Part shown: positions 1 through 64,000 of the stretch, in pieces
Numbering within the stretch: the first letter of the stretch is position 1
Layout: each line of letters starts with the position of its first letter
NCBI GenBank assembly: GCA_002269645.1
Contig: NIVC01000913.1
Location: 62,001-126,000 of the forward strand
Length of the DNA stretch: 64,000 nt
Source: Macrostomum lignano
Lineage: Eukaryota
Direction: 5' to 3'
Program-made: the position numbers and the translations under genes
The notes under the pieces: model-generated
Told to the model about the DNA's origin: nothing
The model's input: only the letters and a program-made list of their open reading frames with translations
Databases searched by the model: none

Positions 1-135
1 GTCATGACCCTATGATTAACAATCGCAACTGAGGTCATATATTCAAGCAGTAGAATCTGGGATCTGGAGTTTCCTACATCTTTTTCACAAGATCGAACTG
101 GTTTAACCGCAGCTGCCGCCATCCCGCTCCCTACA

Positions 136-918
136 ATGCAGATCTCATCAAGCAAGCGCCAGAAGCGGCAGCAACAGGAGCAGGAGCAGCGGGTGTCAGA
201 CGAGCAAGCCGCCGAACAGGAGCCAATGGAACTCTCGCTCAACAGTCTGGAAGCTGAGTGCGCCATCTGCTGTTGCGGCATCGACACTGAAGCCGGCGTG
301 CCAAACGGTTGCTGTCACAGCTTCTGTTTCGACTGCCTGAAGGAATGGGTGGTCAACAATGCCAGCTGCCCGATGGACCGGCGGCCGGTGAACTTTATCT
401 ACAAGCGCCAGCCGGGCTCGCAGGCCTTCACTGGGCGGCACCGGGTGTTCCTGCGGAACAGTCGCGACGCCTGCCAGGGCGGCTACTGCGGCCCGTTGGA
501 GTCGCCGCCTGGGGAGCCGCACTTCTCTGAGCCTGGCGGCGGCGGCGGCGGCGGCGGCTGGTTCAGTTCGGCCAGACTCGAACCCAGCGCCCCTCCGGCC
601 TCCAGCTTTGACAATAACGACAGAAGCAACAATGCCAACGCGAATGCCTCGGCGGCTAGAAGCGACGGAGATGTATCAGCTCTGTTCGCGTTCGTAGCAG
701 CCGTACTGTTGGCCATTGTCATCTTCGCGTTCTTCCGCAGATACGGAGCTTCGCCGAATCCGGTGCCGACTCCTGCTCCGCCACCGGCTGCCGAATCCGG
801 TAGCTCAGTAGCCAATCTGATTCAGTTTGTTGTCCTTGTGGTGGTGCTGTACCTCACCGCCCAGCTCTGCCTGACGAGCAGTCAGACTAATACTAGAGCA
901 GTGCCGGGTCGGGCTTGA
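136..918 (+). CDS. RING-finger protein (PHRF1/SCAF11-type RING) with two C-terminal hydrophobic segments; putative membrane E3 ligase
   Basis: ORF carries CAIC...GVPNGCCHSFCFDCLKEW...SCPMDR, a C3HC4-like RING with Asp as the last ligand, as in the PHRF1/SCAF11 CPVDR. Two hydrophobic runs follow (SALFAFVAAVLLAIVIFAFF; LIQFVVLVVVLYLTAQLCL). GC-rich and apparently intronless. Confidence 0.8.
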   Translation: MQISSSKRQKRQQQEQEQRVSDEQAAEQEPMELSLNSLEAECAICCCGIDTEAGVPNGCCHSFCFDCLKEWVVNNASCPMDRRPVNFIYKRQPGSQAFTGRHRVFLRNSRDACQGGYCGPLESPPGEPHFSEPGGGGGGGGWFSSARLEPSAPPASSFDNNDRSNNANANASAARSDGDVSALFAFVAAVLLAIVIFAFFRRYGASPNPVPTPAPPPAAESGSSVANLIQFVVLVVVLYLTAQLCLTSSQTNTRAVPGRA

Positions 919-1142
919 GGGGACGACTGTTGGCTGCGATAATTCTACTTCCGTAATGAATATGGCCCTTGTAGCTAGTTCCTGCTGTCCTGCTGCGTGT
1001 TGTCTGGGCGGGAGTTTTAATTACATAATCTCATTATTCTCTCTGATCTCAAGTAGTAATTGATGACATTCACAAGTTTGAAATTTTTCATCCGTATGCA
1101 CACGCATCTGAATTATTGCGTGATTGTGATTTACAATTGTTG

Positions 1143-2030
1143 AATCCCAGAATTCTAACCCACAGTCTGAGAACCCCGAATCCTTAAATCCCAACCCTGA
1201 TCCTAAATATCCCAGAATGCTGATCCCAAATCCTTGAATCCTGATCCCGAATCCTTGAATCCCAACCCCGATCCCAAATCCCAGAATCCTGATCCCAAAT
1301 CCTTGAATCTTGATCCCAAATCCTTGAATCCTGATCCCAAATTCCAGAATCCTGATCCCAAATCCTTGAATCTTGATCCCAAATCCTTGAATCCTGATTC
1401 CAAATTCCAGAATCCTGATTGACTGATTCCCAATCCCAGAATCCTGATCCCAAACCCCAGAATCCTGATCCCAAATCCTTGAATCTTGAACCCAAATCCT
1501 TAAATCTTGAACCCAAATCCTTAAATCTTGATCCCAAATCCTTGAATCCTGATTCCAAATTCCAGAATCCTGATCCCAAATCCCAGAATCCTGATCCCAA
1601 ATCCTTGAATCTTGATCCCAAATCCTTGAATCTTGATCCCAAATCCTTGAATCTTGATCCCAAATCCTTGAATCCTGATTCCAAATTCCAGAATCCTGAT
1701 TGACTGATTCCCAATCCCAGAATCCTGATCCCAAACCCCAGAATCCTGATCCCAAATCCTTGAATCTTGAACCCAAATCCTTGAATCTTGAACCCAAATC
1801 CTTGAATCTTGAACCCAAATCCTTGAATCTTGAACCCAAATCCTTAAATCTTGAACCCAAATTCTTGAATCTTGAACCCAAATCCTTGAATCCTGATCCC
1901 AAATCCTTGAATCTTGATCCCAAATCCTTGAATCCTGATCCCAAATCCCAGAATCCTGATCCCAAATCCCAGAATCCTGATCCCTTATCCCAGAATCATG
2001 ATCCCTTATCCCAGAATCCTGATCCAGCAT
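1143..2030. repeat. 21-bp minisatellite (GAATCCTGATCCCAAATCCYW) with a higher-order duplication of about 281 bp
   Basis: Unit read directly; the variant TTGACTGATTCCCAATCCCAG recurs at about 1419 and 1700. Confidence 0.95.
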
Positions 2031-2644
2031 GCATGCCAAAATCTAGACCCCGAACTCGTGAAATTACTTTCTCAGACACGTCAGTCTATAATGCATATCC
2101 CCAGTCCGGAGCAGAGTCTGTTTATTCCGACCAAGAATGCTTATTTTGATAGCCTAGATAATTATTTCGTGAGTTTTTAGAATTTTACTATTCCATACCA
2201 TTTGCCTTGTGTTAGCAAGTGGTTTCTCCATTAACAGTATAATTATAGAATGTTAATTGCCTTTCAATTTCCCTTTTTAACAATAGTGGTACCGTATGCG
2301 GCTTAAAAAACGTAACAACATGTGTGCCTATTTTTGCGTTAAAAATTTATGAAACGATTTTAATGCTAGTGTATTTTCGCTATCTTTATTACTCTTAAAA
2401 GTAAAAAATGTAGTTATTGCTTCAAAATACTACTTACGAGTACACAATGATTGTAAACACAGAAGTTGTTTGGAAGGAAAATATATTTGACAAGAAAACT
2501 GCCTATTTTTTAAGCATTCAAAGAAAACGTCGCCAAAACGCTATTAAGATGGATTTTACGTAGTTTTTGGGAATTGTACTTTCGATTTTTGTGGGAGTTA
2601 CAATTCAACTATTCGATGAGAATTAGGCTGGCGGCGCAAGTCAA

Positions 2645-3395
2645 AATCGAGGTACATTGAGCGAGGCAGAGTGGCTTGAATTAGTAGGGCAGGAGGCAAA
2701 ATTGATGTACATTGGGCGAGGTGGGGTGACTTGAACTGGCGGGGCAGAGGAGCCAAAATTGATGTACATTGGGCGAGGTTGGGTGGCTTGAACTGGCGGG
2801 ACAGAGAGCCAAGATTGATGTACATTGGGCGAGGTGGGGTGGCTTGAACTGGAGGGGCAGAGAGCGCCACAATCGATGTACATTGGGCGAGGTGGGGTGG
2901 CTTGAACTGGCGGGGCAGAGGAGCCAAAATTGATGTACATTGGGCGAGGTGGGGTGGCTTGAACTGGCGGGGCAGAAAGAGCCAAAATTGATGTACATTG
3001 GGCGAGGTGGGTGGCTTGAACTGGAGGGGCAGAGAGCGCCACAATCGATGTACATTGGGCGAGGTGGGGTGGCTTGAACTGGCGGGGCAGAAAGAGCCAA
3101 AATTGATGTACATTGGGCGAGGTGGGGTGGCTTGAACTGGCGGGGCAGAAAGAGCCAAAATTGATGTACATTGGGCGAGGTCGGTGGCTTGAACTGGCGG
3201 GGCAGAGAGCGCCACAATCGATGTACATTGGGCGAGGTGGGGTGGCTTGAACTGGCGGGACAGAGAGCCAAAATTGATGTACATTGAGCCAGGTGGGTGG
3301 CTTGAACTGGAGGGGCAGAGAGCGCCACAATCGATGTACATTGGGCGAGGTGGGGTGGCTTGGACTGGCGGGGCAGAGAGCGTCACAATCGATGA
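2645..3395. repeat. Minisatellite of about 60 bp, about 12 copies
   Basis: TGATGTACATTGGGCGAGGTGGGGTGGCTTGAACTGGCGGGGCAGAGAG(CGCCACAATC/CCAAAAT) repeated. Confidence 0.95.
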
Positions 3396-3659
3396 GCATT
3401 CAGCTAAAATAAACAAATAATATTTTGTTTCGTAATGGTTTCGAGATTGGCAATTAACAGAATTAATTACGAGCTATTATATTCTTGCCCCCGAATACAT
3501 TGCATGCTTTTTCCTCTCCCTCTTAATCTGCTCTTAGCTCGTAACATTAGATTCGCAGCCTCTTTGGATCTTGGAACCTGGTTTCCCCGATTCTCGTTTC
3601 CGCGAGATGCTCCCAAACAGACCATTTGTGCATCCGCGGCAAGCCAGTCAGTCTCCAAG

Positions 3660-3908
3660 GAACCAATGGCAAACCGATTTTGGCTTCTTGCGCAGCTGCC
3701 CACCCACCCCCTGCCAGTAACGAGCCTATAAAATGGAACGCTTCATCTCTGGCAGCTGGAAGTGCCCGCCTCCACAATCTAACTATATTCCCTGATCGCT
3801 GCAGTGAAGCAAGGTACTAAGCAATAAAGGTAAGAGTAGTAAGCAATGTACTATTGCAGTATGTAAGCAGCACGAGTGAGATGATGCCGATTCCAAACCC
3901 CGTTGTAG
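3660..3908 (+). promoter_or_regulatory. Putative core promoter and 5'UTR intron of peptide precursor 1
   Basis: CCAAT near 3663, TATAAAA at 3727-3733, GTAAGA donor at 3830, TGTAG acceptor at 3908, ATG at 3937. Confidence 0.5.
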
Positions 3909-3936
3909 ACTCATCAACTTCGACCAAACACTGGTA

Positions 3937-4230
3937 ATGTCCCCGATCTCGCTGGCCATCCTGCTGATTGCGGCTGTGTCCTCGGCCTCGGCGATGCCAC
4001 CGCATAACCGCCGGCGGGAGAACTTGTCGGACGAGCTCATGAAGTTTGCGACGGCGGCGGCCGCTGCTGCTGCTGGCCCGCCGGACGCCTTCGACGAGCT
4101 GGTGGAGCCGCTGGCCGCCGCTGAAGGCGAACCTCGCCATCGTGGCAGCCGGTTGTCACCGTTCTTAAGCAAGAGGCACAGTCTTCAGTCGATTCTGTAC
4201 AAGCTGGGCCACTTCAAAAGTGGCAAATGA
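3937..4230 (+). CDS. Secreted neuropeptide-precursor-like protein 1; predicted peptide HSLQSILYKLGHFKS-amide
   Basis: 97 aa: signal peptide (MSPISLAILLIAAVSSASA), RRR site, acidic/Ala spacer, KR site and C-terminal GK amidation signal. The core is shared with 6357-6638. Confidence 0.85.
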   Translation: MSPISLAILLIAAVSSASAMPPHNRRRENLSDELMKFATAAAAAAAGPPDAFDELVEPLAAAEGEPRHRGSRLSPFLSKRHSLQSILYKLGHFKSGK

Positions 4231-4449
4231 TGGCCCAATGGCCTTCAGCAGCTGACTAGACAAGCACAGACTCCATGCGATTGAAACATTCGAAAATATA
4301 TTCTTTTTTTAAATCGAAAGTTTGCTGCGCTACATCTTTGTGACTTTCGATTTTTAAATTACACTCGTCTTTTATAATGTAATTGTTTGATTTACGAGAG
4401 TAATATCAAGAAATGGGTTACTTTATGATAACTACTGAGTGTGGAGGGC

Positions 4450-5380
4450 TCACTGAAGCTTCAGAAAGTAGCTGTGGGGTCACTAAAGCATCAGAAAGAC
4501 AGTCGGGTCACTGAAGCACCATGAAATCCCAATGTGGTCACTGACGCATCAGGAAGTCGCAGTGGGGGTCACTGAAGCATCAGAAAGCCGCACTGGGGGT
4601 CACTGAAGCATCAGAAAGCCGCACTGGGGGTCACTGACGCATCAGGAAGTCGCAGTGGGGGTCACTGAAGCATCAGAAAGTCGCAGTGGGGGTCACTGAA
4701 GCATCAGGAAGTCGCAGTGGGGCTCACTGAAGCATCAGAAAGTCGCAGTGGGGGTCACTGAAGCATCAGGAAGTCGCAGTGGGGCTCACTGAAGCATCAG
4801 GAAGTCGCAGTGGGGGTCACTGAAGCATCAGAAAGTTGCAGTGGGGGTCACTGAGCACCAGGAAATCAAAATAGGGTCACTGAAGCATCAGAAAGTCGCA
4901 GTGGGGGTCACTGAAGCATCAGGAAGTCGCAGTGGGGCTCACTGAAGCATCAGAAAGTCGCAGTGGGGGTCACTGAAGCATCAGGAAGTCGCAGTGGGGC
5001 TCACTGAAGCATCAGGAAGTCGCAGTGGGGGTCACTGAAGCATCAGAAAGTTGCAGTGGGGGTCACTGAGCACCAGGAAATCAAAATAGGGTCACTGAAG
5101 CATCAGAAAGCCGCACTGGGGGTCACTGAAGCATCAGAAAGCCGCACTGGGGGTCACTGAAGCATCAGAAAGCCGCACTGGGGGTCACTGAAGCATCAGA
5201 AAGCCGCACTGGGGGTCACTGAAGCATCAGAAAGCCGCACTGGGGGTCACTGAAGCATCAGAAAGCCGCACTGGGGGTCACTGAAGCATCAGAAAGCCGC
5301 ACTGGGGGTCACTGAAGCATCAGAAAGCCGCACTGGGGGTCACTGAAGCATCAGAAAGCCGCAGTAAGAGGTTACTGAAG
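4450..5380. repeat. 31-bp minisatellite (CACTGAAGCATCAGAAAGCCGCACTGGGGGT)
   Basis: About 30 copies between the two peptide genes; a variant block GAGCACCAGGAAATCAAAATAGG recurs at about 4853 and 5068. Confidence 0.95.
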
Positions 5381-6149
5381 CGTTGGAGGCGGTAGCGACA
5401 AAATTATTATCCGAGGTAAAATCCATAAATTTTGCTGCCGACGCTGAATTTAAAATTATTTTTAGACGCGAAACAATTCCCTCGCGCTGATATGCGATCC
5501 CGTGGATCCGCAGAAATTGAGACAGCTACGCCCCAGAACATGACTCTGCCCCGTGTCTTAATGAAGATTGTTGCCAACCCCCCTGCCAGAAAACAATTAG
5601 CAGTCCGATTTAATCAGTGTTGGATTTCAGGCGTCTCAGAATTTTAATAATTCGAGTAATTGGAGTTTACGAGTATCTCACCTGCTGGGAGACACAACAG
5701 GTGAGCGCGTGGGAGGACAGCTCCATTCTTATTCGTCTACTGTTCCTTCGGCCTCCGCGAAATCAATTTATTTCATGCGAAGCTTTTCTCATCTTTCCTG
5801 ATTTTTTTGTTTTAACATTTAACTGTTCCCCTACTGCTGTACTGCATCGAGGAGGCGATGGCATGGTGATCTGGGTGTGTAGTATCGGCGGCACTGCTGT
5901 GGAGACGTTCTGTGGGGAAACGGTTGCTCAAATACTAACTTATTTTATAAATCATTATGCATTCTCATGTGATGGAAATTCGGAGAGTGATTCCAGTCGA
6001 CATTGGGAATGAAGAATGAAAAGTGAGCCATTAAATTTCTCAGGGCAGTCAAGCTCTATCAGATTGCTTTTTCTGTGAGTTCTAAAATTAGCTGCATAGT
6101 TGATGCAGCCAATCATGAGATCTGAGGAGCTGTTCGACATCTCAACTAT

Positions 6150-6326
6150 CAATATTTAAAGCAAACTCACCCAGCTTAAATATTCTCTTAAGGCCCTCAA
6201 AAAATCTCCACACTAAAAACTGGGAGACTTCGAAATCCGGTAAGTTGGCTTCGAGATTCCCCCCCCCCCAGAGTTTTTCATACTTTTGAAGCAGGCTCAA
6301 ACTCGGATGCACTGATTCCGTTCCAG
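6150..6326 (+). promoter_or_regulatory. Putative TATA-like box and 5'UTR intron of peptide precursor 2
   Basis: TATTTAAA near 6152, GTAAGT donor at 6240, TTCCAG acceptor at 6326, ATG at 6357, AATAAA at 6724. Confidence 0.5.
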
Positions 6327-6356
6327 AGCTTCATCAAGAACCAAGCAACAAGCACA

Positions 6357-6638
6357 ATGGCTGCCTCTCTCTCGTTGAAGCCGACAGCTCTGCTGCTGCT
6401 GGTACTGCTTTCGGTGGCATCGGGAGCCAACTCTGCTGACAACCCTCTGGAGGGGCTGGTGAATTTCTGCCGTCAAATCTGCGAACAGGAGCGGCTGTCA
6501 GCTGACAGCCTTTGGCAGCCTCAGCCTCAGCCGAGGCCAGTGAGCCTCAGCCGGAGAACGCCGAGTCTTCAAGCCATCTTCTACAAGCTGGGCCATCCGC
6601 CGGAATCCAGCAAGGACAAGAAGCAGCAATTCTTCTGA
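6357..6638 (+). CDS. Secreted neuropeptide-precursor-like protein 2; predicted peptide TPSLQAIFYKLGHPPESSKD
   Basis: 93 aa: signal peptide (MAASLSLKPTALLLLVLLSVASG), CxxxC (FCRQIC), RR and KK sites flanking the peptide. LS-RR-TPSLQAIFYKLGH parallels LS-KR-HSLQSILYKLGH in precursor 1. Confidence 0.85.
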   Translation: MAASLSLKPTALLLLVLLSVASGANSADNPLEGLVNFCRQICEQERLSADSLWQPQPQPRPVSLSRRTPSLQAIFYKLGHPPESSKDKKQQFF

Positions 6639-7051
6639 TTTCTGCCTCAGAACTTCGACTTTTGATTTAGATTGTTTTGGCAGTCGAATCGTAGAACTTG
6701 GATTTTTTGAAGAACAAAATTTAAATAAAAGCCCCATCGGCGGGAGAAGGTGGCTGACTGTTACGAATCGCATGGTTCCAACGACTTATATTCATTTTTA
6801 TTGACAAAAGTTCCAATTACTCTACTGATCAGTAGTCAGTTAATGCCGCTATTCTTCAAGTAATAATTTTGAATACTTGGAATAATAGATGAATGCCAGC
6901 ATATTTCAGTAAAAGCTGCTACACCGAATAATTTGCAACGCGAAGAAGATTCAATCTGTTCTGCATCGCTCAGCCTCACAAGCAAATATTCTAATAGAGT
7001 ATTGCCTACTTTAGGACGCTTGTGTCATAACTGAGAATTATGACAATCATA

Positions 7052-8380
7052 CCGCTTCCGCTCCCGCTTCCGCTCCCGCTTCCGCTCCCGCTTCCGCTCC
7101 CGCTTCCGCTCCCGCTTCCGCTCCCGCTTCCGCTCCCGCTTCCGCTCCCGCTTCCGCTCCCGCTTCCGCTCCCGCTTCCGCTCCCGCTTCCGCTCCCGCT
7201 TCCGCTCCCGCTTCCGCTCCCGCTTCCGCTCCCGCTTCCGCTCCCGCTTCCGCTCCCGCTTCCGCTCCCGCTTCCGCTCCCGCTTCCGCTCCCGCTTCCG
7301 CTCCCGCTTCCGCTCCCGCTTCCGCTCCCGCTTCCGCTCCCGCTTCCGCTCCCGCTTCCGCTCCCGCTTCCGCTCCCGCTTCCGCTCCCGCTTCCGCTCC
7401 CGCTTCCGCTCCCGCTTCCGCTCCCGCTTCCGCTCCCGCTTCCGCTCCCGCTTCCGCTCCCGCTTCCGCTCCCGCTTCCGCTCCCGCTTCCGCTCCCGCT
7501 TCCGCTCCCGCTTCCGCTCCCGCTTCCGCTCCCGCTTCCGCTCCCGCTTCCGCTCCCGCTTCCGCTCTCGCTTCCGCTCTCGCTTCCGCTCTCGCTTCCG
7601 CTCTCGCTTCCGCTCTCGCTTCCGCTCTCGCTTCCGCTCTCGCTTCCGCTCTCGCTTCCGCTCTCGCTTCCGCTCTCGCTTCCGCTCTCGCTTCCGCTCT
7701 CGCTTCCGCTCTCGCTTCCGCTCTCGCTTCCGCTCTCGCTTCCGCTCTCGCTTCCGCTCTCGCTTCCGCTCTCGCTTCCGCTCTCGCTTCCGCTCTCGCT
7801 TCCGCTCTCGCTTCCGCTCTCGCTTCCGCTCTCGCTTCCGCTCTCGCTTCCGCTCTCGCTTCCGCTCTCGCTTCCGCTCTCGCTTCCGCTCTCGCTTCCG
7901 CTCTCGCTTCCGCTCTCGCTTCCGCTCTCGCTTCCGCTCTCGCTTCCGCTCTCGCTTGCTCTCATCTCCCTGTCTCTCATCTCCCTGTCTCTCATCTCCC
8001 TGTCTCTCATCTCCCTGTCTCTCATCTCCCTGTCTCTCATCTCCCTGTCTCTCATCTCCCTGTCTCTCATCTCCCTGTCTCTCATCTCCCTGTCTCTCAT
8101 CTCCCTGTCTCTCATCTCCCTGTCTCTCATCTCCCTGTCTCTCATCTCCCTGTCTCTCATCTCCCTGTCTCTCATCTCCCTGTCTCTCATCTCCCTGTCT
8201 CTCATCTCCCTGTCTCTCATCTCCCTGTCTCTCATCTCCCTGTCTCTCATCTCCCTGTCTCTCATCTCCCTGTCTCTCATCTCCCTGTCTCTCATCTCCC
8301 TGTCTCTCATCTCCCTGTCTCTCATCTCCCTGTCTCTCATCTCCCTGTCTCTCATCTCCCTGTCTCTCATCTCCCTGTCT
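7052..8380. repeat. Compound perfect array: (CCGCTTCCGCTC)n, then (TCGCTTCCGCTC)n, then (CTCATCTCCCTGTCT)n
   Basis: Switches at about 7565 and 7957; explains the 454-506 aa ORFs. Confidence 0.98.
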
Positions 8381-8797
8381 CTCTCTATCTCTTTCTCTCT
8401 CTTCTTGTGCAGCTCTCGAAATAGAATACTGTGTTCCCCTATCCCAGTTGCAAGACACGTGCATATTCAAGCCCTTTTGTGGATAGTTCACAACATCAGA
8501 AAATGGTAAACTATCACTGTTAAACCTAACCGCAGCTCCCTCCAACGAAGTGGCGTCTCCGCTTCACATTTTGAAGCTGTTAATAAACTGGATAAAAGAG
8601 AGAAGCCCAACTATATTGACACCATTTAGCTACCGCTTCCAGGCAGATGCTGATTTCGCGTATGCAAAACGCTGCTTAGGGATTTTGGTACATTAAATAA
8701 CCGGCTGTTAACGACTGGCACCCAAATTTAGCTGGGGAAAGAATGAGCTGAGCCATCTGAGCACTTCAATGTTCTGTTACTGTTGACATTGTGCGAA

Positions 8798-9525
<728 letters not shown>

Positions 9526-9979
9526 GAAAAAGTGCAGCACGGGGCGCGCACTACAGTAGCTTCGTTCAGGCGTCCCAACTTACGTTTTTCACTTGGTTCG
9601 GTTTCAGATTCGGGCAGAGACACATTTGCGAGCTTCGGTGGAAGCGGCCTCTCAACCCCTCTCCAGCTCCCTTCAGCTGTCTCTCCTGCGTTCAGCTCGC
9701 GTCCGTCACATATTTTAATTTGTACGATTTGTTACACAAAAGTTTGGACTATCCTACTTATTAGTAGTCAGTGCGTAAATGCCATTATTCACCAAAATCA
9801 TAATATTAAGATCCTGAATGTATTCATTTCAGTAATTCAATTAGCAATCCATGCACCGACATTGAGACTCAGAAGAGATGCTGAATCAGTTAGAAAACTT
9901 GGAAGGTTCTATCCACATATAGTTCTTCATCACTTAGCCTAGCGGAGTTTTCCAGCACTCACAGATACCAACCGATTCA

Positions 9980-9993
9980 GGTGTGTGTGTGTG

Positions 9994-10031
<38 letters not shown>

Positions 10032-10036
10032 GTGTG
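9980..10036. repeat. (GT)n microsatellite
   Basis: Read directly. Confidence 0.95.
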
Positions 10037-10163
10037 TGGCACTTCTTTGAATTCATTGATTAATCTGTTCTGCTCAATGTACCTGCTTGACCGGGACGTT
10101 CTTGAAAGCATACATTTCATACCGTACAGCCGTGAGCGATGCATACACCTCGCTCATAACTAA

Positions 10164-10946
<783 letters not shown>

Positions 10947-13900
10947 TAATCACTTAACCATTGTCTACCATTACCTAATGCTATTCCCTGCATTTGGAGG
11001 AAATTTTGGAACAATATAAGGTGACACAAACAGGTTAATACAATAAGTCATTGTCTCTATGCTCACGCTGACTTATATATTCATACTAGTACGGTAAAAA
11101 TCAACTCTTATTGTGTTCACTCTGTTTATGTAGCAGAATGCCTACACATCTATAGCGGCATTGTTGCGGGGCACATGTGCCTACTAGTCTATCATTATAT
11201 GGATCTCCATTTCTCTTCAAATCAGATTCGTGGGTCAGTCACGTTGGCTATAGAAATTTGCTTCAAGACTTGCACAATGGGTTGCGATAGCCTTTTGTTC
11301 GACTGCCTATGGTCCAGCTTGAAGCTCGAGTGAATAGCTCACAATACAGGTGCCTTGATTGCGTCATTACAGAGCTGCTCATGGCATAACCATGACTGAT
11401 ATTTTTTTATTCCCAATTCTATCTTAAAGAAATCCTTATTTCAAAACCACTAATTAGTGCTTCCATTGTGCCGCTCCTGCTGTTGGTTTTGCTTTGCCCC
11501 TGAAGGCGAATTTGTGTCCGAATCAACATGCTGAAATTCGGACAGAACCCCGAGTTTGAATGTGCGAAGGCAGGTGCGATATTGGTTCGCATTCCACGTG
11601 CTGCCCTTTTTCGATGTCTACATTAATTCCTTTTTAAAAGAAGACTCTACCAAATTCGATTAATTTCAGGAAAGACAAGATAAATAAAAAAAAACTGAAA
11701 TTAGGCGAAAATTACTCGATGCTTATCTTTTATTGCGGCTTTCTTTGATGTTTTGGCACGAGTGAAAGAGAGAAAACATGAGAATTTGAGTGACATCCGC
11801 GTTTAAATAATGAGTCTCTTTTTTAATGAACACATTGATACTTAATACAATTTGTACCAATCGGTTCTATTGCATATTTTCAGATTTGAACCGTCTCATT
11901 GGAAAGGCCATCCTCAGAACCCATCATTCAGAGTGGCCGCTACCCCATTCCCTGTCTTTTATTAAGGCCGCTACCCCATCCCCTGTCCTTTATTGAGGCC
12001 GCTACCCCATCCCCTGTCTTTTAATGATGCTGCTACCCCATCCCCTGTCTTTTATTAAGGCCGCTACCCCATCCCCTGTCCTTTATTGAGGCCGCTACCC
12101 CATCCCCTGTCTTTTAATGATGCTGCTACCCCGTCCCATGAACTTTAATGAGGCCGCTACCCCATCCCATGAACTTTAATGAGGCCGCTACCCAATCCCA
12201 TGAACTTTAATGAGGCCGCTACCCAATCCCATGAACTTTAATGAGGCCGCTACCCCATCCCCTGTCTTTTAATGAGGCCGCTACCCCATCCCCTGTCCTT
12301 TATTGAGGCCGCTACCCCATCCTCTGTCTTTTAATGATGCTGCTACCCCGTCCCATGAACTCTAATGAGGCCGCTACCCAATCCCATGAACTTTAATGAG
12401 GCCGCTACCCAATCCCATGAACTTTAATGAGGCCGCTACCCCATCCCCTGTCTTTTAATGAGGCCGCTACCCCATCCCCTGTCCTTTATTGAGGCCGCTA
12501 CCCCATCCTCTGTCTTTTAATGATGCTGCTACCCCGTCCCATGAACTTTAATGAGGCCGCTACCCCATCCCCTGTCTTTTAATGAGGCCGCTACCCCATC
12601 CCCTGTCCTTTATTGAGGCCGCTACCCCATCCTCTGTCTTTTAATGATGCTGCTACCCCATCCCCTGTCCTTTATTGAGGCCGCTACCTATACCCTGTCT
12701 TTTAATGAGGCCGCTACCCCATCCCCTGTCCTTTATTGAGGCCGCTACCCCATCCTCTGTCTTTTAATGATGCTGCTACCCCATCCCCTGTCCTTTATTG
12801 AGGCCGCTACCTATACCCTGTCTTTTAATGATGCCGCCACCCCATCCCATGTCTTTTAACGATGCCGCTACCCCATCCCCTGTCTTTTAATGAGGCCGCT
12901 ACCTATACCCTGTCTTTTAATGATGCCGCTACCCCATCCCCTGTCTTTTAATGAGGCCGCTACCCCATCCCCTGTCCTTTAATGAGGCCGCTACCCCATC
13001 CCCTGTCCTTTATTGATTCCGCTACCCCATCCCCTGTCTTTTAATGAGGCCGCTACCCCATCCCCTGTCCTTTAATGAGGCCGCTACCCCATCCCCTGTC
13101 CTTTATTGATTCCGCTACCCCATCCCCTGTCTTTTAATGAGGCCGCTACCCAATCCCCTGAACTTAAATGAGGCCGCTACCCCATCCACTGTCCTTTATT
13201 GAGGCCGCTACCTATACCCTGTCTTTTAATGATGCCGCTACCCCATCCCCTGTCTTTTAATGAGGCCGCTACTCCATCCCATGTCTTTTAACGATGCCGC
13301 TACCCCATCCCCTGTCTTTTAATGAGGCCGCTACCTATACCCTGTCTTTTAATGATGCCGCTACCCCATCCCCTGTCTTTTAATGAGGCCGCTACCCCAT
13401 CCTCTGTCCTTTATTGAGGCCGCTACCCCATCCCCTGTCTTTTAATGATGCTGCTACCCCGTCCCATGAACTCTAATGAGGCCGCTACCCAATCCCATGA
13501 ACTTTAATGGGGGCCGCTACCCTATCCCCTGAACTTTAATGGGGCCGCTACCCTATCACCTGAACTTTAATGAGGCCGCTACCCCATCCTCTGTACTCTA
13601 ATAAGGCCGCTACCCCATCCCATGAACTTTAATGGGGCCGCTACCCCATCTCCTGAACTTTAATGGGGCTGCTACCCCATCCCTGTACTCTAATGAGGCC
13701 GCTACCCCATCCCCTGAATTTTAATGGGGCCGCTTCCCCTTTCCCCTGTTCTTCAGCGAGGCCACTTGTTTGATTTATCATCTGGTGTTAAGTTGCCAAG
13801 ACTTGAAACTAATCCTCAAAGTCAACAAACAAAGTTACAAACTCACTTTACAAACAAATAAAACAGAGTGTACAAGCAGAAGAACAAACAAAACTAATTA

Positions 13901-14194
13901 ATATCGTGCAACCCAGTTTAACCCAGACACCGAAGTGCTAACAATCTGCCACGCCTGATACCAACAGACGCGCAGCTATAGTCGGCAAAACTTCAAAGAA
14001 GGCTGCCATTGCGCTCCGGCAGTCGCCGACAGACAGATAAGAAAATCCGGCCGCTATCGCACCTCCTGATATAGCTAATTAATTAGCTCACCTGCCTATC
14101 TCTCTTTAGAGTCAGTTTTTTATTCACTGCCCGCCAGTCCCCCACACCGTGAAGTGGTCTCAATTAACCTGCAGTTAATTAACCTGCTTCGTCA

Positions 14195-14316
14195 CACGTG
14201 CAGCTCCCGGTGTGCCAGCCAATCAGAGAGCTCGGCTTTCTACTGGCCTTTGGTTTGGCGCTAGCAATGGAGGGCGAGAGGTGCGAACTCGAGAAAGAGG
14301 GAAGAAGATTATAAAA
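14195..14316 (+). promoter_or_regulatory. Promoter-like motifs upstream of the 96-aa ORF
   Basis: CACGTG at 14195, CCAAT at 14219, TATAAAA at 14310-14316; mirrored in the right arm. Confidence 0.45.
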
Positions 14317-14398
14317 GGTAAACCCTGCTACCCGTTGATCTACTTGAGATTCGAAAGCCAAATAAGATAACTAATTAGTCATATCGCAGGTAATCAGC

Positions 14399-14689
14399 AT
14401 GGCTTGCAGAAGAATCAGCTTTGATGGCTTCAGGCCCAGCAGCAGCGTGGCGGTGCTGCGGGAGCGACTTCAGAGCTTAGCGTCGGGAACTTCAACGAGT
14501 GTTGTGATCGAACTTGGTGAGACTGAGGTGAGCTGCCATCTGCCAGAGTTCTACCATAGACAACCTCTGCAGCTCAAGAACATCGCGGCTCCTGCTCAGG
14601 ATTCAACTGGCTGCGTGCTCAGGACCCACTACCCGCTGGCGAAGGAGAACCAGTCAGGTCTGGCACTGGCTGACTCATCAAATCGATAG
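14399..14689 (+). CDS. 96-aa orphan ORF, copy 1
   Basis: ATG in AGCATGG context downstream of a TATA box; intact in both arms; no family recognised with certainty. Confidence 0.45.
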   Translation: MACRRISFDGFRPSSSVAVLRERLQSLASGTSTSVVIELGETEVSCHLPEFYHRQPLQLKNIAAPAQDSTGCVLRTHYPLAKENQSGLALADSSNR

Positions 14690-15094
14690 ATCATATGAGC
14701 CTCTGAACGTTTTGTATTTACGTTTTGTATTTGCATAGAAACTGTTTCGTATATCTTGTATACTGTGCATGCTTTGTGTTCCAGAGCTCATATTGGGCTG
14801 TGATAACTCTTGTGAATAGTTTCATGTACTTTCCATGCTGCATGTACTTTTATGCAAATATTCTTTTAATCTCAAAGTGACAGCAATACAAATTTTATAA
14901 ATATACTTGCAAAAATGATTTGTCATTTTTAACATAAATTCACATTGACTTAAAAATTTGTTAAATTTTGCCGGCAGTGGTGGAGAAAGTCAGCAATTCG
15001 GAGCACAGTGCATTGTACTAAACGTATCAGAGAGAGCTGAATTATTTTATGTATTTGCGCAGGTTCAGCTAACATACAAATTTTCCCTTGACAG

Positions 15095-15570
15095 GGAGGC
15101 AGGGAGAGACAGGGAGAGACAGGGAGAGACAGGGGGAGATATATAGAGGCAGGGAGCGGAGAGAGGCAGATTCAAGCACTGAGGGAGAGGCAGATTCAAG
15201 CACTGAGGGAGAGGCAGATTCAAGCACTGAGGGAGAGGCAGATTCAAGCACTGAGGGAGGGGAGAGAGGCAGATTCAAGCACTGAGGGAGCGGAGAGAGG
15301 CAGATTCAAGCACTGAGGGAGCGGAGAGAAGCAGATTCTGGCACTGAGGGAGCGGAGAGAGGCAGATTCAAGCACTGAGGGAGCGGAGAGAGGCAGATTC
15401 AAGCACTGAGGGAGCGGAGAGAGGCAGATTCAAGCACTGAGGGAGCGGAGAGAGGCAGATTCAAGCACTGAGGGAGCGGAGAGAGGCAGATTCAAGCACT
15501 GAGGGAGAGGCAGATTCAAGCACTGAGGGAGAGGCAGATTCAAGCACTGAGGGAGAGGCAGATTCAAGCA
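15095..15570. repeat. 24/31-bp minisatellite (GGCAGATTCAAGCACTGAGGGA[GCGGAGA]GA)
   Basis: Read directly; one reverse-complement unit lies at about 10911-10940. Confidence 0.95.
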
Positions 15571-16189
15571 CACACAAGCCTATTCAATGCCACGCATATT
15601 TGGATTGTCAAAAAAATGTCTTCGGCTTGCAAATTGTGAGTAGTTATTCTGTAAATTTTGAATTTATTGAATTATCATTAGTACAAAAATGCACACGGAC
15701 CTGCGTAGTGCTACTTAAAGTATGATGAAGTAGATATTTCCCAAACGCGGTTGCAGATAAAGTACAATTACTAAAGATCAAAGGCACAGAGAATTTACAT
15801 TCGTACTTAAAAACTAGAGCTTTGGACAGTAAGTAATTACAAATCTGAATATTTAAAATGAAATGCATAAAAGACATGAGTACGATCTCATTTATATAAA
15901 TTTAAAGTACAAAAGTTATTAATTTAAGTCATGTACTACTTGCACTAATAGTTAGTTAGATAAGCAGAGCTTGTCACTCAGTGCGGGCGTCAACAATTTG
16001 TTAACTGAGGAATCTCAGCCAGCGCCTACTAACAAGTAGCGCATAAAGAATATGTAGCGAATCTCTTACAGTTTGTGTGGAAACTTTTGCACAGTGAAAA
16101 TTAAATAAAAACGTTCAATGAGGAATTTCATAAGCCCTAAACTTTATAAAGACTAAACCTTATCCCTAAGTCTAGACTTCACTGAGCTC

Positions 16190-16410
16190 ACAAACCATTC
16201 AATTCAAAAACACTTCAATTCACAAACTCTAAACTACTTAAACCATAAACTACACAAACCCTAAACTTCACAAAACATAAACTTCACAAACCATAAATTT
16301 CACAAACCCTAAACTACACAAACCCTAAACTTCACAAACCCTAAACTACACAAACCCTAAACTTCACAAACCCTAAACTTCACAAATCATAAGCTTCACG
16401 AACCCTAAAA
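16190..16410. repeat. 16-bp minisatellite (CACAAACCCTAAACTA); same family as 52707-53282 in the opposite orientation
   Basis: Read directly. Confidence 0.85.
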
Positions 16411-16515
16411 CATCAAAACCAGTTTTGAGTTTGTTGTGCGATAATTAAGCTTACAATCCTGCCCAATAGCCAAATTTGAGCCTGACAATTATTAGAAGGC
16501 CGAAAGCTTCCAGAA

Positions 16516-18410
16516 TCACCGAACAGTCAGCGCCCTGTCCAAGAAGCTCTGCAGCCGGTCAAGCCGGGCGTCAATCTGCAGCACGTCTTCTTCAACGCCG
16601 CCCAGACCGGGCCCGCTGGACGCCGGCTGCAGCGGCTTCTTCGACTTCGCCTTCTTCGCTGACGAAGCCGCGGACCTTTGTGGTCGCCTTCTGTCGTCGT
16701 CGGCGCTTGTCGGCCGCCGCTGCCGGCGCTCCGTCACGTAGGCTGTCGGATCGAAGCGCGGAGTGCAGCGCCGCGGAGTCGACACTCGCGAGGCGACAGG
16801 GGACGCGTTTGCGGAGACAGCCGCCGGACCGTGCACCCGAGCCCGCTTGTGCAGCGCCAGCTCCCGCAGCACCTGACTCAGCCGGAGCTGCAGCATCCGC
16901 TCCATGGCTCGGAGCTCGCGCGCCTCCGACTGCAGCTTCTTCATCGCCGACGAGGACGCGTTGCCGACGGCTCCGCGTGGCGAGGCCGACGCGGTCACGG
17001 AGCTTTGCAGCTCGGCTTCCAGGCCGCGGGCCGCCTCCCGCATCGCCGCAACTTCGAGGCGCAGCTGCGCCGCGGAACTGGCAGCTGGGCGCAGTTGGGC
17101 GTTCTCGCGACGCAGCCTGGCGTTCTCCTGCTCCAGCTGGCGGGCCGCCTGCCGCAGCCCTGCGGCATCCAGCATCCGATCTTCATCGTCAGCGTCGGTC
17201 TCGGTCCGGGCGCTGTCGGAGCGCTGGCGATTCAGCGGCAGGCGACATTCGATCTGATCAAAGATTGGAGTTGCTCGTAAAACTTAGCTCATGTATTTTG
17301 GCACAATAGATACTACTTATATCAGTAGCTAAAGTTTCAAGGGGGCTTTTGGCACCGCCGCAAATTATGGCGATAGTCCACACGCGAAGCCAGAAAAGAG
17401 ACAAGCAGTCATGCTCATTCCACCGACCTCAGAGACACTTTCACACACGGGGTGGACAGCGGCCTTGCATTTCCCATCTCCTATGCCAGACTGGGATGTG
17501 CGCCCTCTGTGCCCGGGGATGCTGGCTCTCGATGGCGCGAGACAAGCAAGACAGGCCTCCCACCCCCTCGGCCAATCCAAGGATCACTCAAAAATGGTTT
17601 AATTATTTTAGAGGCTGATTTCCTGGAAAAATACACTGCAGAAAAAAGGAGAAATCAGTTTTTCATCACATGCCCCAGATCAAATGCGATAATTGATTTG
17701 TGATAGGAAAATCCACATACTAAATATTTTCTAATCTCCACAGTGCATTTTTCCAGGAAATCAAATGCAATAATTGATTTGTGATAGAAAAATCCACAAA
17801 CTTAATCTTTTCTAATCTCCACAGTGCATTTTTCCAGGAAATCGAATGCAATAATTGATTTGTGATAGAAAAATGCACAAACTTAATCTTTTCTAATCTC
17901 CACAGTGCATTTTTCCAGGAAATTGGCCTCCAAAAAATTACAGGATCTTTGAGTTTTACGTGCTGTTATACTACAGGGGTACTTGGGCCAATCATTGTAC
18001 ACGAGCCCCAAATTTGCACAGAAGCAAACCCTGGGACTACAGAATTCTACTGAAGATCTTCATACCTGTTCGAAGCGAGTTCTATAGGTGAGCACCAGGT
18101 GCTGCAGATCAGGGTGCTCTATAGTCGGCTTGTCTAGATGAAGCCGCAGGTCGCTGGATGCCCGATTTCGCTCAGCGATGGCGGCTTTAAGCATCTGCAG
18201 GAATGCGCTGTAGGGCCGGCCTGGAAGCAGCTTGGCGACTAAATCCGAGCTGTAGTGCCCAGTCCAGGACTCACCTGTCTTTGGCCAGACAAGACTGAGA
18301 TCAATGCTATCTGACTGGCTGGAATCAACTGTGGCCATGGCCATTTGGCCATTCAAGCAGATGGGAACTGTCTGCAGTGAATGCTGCGGCACCTGATGCT
18401 GCTGCTGCAT
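16516..18410 (-). CDS. CCDC61: Coiled-coil domain-containing protein 61 (VFL3-like centrosomal protein); exons 18410-18066 and 17253-16516, about 360 aa
   Basis: Exon 1 resembles the SAS6/XRCC4-like head (ends HLVLTYRTRFEQ). A phase-0 GT-AG splice joins IECRLPL, then a coiled coil, the RFDPTAYV signature and C-terminal IDARLDRLQSFL. Confidence 0.85.
17680..17922. repeat. 81-bp tandem repeat, 3 copies, in the CCDC61 intron
   Basis: AATGCRATAATTGATTTGTGATAG at about 17683, 17764 and 17845. Confidence 0.9.
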
Positions 18411-18905
18411 CCTACTGGCAGATGCCTTGGAGCGCCTTGGAGTTGGCTGCGAATTTAATTTGACAGCAAGGCAATAGTTTGTAAACTATGAGCCTACAAT
18501 TAAAAGCCAGGTAGGTGTAAGTTCAATAAGGTAAATCTGAACACCAAAAATATATTTGGTTAAACCAAAGTTATAATAGGAGCAAAAGATTTATATAATG
18601 CCAAAAAAATTTGCTTAGCTTAAAATAATATGAAAAGCAAGGAGCAATAATAAGGAAATTCAAGATTAAATAAATTTATATTGAATTTTAAAAAAGGTAG
18701 ACCTAAACCTTTACTTATAAATAGCAGACATTGATATGAATAATAATTAGAAAACAGTGGATTCCATCTAAATATACCATGGTTTTATATTTACTGAAGA
18801 ACTATAATAGCCACTCCAATCAAATCGAAAGTACTATATATAGAAGTTCTTCTATCCATATGAAGGGCATTAATGGAGCAAGAGAACTGTTCACATAGCC
18901 TGTGC

Positions 18906-19065
18906 TAGGGGTGTAGCCAGGAATTTCCTATGGGGGGGATACACCAAGGTAAAAGTGCTATGACAGAGTCACATGGTAGCATGAATAGCAACAAAGGGCA
19001 ACAAAAAAGTTTTGGTCAGGCTCTTTGGGGGGGATACACCCCCTATCCCCCTCCCTACGCCCCTA
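18906..19065. mobile_element. hAT-type MITE
   Basis: TIRs TAGGGGTGTAG / CTACGCCCCTA; 8-bp flanks GCCTGTGC and GCCTGTGG (7/8 match). Confidence 0.7.
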
Positions 19066-20030
19066 GCCTGTGGTAGTCTAGAAAACTAAGTTTACAATAA
19101 ATAAGTAGAGAAATGACAGCTGTGCCACGACACATGATGAATATTCAAGCTCATCTTTTTGTACATATTTTTCATTCAGAAGTACGAAAATTTGATAGTT
19201 AGGTCTACAATTCTTACTGCTATGGAATTAGAAAAACAAAACAAATTGTATAAATAATAAAATTACAAAACTATTTTGTTCAACCCAAAATTTGAGTCTA
19301 TTAAGTATACAAGTGAAATTTTTATACTACCATAAAATGCTTGAAGTTGAAGTACAAAGCAAACCATGCTGGAGTGGTTACTTGTTGCCAGTTGTAGTTA
19401 CTAAATAATCACAAGGTAGTGAAGGGAGGCAGAAAGCTTTCACTTTTTTTTACAGATCAACAAATCGATCACTAAGTACAGATTTTTAAATACTTTTCGA
19501 GCTGTCGGTTCGTGACTTGTAAGGGTTATGTGGTTATATTTTTATAATGTTGTTTGGCTGACCATGGTGAAGTAAAATTGAAAAACATTTTGTGTCAAAT
19601 TGGTTCGAAAAAAAGCTTCCTTAATTATCGTAGCATAACGAAGTAATCTGAACTGTCAAACAATTTATGTATATCATTAATTTTGAATTCGTAACTTTTA
19701 AAATGTTTCTGATTAAGTAAATTTCGAAATTGAAAACTTTTTTACATGGAAAAAAATTCTAAATACGAATTTCAATTCAGGATCCATCCAGATCCACAGA
19801 AGAACTTTTGTTGTTTAGCAGAGCTAGAGCAGCTAGCTAGGCGGCCTAGGCCTAAGGGCTTATCGAACCGAGGTAGGTGATTAACTGACTGACTGCCCGG
19901 TTGGGTCAGATTACATTAAATGCAGTCCTAAACAGTGTAATAAGCAATGCTTTTTTATCTGTCATCTACACCATAACGGCATAACCTTGTCTTCTGTCTC
20001 CGACCATACCACAGTCCACGATACCAAAAA

Positions 20031-20218
20031 CGGGCGTAGCCAAGGGGGTCATCATGGGGGTCATGACCCCCCCCCAGCCGGCTGATCCAGGCCAAATTTT
20101 CAACACCCCCTCCCCCGTTGCAGAGAGAGGCCTTGCACCCACTGCCCCCAGTTGCCACTGTGAGCCTGTGACTGTGACCCCCCCCCCCAGAAGGAAATCC
20201 TAGCTGGCTACACCACTG
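20031..20218. mobile_element. hAT-type MITE
   Basis: Ends CGGGCGTAGCC / GGCTACACCACTG; perfect 8-bp TSD ACCAAAAA at 20023-20030 and 20219-20226. Confidence 0.75.
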
Positions 20219-20599
20219 ACCAAAAACCATAGCCCATAGGGCATGAAGCTGTTAACTGCCCTGCCCTAGCCCCGCCCTATCAGTGACTGACTATAGTGTC
20301 ATTAGCATTAGCCCTTTTGAGTCTGACCCTCCTCTTTCCTCTGTTGACAAGTTCAGGTCTATCTATACTAATTGTTGCATTACTGAATTATTATTACTAT
20401 TACTGCCAGAGCCAGTCTGCCATCTCTATAGGCCCTAGCCCTAGTCTATAACATAGTGTATACTGACACTGTCTATATCTTTGATTAGTGATTGGTACTA
20501 GCCATTATATGAATGTATCATGTATATATGATTATGTATGATTAATTATATTTATATTAAATTATAACATATATTTCTTGACTTTACCTATGGCTATAT

Positions 20600-20803
20600 C
20601 AGGATCAGGGGTAGTGGAGCCTAATATTTTAGGGGTGGGGCATTGGGCATAAGGCAAGGAGGGCATAGTTACCTTTATGGCTTTATAAGCTGTTAATTAG
20701 GGCCTAAAATCAGAAAAAAGCACAAAAAATTACCACATAGACTCATTTTCTTAGGGGGGGGGCATGTGTCCCCAGTGCCGCAAGCAAGCTCCCACCACCC
20801 ATG
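20600..20803. mobile_element. hAT-type MITE
   Basis: Ends CAGG(ATCAGG)GGTAGTGGAGC / GCTCCCACCACCCATG; 8-bp TSD GGCTATAT at 20592-20599 and 20804-20811. Confidence 0.65.
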
Positions 20804-20954
20804 GGCTATATTAATATCACAAGTAGCCTTCCCTTTATTAATATTTATGTGAGTTCTAGCTAGAAATATAAAATAATTTTATTTTACTTTCTATATGGCT
20901 TAACTTAGCCATTCTACAATCTACTTATTTTTAGTATTTTGTAGATTTTGACAA

Positions 20955-21640
20955 TCTTCTCTACATATAAAAATCAAAACTCTGTCTGTCTGTGTATGTG
21001 TCTGTGTACAATTTTGATCGCTATGGACTCCCAAACCACTCAACCAAATTACACCAAACTTTACACCCACCCTAAACTTACTACGGAGAATGTCTTAGGC
21101 TACCTTTTAATTTCCTAGACTCAAGTCTTCCTACCTAAAAGTACAAAAAACTGCTCAAAATGCGCAATTTTTTCACTAAATCCTCCATAGCGCCGCTCCA
21201 CTTCTACCGATTCTGTTCAAATTTGACACAGGCAATTTTCAACTATTTTGACACAATCGTGTAAAATTTCAAATCTCAAAGTTAATCCTGAACGGCGCTG
21301 TGCACTTTTAAAGTTTGGCTGTTTTTTTCAGCGAGACAGCCACCCCAACCTCCACCCGCCTGCCTCTTTCCCGATCTGGGCAAAGGGTGTAAATGGGTTT
21401 TAAAATGACTAACTTTCGGCTGCCATAAGTTTGCTCCACACGAAGCGATTGACTTCTAACTTAACACAATTCTTCTTTGATTCATTCTCTGTCTAAATGT
21501 AAAGTTTCAACTCTCTAACTCAATCAGAACAGAAACTGTAAGCATGTGAAGTTTGTCTCATTTTTCTGTTGTTTGTGCTACTCACTCACTCATTCCCCCA
21601 GAGCCAGACGAAGGGTCAGGCGATAGGACTGAATGTACAT
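20955..21640 (+). mobile_element. Non-autonomous Helitron-like element
   Basis: 5' A|TC end (TCTTCTCTACATATAAAA), nearby CTGTCTGTCTG tract and 3' hairpin GCCAGAC-GAAGG-GTCAGGC (21603-21621). The canonical CTAG end is not clean. Confidence 0.45.
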
Positions 21641-22194
21641 AGCAAATGTACAGTGTTTTGGAATAACTTTATTTATAGCCTTCTCTGCACACCGAGAGTG
21701 GAGAGGCTATGTTTAGCCATGACAGTTTAGTGAGAAATTCTAACCACTGCCCTCCCCTCTGTATTGGCAAACTCTGCAGCAGTTTAACAGTGGATGGCAA
21801 TTGGCAATTGGCAAATCGAGGGAATCCACTATCCAGCATGGTTTGTAAAAGCGAAAGATTTATGAAAAGGCGATGCAATGCAATACAACCCTACTAAATT
21901 AGTCACACCATGGAAATTTTAGGTTTCTCTTAAAAGTACTTTAAATATTAAATGTCCTAAGAAATGCTTATTTCCTTGGTTGTTAGACTGATGCAGACTG
22001 CAGTGGAGCTGAAAATACACAAATTCCTTTCAGGGCTGCAAATTGGCAAGAAAAATGACGTGATCAAAGCATGAGAACAGCCATGAGAGTAGTACGTCCC
22101 ACAAACTGCATGGCTTACCAAGCAGGAATGGGCAGACTTTTACTTCAAAAGCCAGATAAAGAATCCAGCTTATGTGCGGGCCAGATGAGAGTGG

Positions 22195-23001
22195 AAAGGA
22201 GAAGGAATAGACTATTAGAAGAGAGGGGAGGCGAGAGGGGGATATGAGAAAACATGGAATATAAGAGGAGAGACAAGTGGTGAGGAGAGAGCAGAGAAGA
22301 AGGGAGGAAGAAGTGAGAGGAGGGGAGAAAGGAGGGAGAGGAAAGAGTAAAGGCGAGAAGAGGGGAGAGATGAGACAGAGGATCGATGAGAGGAGAGTAG
22401 AGAAGAGTGAGAAGAGATGAGAGGAGATGAGAGATGAGAGAGCAGAAAGAAGATGACAGAGGGTCAAGAGGAGATGAGAGATTAGAGAGGAGAGAGTAGA
22501 AAGGATAGAAAAGAGAGGAGATAAGAGGGGGAGAGAAGGGGTGAGAAGAGAAGAGATAGAGATAAGAGAGGGGTGTAAGAAGAGGGGAGAAAGGAGAGAT
22601 GAGAGAGTAAAGGGAAGAGGAGAAGAGAGGAAAGAGATGAGATTGTAGAGATGAGACAGATCAAAGAAGAGATGAGAGATGAAAAAGGTGAGAGGAGAGT
22701 GCAGAGAGACAAGAGAAGATAATAGAGGAGAGAGAGTATAGAAAGGGAAAAGAAAAGAAGAGAGGAGTGAGAAGAGGTGAAGAGAAGAGTACAGAGGAGA
22801 TAAGTGAGAGAACGTATAAGAGAGTAAAGATGACAGATGAGAGAGCAGATGAACAGACGAGAGATGGGAGAGTGGAGAGAACAGAGGAGAGATAAGAGAG
22901 AAGAGATTACAGAGACTAGAGGAGAGAGGAGAGACAGGGAGAGAGAAGAGGAAACAGGAGAATGAAGAGGGGAGAGAGTAGAGAGAAGAGAGATGGGAGA
23001 G

Positions 23002-23072
<71 letters not shown>

Positions 23073-23500
23073 TGCAGAGCAGAGAGAAACAAGAAGAGAT
23101 AAGAGAGAAAATATAAAAGAAGAGAAAAGAGAGATGAAAGAGCGGACAAGAGAGAAGAGAGGTGAGGGAAGAGACGAGCGACGAGGGGAGAGAGAAGAGA
23201 TAAAACAAGAAAAGAGATGAGAGGAAAGAGGTGAGGGAAGAGACGAGAGAAGAGGGGAGAGAGGAGAGAGAGAGAGGAAAGAGAAGAGAGAAGAGAGAAA
23301 AGAATAGAGAGGAGAGGAGAGAGAAAACAAAAGAGTAGAGAGGAGAGAGGAGAGGAGAGAGAAAAGAATAGGGAAGAGATGAGATAAGAGAGATGAAAGA
23401 GAAGAGAAATGAGGGAAGATACGAAAGAAGAGAGGAGAGACGAGAGACAAGGGATGAGAGAGAAGAAAGGAAACAGAAGAGACGATAGAAATTTTAAAGG
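22195..23500. repeat. Polypurine (AG-rich) low-complexity tract of about 1.3 kb
   Basis: Almost only A/G, with a pure (AG)n core near 23010-23070. Confidence 0.95.
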
Positions 23501-24042
23501 ATCCAAGGGACATAGGGAGAGTCAGGGAGAGGCCAGAGTTTGCCAATACATGTTTTAGAGTCAGACAGACATTGCCTGGCATTCTGTAGAGTACCCTAGC
23601 CAACAATATCAATGTTTGCCTCAAAACCTAATTTTACACAAATGTGCTCCATTTTATGTCTACCTCTATCCTACTAACTATTAATTTGTTTGTGTATGGC
23701 CTTAGATTTCAGAATACATGCAAAAGTAGTTCCGGGGATTGGAATTCCCCGGGTTCAAAATCCGCGGGTTTCAACAGCTTGTAGGCCTATAAAAATGAAA
23801 CTCAAGCTAATAATAAGGCCAAAGCCAAGGGATAAAGAATGTTTAAATAGAAGGATAGAAAACTATATTTCTTAGAGTTTCTTAGAAAAATGTTTTAAAA
23901 TAAACATTTTAAAATAAAAAATGAAGTTAAGCCTAATGTTTTTGTATTTAAAATAAAAAAATAAGAGATTATTAGATATTAAAAAAACATTTTTGTATAA
24001 TAGTAGGGCCTACTGATAAAAAATAGCATAGGCAAAAAATGG

Positions 24043-24832
24043 TTAAGTAGAATTTGAGCTATAAGGCAAGTATAGCTATGTATCCTTTATTGCAAAGATC
24101 CTTTGAATTTTATTTTCATGCAATAACTAGATTTCTTTAAGAATACTTTGTAGTTCCATTATTATGGCTCTTCTAATGGCTTTTACATTAAGAACATGAG
24201 TTCTTTTGAGTATCTCCGAGTTTAAAGAATAAAAAATATAGAACTAGGTTAGGCAAATTTAAAGGCTATTTTAAGTATAACAATATTATTGTTTGCAAGA
24301 TACTACTTAAAATTTCTATATTGTATAGTAGCATGTTGATAGAACTATAAGTGTATCTTTTAAAAAATCTTATTTAGAAAGAAACAGTAAATGCAAGATC
24401 TTTTTGTTTATATGCTAATTGATAGTCTATCTTTGAACTAGAAACTTTATATGTATAATATCCCTTATATCAAATAAAACAATGAGCATTAAGCTTCACT
24501 TATATTGCCATGTCTTTATTTGTCTTTGTAATCCTGGTTGCATCTATTCAAGGCTTTAGGGAATAGTAAATTAGTAATATTACTATTTTAAAGTAGCCTT
24601 TATATTTGCCTAACCTATCTCTGTGTATTTTTTTAAGCTCAAGTCAAGGTGCTTGAAGCAACTAATTTTCTTGATATAGAAGCCATCAAGAGAGCCACAA
24701 TAATGGACCCCTAGAATATTTCTGAAGAAGCCTAGTACCGTTTGGAGGCATTGTGCAAAAAGATAGCTAAGTGTATTCAACTCATGGGAGAGTATTTTAA
24801 TAGGGCAGCTCAGATTCTACTCAGATTTTCAA
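24043..24832. repeat. Old diverged inverted repeat (arms about 24043-24290 and 24575-24832)
   Basis: TTCCATTATTATGGCTCTTCTAATGGCTT and TAGGTTAGGCAAATTTAAAGGCTA are matched in order by the reverse complement of the second arm. Confidence 0.75.
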
Positions 24833-24842
24833 TTCAAGTTGA

Positions 24843-27075
24843 ACAAAGTTTTAAGTCATAGTGGATTTATGTTAAAAATGACAAATCATTATTTAATAGT
24901 ATATTTATAAAATTTGTATTGCTGTCACTTTGAGATTAAAAGAATATTTGCATAAAAGTGCATGCAGCATGGAAAGTACAGGAAACTATTCACAAGAGTT
25001 ATCACAGCCCAATATGAGCTCTGGAACACAAAGCATGCACAGTATACAAGATATACAAAACAGTTTCTATATGCAAATACAAAACGTAAATACAAAACGT
25101 TCAGAGGCTCATATAATCTATCGATTTGATGAGTCAGCCAGTGCCAGACCTGACTGGTTCTCCTTCGCCAGCGGGTAGTGGGTCCTGAGCACGCAGCCAG
25201 TTGAATCCTGAGCAGGAGCCGCGATGTTCTTGAGCTGCAGAGGCTGTCTATGGTAGAACTCTGGCAGATGGCAGCTCACCTCAGTCTCACCAAGTTCGAT
25301 CACAACACTCGTTGAAGTTTCCGACGCTAAGCTCTGAAGTCGCTCCCGCAGCACCGCCACGCTGCTGCTGGGCCTGAAGCCATCAAAGCTGATTCTTCTG
25401 CAAGCCATGCTGATTACCTGCGATATGACTAATTAGTTATCTTATTTGGCTTTCGAATCTCAAGTAGATCAACGGGTAGCAGGGTTTACCTTTTATAATC
25501 TTCTTCCCCCTCTTTCTCGAGTTCGCACCTCTCGCCCTCCATTGCTAGCGCCAAACCAAAGGCCAGTAGAAAGCCGAGCTCTCTGATTGGCTGGCACACC
25601 GGGAGCTGCACGTGTGACGAAGCAGGTTAATTAAGTGCAGGTTAATTGAGACCACTTCACGGTGTGGGGGACTGGCGGGCAGTGAATAAAAAACTGACTC
25701 TAAAGAGAGACAGGCAGGTGAGCTAATTAATTAGCTATATCAGGAGGTGCGATAGCGGCCGGATTTTCTTATCTGTCTGTCGGCGACTGCCGGAGCGCAA
25801 TGGCAGCCTTCTTTGAAGTTTGCCGACTATAGCTGCGCGTCTGTTGGTATCAGGCGTGGCAGATTGTTAGCACTTCGGTGTCTGGGTTAAACTGGGTTGC
25901 ACGATATTAATTAGTTTTGTTTGTTCTTCTGCTTGTATACTCTGTTTTATTTGTTTGTAAAGTGAATTTGTAACTTTGTTTGTTGACTTTAAGGATGAGT
26001 TTCAAGTCTTGGCAACTTAACACCAGATGATAAATCAAACAAGTGGCCTCGCTGAAGAACAGGGGATAGAGTAGCGGCCCCATTAAAGTTCAGGGGATGG
26101 GGTAGCGGCCTCATTAGAGTACAGGGATGGGGTAGCGGCCCCATTAAAGTTCAGGGGATGGGGTAGCGGCCTCATTAGAGTTCAGGGAATCAGGGATGGG
26201 GTAGCGGCCTCATTAGAGTACAGGGATGGGGTAGCGTCCCTATTAAAGTTCAGGGGATGGGGTAGCGGCCTCATTAGAGTACAGGGATGGGGAAGCGGCC
26301 CCATTAAAGTTCAGGGGATGGGGTAGCGGCCTCATTAGAGTACAGGGATGGGGTAGCGTCCCTATTAAAGTTCAGGGGATGGGGTAGCGGCCTCATTAGA
26401 GTACAGGGATGGGGTAGCGGCCCCATTAAAGTTCAGGGGATGGGTCAGCGGCCCCATTAAAGTTCATGGGATGGGGTAGCGGCCTTATTAGAGTACAGGG
26501 ATGGGGTAGCGGCCCCATTAAAGTTCAGGGGATGGGTCAGCGGCCCCATTAAAGTTCATAGGATGGGGTAGCGGCCTCATTAGAGTACAGGGATGGGGTA
26601 GCGGCCCCATTAAAGTTCAGGGGATGAGTCAGCGGCCCCATTAAAGTTCATGGGATGGGGTAGCGGCCTCATTAAAGTTCAGGGGATAGGGTAGCGGCCC
26701 CATTAAAGTTCAGGGGTTAGGGTAGCGGCCCCATTAAAGTTCATGGGATTGGGTAGCGGCCCCATTAGAGTTCAGGGGACGGGGTAGCAGCATCATTAAA
26801 GTTCAAGGGATGGGGTAGCGGCCTCAATAAAAGACATGGGATGGGGTAGCGGCCTCATTAAAGTTCATGGGATGGGGTAGCGGCCTTATTAAAGTTCAGG
26901 GGATGGGGTAGCGGCCTTATTAAAGTTCAGGGGATGGGGTAGCGGCCTCATTAAAGTTCAGGGAATGGGGTAGCGGCCTCATTAAAGTTCAGGGGAAAGG
27001 GTAGCGGCCTTATTAAAGTTCAGGGAATCAGAGATGGGGTAGCGGCTTTATTAAAGTTCAGGGATGGGGTAGCAG
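24843..27075 (-). repeat. Right arm of the large inverted duplication (unique part 24843-26062, 31-bp array to 27075)
   Basis: Reverse complement of the left arm. Confidence 0.95.
25118..25408 (-). CDS. 96-aa orphan ORF, copy 2
   Basis: Same protein as 14399-14689 except G30E; one silent CAA/CAG difference also seen. Confidence 0.45.
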   Translation of the reverse strand: MACRRISFDGFRPSSSVAVLRERLQSLASETSTSVVIELGETEVSCHLPEFYHRQPLQLKNIAAPAQDSTGCVLRTHYPLAKENQSGLALADSSNR

Positions 27076-27243
27076 ACCAATAACTAAGTAGACATCTTTT
27101 GCCTTTTATTAACCTAGTTATGTTTGGAAATGTGCAATTTATTCAAATATTCCAATCATTTACGTATGTCCATGCTCGGCAATCAATATTAAGTTTAATT
27201 ATTGGAATGAAAATTAATTCAATTCCAGCTCTTATCCCAGCCA

Positions 27244-28964
27244 ATGCACTGGCTTGTAGTCTTTGTGCAAGTATCTTTGTTTGCTCTGCTGATTGGCCCG
27301 TCAACATCGTCATTTTCTGCTGACCAAGATCACTATTGTCGGGGTAATAATTAGTATATTTTGATTAAATTTCTGACGCGCTTGGTGATTAAATATGTAT
27401 TTTACCTAACTGTAGACCAGGTGACCGACTGTGTTGAATGCGACACGCAGCAGGACAGCCGCTGTGCTGATCCATTCGATACAGACTTATTGACCAGCGG
27501 CGCCTTGCAGTCTGTACGCTGCAATGGCGTCTGTTCGAAATTAGTGCAACGAAGTCCAGGTGTGCCTTATCAATATATTTGCCTGCATTATCTGAGAACC
27601 CGAGAATCTGACACACCTGAGAATCTGACCCACCTAAGAATCTGACCCACCTGAGAATCTGACCCACCTGAGAATCTGACCCACCTGAGAATCTGACCCA
27701 CCTGAGAATCTGACCCACCTAAGAATCTGACCCACCTGAGAATCTGACCCACCTAAGAATCTGACCCACCTTAGAATCTGACCCACCTGAGAATCTGACC
27801 CACCTGAGAATCTGACGCACCTGAGAATCTAACCCACCTGTTAATCTGACCCACTTGAGAATCTGACCCACCTGAGAATCTAACCCACCTGAGAATCTGA
27901 TACACCTGAAATTCAAACTCACCTGAGAATCTGACGCACCTGAGAATCTGACGCACCTGAGAATCTAACCCACCTGTTAATCTGACCCACTTGAGAATCT
28001 GACTCACCTGAGAATCTGATACACCTGAAATTCAAACTCACCTGAGAATCTGACGCACCTGAGAATCTAACCCACCTGAGAATCTGACGCACCTGAGAAT
28101 CTGACGCACCTGAGAATCTAACCCACCTGAGAATCTGACCCACCTGAGAATCTGACGCACCTGAGAATCTAACCCACCTGAGAATCTGACCCACCTGAGA
28201 ATCTGACGCACCTGAGAATCTGACCCACCTGAGAATCTGACCCACCTGAGAATCTGACAGACCTGAGAATCTGACCCACTTGATAATCTGACCCACCTGA
28301 GAATCTGACGCACCTGAGAATCTGACCCACCTAAGAAACTGACACACCTGAAAATCAAACTCACCTGAGAATCTGACGCACCTGAGAATCTGACCCACCT
28401 TAGAATCTGACCCACCTGAGAATCTGACCCACCTGAGAATCTGACCCACCTTAGAATCTGACCCACCTTAGAATCTGACCCACCTGAGAATCTGACCCAC
28501 CTGAGAATCTGACCCACCTGATAATCTGACCCACTTGATAATCTAACCCACCTGATAATCTGACAGACTTGAGAATCTGACCCACCTGATAATCTGACCC
28601 ACTTGATAATCTAACCCACCTGATAATCTGACAGACCTGAGAATCTGACCCACTTGATAATCTAACCCACCTGATAATCTGACAGACCTGAGAATCTGAC
28701 CCACCTGAGAAAATGACACAGCCAGGTGAGCTGTCCCGCCCCGCAGACTCAACTAGAGTTCGGCGGACCTGCTCTCAGAATCTCCGGCTGCAGAAATTGT
28801 CCCCCTATTTGGTCTGCATCGACGAATCGAGCGGCAATGGTCAACTCTGCTTTTGCGAAGAGAAAAACTGCAATTTTGCGCCGCCTGCTACTGGCGAAGC
28901 GGCTGGTGGTTTAGTGCTGCTGATGATTGCAGTCGGCAGAGCGACTGCCATGCTGTGTTGCTGA
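27244..28964 (+). CDS. qvr: Quiver/sleepless-like Ly6/uPAR three-finger protein, probably GPI-anchored; exons 27244-27343, 27416-27559, 28747-28964
   Basis: Signal peptide MHWLVVFVQVSLFALLIG; CVECDTQQDSRCADPF; VRRTC; LCFCEEKNCN; hydrophobic C-terminus. Two phase-1 GT-AG introns join in frame. Confidence 0.85.
27590..28712. repeat. 17-bp minisatellite (CACCTGAGAATCTGACC) filling intron 2 of the quiver-like gene
   Basis: Read directly. Confidence 0.95.
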
Positions 28965-30029
28965 CTAAATTTACCTGCTTTTTTTGCAAAGTTCGTTTTT
29001 TTCAGCAACAGTTTTGGCTGTGAAGTTTGTTCTTTTTTGCTGCTTCAAGTGCAGTTAGGGTAAGGTAGTTTGCAGGAGGGCAGTTGCCGTCAGCGCTGGT
29101 TATTTGGGACGATGTTGTTGATCCCTGAAGATGCACATGGATGCGTACGCAGGCACACGCTCACTGAGGGTGTACAGCAGCCCTGACTTTCTTCTCATCG
29201 TCACGCGTGTACACTCTGTGCCTTTGGAGGTGGGATGGATGAGTAAAAAGTAATTTCAAAATACGAGTAATTCGCTGCTGCATAAATCATATCGTTATCA
29301 ATTATGCTTAGTTTTTATACATTGCTGAGCACCCTTATGCTGCTTTACACAAAATGTTAATCATTTTTTGTATCGCGCACCTGCTATTTGAATTATTAAT
29401 TTTGCTGAGTTCAGTATTTAATAATTTTTCTATACGCGCACACTTGCAATTCCAGAGTGATATTTTAATGCCAGTTGTCGAAGACTTTAATTGGAATAAC
29501 AATCTATTTGTAGAACAGATATTTATTAGCATATTTTCCCATGTTTTATTAATGATTAACCTTGTACATGATTTTTTTGCTTTTAAACAGTAGAATTTTC
29601 TTTTTTTTCTAGCTAGTTTATTTGGCGGCATTTTTCCTATTCGCCTGTTTAAAAGTGTTCTTACAGTTGCTGACTTATCAAAGCTGAATGCTTTTTATTC
29701 TGATTAATAATTCCTATATGCTTTTATTGGTTTCAACCTTCATTAGCCGTAACTATTGTAATAGATTATTTATCAGTTTGCTTTGATTAATAATCATAGT
29801 GCTAAATACTTGAACACACCAGTTTATGTGCAATCCAGTCGGCTGTTCTATGCCATTTTTGTTTTAATCTAGTCTATAATTCACCCGTGCCGAGTTTTCA
29901 ACTCGGGTCGCGGAATTTTTCATTATTTAAGTATCAATTTTCGATAAAAGTTTACATGATACTTCCTTTAAAGTTAAAGGAAGCTCTAATAAACCAGAAA
30001 CTTAGCTCCAACGTTTATTCTTTCCACCT

Positions 30030-30290
30030 ACCTCACTCCCTCAGTGTACTTTCTGCCCGCTAAACCAACCTCACTCCCTCAGTGTACACTTTCTGCCCGC
30101 TAAACCAACCTCACTCCCTCAGTGTACACTTTCGGCCCGCTAAACCAACCTCACTCCCTCTGTGTACATTTTCTCCCCGCTAAACCAACCTCACTCCTTC
30201 AGTGTACACTTTCTGCCCGCTAAACCAACCTCACTCCCTCAGTGTACACTTTCTGCCCGCTAAACCAACCTCAATCCCTCTGTGTACAGT
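30030..30290. repeat. 40-bp tandem repeat, about 6 copies
   Basis: TAAACCAACCTCACTCCCTCAGTGTACACTTTCTGCCCGC. Confidence 0.95.
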
Positions 30291-30901
30291 TTCTCTTTTC
30301 CCGTAAAGTACAAGCCAGAACTTAATTGTTGTTTTACTAAACCTACTTTTTATAGTTGACCCAAAACTATTTTCCTGTGGTTTTCGCATTTTTACGATAC
30401 CAAAAATATTGTTACTTAAATGTTTTCCTCCTGTGTTTCCAATTTTTACTTAAACATATTTGTTTATTTAACTTGACAACACTTAGTGTACTGCATAACT
30501 TTTACTTGTACAGGTGATATTTTTATCTTGCATCAGATATATATTATAATTTTTATTGTTCCCCTAGCTTTTGACTAAAATTCCGGCCTCGATTACATGC
30601 GGTTTATTGCCATTAATTTGTTTATAACTGCTGTAGCTATTCTTAACTTTTAATTACACTGATTAAAATATGCAAGGAGAGCTCCTCGTTTTTTAGAGTT
30701 GTTACTTTGATTTTCCTGTATTCTCTTCTATATTGTTTTTCTACAACATTAGTTTTAAGGCTTTGTTGGGAATCGAACCAAGGACCTTTTAAGAAACAGA
30801 GCGGTATTAGTTAACTCTGTCCAGGTGATGTCTCTTGATATTCCGTCTTTCTACTTTAATAAGTAGTCTAATTTGCCTATACATTTTCTGTACAAAAAAG
30901 C

Positions 30902-34023
<3,122 letters not shown>

Positions 34024-34904
34024 ATTCAACATAACTTAACGCCTGATTTCCCCTATCTAATGGCCAGTCTGTTTTGAAAATTAACTTTAAGCAGATTTTT
34101 ACTTACTACTACTAACTTGTCTACTAATAGTAGCATCGAACGTAGATTTAATCAAAATTTAGTGAAGCTAAACTATATTAGCTATTAATGACCAACTCAC
34201 ACATCAGAGACATTCCGATGGTGTTTGAACATTTGAGTGTATTTGCTGTGTAGCTCACTTTCATTTCATTGCCTGCTAGCCTATATATTCTACTTTCAAC
34301 TGGCAATCCCATGACCTGCAGTCTGGTGTATTCGTTTTCTTTGTCGGAATTTTATTTAGCAGTAACACGGCTGCTGTTGCTGCTAATGTTACTACTAACA
34401 GCCGCACGTGCGCACATGATGATGTTTTTCTGATTTATTTATTCAGCTGAGTTTGACCCCGTCGCTTCATATATTTTTTTTATTAAATAATATATATATA
34501 TATACACTCATTTTTCTATACATTGCTATCATTTTGTTTGTTCGTTTGCGTCGTAAATCTCTCTTGCCTAGGAGGGCCTTAGAATGCAAGACAGGCAACC
34601 CCCGTGTCCTGGATACCGCCATTTTTTCTCTGAATAGCCATGCACTTGACGACAGCCAGACAATGGGAGATCTGGGACACCTGCCTTAACCCCCAGCCCC
34701 CTTACACCTGTGACACCTGCTTTCGTTAAGATTCTGCTTTTGTTGACTTGGATTTTTTGTTGGTTGCCAAGCGGCTGTCGTATTGCATGGCACCTGTCTG
34801 TCAATTTTATTAACTGCCTGCGTCTTCTTGTTTCCAGTTCCTGCCCATCCTTAACCTCTTTTTTTCGATTCAGTTCTGTTCTATTCTGCTGCCTATTGTT
34901 CCCC

Positions 34905-35420
34905 TGACCTTAGATCTCCCCTGACCTTAGATCTCCCCTGACCTTAGATCTCCCCTGACCTTAGATCTCCCCTGACCTTAGATCTCCCCTGACCTTAGAT
35001 CTCCCCTGACCTTCGATCTCCCCTCATCTCTGATCTTCCCTCACCTCTGATCTCCCCTCACCTCTGATCTCCCCTCCCCTCTGATCTCCCCTCACCTCTG
35101 ATCTCCCCTCCCCTCTGATCTCCCCTCACCTCTGATCTCCCCTCCCCTCTGATCTCCCCTCACCTCTGATCTCACCTCACCTCTGATCTCCCCTCACCTC
35201 TGATCTCCCCTCACCTCTGATCTCCCCTCCCCTCTGATCTCCCCTCACCTCTGATCTCCCCTCACCTCTGATCTCACCTCACCTCTGATCTCCGCTGACC
35301 TCTAATCTCCGCTGACCTTAGATCTCACCTCACCTCTGATCTCCCCTCACCTCTGATCTCCCCTCACCTCTGATCTCCCCTCACCTCTGATCTCCCCTCC
35401 CCTCTGATCTCCCCTCCCCT
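34905..35420. repeat. 17-bp minisatellite (GATCTCCCCTGACCTTA grading into GATCTCCCCTCACCTCT)
   Basis: Read directly. Confidence 0.95.
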
Positions 35421-35929
35421 CTTGAACTCTCATCTGATCTCAAAACTCTCAGCTCAACACTTCTTTCCTCATCTTACACAATATTTCCAGTAAAGTTCTG
35501 ATGACCAACATGTCATATTCTCAGCATGCCCACACAGTTCTCAAATTCAAAAATGGGTAAGCATGTGTCCCTAGCTACCATTAGCATGGTGTGTGCAATG
35601 ACATTTAATGTTGCTTTCTGATTATATTTTTTAAAAGTTGGGGCAACCCGTTATTGTTTTTTTGTTGAAAATTGCGCTTCCTCATCGATTTTTCCTTTGT
35701 TTCTTTTGTTTCAAAGCATATTGTGCAGGCAAGATTATTGTTTAATTGATGGATTTGTATTTATAATTAATTCTTAAGGAATATGAGAGAGGCTGTGACG
35801 GTACTGGGCTTGTAGCAACAGCAAATTACTGTTGAGTGCCTTTTTCTAATGCTATTCTGCGAGCTCTTGTGTCACTCTTCTGGATACGAATTTATCACTT
35901 ATTTATTTTTGACGCCATCTTTGACATCA

Positions 35930-36828
35930 AGGTGTGTCAGTCTGACGCCATCTTTGACATCAAGGGAGTGTCAGTCTGACGCCATCTCTGACATCAAGGG
36001 AGTGTCAGTCTGACGCCATCTCTGACATCAAGGGAGTGTCAGTCTGACGCCATCTCTGACATCAAGGGAGTGTCAGTCTGACGCCATCTCTGACATCAAG
36101 GGAGTGTCAGTCTGACGCCATATTTGACATCAAGGGAGTGTCAGTCTGACGCCATATTTGACATCAAGGGAGTGTCAGTCTGACGCCATCTCTGACATCA
36201 AGGGAGTGTCAGTCTGACGCCATATTTGACATCAAAGGAGTGTCAGTCTGACGCCATATTTGACATCAAAGGAGTGTCAGTTTGACGCCATCTCTGACAT
36301 CAAGGGAGTGTCAGTCTGACGCCATCTCTGACATCAAGGGAGTGTCAGTCTGACGCCATCTCTGACATCAAGGGAGTGTCAGTCTGACGCCATATTTGAC
36401 ATCAAGGGAGTGTCAGTCTGACGCCATATTTGACATCAAGGGAGTGTCAGTCTGACGCCATATTTGACATCAAGGGAGTGTCAGTCTGACGCCATCTCTG
36501 ACATCAAGGGAGTGTCAGTCTGACGCCATATTTGACATCAAAGGAGTGTCAGTTTGACGCCATCTCTGACATCAAGGGAGTGTCAGTCTGACGCCATCTC
36601 TGACATCAAGGGAGTGTCAGTCTGACGCCATCTCTGACATCAAGGGAGTGTCAGTCTGACGCCATCTCTGACATCAAGGGAGTGTCAGTCTGACGCCATC
36701 TCTGACATCAAGGGAGTGTCAGTCTGACGCCATCTCTGACATCAAGGGAGTGTCAGTCTGACGCCATATTTGACATCAAGGGAGTGTCAGTCTGACGCCA
36801 TATTTGACATCAAGGGAGTGTCAGTCTG
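35930..36828. repeat. 34-bp minisatellite (TCTGACGCCATCTCTGACATCAAGGGAGTGTCAG), about 26 copies
   Basis: Read directly; no spacers. Confidence 0.97.
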
Positions 36829-37439
36829 CTTTAAGAAGTAGTCGTGCAGCTATTTAATGAAAATGGCAATGTTAATCCAATCCGTTTGTTTGCTTCAAGC
36901 CTTGATTAAATTTAGCACAATGATTGCGCATAAATATTGCTGATCTAATTTCGCTAATCTGTTAATATTTTTATTTATAATCTTCTGCTAATTTTAAAGT
37001 CAAATTTATCCTAATATTTTAAGAATTGTGCTAACCGGGTCACCTGCACTCGCGCACAATGTCTTTTGAAATCTAATATTCTTTTCTACTAATAATGCAA
37101 ACAATTATTGTTTATTTGGATAAATGATTTATAACTGGCAGTGACATACAGCGGTTGTTGTTGTTTTGGAATAAAATACGACGGAAATTAAATGGCTTTA
37201 TTGTTTCTTGTCTCAGTGACACACTTTGGCACACGTAATTTTCAAAAACCATTCTATTTTTATATTCTATTTCTATAGAAAACGCGTTCTATGTTACTGA
37301 ATTCAGTAGTTGAGTATGGTATACAAAAAAGTAATGTTGATTTAAACCCAGGGTTCATCGGAAACCTCCAAACCGCTCGAATGGATGCACTATTGGTTTA
37401 TGTTCCAAGTATTTACGTTTTTAACCTCTCGCACTTTCT

Positions 37440-37710
37440 TGCTCTGTTTCTCCTCCTCCCCTCTATTCTCTCCCTTCTCCTCTTCTCTCCGATCAAACCT
37501 TTCCCTCCTCTCTCCCCTCCCTCTCTTTCCTTCTCCCCTCTCCCTCTTCTCTCCCTACTACTCTCCGCTCTCATCTCCTCCCCTCTCCATCTCCTCTCCC
37601 GTCTCCTTTTCCTCCTCTCACTTCCTCGGCCTCTCCTCTTCTCTCCTCTCCTTTCCACTCCCCTCTCCCCTCTTCTCTCTTCTTTTTTCACTCCTCTCCT
37701 TTCTCTTCAA
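37440..37710. repeat. Polypyrimidine low-complexity tract
   Basis: Read directly. Confidence 0.9.
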
Positions 37711-38629
37711 TAACAACAGCATGCAGACACGCAGACCCCAAAGTTCCAGTTGATCCGTTTTCTTATATATACTCTGCCGATACTGCCGCAAGTATAAGCT
37801 GGGATTATCTATCTGCCTGGTTTAAGCCCATCCCGGACCTTCATAACAGAACAAATCCAAAGTTATAACAAAGAAAGTCGTCTGGCTTTACAGACAAGAT
37901 AAATATAATTCTTAAACTTTCTTGGCCCGCCCACGTAGGCCCAGAGCTCAGCGAAGTCTTTGTTGTCTATGTAAATATCGAATGACAATGGCAGGTTGAC
38001 TTTTTTATGTGGGCTCGGATATTGTGAGAAATACAGGGGTGATGATGCAGGCGGGGCGGGTTGAGTGGCCTCGGTCGGGGCTGTTACGTAATTTGTTAAA
38101 TAACAATAATAAAGGACAGCGGAGACTGCGAGTCTGCAGGCTGTGTTTTGTATTGAATCCTACGCGCGACAAAGACTAGCTCTGTCGATATATAAAGTTG
38201 CAGTCTCTGTGGGAGGAAAAAAGAAGAAATTCTTTGTTTAAACTTCATCTCTGGAGGCCTGCAATTCGAGACGAAGACCCTCTTCTATTGTGCATAGGTG
38301 TCAAGACTTCAGGCCTCTCAATGGTGTCGGGTTCTTGATCTTGGTCTCGCGCTGCATGAGGAACTGAGGGTGTGCCGTGTCAAAGTTTGCTTTGCTCTAT
38401 TATCCAAGTTGAACTCATCCCATTCGATTCTATATGTACTGCTTCGTATTATATCATTGGATTTGCTGTTGTCAATGGCTTTATAAAATCCAAACTGTAA
38501 CAGATTAGCTGTTAAAGTTAAACAACAGAATTATAAACGTTACGTGCGTTGAGCTCTGTATATCGTATGGCATATGCAATTGGTAATGTAGATTACTCAT
38601 GACTAGCTGCTAAATTTTGTTACTAGTTG

Positions 38630-38970
<341 letters not shown>

Positions 38971-41037
38971 AGGTGCACGGATTTTGATCAACCAACTGTA
39001 ACAAAGACTCATTAGACTTGAGTAGCCCGTGCACACCATAAACCTTTTTCAAGCCGTTATAGACGTGCAGCTCAGCCGCTGTCCCGGGGGAGGAAGGCGC
39101 TCAGTCGAGCAGGAAGGCGAGGCAATCAAGGGGGTCCCGAGCGTGAATAGCAGGCAGCAGATGTTCAACCAGGCTAATTTGAGAACTTCTCAATCGCCGC
39201 CACTCCCCCCTCTCTGTCTCAGGCTCAGCTCGCAATATTGAGCATTTTCATGAAGAAAGGGCTTGCGCCATTCGAAACTGCGGTGGGATTTTCTTCCCCA
39301 ACTCCTCGGAGTCACAGCACGAGGCCCCACGCGACCGCGGAGTCGTCTGACATCTGGCCGACTGTTTCGATTCGCACCTGGCATTAGGCAGAGCCGTCAA
39401 TTCTCTATATGCAACCGGCCTTCCTCTCGGGGAGCTCAACCCTTTTTACTGTGCTTCTTGCCTGTCTCTCGTGTGCTCATTAGTGCGGAAAATCCCCACC
39501 TTCTCTTTAAAATAGACCAAGCCTTAGTGTTGGTTCCTGAATCCAAATTCTCGTTTAAGAAGCCCCTCTAAAACCTTGCACCTTAATAGTTTAAACGGTA
39601 TCTATAATTATATTAACTATATGTTAACTATATCGAACATATCCGTGATGCTGTTTATCAGTTTTTGCTTGTAAACACTATATTTGATCTGGTGTTGAGT
39701 CTATAGAGACATAGTATTTCACCAAGATTCGGCCTGTTCCTAATAACTTCCTTGGAAATGCCGATAAGAGATAAGAGAAGAGCATGGCTGCTTTTGCTGA
39801 ATTTCTACTCTTGTGCTTCTAACTTCTTGGTCGGCAATTCTTTCTCTGTCTACAGTCAGTCTATGGTAGAAGGCCCCACATGAAGGCCGCTCTCACAAGA
39901 ACAGGATTCGAATGAGTCACGCGTGCCGTGTCTTCTGTCGGTGAGGGGGGGGGGTTTCTTGATGAATTTGAACAGCTGCGAGGCCCCCATATTGTTCCCA
40001 TTTTCCTCGGGGCCCCCAAGGCTTTGCATGCAGCCTAGCTCGTGTTCAATATTTTTCCATTTATGGGAACAAAGAAGGGGGCCAGCCAAAACTATAAGGG
40101 AACGAAGAGCCACCACCATCTTTTACGGCCTCCCTCGAAGCCCCTTCACCCCCCCCCCCACTCTCGAGGGAAGCACACAGCGCATATGAGAGAGAAGGGC
40201 GCACGCGCCCCTGGGCCCTGTCGAACAAAATTAATGAGGCCACCGTGGGGCCCCAAATTCTAAAATCCGAACCCCCCACCTCGTGCCTGCCTGGCTATAT
40301 TGGGTTGTAAAACCAACACCCCACGCTTACCCCGTCTAGGCCTGTGCTTGTCTGTGCTGTGGTGGTGTGGAGCTGAAGGGGTTTCCCTCTGCCTCACTGC
40401 CTGCCCGTTTTACCCTGGCCCTGAAATCGATTAAGTCGCGTGGCCCAGGCCCGCTAGCCAAGACGCAAACCTTCGTCCTTGCCCCTCCACTCCACCCCAC
40501 TATGCACGCGACTAACTATAAGCTGTGTAAATAGACATACATAGCTTAGTTTCTTGCTTAATGTTTAATGATTCCTCTTATCTTGTATGTACAGTGGCGC
40601 TCTTCACTCTTCGAATGCTTTACTATATGCAGCAATTATGCTCCAAATAAAAGACGATCAAAATGAGCTGATGTAGAATTAAACAAGTTTTTTACACATT
40701 GTATTTTAAAATGCAAGTAACTTATTGGTCAATCGATGATATTATGTTTTTTATAAAAATATGATTATTATAAAGGAACAATAATGCTGACAGAAAGGAG
40801 AAACAAAATAGTTAATTAAATAAAAACAGTATATACATTGATTGTACTTTTGTAATTTTGCGCATGTAAACTTTGACGGATTTGAAACATTGAGCCATAA
40901 TGTTGAATATTAAATATAGAAATGGCAATGTTTTTACAGAGCATGTAAGAGAAAGTGATGGATTCAGATTAACGGTCAAGCAACATAATGCACTAACTCT
41001 GTCTCTTATGTCAGGATGTTAGAAATCAAAATCCTTT

Positions 41038-43171
41038 TTAATTGCCGCTCCCAGAAGATGAGGAACTGCCGGCCTTCTTTGCTCCATTGATTGCAGTTTC
41101 GTCCAGGGTCAAACGTCTCTTCTTTAGCGGGAAGATGTCTGTAAATGGAGATTTAAGAAAGATTGGCAGGCTTAAAAGGAGATTCTACAAAATGTTAAGT
41201 CTTATCTGTCGAATCGAATCCCAATTCTCGCGTTTGGGGGATTTGGGGATTTCTATTCTCTAGCCAATGGACATGGCAACCCAAGTGATTGCGTAATCGA
41301 GCTTGATATATTGACCGATAGATATCGTTAAATGTTTGGCTCCGTTTTGTCCCGACCTTCACCCGACTATTTTGGTTGCTATGCTAACATGGCGGCGGGC
41401 CCCCATAGGAGCTTGAAGAAGGTTTAACAAAGACTTGCGGGGCGCCGCGCCTTCCCATTCCCCATTTGGACGTGTACACAGTAAGAACTATGGGTGCCAT
41501 GTGGGCTGTCTCAGGGTCTGGCACTTTGCCAATACAATCATCGCCATGGGCACATATACGCTTTAATATTAAATTGCGTACATATTAGAATATTATACAA
41601 TACCCTCATAGCCTAACTAAAGTCTCATATTTAGAATTATTATTGTGTTATTGTTGGCAAGATGCCAGAAGCAGGTTTTTTATGAGTATGAATTCAGGCA
41701 ACTGCTCAGGTGAGACTACTGCTTATTAGTATTAGTATTTATATTGATATATCTGAAAATGCCTTCTCTCCTTATCATTATCTATTCTCTCATCATGGAC
41801 ATCTTACTTCTTATGCCGTTATAGATATCTATTTTCTCCTTATAGAATATTAATTTTCTTTTTGTAGGTATACTCTTCTCACACATTTCTATTCTCTCCT
41901 AATGGATATCTATTCTTTCCTCATAGTTATCTATTCTCTCATCGTGGATATCTATTCTTTCCTCATGGATACCTTATTCTCTCATCATTGATATCTAGAT
42001 TCCATTCTCTCATCATGAATATCTATTCTCTTCTCATTGATATCTATTCTCTCCCCATTGATATCTATTTTCTACTCATTGATATCTATTCTCTCATCGT
42101 AGATATCTATTCTCTTCTTATTGATATATTCTCTCCTGTCTCCTCATGTATATATATTCTCTCGTCATTGATATATATTCTCTCCTTATTGATATCTATT
42201 CTCTCCTCGTGGATGTCTATTTTCTCCTCATTGATATCTATTCTCTCCTCATTGATATCTATTCTCTCCTCATGGATGTCTATTTTCTCCTCATTGATAT
42301 CTATTCTCTCCTCATTGATATCTATTCTCTCCTCATGGATGTCTATTTTCTCCTCATTGATATCTATTCTCTCCTCATGGATGTCTATTTTCTCCTCATT
42401 GATATCTATTCTCTTCGACTTCTCATAGATTTATTCTAGCCGTTATCTTTTAGTTATATATAAAGTCACAGCATTAATTATATACAATTCAGCCTCATCT
42501 CTCGTGTGTGCATGGGTATAGGATACCAAAATATCAGATTTCAATGGAGTCAAGTCAGCTCCCTTCTCAGTCCTCAGCCTCTCACCTGTAATTTGTGCCT
42601 GCTGCGAACCAGAAAGCCTCGCTCTGCACGTCCTCGAGCTCAGACTCAGGCTCATACTCGTAGAGGAATTGCCGCCCGCAGAATAGCTTGATGAAGAAGT
42701 GGGAGTCTGCTGCTTTTTAATTGTCACCGGCTGTCGGATGCGCCGCCGACTTTTCTTGCTTGCAGTCGAAGAAGAAACTAATGCTGCTGCTGCTGCAATA
42801 GTCTGCTGCTCCCGGCGCGGCTTCATCTGGCGCTGGAGGCTCTGCTCCCTGTCTTCTTGCGCTTCGTCTTCCTCTACTAGGAGACTGTCGTGGCAGCAGC
42901 TGCAGCCTGAGCTGTGACAACGATAATAGTCCGGCAGTTGATCGGCGCTCGCCAAACGCCAACTAAGACAGCCATATTTAGCTTTAAACCTGTCCGCATC
43001 TGCAGCAATGCACAGCCGCATGCTAGCTAGAAGAGCCTGGACAAGCTGCTGTTGACTTGAACCAGCAGCAACTGCCTGCTCTGTGTCGTGTGGCGGTGAG
43101 GGCGACTGCGTTGACGGTGGAAACAGGGCGGAGCTATTGCTGGTTGATGACAATAGCTTGCGTTGCAGCAT
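41038..43171 (-). CDS. CDKN1: Divergent Cip/Kip-type CDK inhibitor; exons 43171-42586 and 41138-41038, about 228 aa
   Basis: DRFKAKYG..CLSWRLASADQLPDYYR resembles the p27 QRKWNF..KYEWQEVEKGSLPEFYYR. A phase-1 splice (ACAG|gtgag...tttacag|AC) builds QAQITDIFPLKKRRL, a p21-like PIP degron with an NLS. Confidence 0.7.
41760..42430. repeat. Degenerate 21-bp minisatellite (GATATCTATTCTCTCCTCATT) in the CKI intron
   Basis: Read directly. Confidence 0.9.
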
Positions 43172-44764
43172 TTTGCTGGTTTTTAGCGAATATTAGAATT
43201 CAGATCCACCGGATTGATTGGGAATTGGACTGTGAACCTTGATTTCAGTTTTCCAAGCTGGTTTTATAGTTCCCTCGCCATAACAGTTTAGCCAAGAAGG
43301 AGGAGGGTGGGGTGGGTGGTGGGTCCTGGGCCAGCCAATAGCGGCTGAGTGGGGCCAACCCCCCCCCCCCCCCAACTGGAAACTTCATGTGCAGTTCAAA
43401 AACCGCCCTCCAACCCTCAATCCCCAACCCCCCTGCAATAAACCCGGGCCTGCAGTCTGTGCATATGGAATAGAAACGTGGGGAAGGGCGGAACGGGGAA
43501 GTGTTATCTGACTTAGGGTGCCAGTTAAGGTCTTTGTTGAACTATTTAAAATTTAAATTAGGTCTCGCTTCGCTAGAGGCGTTACTTTTGTGTATGCCGT
43601 ATAGGGAGGCGAGGGGTGGTGGACAGGACAGGAAAAGTGATCCTTGTGTGCTTGAAATTCAATCGCGTGGACCAACGCAGTATGAAAATTACGTGACCAA
43701 AGCAAAACAATTACAAATTAACAATTCAAGTTTTTATTTCGACAGATTTCAGATTTGCAACATCTTTAAAAATTGGAGTTGAATTCCTTTCCGAGAAGTT
43801 CCAACTATAACGGTCAAAAATTATATGCGTAATCGCGAATCCTACCTTAATTGTAGGCGGTTTCAATGTGCTCTTTATTTTGAGTTTGCCTGGACTTGCG
43901 CGTGTATATAATTTTGCATTTTATATCGAAGGCCTGGTTGCACTGGTCATTCGCTGACACTAGAATAATCTCCTGTTTCCAACAACTCACTGAAATTCCT
44001 ATTCACAGAAATTGGTATTCATGGAAAATACTATTCACAGATAGCCCTTGCTCACAGAAATTCCTATTCGATGAATCCATCCTCACTGAAATCTCCTATC
44101 CACTGAAATCCTTCATCACTGAAATCCCAAATCTCACAGAATTATTTCTTGCAATTATTCACTTTTCCTTACAGGTTTCCAGGTTTTGTAAACAAAATAT
44201 TCAGTACAACCCGTAATACCCTACTGTGAGTAGAAATATACAGAAAAGGCAACTATTTTCATCGTTAGCAGCTGCCTGCCTCGGCTGTCTGCACATGGTG
44301 AAAAGTAAAAAAAATATTCACGTTAATTTTTACACGCTGAAAGCCGAACGGCAAAAACGAAAACTTTGGCTTTAGAAAAACTGTTAAGTTAAAAAATGAG
44401 CTCGTGTTTTCATCAAGGCGTCCAGGTTCGCAGCCCAATGCGCAAAAGTGTATCATATGCTTCGAGTGAACGCAGTCCCTGTCTGGCCACAACAAGAGAA
44501 ACAACAAACTCAAAGTATAACTGCGCAATTGTTAACGAGGATCTACATGGCAAACGGAATAGCAACAGTAGTTTTTGAGGTACCAGGACTTAGGGATTGG
44601 ACACAGTGAGGCGCTGTCCTCTCAAGGACCACTGGTGGAGATGTGATAGTACTAAAGTACTAATAAAACTTTCAAATGCTAATATTCAGTGTCGGATGCT
44701 AATTTCCCGTGTCAAATGCAAATATCTAGTGTCAGATGCAAATATCCAGTGTCAGATGCTAATA

Positions 44765-47710
44765 ACCAGTGTCAGGTGCTAATAGACGCTAATATTCTGT
44801 GTCAGATGCTAATATCCTGTGTCAGATGCTAATATTAGTGTCAGATGCTAATATCTAGTGTCAGATGCTAATATCCGTGTCAGATGCTAATATCAGTGTC
44901 AGATGCTAATATCAGTGTCAGATGCTAATATCAGTGTCAGATGCTAATATCCAGTGTCAGATGCTAATATGCTGTGTCAGACGCTAATATCCTGTGTCAG
45001 ATGCTAATATCAGTGTCAGATGCTAATATCAGTGTCAGATGCTAATATCAGTGTCAGATGCTAATATCCAGTGTCAGATGCTAATATCCTGTGTCAGATG
45101 CTAATATCTAGTGTCAGATGCTAATATCTAGTGTCAGATGCTAATATCTAGTGTCAGATGCTAATATCTAGTGTCAGATGCTTATATCTAGTGTCAGACG
45201 CTAATATCTAGTGTCAGATGCTAATATCAAGTGTCAGATGCTAATATCAGTGTCAAATGCTTATATCTAGTGTCAGACGCTAATATCCTGTGTCAGATGC
45301 TAATATCCTGTGTCAGATGCTAATATCCTGTGTCAGATGCTAATATCCTGTGTCAGATGCTAATATCCAGTGTCAGATGCTAATATCCTGTGTCAGATGC
45401 TAATATCCAGTGTCAGGTGCTAATAGACGCTAATATTCTGTGTCAGATGCTAATATTAGTGGCAGATGCTAATATTAGTGTCAGATGCTAATATCCTGTG
45501 TCAGATGCTAATATTAGTGGCAGATGCTAATAATAGTGTCAGATGCTAATATCCAGTGTCAGATGCTAATATCAGTGTCAGATGCTAATATCAAGTGTCA
45601 GATGCTAATATATAGTGTCAGACGCTAATAACCAGTGTCAGGTGCTAATAGACGCTAATATTCTGTGTCAGATGCTAATATTAGTGGCAGATGCTAATAT
45701 TAGTGTCAGATGCTAATATTAAGTGTCAGATGCTAATATCCAGTGTCAGATGCTGATATCTAGTGTCAGACGCTAATATCCTGTGTCAGACGCTAATATC
45801 CTGTGTCAGATGCTAATATTCGTGTCAGATGCTAATATCAGTGTCAGATGCTAATATCCAGTTTCAGATGCTAATATGCTGTGTCAGACGCTAATATCCT
45901 GTGTCAGATGCTAATATCCAGTGTCAGATGCTTATATCTAGTGTCAGACGCTAATATCCTGTGTCAGATGCTAATATCAGTGTCAGATGCTAATATCCAG
46001 TTCAGGTGCTAATGAATGCTAAAATCCAGTGTTAGATGCTAATATCTAATCTAGTGTCAGATGCTAATATCCAGTGTCAGATGCTAATATCCTGTGTCAG
46101 ATGCTAATATTAGTGTCAGATGCTAATATCAAGTGTCAGATGCTTATATCCTGTGTCAGATGCTAATATCCAGTGTCAGATGCTAATATCCAGTGTCAGA
46201 TGATTATATCTAGTGTCAGACGCTAATATCCTGTGTCAGATGCTAATATCCAGTGTCAGATGCTAATATCAGTGTCAGATGCTAATATCTAGTGTCAGAT
46301 GCTAATATCTAGTGTCAGATGCTAATATCTAGTGTCAGACGCTAATATCAGTGTCAAATGCTAATATCAGTGTCAGATGCTAATATCAGTGTCAGATGCT
46401 AATATCAGTGTCAGATGCTAATATCCAGTTCAGGTGCTAATGAATGCTAAAATCCAGTGTTAGAAGCTAATATCTAGTGTCAGATGCTAATATCCAGTGT
46501 CAGATGCTAATATCCTGTGTCAGATGCTAATATTAGTGTCAGATGCTAATATCAAGTGTCAGATGCTTATATCCTGTGTCAGATGCTAATATCCAGTGTC
46601 AGATGCTAATATCCTGTGTCAGATGCTAATATCCTGTGTCAGATGCTAATATCCAGTGTCAAATGCTAATATTAGTGTCAGATGCTAATATGCTGTGTCA
46701 GATGCTAATATCCTGTGTCAGACGCTAATATCCAGTGTCAGATGCTAATATCCTGTGTCAAATGCTAATATTAGTGTCAGATGCTAATATGCTGTGTCAG
46801 ATGCTAATATCCTGTGTCAGACGCTAATATCCAGTGTCAGATGCTAATATCCTGTGTCAGATGCTAATATCTAGTGTCAGACGCTAATATCCTGTGTCAG
46901 ACGCTAATATCCTGTGTCAGACGCTAATATCTAGTGTCAGACGCTAATATCCTGTGTCAGACGCTAATATCCTGTGTCAGACGCTAATATCCAGTGTCAG
47001 ATGCTAATATCCTGTGTCAGACGTTAATATCCTGTGTCAGACGCTAATATCCAGTGTCAGATGCTAATATCCTGTGTCAGATGCTAATATCCTGTGTCAG
47101 ACGCTAATATCTAGTGTCAGACGCTAATATCCTGTGTCAGATGCTAATATCCAGTGTCAGATGCTTATATCTAGTGTCAGACGCTAATATCCTGTGTCAG
47201 ATGCTAATATCAGTGTCAGATGCTAATATCCAGTTCAGGTGCTAATGAATGCTAAAATCCAGTGTCAGATGCTAATATCCAGTGTCAGATGCTAATATCC
47301 AGTGTCAGATGCTAATATCCTGTGTCAGATGCTAATATTAGTGTCAGATGCTAATATCAAGTGTCAGATGCTTATATCCTGTGTCAGATGCTAATATCCA
47401 GTGTCAGATGCTAATATCCAGTGTCAGATGATTATATCTAGTGTCAGACGCTAATATCCAGTGTCAGATGCTAATATCAGTGTCAGATGCTAATATCTAG
47501 TGTCAGATGCTAATATCTAGTGTCAGACGCTAATATCAGTGTCAAATGCTAATATCAGTGTCAGATGCTAATATCAGTGTCAAATGCTAATATCAGTGTC
47601 AAATGCTAATATCAGTGTCAAATGCTAATATCTAGTGTCAGATGCTAATATCTAGTGTCAAATGCTAATATCTAGTGTCAGATGCTAATATCTAGTGTTA
47701 GATGCTAATA
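44765..47710. repeat. 19-20-bp minisatellite of about 3 kb (GTGTCAGATGCTAATATCYW)
   Basis: Roughly 150 copies; longest array in the window. Confidence 0.98.
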
Positions 47711-48399
47711 CCGGGTATCATTGTTAATTAAAAGAGTCTGGTGCTGTTCTCTAGTGTCAGAAGTTAGTTTCAGCCACGCCTAAGGAGTGGCACACCCAGA
47801 CGCTGTCTTGATAAAAAATTGTTACACATGTAGACAGAAATAGTCTGCCCAGGTTAATAATTTGCTATTCGATATCGCTACAGACGCTAAAACTTAGTCG
47901 CTCTCTCCACATGCTCTGCCAGTATTCGTGCACCAAATATCAAATAACACGTTTTCACGACTTGGAAAGGGTTTGTTTTACAAAATACAGAAATATCAAC
48001 TTAAAAACTTCCCACGAATTAAAGAGTTCGCAGACGGCGCCCAAGGCCCCTGTGTGTTGTCAGCACACTTGTGCTATAGTTGCATTTCACTCAATGCAGT
48101 TGCTGACGGCTACACAAAATAGAGTTCATGTTAGTACCTACGTGTTGATCATTGGCCATTGGGTTAAATGTACTCGACTTTGGATCAGTCAAATCAGTCA
48201 TGATTAGCTGTGCCGTGTTATTCGCAAACTGGTTACAGGGCGCCTGGGGGTTTTAATTGGCGTTGGAGTGATTGAAGCGTTGTATATACAAAGGTAGCTT
48301 AAATTGCTTTTGGGATAGAAGGAATTTTATAGGCATCCCTAGTGAAAATTATCCCCTCTACCCTCTCCTCTCCTCTCCCGTTTCTGGTGCATATCCCCT

Positions 48400-48860
48400 C
48401 TCTCCTCTCCAGTCTCTCCTCTCCAGTCTCTCCTCTCCAGTCTCTCCTCTCCAGTCTCTCCTCTCCAGTCTCTCCTCTCCTGTCTCTCCTCTCCAGTCTC
48501 TCCTCTCCTGTCTCTCCTCTCCAGTCTCTCCTCTCCAGTCTTTCCTCTCCAATCTGACCTCTCCAGTCTCTCCTCTCCAGTCTCTCCTCTCCAGTCTCTC
48601 CTCTCCAATCTGACCTCTCCAGTCTCACCTTTTCCCTCTCTCTTCTCCTGTCTCACATCTTCTCTCTCTCCTCTCCTGTCTCACTTCTTCCCTCTCTTCT
48701 CTCCTGTCTCACTTCTTCCCTCTCTCCTCTCCTGTCTCACTTCTTCCCTCTCTCCTCTCCTCTCCTGTCTCACTTCTTCACTCTCTCCTCTTCTGTCTCA
48801 CTTCTTTCCCCTCTCCTCTCCTGTCTCACTTCTTCCATCTCTTCTCTCCTCTCCTGTCTA
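48400..48860. repeat. CT-rich short-unit repeats (CTCTCCTCTCCAGT; CTCCTGTCTCACTTCTTCC)
   Basis: Read directly. Confidence 0.9.
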
Positions 48861-49482
48861 ACCAGGCCGTGAAAGTCTCCAGACATGAGCCCTATCGAGC
48901 ATGTCTGAGCCTGTCCAGAATTGTTGTTGATCAGGATGCCACGGAGAATCGATGGCTCAATTAATTGCAGTGTGAACGAGCCTTAGGGACCAAAAATCAA
49001 CAGGTGAAATTTATTTCAATTTCTATGCATCATATATTTATGAATATGCATGTATATTAATAAATAAATATATATATAATATTGAGGGCATTCATTTAGT
49101 GCAGAAGCAGAAGTCACACAGAGGCGAACAGTGTGTGTTTGTATTGCTTTTGCGCGACTAACTGTTCTGATAGCTTGTTCTCGCTAGTGCGAATTCAATT
49201 GAGAAAAAACGCACACCGTATTGGAGCAAATGCACCAAAGATGCGGTAAGTCGGTAAGTAAGGGGCTTCTTCGAGGGTGGCGAGGCATGCAGGCTGTAAA
49301 AAGCAGAAGAACAAATTCTCTAAAGTTCTGTTCCAGTTTGTTTGCCTGTCTGCCCGGTTGCTGCTCGGGTGAGGGGCAGAGAAAAATAATAAGCATAGCG
49401 AAAGTCAACTCCAGCTGAAGGGGCCGGCAGGGAGACAGGCAGGAAAGGAATGCCACGAGATGACGAATCAGACAGAACGTGC

Positions 49483-59524
<10,042 letters not shown>

Positions 59525-59694
59525 TTTGCTGCAGCAAATCAAATACTTATTTCAATATCCAATTATTTATTTTCAAGATTTGCTATGCGTACGAATGTTT
59601 ATTCCGTAGTGAAATATTTCATTGTCAAAAATTCACTTAATGTCGATTAAAAGCACTTCAACAGGCGCAATTTCGCTGCGGTTCTTTCAATGTG

Positions 59695-59970
59695 GCAGCC
59701 AATGCCTGACGCGCTTCACTGGGCCGGTTTTAAATGCAGACTGCTAACCCACAAAACTGGCCGTCCAATAGCGGGCAGCCTATTAAACCATAGCCAATAT
59801 GCATACGCTGAGCGTCTACTGTCAGTAGCCAATTAGCGAATATTAAATGCGCAATTTTAAAATTCTTTAATTTATAACGGGAAATTGGCTTTGAAAATTT
59901 CAGAATAAATTGTGCGTGGCGGAGAATAATTGCCGAATATGCTCCGCCCCCCGCGGCCCCCCCGCTGAGA
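59695..59970 (-). promoter_or_regulatory. CCAAT/GC-box cluster upstream of the PDZRN first exon
   Basis: CCAAT (plus-strand orientation) at 59699, 59765, 59794 and 59829; CCGCCC at about 59944. Confidence 0.45.
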
Positions 59971-60524
59971 CCACTTGCGTGAGCGGTATTGACATTTCCA
60001 TTGATAGAGATTGAGCTCAGCTGGGTCTCTGGGCGAGATAATGGACTGCGGCAAAGTCTGGCGCCCATTATAGCCAGGCAACTGTCTTATCTGACAAATC
60101 AAGACTTTCAGGCATTTATCAGCCAGTTCCAATCTACGCCAGTGTCCCGCCTTGCTGAGCTGCTGACAGGGCAGCAATGCAAAAGCAGCCTTGCAGCGCC
60201 AAGCCTCAATTCCAATCTCTGCATTATTTGTCATTTAAATAGTCATTTCTTGGGACTTGGCTTTGCTTCGGCTGTCAGCGATCATAAATATATTTTTTAA
60301 TTGAAGTTTCTCAGCCCCGCAGTTTTTCTGTCCACAAATCCGGTGTGCAATGAATTCAATGGCCAGGGTTTATGGGATTGTCACCAGCTCTGGGCCCGCC
60401 TGCTTCCGCCTGCTTCAGTTCCCGTCTTAGTCCACAGGTTCAGCTGGGCCTGAATTTGCTGCCTCTCTGCACACTCCGCTGCAATGGGGGACTGCTTCCC
60501 GTCCGACTCTCTTTTCTCTCCCCT

Positions 60525-61625
60525 TTGACTCTCCCCTTTGACTCTCCCCTTTGACTCTCCCCCTCTGACTCTCCCCTTTGACTCTCCCCTTTGACTCTCC
60601 CCCTCTGACTCTCCACTTTGACTCTCCCCTTTGACTCTCCCCTTTGACTCTCCCCCTTTGACTCTCCCCCTCTGACTCTCCCCCCTCTGACTCTCCCCTC
60701 TGACTCTCCCCTTTGACTCTCCCCCTCTGACTCTCCCTTCTGACTCCCCTCCGACTCTCCCCTTTGACTCTCCCCTTTGACTCTCCCCTTTGACTCTCCC
60801 CTTTGATTCTCCCCTTTGACTCTCCCCTTTGACTCTCCCCTTTGACTCTCCCCTTTGACTCTCCCCTCTGACTCTCCCCTTTGACTCTCCCCTTTGACTC
60901 TTCCCTTTGACTCTCCCCTTTGACTCTCCCCTCTGACTCTCCCCCTCTGACTCTCCCCCTCTGACTGTCCCCGCTCTGATTCTCCCCTTTGACTCTCCCC
61001 CTCTGACTCTCCCCCCTCTGACTCTCCCCCTCTGACTCTCCCCTCTGACTTTCCCCTCTGACTCTCTCTGACTCTCCTCCTCTAACTTTACCCTCTGACT
61101 CTCCCCGCTCTGACTCTCCCCCCTGACTCTCACCCCTGACTCACACCCCTGACTCTCATCCCTGACTCTCCCTTTGACTCTCCCCTTTTATTCTCCCCTC
61201 TGACTCCCCACTATGACTCTCTCCTCTGACTCTCCCCTCTGACTTTACCCTCTGCTGACTCTCCACTTTAACTCTCCCTTCTGACTCTCCCCGCTCTGAC
61301 TCTCCACTCTGACTCCCAGCTCTGACTCACTCCGCTCTGACTCTCCCCTCTGACTCTCCCTTCTGACTCCCCTCTGACTCTCCCCTCTGACTCTCCCCTC
61401 TGACTCTCCCCCCTCTAACTTTACCCTCTGACTCTCCCCCATCTAACTTTACCCTCTGACTCTCCCCCATCTAACTTTACCCTCTGACTCTCCCCGCTCT
61501 GACTCTCACCCTTGACTCTCTCCTCTGACTCTCCCCTCTGCTGACTCTCCACTTTAACTTCCCCTTCTGACTCTCCCCGCTCTGACTCTCCCCGCTCTGA
61601 CTCTCCACTCTGACTTCCCTTATAA
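60525..61625. repeat. 12-13-bp minisatellite (GACTCTCCCCTYT)
   Basis: Read directly. Confidence 0.95.
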
Positions 61626-62164
61626 CTCTCTCCTTACCTACCCCCCTACCTGCTCAGGTTCATACTTAACAGAAAATATCTGGAACGAGTGTATATAGCA
61701 TTGTTATGAACTATTTACAGCTCTACTGAAGAAAAAAACAAATTAGAATACTGGCATTGGACTCCGGTCTGATTTTCCTCTCTGACTCTCTGACTCTGAC
61801 TCAAGTTATTGATCATAATTGCTGCTGTTTGGTACAATAAAAGCCTTGCTATATGAACCATCAGTTTATAGGTACCGGTATGTTAGATTTCGAAACAAGT
61901 TCGACCAAAGTTCGAATAAAAAAACCAGCTCATACGGTAGTTATGGACCACGCGCTATTCGAGTTTTATAACCCAAATCATGGCCCATATGCTCCCCCAT
62001 ATGCCCCTCCATAAACTGGTGAGGAAGGCTTGCTTCTTGGTTTTTGTGCGCCTAAACTGTGTTGGATGAACCTGAGTGAGCATCTCTGACTGCAACTTTG
62101 TTTCCGGCTAGGATTAGCTGAGTTGAATAAAATCTAGAATATGGGATAGCAATTATTAACAGAA

Positions 62165-62710
62165 GGGTGAAAGAGGAGGGTGAAAGGAGAGAAGGGAAAG
62201 AGTGAATGGAGAGAGTGAACGGAGAGAGTGAACGGAGAGAGTGAAGGGAGAGAGTGAAGGGAGACAGTGAAGGGAAAGAGTGAAGGGAGAGAGTGAAGCG
62301 AGAGAGTGAAGGGAGAGAGTGAAGCGAGAGAGTGAAGGGAAAGAGTGAAGGGAGAGAGTGAAGGGAGAGAGTGAAGCGAGAGAGTGTAGGGAGAGAGTGA
62401 AGCGAGAGAGTGAAGGGAGAGAGTGAAGCGAGAGAGTGAAGGGAGAGAATGAAGCGAGAGAGTGAAGGGAAAGAGTGAAGGGAGAGAGTGAAGGGAGAGA
62501 GTGAAGCGAGAGAGTGAAGGGAGAGAGTGAAGCGAGAGAGTGAAGGGAGAGAGTGAAGGGAGAGAGTGAAGCGAGAGAGTGAAGGGAAAGAGTGAAGGGA
62601 GAGAGTGAAGCGAGAGAGTGAAGGGAGAGTGTGAAGGGAGAGAGTGAAGGGAGAGAGTGAAGGGTGAGAGTGAAGGGTGAGAGTGAAGGGTGAGAGTAAA
62701 GGGTGAGAGC
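62165..62710. repeat. 13-bp minisatellite (GAGAGAGTGAAGS)
   Basis: Read directly. Confidence 0.95.
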
Positions 62711-63269
62711 AGACTTATCTTTCGCTCCGTATGTGGGCGGCTAGGAAACTGGGGTACAAAGGACAGATAAAGCACAGCGCCTCAACACTGCAAGGCCAGC
62801 AGCCAGCATTCCGATTGTGAAATGCGATTTAATTTCGCAGTTTTTTTCGGCACAGAAACCAGCAGCAGCATCTGGCGGCCGTGTGCGCACTGGGAGGTGT
62901 CGGGGGGTCGGGGGGGGAGGAGCTGGGTTGTCCAAACACGTCAGGGGGGGTTCTGACTGTGCTCGGCGCTTGTCCTCAGTAATTCTGTCTCGATTTGGAG
63001 GGCCGTTTCTTTGGCGGCAGGATCAAAGAGAATTAGGGGGGGTGGGTAGGGAGAGATCGTGGCAGACCCGCAGCGTCTGGCGCATAAGAATTCTGGGTTT
63101 TGCTGTTTTCGGACGAAATTGATGGCATCTTGGAGAGGAGGCAGCAGTGCGGGCCATTGCTTCAGATCTCCAATTGGCTTTTCTTTTGCAGAGAGTCGAA
63201 TTTACTCCAATAATGCAGAATTCGAAGGAAATTTACAACTTTGAAATGCCTGAGACAAAGTTGAGATGC

Positions 63270-63530
63270 GAGTGAGAGTGAAGGCTGAGAGTGAAGGCTG
63301 AGAATGAAGGCTGAGAGTGAAGGCTGAGAGTGAAGGCTGAGAGTGAAGGCTGAGAATGAAGGCTGAGAGTGAAGGCTGAGAGTGAAGGCTGAGAGTGAAG
63401 GCTGAGAGTGAAGGCTGAGAGTGAAGGCTGAGAGTGAAGGCTGAGAGTGAAGGCTGAGAGTGAAGGCTGAGAGTGAAGGCTGAGAGTGAAGGCTGAGAGT
63501 GAAGGCTGAGAGTGAAGGCTGAGAGTGAGT
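63270..63530. repeat. 13-bp minisatellite (GCTGAGAGTGAAG)
   Basis: Read directly. Confidence 0.95.
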
Positions 63531-64000
63531 GCCGCTACATTTTCTATAAACAGAGTTAGCATTCCCCAGTCTTCAGCTGAACATTAGGATGTGTTTACTC
63601 CATTTCCAAGGATCTGTCCCAATTCCATTCTTCGCAAGGAATAATTATTTTTGCCGTAGAATACAGAGCGCACTGGCAATGTAGCAAGAGTTTCAAACAA
63701 GCAAGACAAAGACCATTTCTTTCAGTTACCAGATGGAAAAACAAAGACTTCCAAGCCTGCCTCGCCCTGCACAATGGGGCCATATACTGGTTGTTATTGC
63801 CCGATGTTATTGCTGCTAACTGCCCACACGCGGTGACCTCGTTTGAGGAGACAGGATGAGACACCAAAAGCGGCCCCTCGTGAACTGTCACAACACAGCT
63901 ACAGTCTGCACCGCCTTGTTGGGCCTCCCCACTCCTATTCGGGCAATTAAAATTGGAAGTTGCATAATAAAAATATATTTATTTCTGATCGTAAAAAAGC

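What the first reader, a model, noticed from the sequence alone, without database searches (positions are those of the whole stretch)
3937..6638. Tandem pair of secreted peptide precursors defining a SLQxIxYKLGH peptide family
Seen: two same-strand genes 2.4 kb apart, each with a signal peptide, one coding exon and a probable short 5'UTR intron. They differ everywhere except LS-[KR]R followed by (H/TP)SLQ(S/A)I(L/F)YKLGH. Precursor 1 ends in GK (amidation); precursor 2 is not amidated and has a CxxxC pro-region. Inference: conservation confined to the segment after the dibasic site marks the bioactive peptide. I cannot place it in a known protostome neuropeptide family, so this may be an undescribed signalling system with two ligands.
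Basis: partly seen in the sequence, partly recalled or inferred. Interest (0 to 1): 0.8.

Follow-up and report, generated by a model that had tools for sequence, protein, structure and literature searches.

The report
Two orphan flatworm secreted-peptide precursor genes
Two neighbouring genes of the flatworm Macrostomum lignano encode small secreted precursors that share only one short peptide just after a cleavage site, so they look like hormone or neuropeptide precursors of a family I could not match to any named one, though no relative outside this species was found.

Summary
The window is Macrostomum lignano contig NIVC01000913.1. ORF 3937-4230 (97 aa) and ORF 6357-6638 (93 aa) are both transcript-based GenBank gene models (Mlig016515, Mlig028219). 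Each has a hydrophobic N-terminal leader, coding-type GC3 and a short intron about 30 nt before the ATG.

The two proteins share only LS[KR]R + SLQ[SA]I[LF]YKLGH (BLASTP E=4e-5). The core cross-score is 48, against a next-best 27 in the six-frame window. Five conserved residues use different codons. Copies of gene 1 give pN/pS 0.14. Both results indicate selection on the protein.

The best reading is an old tandem duplicate pair of prohormone-type genes. Each would release one related peptide: HSLQSILYKLGHFKS-amide, and TPSLQAIFYKLGHPP… without amidation.

No homologue turned up in Pfam, PDB, three protein searches, a profile scan of 1.84 billion representatives, metagenome pattern scans or paper searches. 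These searches are weak for a 14-residue core and probably hold few flatworm sequences.

An eye-catching resemblance to galanin/spexin is at chance level and lacks Trp2. Neuronal expression, processing and a receptor are untested.

Verdict: a real, probably lineage-restricted candidate peptide-signal family, a new member of a known kind, of moderate interest.

The parts
3727..3733 (+). TATAAAA box of gene 1 (Mlig016515). The transcription start is inferred to lie about 30 nt downstream.
   Evidence: Regex scan and sequence. The promoter function is inferred.
3830..3908 (+). Putative 5'UTR intron of gene 1. The acceptor TTGTAG|A places the start of exon 2 at 3909. The donor AAAG|GTAAGA at 3829/3830 is inferred, and CAAG|GTACTA at 3813/3814 is an alternative.
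   Evidence: The acceptor is used in UniParc model P0009 (...VVVL|LINFDQTLAMSP...). The donor was read from the sequence.
3937..4230 (+). CDS of precursor 1 (97 aa). The GenBank gene is Mlig016515; near-identical copies are PAA47114/PAA76199, UniProt A0A267FT61.
   Evidence: GC3 is 0.76 against flank GC of 0.35-0.45. pN/pS is 0.14 against the other two genomic copies.
3937..3993 (+). Predicted signal peptide of P1 (residues 1-19, MSPISLAILLIAAVSSASA|M).
   Evidence: Hydropathy and -3/-1 rule heuristic. SignalP was not run.
4171..4176 (+). Lys79-Arg80 dibasic cleavage site of P1, within the conserved L-S-K-R context.
4177..4221 (+). Predicted mature peptide 1, HSLQSILYKLGHFKS. The conserved core SLQSILYKLGH is at 4180-4212.
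   Evidence: The calculated amidated monoisotopic mass is 1755.978. Processing is inferred.
4222..4227 (+). C-terminal Gly-Lys, a canonical amidation signal (Gly donor plus a basic residue) directly before the stop codon.
   Evidence: Sequence. The function is inferred from established knowledge of carboxypeptidase E and peptidylglycine alpha-amidating monooxygenase (PAM) processing.
4446..5381 (.). A 31-bp satellite of 30.5 copies fills most of the spacer between the two genes. It is not part of either gene.
   Evidence: Spacer length differs among the three genomic copies.
6153..6159 (+). TATA-like TATTTAA of gene 2, starting 42 nt upstream of the annotated transcript 5' end at 6195.
   Evidence: The transcript start comes from the GenBank model.
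6195..6239 (+). Non-coding exon 1 of gene 2 (Mlig028219). GenBank reads it as a 5'-partial ORF because no stop codon precedes the ATG.
   Evidence: The 118-aa model P0001 equals 6195-6239 joined to 6327-6638.
6240..6326 (+). 5'UTR intron of gene 2 (GTAAGT...TTCCAG, 87 nt). It ends 30 nt before the ATG, the same layout as in gene 1.
6357..6638 (+). CDS of precursor 2 (93 aa from the first ATG). GenBank entries are PAA74920/PAA76200.
   Evidence: GC3 is 0.69.
6357..6425 (+). Predicted signal peptide of P2 (about residues 1-23; several small-residue cleavage candidates between residues 19 and 26).
   Evidence: heuristic.
6552..6557 (+). Arg66-Arg67 dibasic cleavage site of P2, within the conserved L-S-R-R context.
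6558..6635 (+). Predicted C-terminal peptide 2, TPSLQAIFYKLGHPPESSKDKKQQFF. The conserved core is at 6564-6596. An internal KK (residues 88-89) could shorten it to a 20-mer plus QQFF. There is no amidation signal.
6724..6729 (+). AATAAA polyadenylation signal of gene 2, 86 nt after the stop codon. Gene 1 has only a variant AATATA at 4295.

Best explanation
These are two old tandem-duplicate genes of Macrostomum lignano that encode prohormone-type precursors. Each protein is proposed to follow these steps:
1. It enters the secretory pathway through an N-terminal signal peptide.
2. A prohormone convertase cuts it after the conserved L-S-[KR]-R site.
3. That cut releases one C-terminal peptide built around SLQ[SA]I[LF]YKLGH.

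Precursor 1 would be trimmed of its C-terminal Lys and amidated on the Gly, giving HSLQSILYKLGHFKS-NH2. Precursor 2 would give a non-amidated peptide, TPSLQAIFYKLGHPPESSKD(KKQQFF). The two peptides would then act as related extracellular signals (neuropeptide or hormone) on the same or on paralogous receptors.

Shown here: the gene models, transcript-based annotation, coding constraint, leader-like N-termini, the cleavage and amidation motifs, and conservation restricted to the peptide.

Inferred: cleavage, amidation, the cell type that secretes the peptides, and the receptor.
For: - Organism and gene status. Both are GenBank genes of assembly GCA_002269645.1. That annotation derives from RNA-seq transcript assemblies plus TransDecoder (PMC5730564).
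- Coding signature. GC3 is 0.76 and 0.69, like neighbouring exons (0.69-0.81), against flank GC of 0.35-0.45.
- Purifying selection on gene 1. There are 7 substitutions between genomic copies, 5 synonymous and 2 replacement. pN/pS is 0.14, with a binomial P of 0.015.
- Purifying selection on the core. Of the 14 residues conserved between the paralogs, 5 use different synonymous codons. Outside the core there is no DNA similarity.
- Specificity of the core. The cross-score is 48 against a background maximum of 27 in the six-frame window. BLASTP gives E=4e-5.
- Leader peptides.
- A shared gene layout. Both have a TATA element, a short non-coding exon, a 79-87-nt intron ending 28-30 nt before the ATG, and a single coding exon.
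- No sign of a globular fold. AlphaFold2 gives mean pLDDT of 58 and 61, with only isolated helices. One helix lies over the core, at residues 76-93 in P1 and 71-77 in P2.
- The pro-regions are net acidic, as in many prohormones.
Against: - No orthologue or further paralogue was found anywhere, so cross-species conservation of the peptide is unproven.
- No expression pattern, peptidomic detection or receptor is available. Supplement look-ups in five M. lignano papers found neither gene id.
- Only one of the two precursors has an amidation signal.
- The signal peptides were judged by heuristic only.
- One of the three genomic copies of gene 2 (L004) has a 1-bp deletion inside the core. If real, this shows that one copy is dispensable.
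- No Logan (public sequencing-run) assembly in the collection carries the exact proteins. This is compatible with low expression or with absence of those data from the collection.
Confidence: 0.55

Rival explanations
1. These are small secreted proteins or peptides of a non-neural secretory tissue, such as prostate or seminal fluid, cement, adhesive or other gland cells. They would be lineage-specific effectors, processed or not, rather than internal signals. M. lignano has many fast-evolving, species-restricted secreted reproductive and gland proteins.
For: - The genes appear restricted to M. lignano in every search.
- They are short secreted ORFs without domains.
- The literature retrieved describes rapid evolution of reproduction-related genes and seminal fluid screens in Macrostomum (PMC7336406 and PMC5977470, listed).
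- P2 lacks amidation and has a CxxxC helix.
Against: - The conservation pattern fits a processed ligand. Only the segment after a conserved LS[KR]R site is kept, while the rest has diverged beyond recognition.
- P1 has a C-terminal Gly-Lys.
- Neither gene id appears in the held supplements of the three-species reproductive RNA-seq paper. This is a weak test.
Confidence: 0.2
2. These are host-defence (antimicrobial) or toxin-like peptides. The architecture of signal peptide, acidic pro-piece, KR, then a short cationic C-terminally amidated peptide is that of amphibian-type antimicrobial peptide (AMP) precursors.
For: - The pro-regions are acidic: P1 has 9 D/E against 4 K/R, and P2 has 5 against 3.
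- The P1 peptide has net charge +2 plus two His and an amide.
- A helix is predicted over the core.
Against: - The helical hydrophobic moment is not unusual. Shuffles reach it in 5-23% of trials.
- The 20-mer from P2 has net charge 0.
- AMP families typically conserve the signal and pro-piece and vary the mature peptide (established knowledge). Here the pattern is the reverse.
Confidence: 0.08
3. These are divergent galanin/spexin-type ligands of a protostome. In P2 the peptide follows the dibasic site in the same register as galanin and spexin (Tyr9, Gly12, with L/Q/[SA] at positions 4-6).
For: - In-register comparison with galanin (sequence confirmed in PDB 7wq3_L) and with spexin NWTPQAMLYLKGAQ (PMC6593056) gives 4-5 identities in 14.
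- Protostomes have galanin-receptor orthologues, the allatostatin-A receptors (PMC4489612).
Against: - The similarity is at chance level. Between 0.3% and 0.7% of random 14-mers from the window score as high, and the shuffle P is 0.005-0.015. The comparison was also chosen by eye from many peptide families. Galanin against spexin scores 23, a level reached by only 9e-5 of the same background.
- Of the five positions shared by galanin and spexin (2, 3, 9, 10, 12), only Tyr9 and Gly12 are present. Trp2, a receptor-binding determinant, is absent (PMC6593056).
- There is no Pfam Galanin or Spexin hit even at E<=10, and no PDB galanin hit.
Confidence: 0.04
4. The shared motif is a coincidence between two unrelated or non-functional small ORFs.
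For: If every ORF pair in a 64-kb window were compared blindly, a pairwise E of 4e-5 would not by itself be decisive. No homologues exist to confirm the family.
Against: - The cross-score of 48 compares with a background maximum of 27.
- The motif sits at the same place in both proteins, right after LS[KR]R near the C-terminus.
- Both proteins have leader peptides, are adjacent on the same strand and share the same exon-intron layout.
- Both are transcript-based gene models.
- Gene 1 is under purifying selection.
Confidence: 0.03

Closest known systems
Flatworm single-peptide prohormones (the npp/spp-type genes catalogued in planarians, Collins et al. 2010, PMC2953531, and in other Platyhelminthes)
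   Same: A short (~100 aa) precursor with a signal peptide, a divergent spacer and one bioactive-looking peptide. That peptide is delimited by dibasic sites and optionally ends in Gly plus a basic residue for amidation. These families are often lineage-restricted.
   Different: The SLQxIxYKLGH motif and its 4-6-residue fragments do not occur in the main text or in the held supplements of the planarian catalogue, or in any open paper searched. No sequence relative was found in any database search.
Galanin / spexin (vertebrate ligands of galanin receptors)
   Same: The peptide starts directly after a dibasic site. It has Tyr at position 9 and Gly at 12 (in the P2 register), Leu4, Gln/Asn5 and Ser/Ala6, followed by Gly-(Pro)-His as in galanin YLLGPH. 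Like galanin, the conserved part is N-terminal and the C-terminal tail is variable.
   Different: It lacks Trp2 and Leu10, and Thr3 is replaced by Ser. The similarity score is no better than 0.3-0.7% of random 14-mers. There is no Pfam or PDB hit. The pro-region is much longer than in preprogalanin or prospexin (from memory).
Allatostatin-A / buccalin (protostome ligands of galanin-receptor orthologues)
   Same: A Tyr-x-[Phe/Leu]-Gly string (Y-K-L-G) resembles the Y/F-x-F-G-L core. A cleavage-delimited peptide is also shared.
   Different: The family is defined by a C-terminal FGL/I-amide and usually by many peptide copies per precursor (PMC4489612 and PMC9263205, listed). Here YKLGH is internal. 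P1 ends in FKS-amide and P2 is not amidated. Each precursor carries one copy.

Membership tests
Prohormone / neuropeptide-precursor class (generic) | N-terminal signal peptide | tested here: met
   Hydrophobic cores with mean KD of 2.95 and 3.22, followed by small-residue -3/-1 sites. This is a heuristic only; SignalP was not available.
Prohormone / neuropeptide-precursor class (generic) | Candidate peptide delimited by mono- or dibasic convertase sites | tested here: met
   KR (residues 79-80) in P1 and RR (residues 66-67) in P2, both in a conserved L-S-[KR]-R context.
Prohormone / neuropeptide-precursor class (generic) | Conservation concentrated in the peptide, with a divergent spacer | tested here: met
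   BLASTP aligns only 17 residues. The only DNA similarity is 14 nt. Synonymous differences occur within conserved residues. This comparison is between paralogs only; no orthologues are available.
Prohormone / neuropeptide-precursor class (generic) | C-terminal Gly(+basic) amidation signal | tested here: inconclusive
   Present in P1 (…KSGK-stop) and absent in P2 (…QQFF-stop). Amidation is not obligatory for the class.
Prohormone / neuropeptide-precursor class (generic) | Expression in neurons or endocrine cells; mature peptide detected; cognate receptor | not testable with these tools
   No expression data were found for Mlig016515 or Mlig028219 in five papers' supplements. An M. lignano single-nucleus atlas exists (PMC11398382) but could not be queried.
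Galanin / spexin | Invariant positions 2, 3, 9, 10 and 12 (Trp2, Thr3, Tyr9, Leu10, Gly12). Trp2, Thr3 and Tyr9 determine receptor binding (PMC6593056). | tested here: not met
   Only Tyr9 and Gly12 are present. Position 2 is Pro or His, position 3 is Ser and position 10 is Lys.
Galanin / spexin | Match to the family profile (Pfam Galanin or Spexin), or significant similarity to the peptides | tested here: not met
   No Pfam family matches at E<=10. No galanin chain is among the PDB hits. The in-register score is reached by 0.3-0.7% of random 14-mers.
Allatostatin-A / buccalin | C-terminal Y/F-x-F-G-L/I-amide, usually in multiple copies per precursor | tested here: not met
   YKLGH is internal. 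The C-termini are FKS-Gly-Lys and QQFF, and there is one copy per precursor.
Cationic amphipathic antimicrobial-peptide precursors | Strongly amphipathic, net-cationic mature peptide; conserved signal and pro-piece with a hypervariable mature part | tested here: not met
   The hydrophobic moment is not above shuffles (P 0.05-0.23). The P2 20-mer has net charge 0. The conservation pattern is the reverse of the AMP pattern.
Catalogued planarian prohormones (Collins et al. 2010) | Shared peptide motif with a listed prohormone | tested here: not met
   YKLG, KLGH, YRLG, SLQSI, SLQAI and LGHF are absent from the held supplements, and YKLG, KLGH, LGH and SLQ from the main text. This string test is weak. 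McVeigh 2009 was not held, and I did not try to retrieve Koziol 2016.

The most novel reading that the evidence does not exclude
The pair could be the first sequence-recognisable galanin/spexin-like ligands in a protostome. In that case the peptides would act on the flatworm orthologues of galanin/allatostatin-A receptors. The N-terminal 'x-x-[ST]-L-[NQ]-[SA]-x-x-Y-x-L-G' signature would then predate the protostome-deuterostome split. My evidence does not exclude this, but it puts the resemblance at chance level, and the key Trp2 is missing. A more modest novel reading is a previously undescribed, macrostomid-restricted two-ligand neuropeptide system. I rate that separately at about 0.4 probability and about 0.4 interest.
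Probability: 0.04. Interest if true: 0.8.

Novelty: new member of a known kind. Interest (0 to 1): 0.35.

Why it matters
If confirmed, the pair adds a candidate two-ligand peptide signalling family to Macrostomum lignano, which a retrieved paper (PMC8717057) describes as the only flatworm with stable transgenesis. Both genes have compact promoters with a TATA element within about 200 bp of the ATG. These could serve as cell-type-specific drivers.

The peptides give concrete targets for peptidomics, with calculated masses of 1755.978 and 2214.132 Da, and for GPCR deorphanisation.

The case also shows a practical pitfall. Precursor 1 was invisible to the clustered protein databases because a chimeric gene model had pulled it into a cluster represented by the neighbouring RING protein.

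The finding does not by itself change any general view. Lineage-restricted prohormones are common in flatworms, and nothing yet links this family to a conserved bilaterian system.

Tried and rejected
1. Pfam scans of both precursors and of their C-terminal parts, up to E=10, gave nothing relevant.
2. PDB sequence searches gave only noise (protein A, ferritin, glutamate dehydrogenase).
3. The search for homologous proteins gave the following:
   - With P1 it found nothing.
   - With P2 it found only M. lignano's own copies.
   - With a core alignment it reported no candidate sharing three 5-mers. That search did not recover P0001 either, so it is a weak negative.
4. A profile of the C-terminal 38 columns was run against 1.84 billion representatives. 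It returned only the gene's own copies plus P0003. P0003 is a 628-aa TPR_12 repeat protein whose four repeats add up to the score, and I rejected it as a chance match. Only hits with E<=0.001 were listed, so a relative that conserves just the ~14-residue core would have been missed.
5. Metagenome scans with SLQ[AS]I[FL]YKL gave 47 pattern hits, none confirmed by tblastn. The full 11-residue pattern gave 0 hits. Metagenomes are a poor proxy for flatworm transcriptomes.
6. Paper searches for YKLGH, and for YKLG together with 'neuropeptide', found nothing relevant. A search for Mlig028219 found no paper. Supplement searches for both gene ids in five M. lignano papers found nothing.
7. The galanin/spexin resemblance was tested and found to be at chance level.
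8. The AMP idea was tested by hydrophobic moment and charge, and was not supported.
9. A search for a third family member in the window found none.
10. Rfam and tRNA scans of the window were empty.
11. McVeigh et al. 2009 (PMC2749192) is not held.
Full report
**Identity of the window.** An exact-protein look-up places ORF1 on NIVC01000913.1 of assembly GCA_002269645.1. [quoted passage not shown] Window position 1 corresponds to record position 62,001. The window is eukaryotic, rich in satellites, and has GC-rich exons in AT-richer flanks.

**Check of the observation.** ORF1 (3937..4230, 97 aa) and ORF2 (6357..6638, 93 aa) are present as described, both on the + strand. BLASTP aligns only LSKRH-SLQSILYKLGH with LSRRTPSLQAIFYKLGH: 12/17 identical, E=4e-5. 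P1 ends in Gly-Lys-stop. P2 ends in KDKKQQFF-stop and contains C38xxxC42. Both N-termini have a strongly hydrophobic 10-residue core followed by small-residue cleavage candidates. This was a heuristic check, because SignalP was not available.

The match is well beyond background:
- The two 11-residue cores score 48 against each other. The best unrelated stop-free 11-mer in the six-frame translation of all 64 kb scores 27.
- There is no third member in the window.
- At DNA level the genes share nothing but a 14-nt string inside the core.

**Are they genes?** Both are GenBank gene models. Gene 1 is Mlig016515: its copies in the other loci are PAA47114/PAA76199 (UniProt A0A267FT61), which differ from the window copy by two residues. 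Gene 2 is Mlig028219, PAA74920/PAA76200. The GenBank annotation of this assembly is not ab initio. It is a genome-guided RNA-seq transcript assembly, cut with trans-splicing and poly(A) evidence and given ORFs by TransDecoder (PMC5730564). So a transcript underlies each model.

The gene 2 model is '5'-partial', 118 aa long. It consists of 6195-6239 spliced to 6327-6638. The transcript start at 6195 lies 42 nt downstream of the start of a TATTTAA element, and an AATAAA follows the stop codon by 86 nt.

For gene 1, a TATAAAA sits at 3727. The acceptor at 3908|3909, 28 nt before the ATG, is used in an independent UniParc model, P0009. The donor is inferred. Both genes therefore have the same layout.

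Both ORFs have the GC3 of local exons (0.76 and 0.69, against 0.69-0.81). Their flanks have GC of 0.35-0.45.

**Selection.** The assembly holds three copies of the whole RING-gene, gene 1, gene 2 locus: the window copy, NIVC01000838 and NIVC01004569. This fits the neopolyploid genome of this species (PMC10733133, listed).
- The gene 1 CDS differs between the window copy and the other two by 7 substitutions. Five are synonymous and two are replacements (S5L and F52L), neither in the peptide. This gives pS 0.067, pN 0.009 and pN/pS 0.14, with a binomial P of 0.015.
- Gene 2 is identical in all three copies except for a 1-bp deletion inside the YKLGH codons of one copy. That deletion yields the frameshifted model P0002. 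It sits in about 740 nt that are otherwise identical apart from a poly-C length difference. It may be an assembly indel or a very recent lesion; I cannot tell which.
- Between the two paralogs, 5 of the 14 conserved residues use different synonymous codons (L, R, Q, I, H). Everything else has diverged beyond alignment. The duplication is therefore old, and the peptide sequence itself has been maintained.

**What it is and how it most likely works.** The anatomy is that of a prohormone:
- a leader peptide;
- a net-acidic spacer, with 9 D/E against 4 K/R in P1 and 5 against 3 in P2;
- a conserved L-S-[KR]-R convertase site;
- then the only conserved segment.

AlphaFold2 predicts no confident fold. 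Mean pLDDT is 58 and 61, with isolated helices, one of them over the core. This fits a processed peptide better than a small globular protein.

From standard knowledge of convertase, carboxypeptidase and PAM processing, the predicted products are as follows. P1 would give HSLQSILYKLGHFKS-NH2 (M 1755.978). P2 would give TPSLQAIFYKLGHPPESSKD (M 2214.132) or the full 26-mer.

I consider a pair of related secreted signalling peptides the most likely function (0.55). Whether the producing cells are neurons is open. The cleavage, the amidation and the receptor are all inferred.

**Rival explanations.**
- A gland or reproductive secreted protein remains possible (0.2), because the genes look species-restricted and Macrostomum has many such proteins. 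The ligand-type conservation pattern and the Gly-Lys end argue against it.
- An antimicrobial peptide is unlikely (0.08). The hydrophobic moment is ordinary, the P2 20-mer is uncharged, and the conservation pattern is the opposite of typical AMP families.
- Pure coincidence is very unlikely (0.03).

**Comparison with known families.** No named family could be matched:
- Pfam gave nothing up to E=10, and PDB gave only noise.
- Three word-indexed searches of 5.8 billion proteins gave nothing or only the gene's own copies.
- An HMM of the C-terminal 38 columns, run against 1.84 billion representatives, returned only the gene's own copies and a TPR_12 repeat protein that I reject.
- Two metagenome pattern scans were negative.
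- Full-text searches were negative.
- The motif's fragments are absent from the planarian prohormone catalogue, in both the main text and the held supplements.

These negatives have limits:
- The collections probably contain few flatworm transcriptomes.
- The profile search listed only hits with E<=0.001, so a relative keeping only the core would be missed.
- The last word-indexed search failed to recover even the query's own protein.
- McVeigh 2009 could not be read, and I did not try to retrieve Koziol 2016.

**The galanin/spexin lead.** By eye the peptides align in register with galanin (GWTLNSAGYLLGPH, confirmed in PDB 7wq3_L) and spexin (NWTPQAMLYLKGAQ, PMC6593056). The shared features are Tyr9, Gly12 and L/Q/[SA] at positions 4-6. 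I tested this in three ways:
- The in-register BLOSUM62 scores are 10-12. Between 0.3% and 0.7% of random 14-mers from the window reach that, and so do 0.5-1.5% of shuffles. Galanin against spexin scores 23, at a background frequency of 9e-5.
- Of the five positions that define the galanin-spexin relationship, only two are present. Trp2, a binding determinant, is missing.
- The Pfam Galanin and Spexin models do not match.

Given that the comparison was picked from many peptide families, this is chance-level. I keep it only as a 4% long shot. The allatostatin-A/buccalin definition, a C-terminal FGL-amide, is not met either.

**Why precursor 1 seemed absent from the databases.** A 1,007-aa UniParc model (P0009) joins four parts through canonical GT-AG junctions: an antisense-looking ORF, the RING gene, gene 1 and gene 2. 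The junctions are at window 849|3909 and 4219|6292. Clustering through this chimera placed the 97-aa protein in a cluster whose representative is the RING protein. It is therefore hidden from representative-based searches.

**Verdict.** 'Secreted peptide precursors with the bioactive part after the dibasic site' is well supported by anatomy and selection. 'Neuropeptide' and 'signalling system' are plausible but untested. No relative outside this species was found, and the searches have limited power. This is a new member of a known kind. Interest is 0.35.

Noticed in passing
window 849|3909 and 4219|6292; protein P0009: A 1,007-aa UniParc/MetaClust model (UPI0007A2EB98) fuses an antisense-looking ORF, the upstream RING gene, precursor 1 and precursor 2 through canonical GT-AG junctions. 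It is either a gene-prediction chimera or a read-through transcriptional unit. It caused precursor 1 to be clustered under the RING protein P0006, hiding it from clustered-database searches.
   Followed up: partly
L004 (NIVC01004569.1), equivalent to window 6581: One of the three genomic copies of gene 2 has a 1-bp deletion (ATCTTCTACAAG becomes ATCTTTACAAG) inside the conserved core, giving the frameshifted 136-aa model P0002. The surrounding ~740 nt are otherwise identical among the copies apart from a poly-C length difference. It could be an assembly indel or a recent inactivation.
   Followed up: partly
window 5472-6069 compared with L003 and L004: The variant pattern among the three locus copies is mosaic. 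L004 agrees with L003 at 5472-5849, but agrees with the window copy at 5913-6069. From 6070 to 6808 all three are identical apart from a poly-C length difference (6259-6260) and the 1-bp deletion at 6581. This suggests recombination or gene conversion between the polyploid copies.
   Followed up: no
window 4446-5381: A 31-bp satellite (GGGGTCACTGAAGCATCAGAAAGTCGCAGTG, 30.5 copies, 89% matches) fills the spacer between the two genes. Spacer length differs by about 250-320 bp among the three genomic copies.
   Followed up: partly
window 1215-2025, 2642-3394, 7052-8383, 8798-9526, 10196-10901: There is a dense series of mini- and microsatellite arrays around the gene pair, with periods of 21/42, 58/115, 12, 15, 4 (GTCT) and 9 bp. 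They produce long spurious ORFs on both strands.
   Followed up: no
window 136-918 (+): This is the last exon of a RING-H2 finger protein (Pfam zf-RING_2, E=1e-7) with a hydrophobic C-terminal region. The gene is Mlig030161/Mlig026013/Mlig021768 (415-422 aa). It is the conserved upstream neighbour of the pair in all three locus copies.
   Followed up: partly
window 33051-33755 (+); 50275-51009 (-); 52298-52702 (-): Other exons lie in the window. One is an Arfaptin-like (BAR-type) domain exon (E=7e-11) preceded by a TDRQ repeat. One minus-strand ORF has a PDZ-domain match (50275-51009, E=2e-7). A second ORF (52298-52702) looks PDZ-like by eye but had no Pfam hit. Neither is obviously related to the peptide genes.
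   Followed up: no
protein P0003 (not in the window): A 628-aa TPR_12 repeat protein carries the repeated string SLASVYYKMGEFNKSKE, which mimics SLQSILYKLGHFKSGK. It reached E=1.3e-4 in the profile search only by summing four repeats. It is a reminder that short-motif profiles pick up repeat proteins.
   Followed up: yes

What the first reader, a model, noticed from the sequence alone, without database searches (positions are those of the whole stretch)
41038..43171. Hidden, highly divergent Cip/Kip CDK inhibitor whose PIP degron appears only after splicing
Seen: the ORF track gives a featureless 242-aa ORF. A phase-1 splice at 42586 to 41138 gives QAQIT-D-IFPLKKRRL, matching the p21 QTSMTDFYHSKRRL (Q, hydrophobic, TD, basic at +4). 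Upstream, RFKAKY..SWRLASADQLPDYYR resembles the CDK-binding half of p27, with the NFDF..PL hairpin apparently shortened, an RKL motif at the extreme N-terminus and a Cys/His cluster (CHSSGCSCCH) after the domain. From memory, human CDKN1A also has a phase-1 intron in the Asp of TD; if so, intron position supports homology. CKIs evolve fast and are often missed, so this matters for stem-cell cycle control.
Basis: partly seen in the sequence, partly recalled or inferred. Interest (0 to 1): 0.7.

Follow-up and report, generated by a model that had tools for sequence, protein, structure and literature searches.

The report
Hidden p21-like CDK inhibitor, free-living flatworm
An unannotated two-exon gene in the free-living flatworm Macrostomum lignano encodes a very divergent p21/p27-type cell-cycle brake, which matters because this gene family was recently reported absent from all free-living flatworms and that absence was used to argue that parasitic flatworms got theirs by horizontal gene transfer.

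Summary
The minus-strand ORF 43171-42443 has a single strong donor (CAG|GTGAGA, exon ends 42586, phase 1). It joins to ttacag|AC at 41138 and gives a 228-aa protein ending QAQIT-D-IFPLKKRRL..., a PIP degron. The window is Macrostomum lignano (GCA_002269645.1, contig NIVC01000913.1).

Standard searches fail: Pfam CDI, phmmer against 1.84 billion proteins, PDB, and tblastn with published queries. Three independent lines support Cip/Kip homology:
- Kinase-inhibitory domain: profiles built from published parasitic-flatworm CKIs align aa 43-84 once the family's hypervariable hairpin loop is collapsed. The score is 13.8 bits, 0 of 20,000 shuffles reach it, and it ranks 1 of 1,376 six-frame segments. 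hhalign on the uncut alignment gives the same alignment (P = 5e-4).
- C-terminus: the spliced C-terminus matches a p21/parasite-CKI degron profile (3 of 20,000 shuffles); the unspliced ORF does not.
- Intron: it splits the Asp codon of 'TD' in phase 1, as mapped here in two frog p21 genes and seen at a gharial p27 acceptor. Read-through '...VTG' gene models imply the same in parasite cki.

Expression, CDK inhibition and PCNA binding are untested. Codon bias is weak. The hairpin is reduced to 4 residues.

The parts
43262..43373 (-). Putative core promoter: G14 run (43360-43373), inverted CCAAT box ATTGG (43335-43339), TATA box CTATAAAA (43262-43269), ~95 nt upstream of the ATG
   Evidence: Direct reading and regex. 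There is no ATG between the TATA box and 43171, and an in-frame stop lies 7 codons upstream. Consensus matches only; not tested.
42586..43171 (-). Coding exon 1 (586 nt, aa 1-195 plus the first base of Asp196)
   Evidence: ORF. Single GTRAG donor CAG|GTGAGA. GC falls from 0.55 in the exon to 0.38 immediately after the donor.
43151..43162 (-). N-terminal cyclin-docking-type motif R4-K5-L6-L7 (RxL-hydrophobic)
   Evidence: Regex. It sits at the extreme N-terminus, as in nematode (MSSARRCLFG) and cestode cki-2 (MRRLF) proteins. The spacer to the helix is ~33 aa versus ~10 in relatives, and no profile aligned this motif.
42920..43045 (-). Kinase-inhibitory-domain-like segment, aa 43-84: linker helix LVQALLASMRLCIAADADRFKAKY (Tyr66 = p27 Trp60 position), 4-residue linker GCLS in place of the beta-hairpin loop, then W71-RLASADQ-L79-P-D-Y82-Y83-R84 (p27 Trp76 and LPEFY 3-10 helix equivalents)
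   Evidence: Loop-collapsed flatworm KID HMM: 13.8 bits, 0/20,000 shuffles, rank 1/1,376. Robust over 25 boundary variants and over subsets including vertebrates. hhalign on the uncut alignment: P = 4.9e-4.
42890..42919 (-). Cys/His cluster CHSSGCSCCH (aa 85-94) directly after the domain
   Evidence: Direct reading. There is no counterpart in the CKIs compared; significance unknown.
42713..42757 (-). Basic, NLS-like stretch KKSRRRIRQPVTIKK (aa 139-153) in the disordered middle region
   Evidence: Direct reading. AF2 mean pLDDT 40.7, consistent with disorder. Nuclear targeting is inferred only.
42587..42601 (-). First half of the PIP degron: Q191-A-Q-I-T195 (the G at 42586 begins the Asp196 codon)
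41139..42585 (-). Single coding intron (1,447 nt, GT..AG, phase 1, inside the Asp codon of the PIP-box TD); contains a 21-bp minisatellite (~25 copies, 41869-42414)
   Evidence: Same position and phase as in Discoglossus and Leptodactylus p21. Consistent with the gharial p27 acceptor and with parasite cki '...VTG' read-through models.
41038..41138 (-). Coding exon 2 (101 nt): completes Asp196, then IFPLKKRRLTLDETAINGAKKAGSSSSSGSGN and TAA (41040-41038)
   Evidence: C-terminal degron profile: spliced 7.0 bits (3/20,000 shuffles), unspliced -1.1.
41110..41138 (-). Second half of the PIP degron: (D196)-I-F-P-L-K201-K202 (basic residues at +3/+4), followed by R203-R204-L205, a second RxL-type motif as in p21 (KRRL)
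40564..40569 (-). Nearest canonical-variant poly(A) signal ATTAAA, 468 nt after the stop
   Evidence: Regex. No AATAAA lies closer. Weak evidence only.

Best explanation
This is a real, unannotated two-exon gene of Macrostomum lignano encoding a 228-aa, intrinsically disordered member of the Cip/Kip (p21/p27) lineage.

Shown: the gene structure; sequence homology of aa 43-84 to the kinase-inhibitory domain of flatworm and vertebrate CKIs; a p21-type C-terminal PIP degron that exists only in the spliced product; and an intron at the family's conserved position and phase.

Inferred mechanism:
- The N-terminal RKLL docks on the cyclin hydrophobic patch.
- The helix (aa ~38-66) bridges cyclin and CDK.
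- Trp71 packs on the CDK N-lobe, and the LPDYY turn places a tyrosine (Tyr83, equivalent to p27 Tyr88) in the ATP site, inhibiting the kinase.
- Basic stretches direct the protein to the nucleus.
- In S phase or after DNA damage, the C-terminal QAQITDIFPLKK binds DNA-loaded PCNA and recruits CRL4-Cdt2 for destruction, as for p21, Xic1, Dacapo and CKI-1.

It differs from all compared relatives in that the beta-hairpin loop between the two aromatic anchors is reduced to 4 residues. The loop is 15 residues in p27 and roughly 11-45 in the parasite CKIs. Contact with the CDK N-lobe may therefore be reduced.
For: - Organism: an exact protein match places the window in M. lignano contig NIVC01000913.1.
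- Gene model: a unique strong donor directly after the unique Q..[ILMV]T, and one plausible acceptor out of 840. TATA and CCAAT elements upstream. A GC step at the donor.
- KID, uncut flatworm HMM: aligns aa 42-66 (p = 0.006). Vertebrate HMM: aligns aa 67-84 (p = 0.009).
- KID, loop-collapsed flatworm HMM: aligns aa 43-84 at 13.8 bits, 0/20,000 shuffles, rank 1/1,376 window segments. Across 25 boundary variants it scores 6.1-18.8 bits, with no shuffle reaching it in 21 of 25.
- KID, subsets: significant against cestode cki-1, cki-2, trematode and vertebrate+nematode subsets separately. hhalign on the uncut alignment: P = 4.9e-4, same alignment.
- Degron: C-terminal profile 7.0 bits, 3/20,000 shuffles, only after splicing.
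- Intron: phase 1 in the Asp codon of TD in two frog p21 genes. The p27 acceptor is consistent. At least 8 mis-annotated parasite cki models read '...[VM]TG' plus junk where orthologues read '...TDYF'.
- Disorder: AF2 pLDDT 40.7.
Against: - Pfam CDI gives no hit at E<=10.
- phmmer against 1.84 billion representatives finds nothing.
- The uncut vertebrate profile ranks the ORF only ~100th in the window.
- I chose the loop-collapse model after seeing the candidate. This is mitigated by the 25-variant grid and by hhalign on the uncut alignment.
- Codon bias is weak: GC3 is 0.54 and flat, versus 0.63-0.81 in neighbouring exons; the log-likelihood per codon is only 0.013, though this frame is the best of three.
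- No transcript evidence could be obtained, and no protein in the public sets searched contains this ORF.
- WNFDF is missing, the RxL-to-helix spacer is long, and PIP position 7 is Ile.
- There is no TIMM21/TUBB microsynteny.
- No homeologous copy could be retrieved to test purifying selection.
Confidence: 0.8

Rival explanations
1. It is a Cip/Kip-derived gene that no longer inhibits CDKs. With the beta-hairpin lost and WNFDF gone, the protein would act mainly as a PCNA-binding CRL4-Cdt2 substrate or PCNA regulator, or as a cyclin-docking adaptor, rather than as a kinase inhibitor.
For: The hairpin is reduced to 4 residues and Trp60 is replaced by Tyr. The Pfam CDI model fails. The C-terminal degron is the best-preserved element.
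Against: The elements that insert into the kinase and dock on the cyclin are retained: W71, LPDYY with two Tyr, and the N-terminal RKLL. Cestode cki-2 also has Tyr at the Trp60 position. Loop length already varies several-fold (roughly 11-45 residues) among the parasite CKIs, including the functional S. mansoni one.
Confidence: 0.12
2. It is not a functional gene: either a decaying relic or a chance ORF whose motifs are coincidental, and not expressed.
For: Codon bias is weak. It is absent from every public protein set searched. There is no canonical AATAAA near the stop. A stop-free run of 249 codons in ~55% GC sequence is not in itself extremely rare (my estimate: ~0.05-0.25 expected per window).
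Against: The joint occurrence of three things is far beyond chance: a KID-like segment (0/20,000 shuffles, rank 1/1,376), a degron formed only by a canonical GT-AG splice, and the family-specific intron position and phase. The ORF, start codon, splice sites and stop are all intact, and promoter elements are present.
Confidence: 0.06
3. The unspliced 242-aa ORF is the real product and the splice does not occur.
For: The ORF stays open for 47 codons past the donor.
Against: The read-through tail drops to 38% GC and scores -1.1 bits on the degron profile, against 7.0 for the spliced form. The same 'ITG...' read-through signature marks known mis-annotations in parasite cki models.
Confidence: 0.02

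Closest known systems
Vertebrate p21 (CDKN1A) and Xenopus Xic1-type Cip/Kip inhibitors
   Same: - Order of elements: N-terminal RxL, linker helix, Trp plus LP-x-[FY]-Y turn, disordered basic middle, then a C-terminal PIP degron (TD, basic +4) followed by K/R-R-R-L.
- Gene structure: nearly all coding sequence in one exon, with a phase-1 intron splitting the Asp codon of TD (frog p21).
- W-to-LP spacing is identical to p27.
   Different: - No WNFDF and no beta-hairpin loop (4 residues versus 15).
- Tyr in place of Trp60.
- A ~33-aa Ser/Pro-rich insert between the RxL and the helix.
- Ile at PIP position 7.
- A Cys/His cluster after the domain.
- A 30-residue tail after the degron.
- Not detected by Pfam CDI.
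Parasitic-flatworm CKI (cki-1; S. mansoni Smp_199050 and orthologues; Wendt & Collins 2025, PMC12693960)
   Same: - The helix ends D-A-[ED]-R-F-x-x-K-[WY] (KKDAERFAKKW versus AADADRFKAKY).
- 'SWRL' is identical to Fasciola and Echinostoma.
- The C-terminus is ...[VI]TD[YI]F-x-[VL]-K-[KR]-R.
- The intron position, inferred from read-through models, is the same.
- A variable-length loop lies between the two aromatic anchors.
   Different: - The parasite proteins keep WNF and CRRLFG, and score 11-30 bits on a vertebrate CDI profile.
- They lie between TIMM21 and TUBB; this gene lies between an Arfaptin and a PDZRN-like gene.
- The parasite turn is PEA.FY, one residue shorter, rather than LP.YY.
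Cestode cki-2 (e.g. EmuJ_001155400)
   Same: - Tyr at the Trp60 position (FRKKYQFDF).
- S-W-x4-A-x2-[LV]-P-x-[FY]-Y-R has identical spacing (CWSWEAVDACLVPRFYR versus CLSWRLASADQLPDYYR).
- The RxL motif is within about the first 12 residues.
- It was the only BLAST query that touched the candidate.
   Different: - cki-2 has a 30-residue loop and no terminal TD degron.
- The by-eye resemblance of its internal PQINTIFPTVRR motif to QITDIFPLKKRR is not statistically supported (1.0 bit, 962/20,000 shuffles).
C. elegans CKI-1 / Drosophila Dacapo
   Same: Invertebrate Cip/Kip proteins with an N-terminal RxL and a PIP degron targeted by CRL4-Cdt2.
   Different: Both retain WGFDF and a normal hairpin.

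Membership tests
Cip/Kip CDK inhibitors (CDI domain, Pfam PF02234 / IPR003175) | Match to the curated Pfam CDI model at or above its threshold | tested here: not met
   No CDI hit at E<=10 for the full protein, aa 1-109 or aa 40-96.
Cip/Kip CDK inhibitors (CDI domain, Pfam PF02234 / IPR003175) | Statistically supported sequence homology of the kinase-inhibitory domain to family members | tested here: met
   Loop-collapsed flatworm profile: 13.8 bits, 0/20,000 shuffles, rank 1/1,376. Robust over 25 variants and over four family subsets including vertebrates. hhalign on the uncut alignment: P = 4.9e-4. Caveat: the model form was chosen post hoc, and the uncut HMMs reach only p ~ 0.006-0.009 per half.
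Cip/Kip CDK inhibitors (CDI domain, Pfam PF02234 / IPR003175) | Cyclin-binding RxL (Cy) motif N-terminal to the CDK-binding segment | tested here: inconclusive
   RKLL is at aa 4-7, positioned as in nematode and cestode CKIs. It is not the conserved [CR]R.LFG, it lies ~33 aa further from the helix, and no profile aligned it.
Cip/Kip CDK inhibitors (CDI domain, Pfam PF02234 / IPR003175) | W-N-F-D-F beta-hairpin that remodels the CDK N-lobe | tested here: not met
   Replaced by Y66-GCLS-W71. The loop is 4 residues, versus 15 in p27 and roughly 11-45 in flatworm CKIs.
Cip/Kip CDK inhibitors (CDI domain, Pfam PF02234 / IPR003175) | Trp76-equivalent plus LP-x-[FY]-Y 3-10 turn carrying the ATP-site tyrosine | tested here: met
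   W71-x7-L79-P-D-Y-Y-R has the same spacing as p27, p57 and cki-2. The motif is unique in all six frames of the window and was aligned by the vertebrate HMM.
Cip/Kip CDK inhibitors (CDI domain, Pfam PF02234 / IPR003175) | Conserved phase-1 intron inside the Asp codon near the C-terminus (TD of the PIP box in p21) | tested here: met
   Window: ACA G|gtgaga..ttacag|AC. Discoglossus p21: ACA G|gtacag..tttag|AT. Leptodactylus p21: ACC G|gtaatt..cctcag|AT. Gharial p27 acceptor: cccctag|AT. Parasite cki: '...VTG' read-through models. Human CDKN1A was not directly checked.
Cip/Kip CDK inhibitors (CDI domain, Pfam PF02234 / IPR003175) | Binds and inhibits cyclin-CDK complexes | not testable with these tools
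   No multimer prediction or biochemistry was available. Single-chain AF2 is uninformative (pLDDT 40.7).
CRL4-Cdt2 substrates with a PIP degron (p21, Xic1, Dacapo, CKI-1, Cdt1, Set8) | Q-x-x-[ILMV]-T-D-[FY]-[FY] with a basic residue at +4 | tested here: met
   QAQITDIFPLKK has TD, and K at +3 and +4. Position 7 is Ile, which is non-canonical. Profile of 18 CKI C-termini: 7.0 bits, 3/20,000 shuffles.
CRL4-Cdt2 substrates with a PIP degron (p21, Xic1, Dacapo, CKI-1, Cdt1, Set8) | PCNA-dependent, Cdt2-dependent degradation in S phase | not testable with these tools
   Requires experiments. The presence of Cdt2, DDB1 and CUL4 in M. lignano was not checked.
Parasitic-flatworm cki-1 orthology group | Microsynteny: downstream of TIMM21, upstream of TUBB | tested here: not met
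   No Pfam domain of any kind in ORF segments of 45 aa or more within ~7 kb on either side. The flanking genes are Arfaptin (30.9-34.0 kb) and a PDZRN/LNX-like gene (49.4-51 kb).

The most novel reading that the evidence does not exclude
Free-living flatworms never lost Cip/Kip inhibitors. They carry vertically inherited but extremely divergent, 'loop-less' versions that BLAST and Pfam cannot see.

If so:
(i) The proposed horizontal transfer of cki into the ancestor of parasitic flatworms (Wendt & Collins 2025) rests on a detection artefact.
(ii) The view that planarian neoblasts exit the cell cycle without any CDK inhibitor (cdh1 only) needs re-testing, using profiles seeded with this gene.
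(iii) A kinase-inhibitory domain lacking the beta-hairpin defines a minimal mode of CDK inhibition.
Probability: 0.45. Interest if true: 0.85.

Novelty: new variant of a known kind. Interest (0 to 1): 0.78.

Why it matters
Wendt & Collins (Sci Adv 2025, PMC12693960) found cki in 57 of 60 parasitic-flatworm genomes and in 0 of 37 free-living flatworm genomes and transcriptomes. That set included three Macrostomum species, and M. lignano was checked for synteny. From this absence they argued for horizontal gene transfer. A 2026 preprint (10.64898/2026.09.16.750956) likewise reports no INK or CIP/KIP genes in Schmidtea or Dugesia and proposes that cdh1 is the sole control of cell-cycle exit.

The gene described here is a credible Cip/Kip homologue in a free-living flatworm. 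I show that the published tblastn procedure cannot detect it, even in a 64-kb database. This makes the question of vertical versus horizontal origin directly testable, by profile searches seeded with this sequence and by RNAi in an organism with established transgenesis and RNAi. It also offers a candidate brake on neoblast proliferation in a regeneration model.

The shared phase-1 intron in the TD Asp codon is a simple, sequence-independent marker for recognising further hidden family members. It is also a natural example of a kinase-inhibitory domain without the hairpin.

Tried and rejected
- Pfam on the full protein and on sub-fragments: only chance DUF hits.
- Word-indexed homology search: nothing. 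That index looks incomplete, because a CDI-profile query returned only hits of 133 aa or less, so its negatives are weak.
- Exhaustive phmmer against 1.84 billion representatives: 0 hits.
- PDB phmmer: only a chance FAN1 match, E = 1.6.
- Rfam on the window: nothing.
- Uncut vertebrate CDI HMM: 3 bits, p ~ 0.009, rank ~100 of 1097 domain hits in the window. Not discriminating on its own.
- AF2 on the single sequence: pLDDT 40.7, not worth a fold search.
- p53 response elements: none near the gene, and counts are at chance level.
- TIMM21/TUBB synteny: absent.
- M. lignano spliced-leader sequence: not in the window.
- Exact look-ups of the 242-aa and 228-aa products: not in any collection.
- Resemblance to the cestode cki-2 internal PQINTIFPTVRR motif: not supported (1.0 bit, 962/20,000 shuffles).
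- Closer affinity to flatworm than to vertebrate CKIs: flatworm profiles score somewhat higher (up to 18.8 versus 13.6 bits), which is not decisive. I therefore make no claim about orthology to cki-1 versus cki-2.
- Nematode-like ENA contig (L004): shows a PIP-like motif split at the same place, but with an in-frame TAA on a 2x-coverage contig, so it was not used as evidence.
Full report
OBSERVATION. Exon 1 ends at G 42586, followed by GTGAGA. The acceptor tttcttaaatctccatttacag|A lies at 41138. The junction is phase 1 and completes a GAC (Asp) codon, and translation continues for 33 codons to TAA at 41040-41038. The product is 228 aa and ends ...SGSQQAQIT-D-IFPLKKRRLTLDETAINGAKKAGSSSSSGSGN. 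It matches the PIP-degron pattern Q-x-x-[ILMV]-T-D-x-[FYW]-x3-[KR], with Ile rather than Phe/Tyr at position 7.

The ORF contains exactly one GTRAG donor, and that donor directly follows the only Q..[ILMV]T in the protein. Of 840 AG dinucleotides in the next 10 kb, three give Asp plus a hydrophobic-aromatic pair. Two of these sit in a purine-rich 21-bp minisatellite, lack a polypyrimidine tract and hit stops after 11-15 codons. Upstream of the ATG lie a TATA box (43262-43269), an inverted CCAAT box (43335-43339) and a G14 run. There is no upstream ATG after the TATA box, and there is an in-frame stop 7 codons upstream.

ORGANISM AND CONTEXT. The window is a repeat-rich metazoan genome. It contains a RING gene, an Arfaptin gene (30.9-34.0 kb, +), a PDZRN/LNX-like gene (49.4-51 kb, -) and a CCDC61-like (identified by eye, not tested) coiled-coil gene. 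A 97-aa ORF at 3937-4230 is an exact match to a protein clustered with BOX15_Mlig proteins. It maps to Macrostomum lignano assembly GCA_002269645.1, contig NIVC01000913.1. M. lignano is a free-living flatworm.

Neither the 242-aa nor the 228-aa product, nor anything similar, is in the public protein sets searched. An exhaustive phmmer search of 1.84 billion representatives gave 0 hits, and exact look-ups found nothing. By that measure the gene appears unannotated. I could not check community annotations.

WHY STANDARD TESTS FAIL. Pfam CDI gives no match at E<=10. PDB phmmer gives only a chance hit. The score is only 3 bits, reached by 45 of 5,000 shuffles, and the ORF ranks about 100th of 1097 domain hits among the window's 1,376 six-frame segments. 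The strict motif W-x7-[LIVM]P-x-[FYL]Y is nevertheless unique to this ORF in the whole window.

FLATWORM COMPARISON. Table S1 of Wendt & Collins (Sci Adv 2025, PMC12693960) lists the parasitic-flatworm CKI protein sequences. They resemble the candidate much more closely than vertebrate proteins do:
- Helix end: trematode KKDAERFAKKWNF and RKDLDRFQNKWNF, versus AADADRFKAKYGC.
- CDK-binding segment: Fasciola and Echinostoma SSWRLFQPEAGFY, versus LSWRLASADQLPDYY.
- Cestode cki-2: SAFRKKYQFDF...CWSWEAVDACLVPRFYRP, versus DRFKAKYGCLSWRLASADQLPDYYRC. The spacing is identical, and Tyr at the p27 Trp60 position has a precedent.
- C-termini: ...KVTDYFAVKRRRQSMK, versus QITDIFPLKKRRLTL.

The loop between the two aromatic anchors is hypervariable in the family: 15 residues in p27, 11-12 in three of the four cestode cki-1 sampled (26 in Spirometra), about 30 in cki-2 and up to about 45 in trematodes. 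In the candidate it is 4 residues.

STATISTICS ON THE KINASE-INHIBITORY DOMAIN. All figures below come from local HMMER or hhalign runs.
- An uncut profile of 18 flatworm KIDs aligns aa 42-66, the helix ending DRFKAKY. 118 of 20,000 shuffles reach the score. HMMER cannot bridge the ~30 loop columns that the candidate lacks.
- With the loop columns removed, the profile aligns aa 43-84 continuously at 13.8 bits. None of 20,000 shuffles reaches this (maximum 8.3). The ORF ranks first of 1,376 six-frame segments, at 12.1 bits against 6.5 for the next.
- I chose the cut after seeing the candidate, so I repeated the test for 25 boundary choices. Scores ranged from 6.1 to 18.8 bits. No shuffle out of 3,000 reached the candidate in 21 of 25 variants. 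The rank was 1 in 16 of 25 and never worse than 9.
- The signal holds separately for cestode cki-1 (9.2-15.6 bits), cestode cki-2 (4.1-15.3), trematodes plus a monogenean (6.9-9.8) and vertebrate plus nematode domains (6.8-13.6).
- hhalign on the uncut flatworm alignment gives the same alignment, candidate aa 51-84 with a 30-column gap, at P = 4.9e-4.
- As a positive control, the parasite KIDs score 11-30 bits on my vertebrate profile. The candidate is therefore far more divergent than they are.

C-TERMINUS. A profile of 13 parasite and 5 vertebrate p21 C-termini scores the spliced product at 7.0 bits, reached by 3 of 20,000 shuffles. The unspliced ORF scores -1.1, and no unspliced six-frame segment of the window exceeds 5.8.

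INTRON POSITION. I fetched two amphibian p21 loci and mapped their exons.
- Discoglossus pictus...CTA ATG ACA G|gtacag ... tttag|AT TTT TAC.
- Leptodactylus fuscus...ATT ACC G|gtaatt ... cctcag|AT TAC TAT.

Both have a phase-1 intron inside the Asp codon of the PIP-box TD, exactly as in the window (ACA G|gtgaga ... ttacag|AC ATC TTC). A gharial p27 locus shows a polypyrimidine tract followed by cccctag|AT TCC (D|SSPQNKR), which is consistent with the same phase and codon. The chimpanzee p27 isoform P0011 (...PLE|DSSTQ) agrees.

In the published parasite table, at least eight mis-annotated models read ...[VM]TG plus unrelated residues where their orthologues read ...TDYF. These are E. caproni, P. 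westermani, three Echinococcus species, T. solium, M. corti, S. solidus and D. latus. This is the signature of reading G|GT through a phase-1 intron in that Asp codon. The candidate's own unspliced ORF reads QAQITG-ERL in the same way. For a gene with one coding intron, landing on this exact codon and phase by chance has a probability of about 1 in 700 (my estimate: 228 codons x 3 phases).

WHAT IT MOST LIKELY IS AND DOES. Shown: an intact two-exon gene whose product has, in family order, an N-terminal RxL-type motif; a helix and Trp/LP-x-Y-Y turn homologous to the Cip/Kip kinase-inhibitory domain; a disordered basic middle region (AF2 pLDDT 40.7); and a p21-type PIP degron followed by RRL.

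Inferred from the p27-CDK2-cyclin A structure and from the CRL4-Cdt2 literature (established knowledge): RKLL docks on the cyclin; the helix bridges to the CDK; Trp71 and Tyr82/83 engage the N-lobe and ATP site; and the degron couples destruction to DNA-loaded PCNA in S phase. The missing hairpin is a real structural difference and may weaken or alter CDK binding.

CAUTIONS.
- Codon bias is weak. GC3 is 0.54 and flat, against 0.63-0.81 in neighbouring exons. The correct frame is still the best of three, and GC drops from 0.55 to 0.38 exactly at the donor.
- I obtained no transcript evidence.
- I could not retrieve homeologous copies for a selection test.
- There is no TIMM21/TUBB synteny and no p53 element near the gene.
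- The nearest poly(A)-like signal is ATTAAA, 468 nt after the stop.
- Human CDKN1A itself was not checked.

COMPARISON WITH WHAT IS KNOWN, AND SIGNIFICANCE. Wendt & Collins report cki in 57 of 60 parasitic-flatworm genomes and in 0 of 37 free-living flatworm genomes and transcriptomes. Their survey table lists M. cliftonense, M. hystrix and M. karlingi as negative, and M. lignano appears in their TIMM21 synteny table. From that absence they infer horizontal transfer. A 2026 preprint reports no INK or CIP/KIP genes in Schmidtea or Dugesia.

Their search of free-living flatworms used BLAST. I ran their three queries with their matrix against this 64-kb window alone. There was no hit on the candidate's domain. 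Only a cki-2 query, which they did not use for that survey, gave a 17-residue hit at E = 0.8, which would scale to roughly 1e4 against the whole genome. The reported absence is therefore expected even if the gene is present.

My data do not establish whether this gene is orthologous to parasite cki-1 or to cki-2. Flatworm profiles score only moderately better than vertebrate ones, and a by-eye resemblance to a cki-2 internal motif failed its test.

VERDICT. The gene is best described as a new, structurally reduced variant of the Cip/Kip family, in a lineage where the family was thought absent. Confidence in homology is about 0.8-0.85. Confidence that it acts as a CDK inhibitor is lower, about 0.65, and needs experiments.

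Noticed in passing
window 3937-4230 (+) and 6357-6638 (+): Two paralogous small proteins with signal peptides (97 and 93 aa) share a C-terminal motif SLQ[SA]I[LF]YKLGH followed by basic residues. They look like secreted-peptide or neuropeptide precursors. The first is annotated only as a hypothetical protein.
   Followed up: partly
window 13739-14907 and 24898-26069: A ~1.2-kb inverted repeat, 98-99% complementary, with arms ~10 kb apart that enclose the CCDC61-like gene (16.5-18.5 kb). Each arm carries an identical 104-aa ORF. It could be transposon termini, an inverted segmental duplication or an assembly artefact.
   Followed up: partly
window 41869-42414: A 21-bp minisatellite (consensus TATTCTCTCCTCATAGATATC, ~25 copies, 79% matches) fills over a third of the candidate's intron. 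It creates long spurious ORFs on the plus strand.
   Followed up: yes
window 30902-34023 (+): I reconstructed an Arfaptin gene as 5 exons, all GT-AG (30902-31088, 31695-31945, 32821-33050, 33446-33611, 33829-34023; 342 aa). A (GACA)n microsatellite fills intron 3. This exact product is not in the public protein collections, so the public model, if there is one, differs.
   Followed up: partly
locus L004 (ENA contig ctg304942, nematode-like CKI P0041), ~990-1210: Downstream of a CKI-1-like first exon, the sequence ...QQQS*IRG|gtaagt...aacaag|AT-YLLKRK would form a PIP-like motif split by a phase-1 intron in the Asp codon, as in the window. An in-frame TAA sits inside it. The contig has 2x coverage, so this may be a sequencing error or a pseudogene.
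   Followed up: partly
Table S1 of PMC12693960 (published parasite CKI models): Many deposited parasite cki gene models end '...[VM]TG' plus unrelated residues, because they read through the conserved phase-1 intron. They therefore lack the true last exon (DYFAV.KR...). The pattern marks these models as truncated.
   Followed up: partly
tool behaviour: A CDI-profile query to the word-indexed protein search returned only 43 hits, all 133 aa or shorter. Full-length p21, p27 and p57 were missing. Negative results from that tool should not be read as evidence of absence.
   Followed up: no
window 7006-8545, 9072-10957, 22030-23624, 60381-62775: Kilobase-scale microsatellite and low-complexity tracts give long artefactual ORFs in several frames on both strands. 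This is typical of the M. lignano assembly and a hazard for ORF-based annotation.
   Followed up: no
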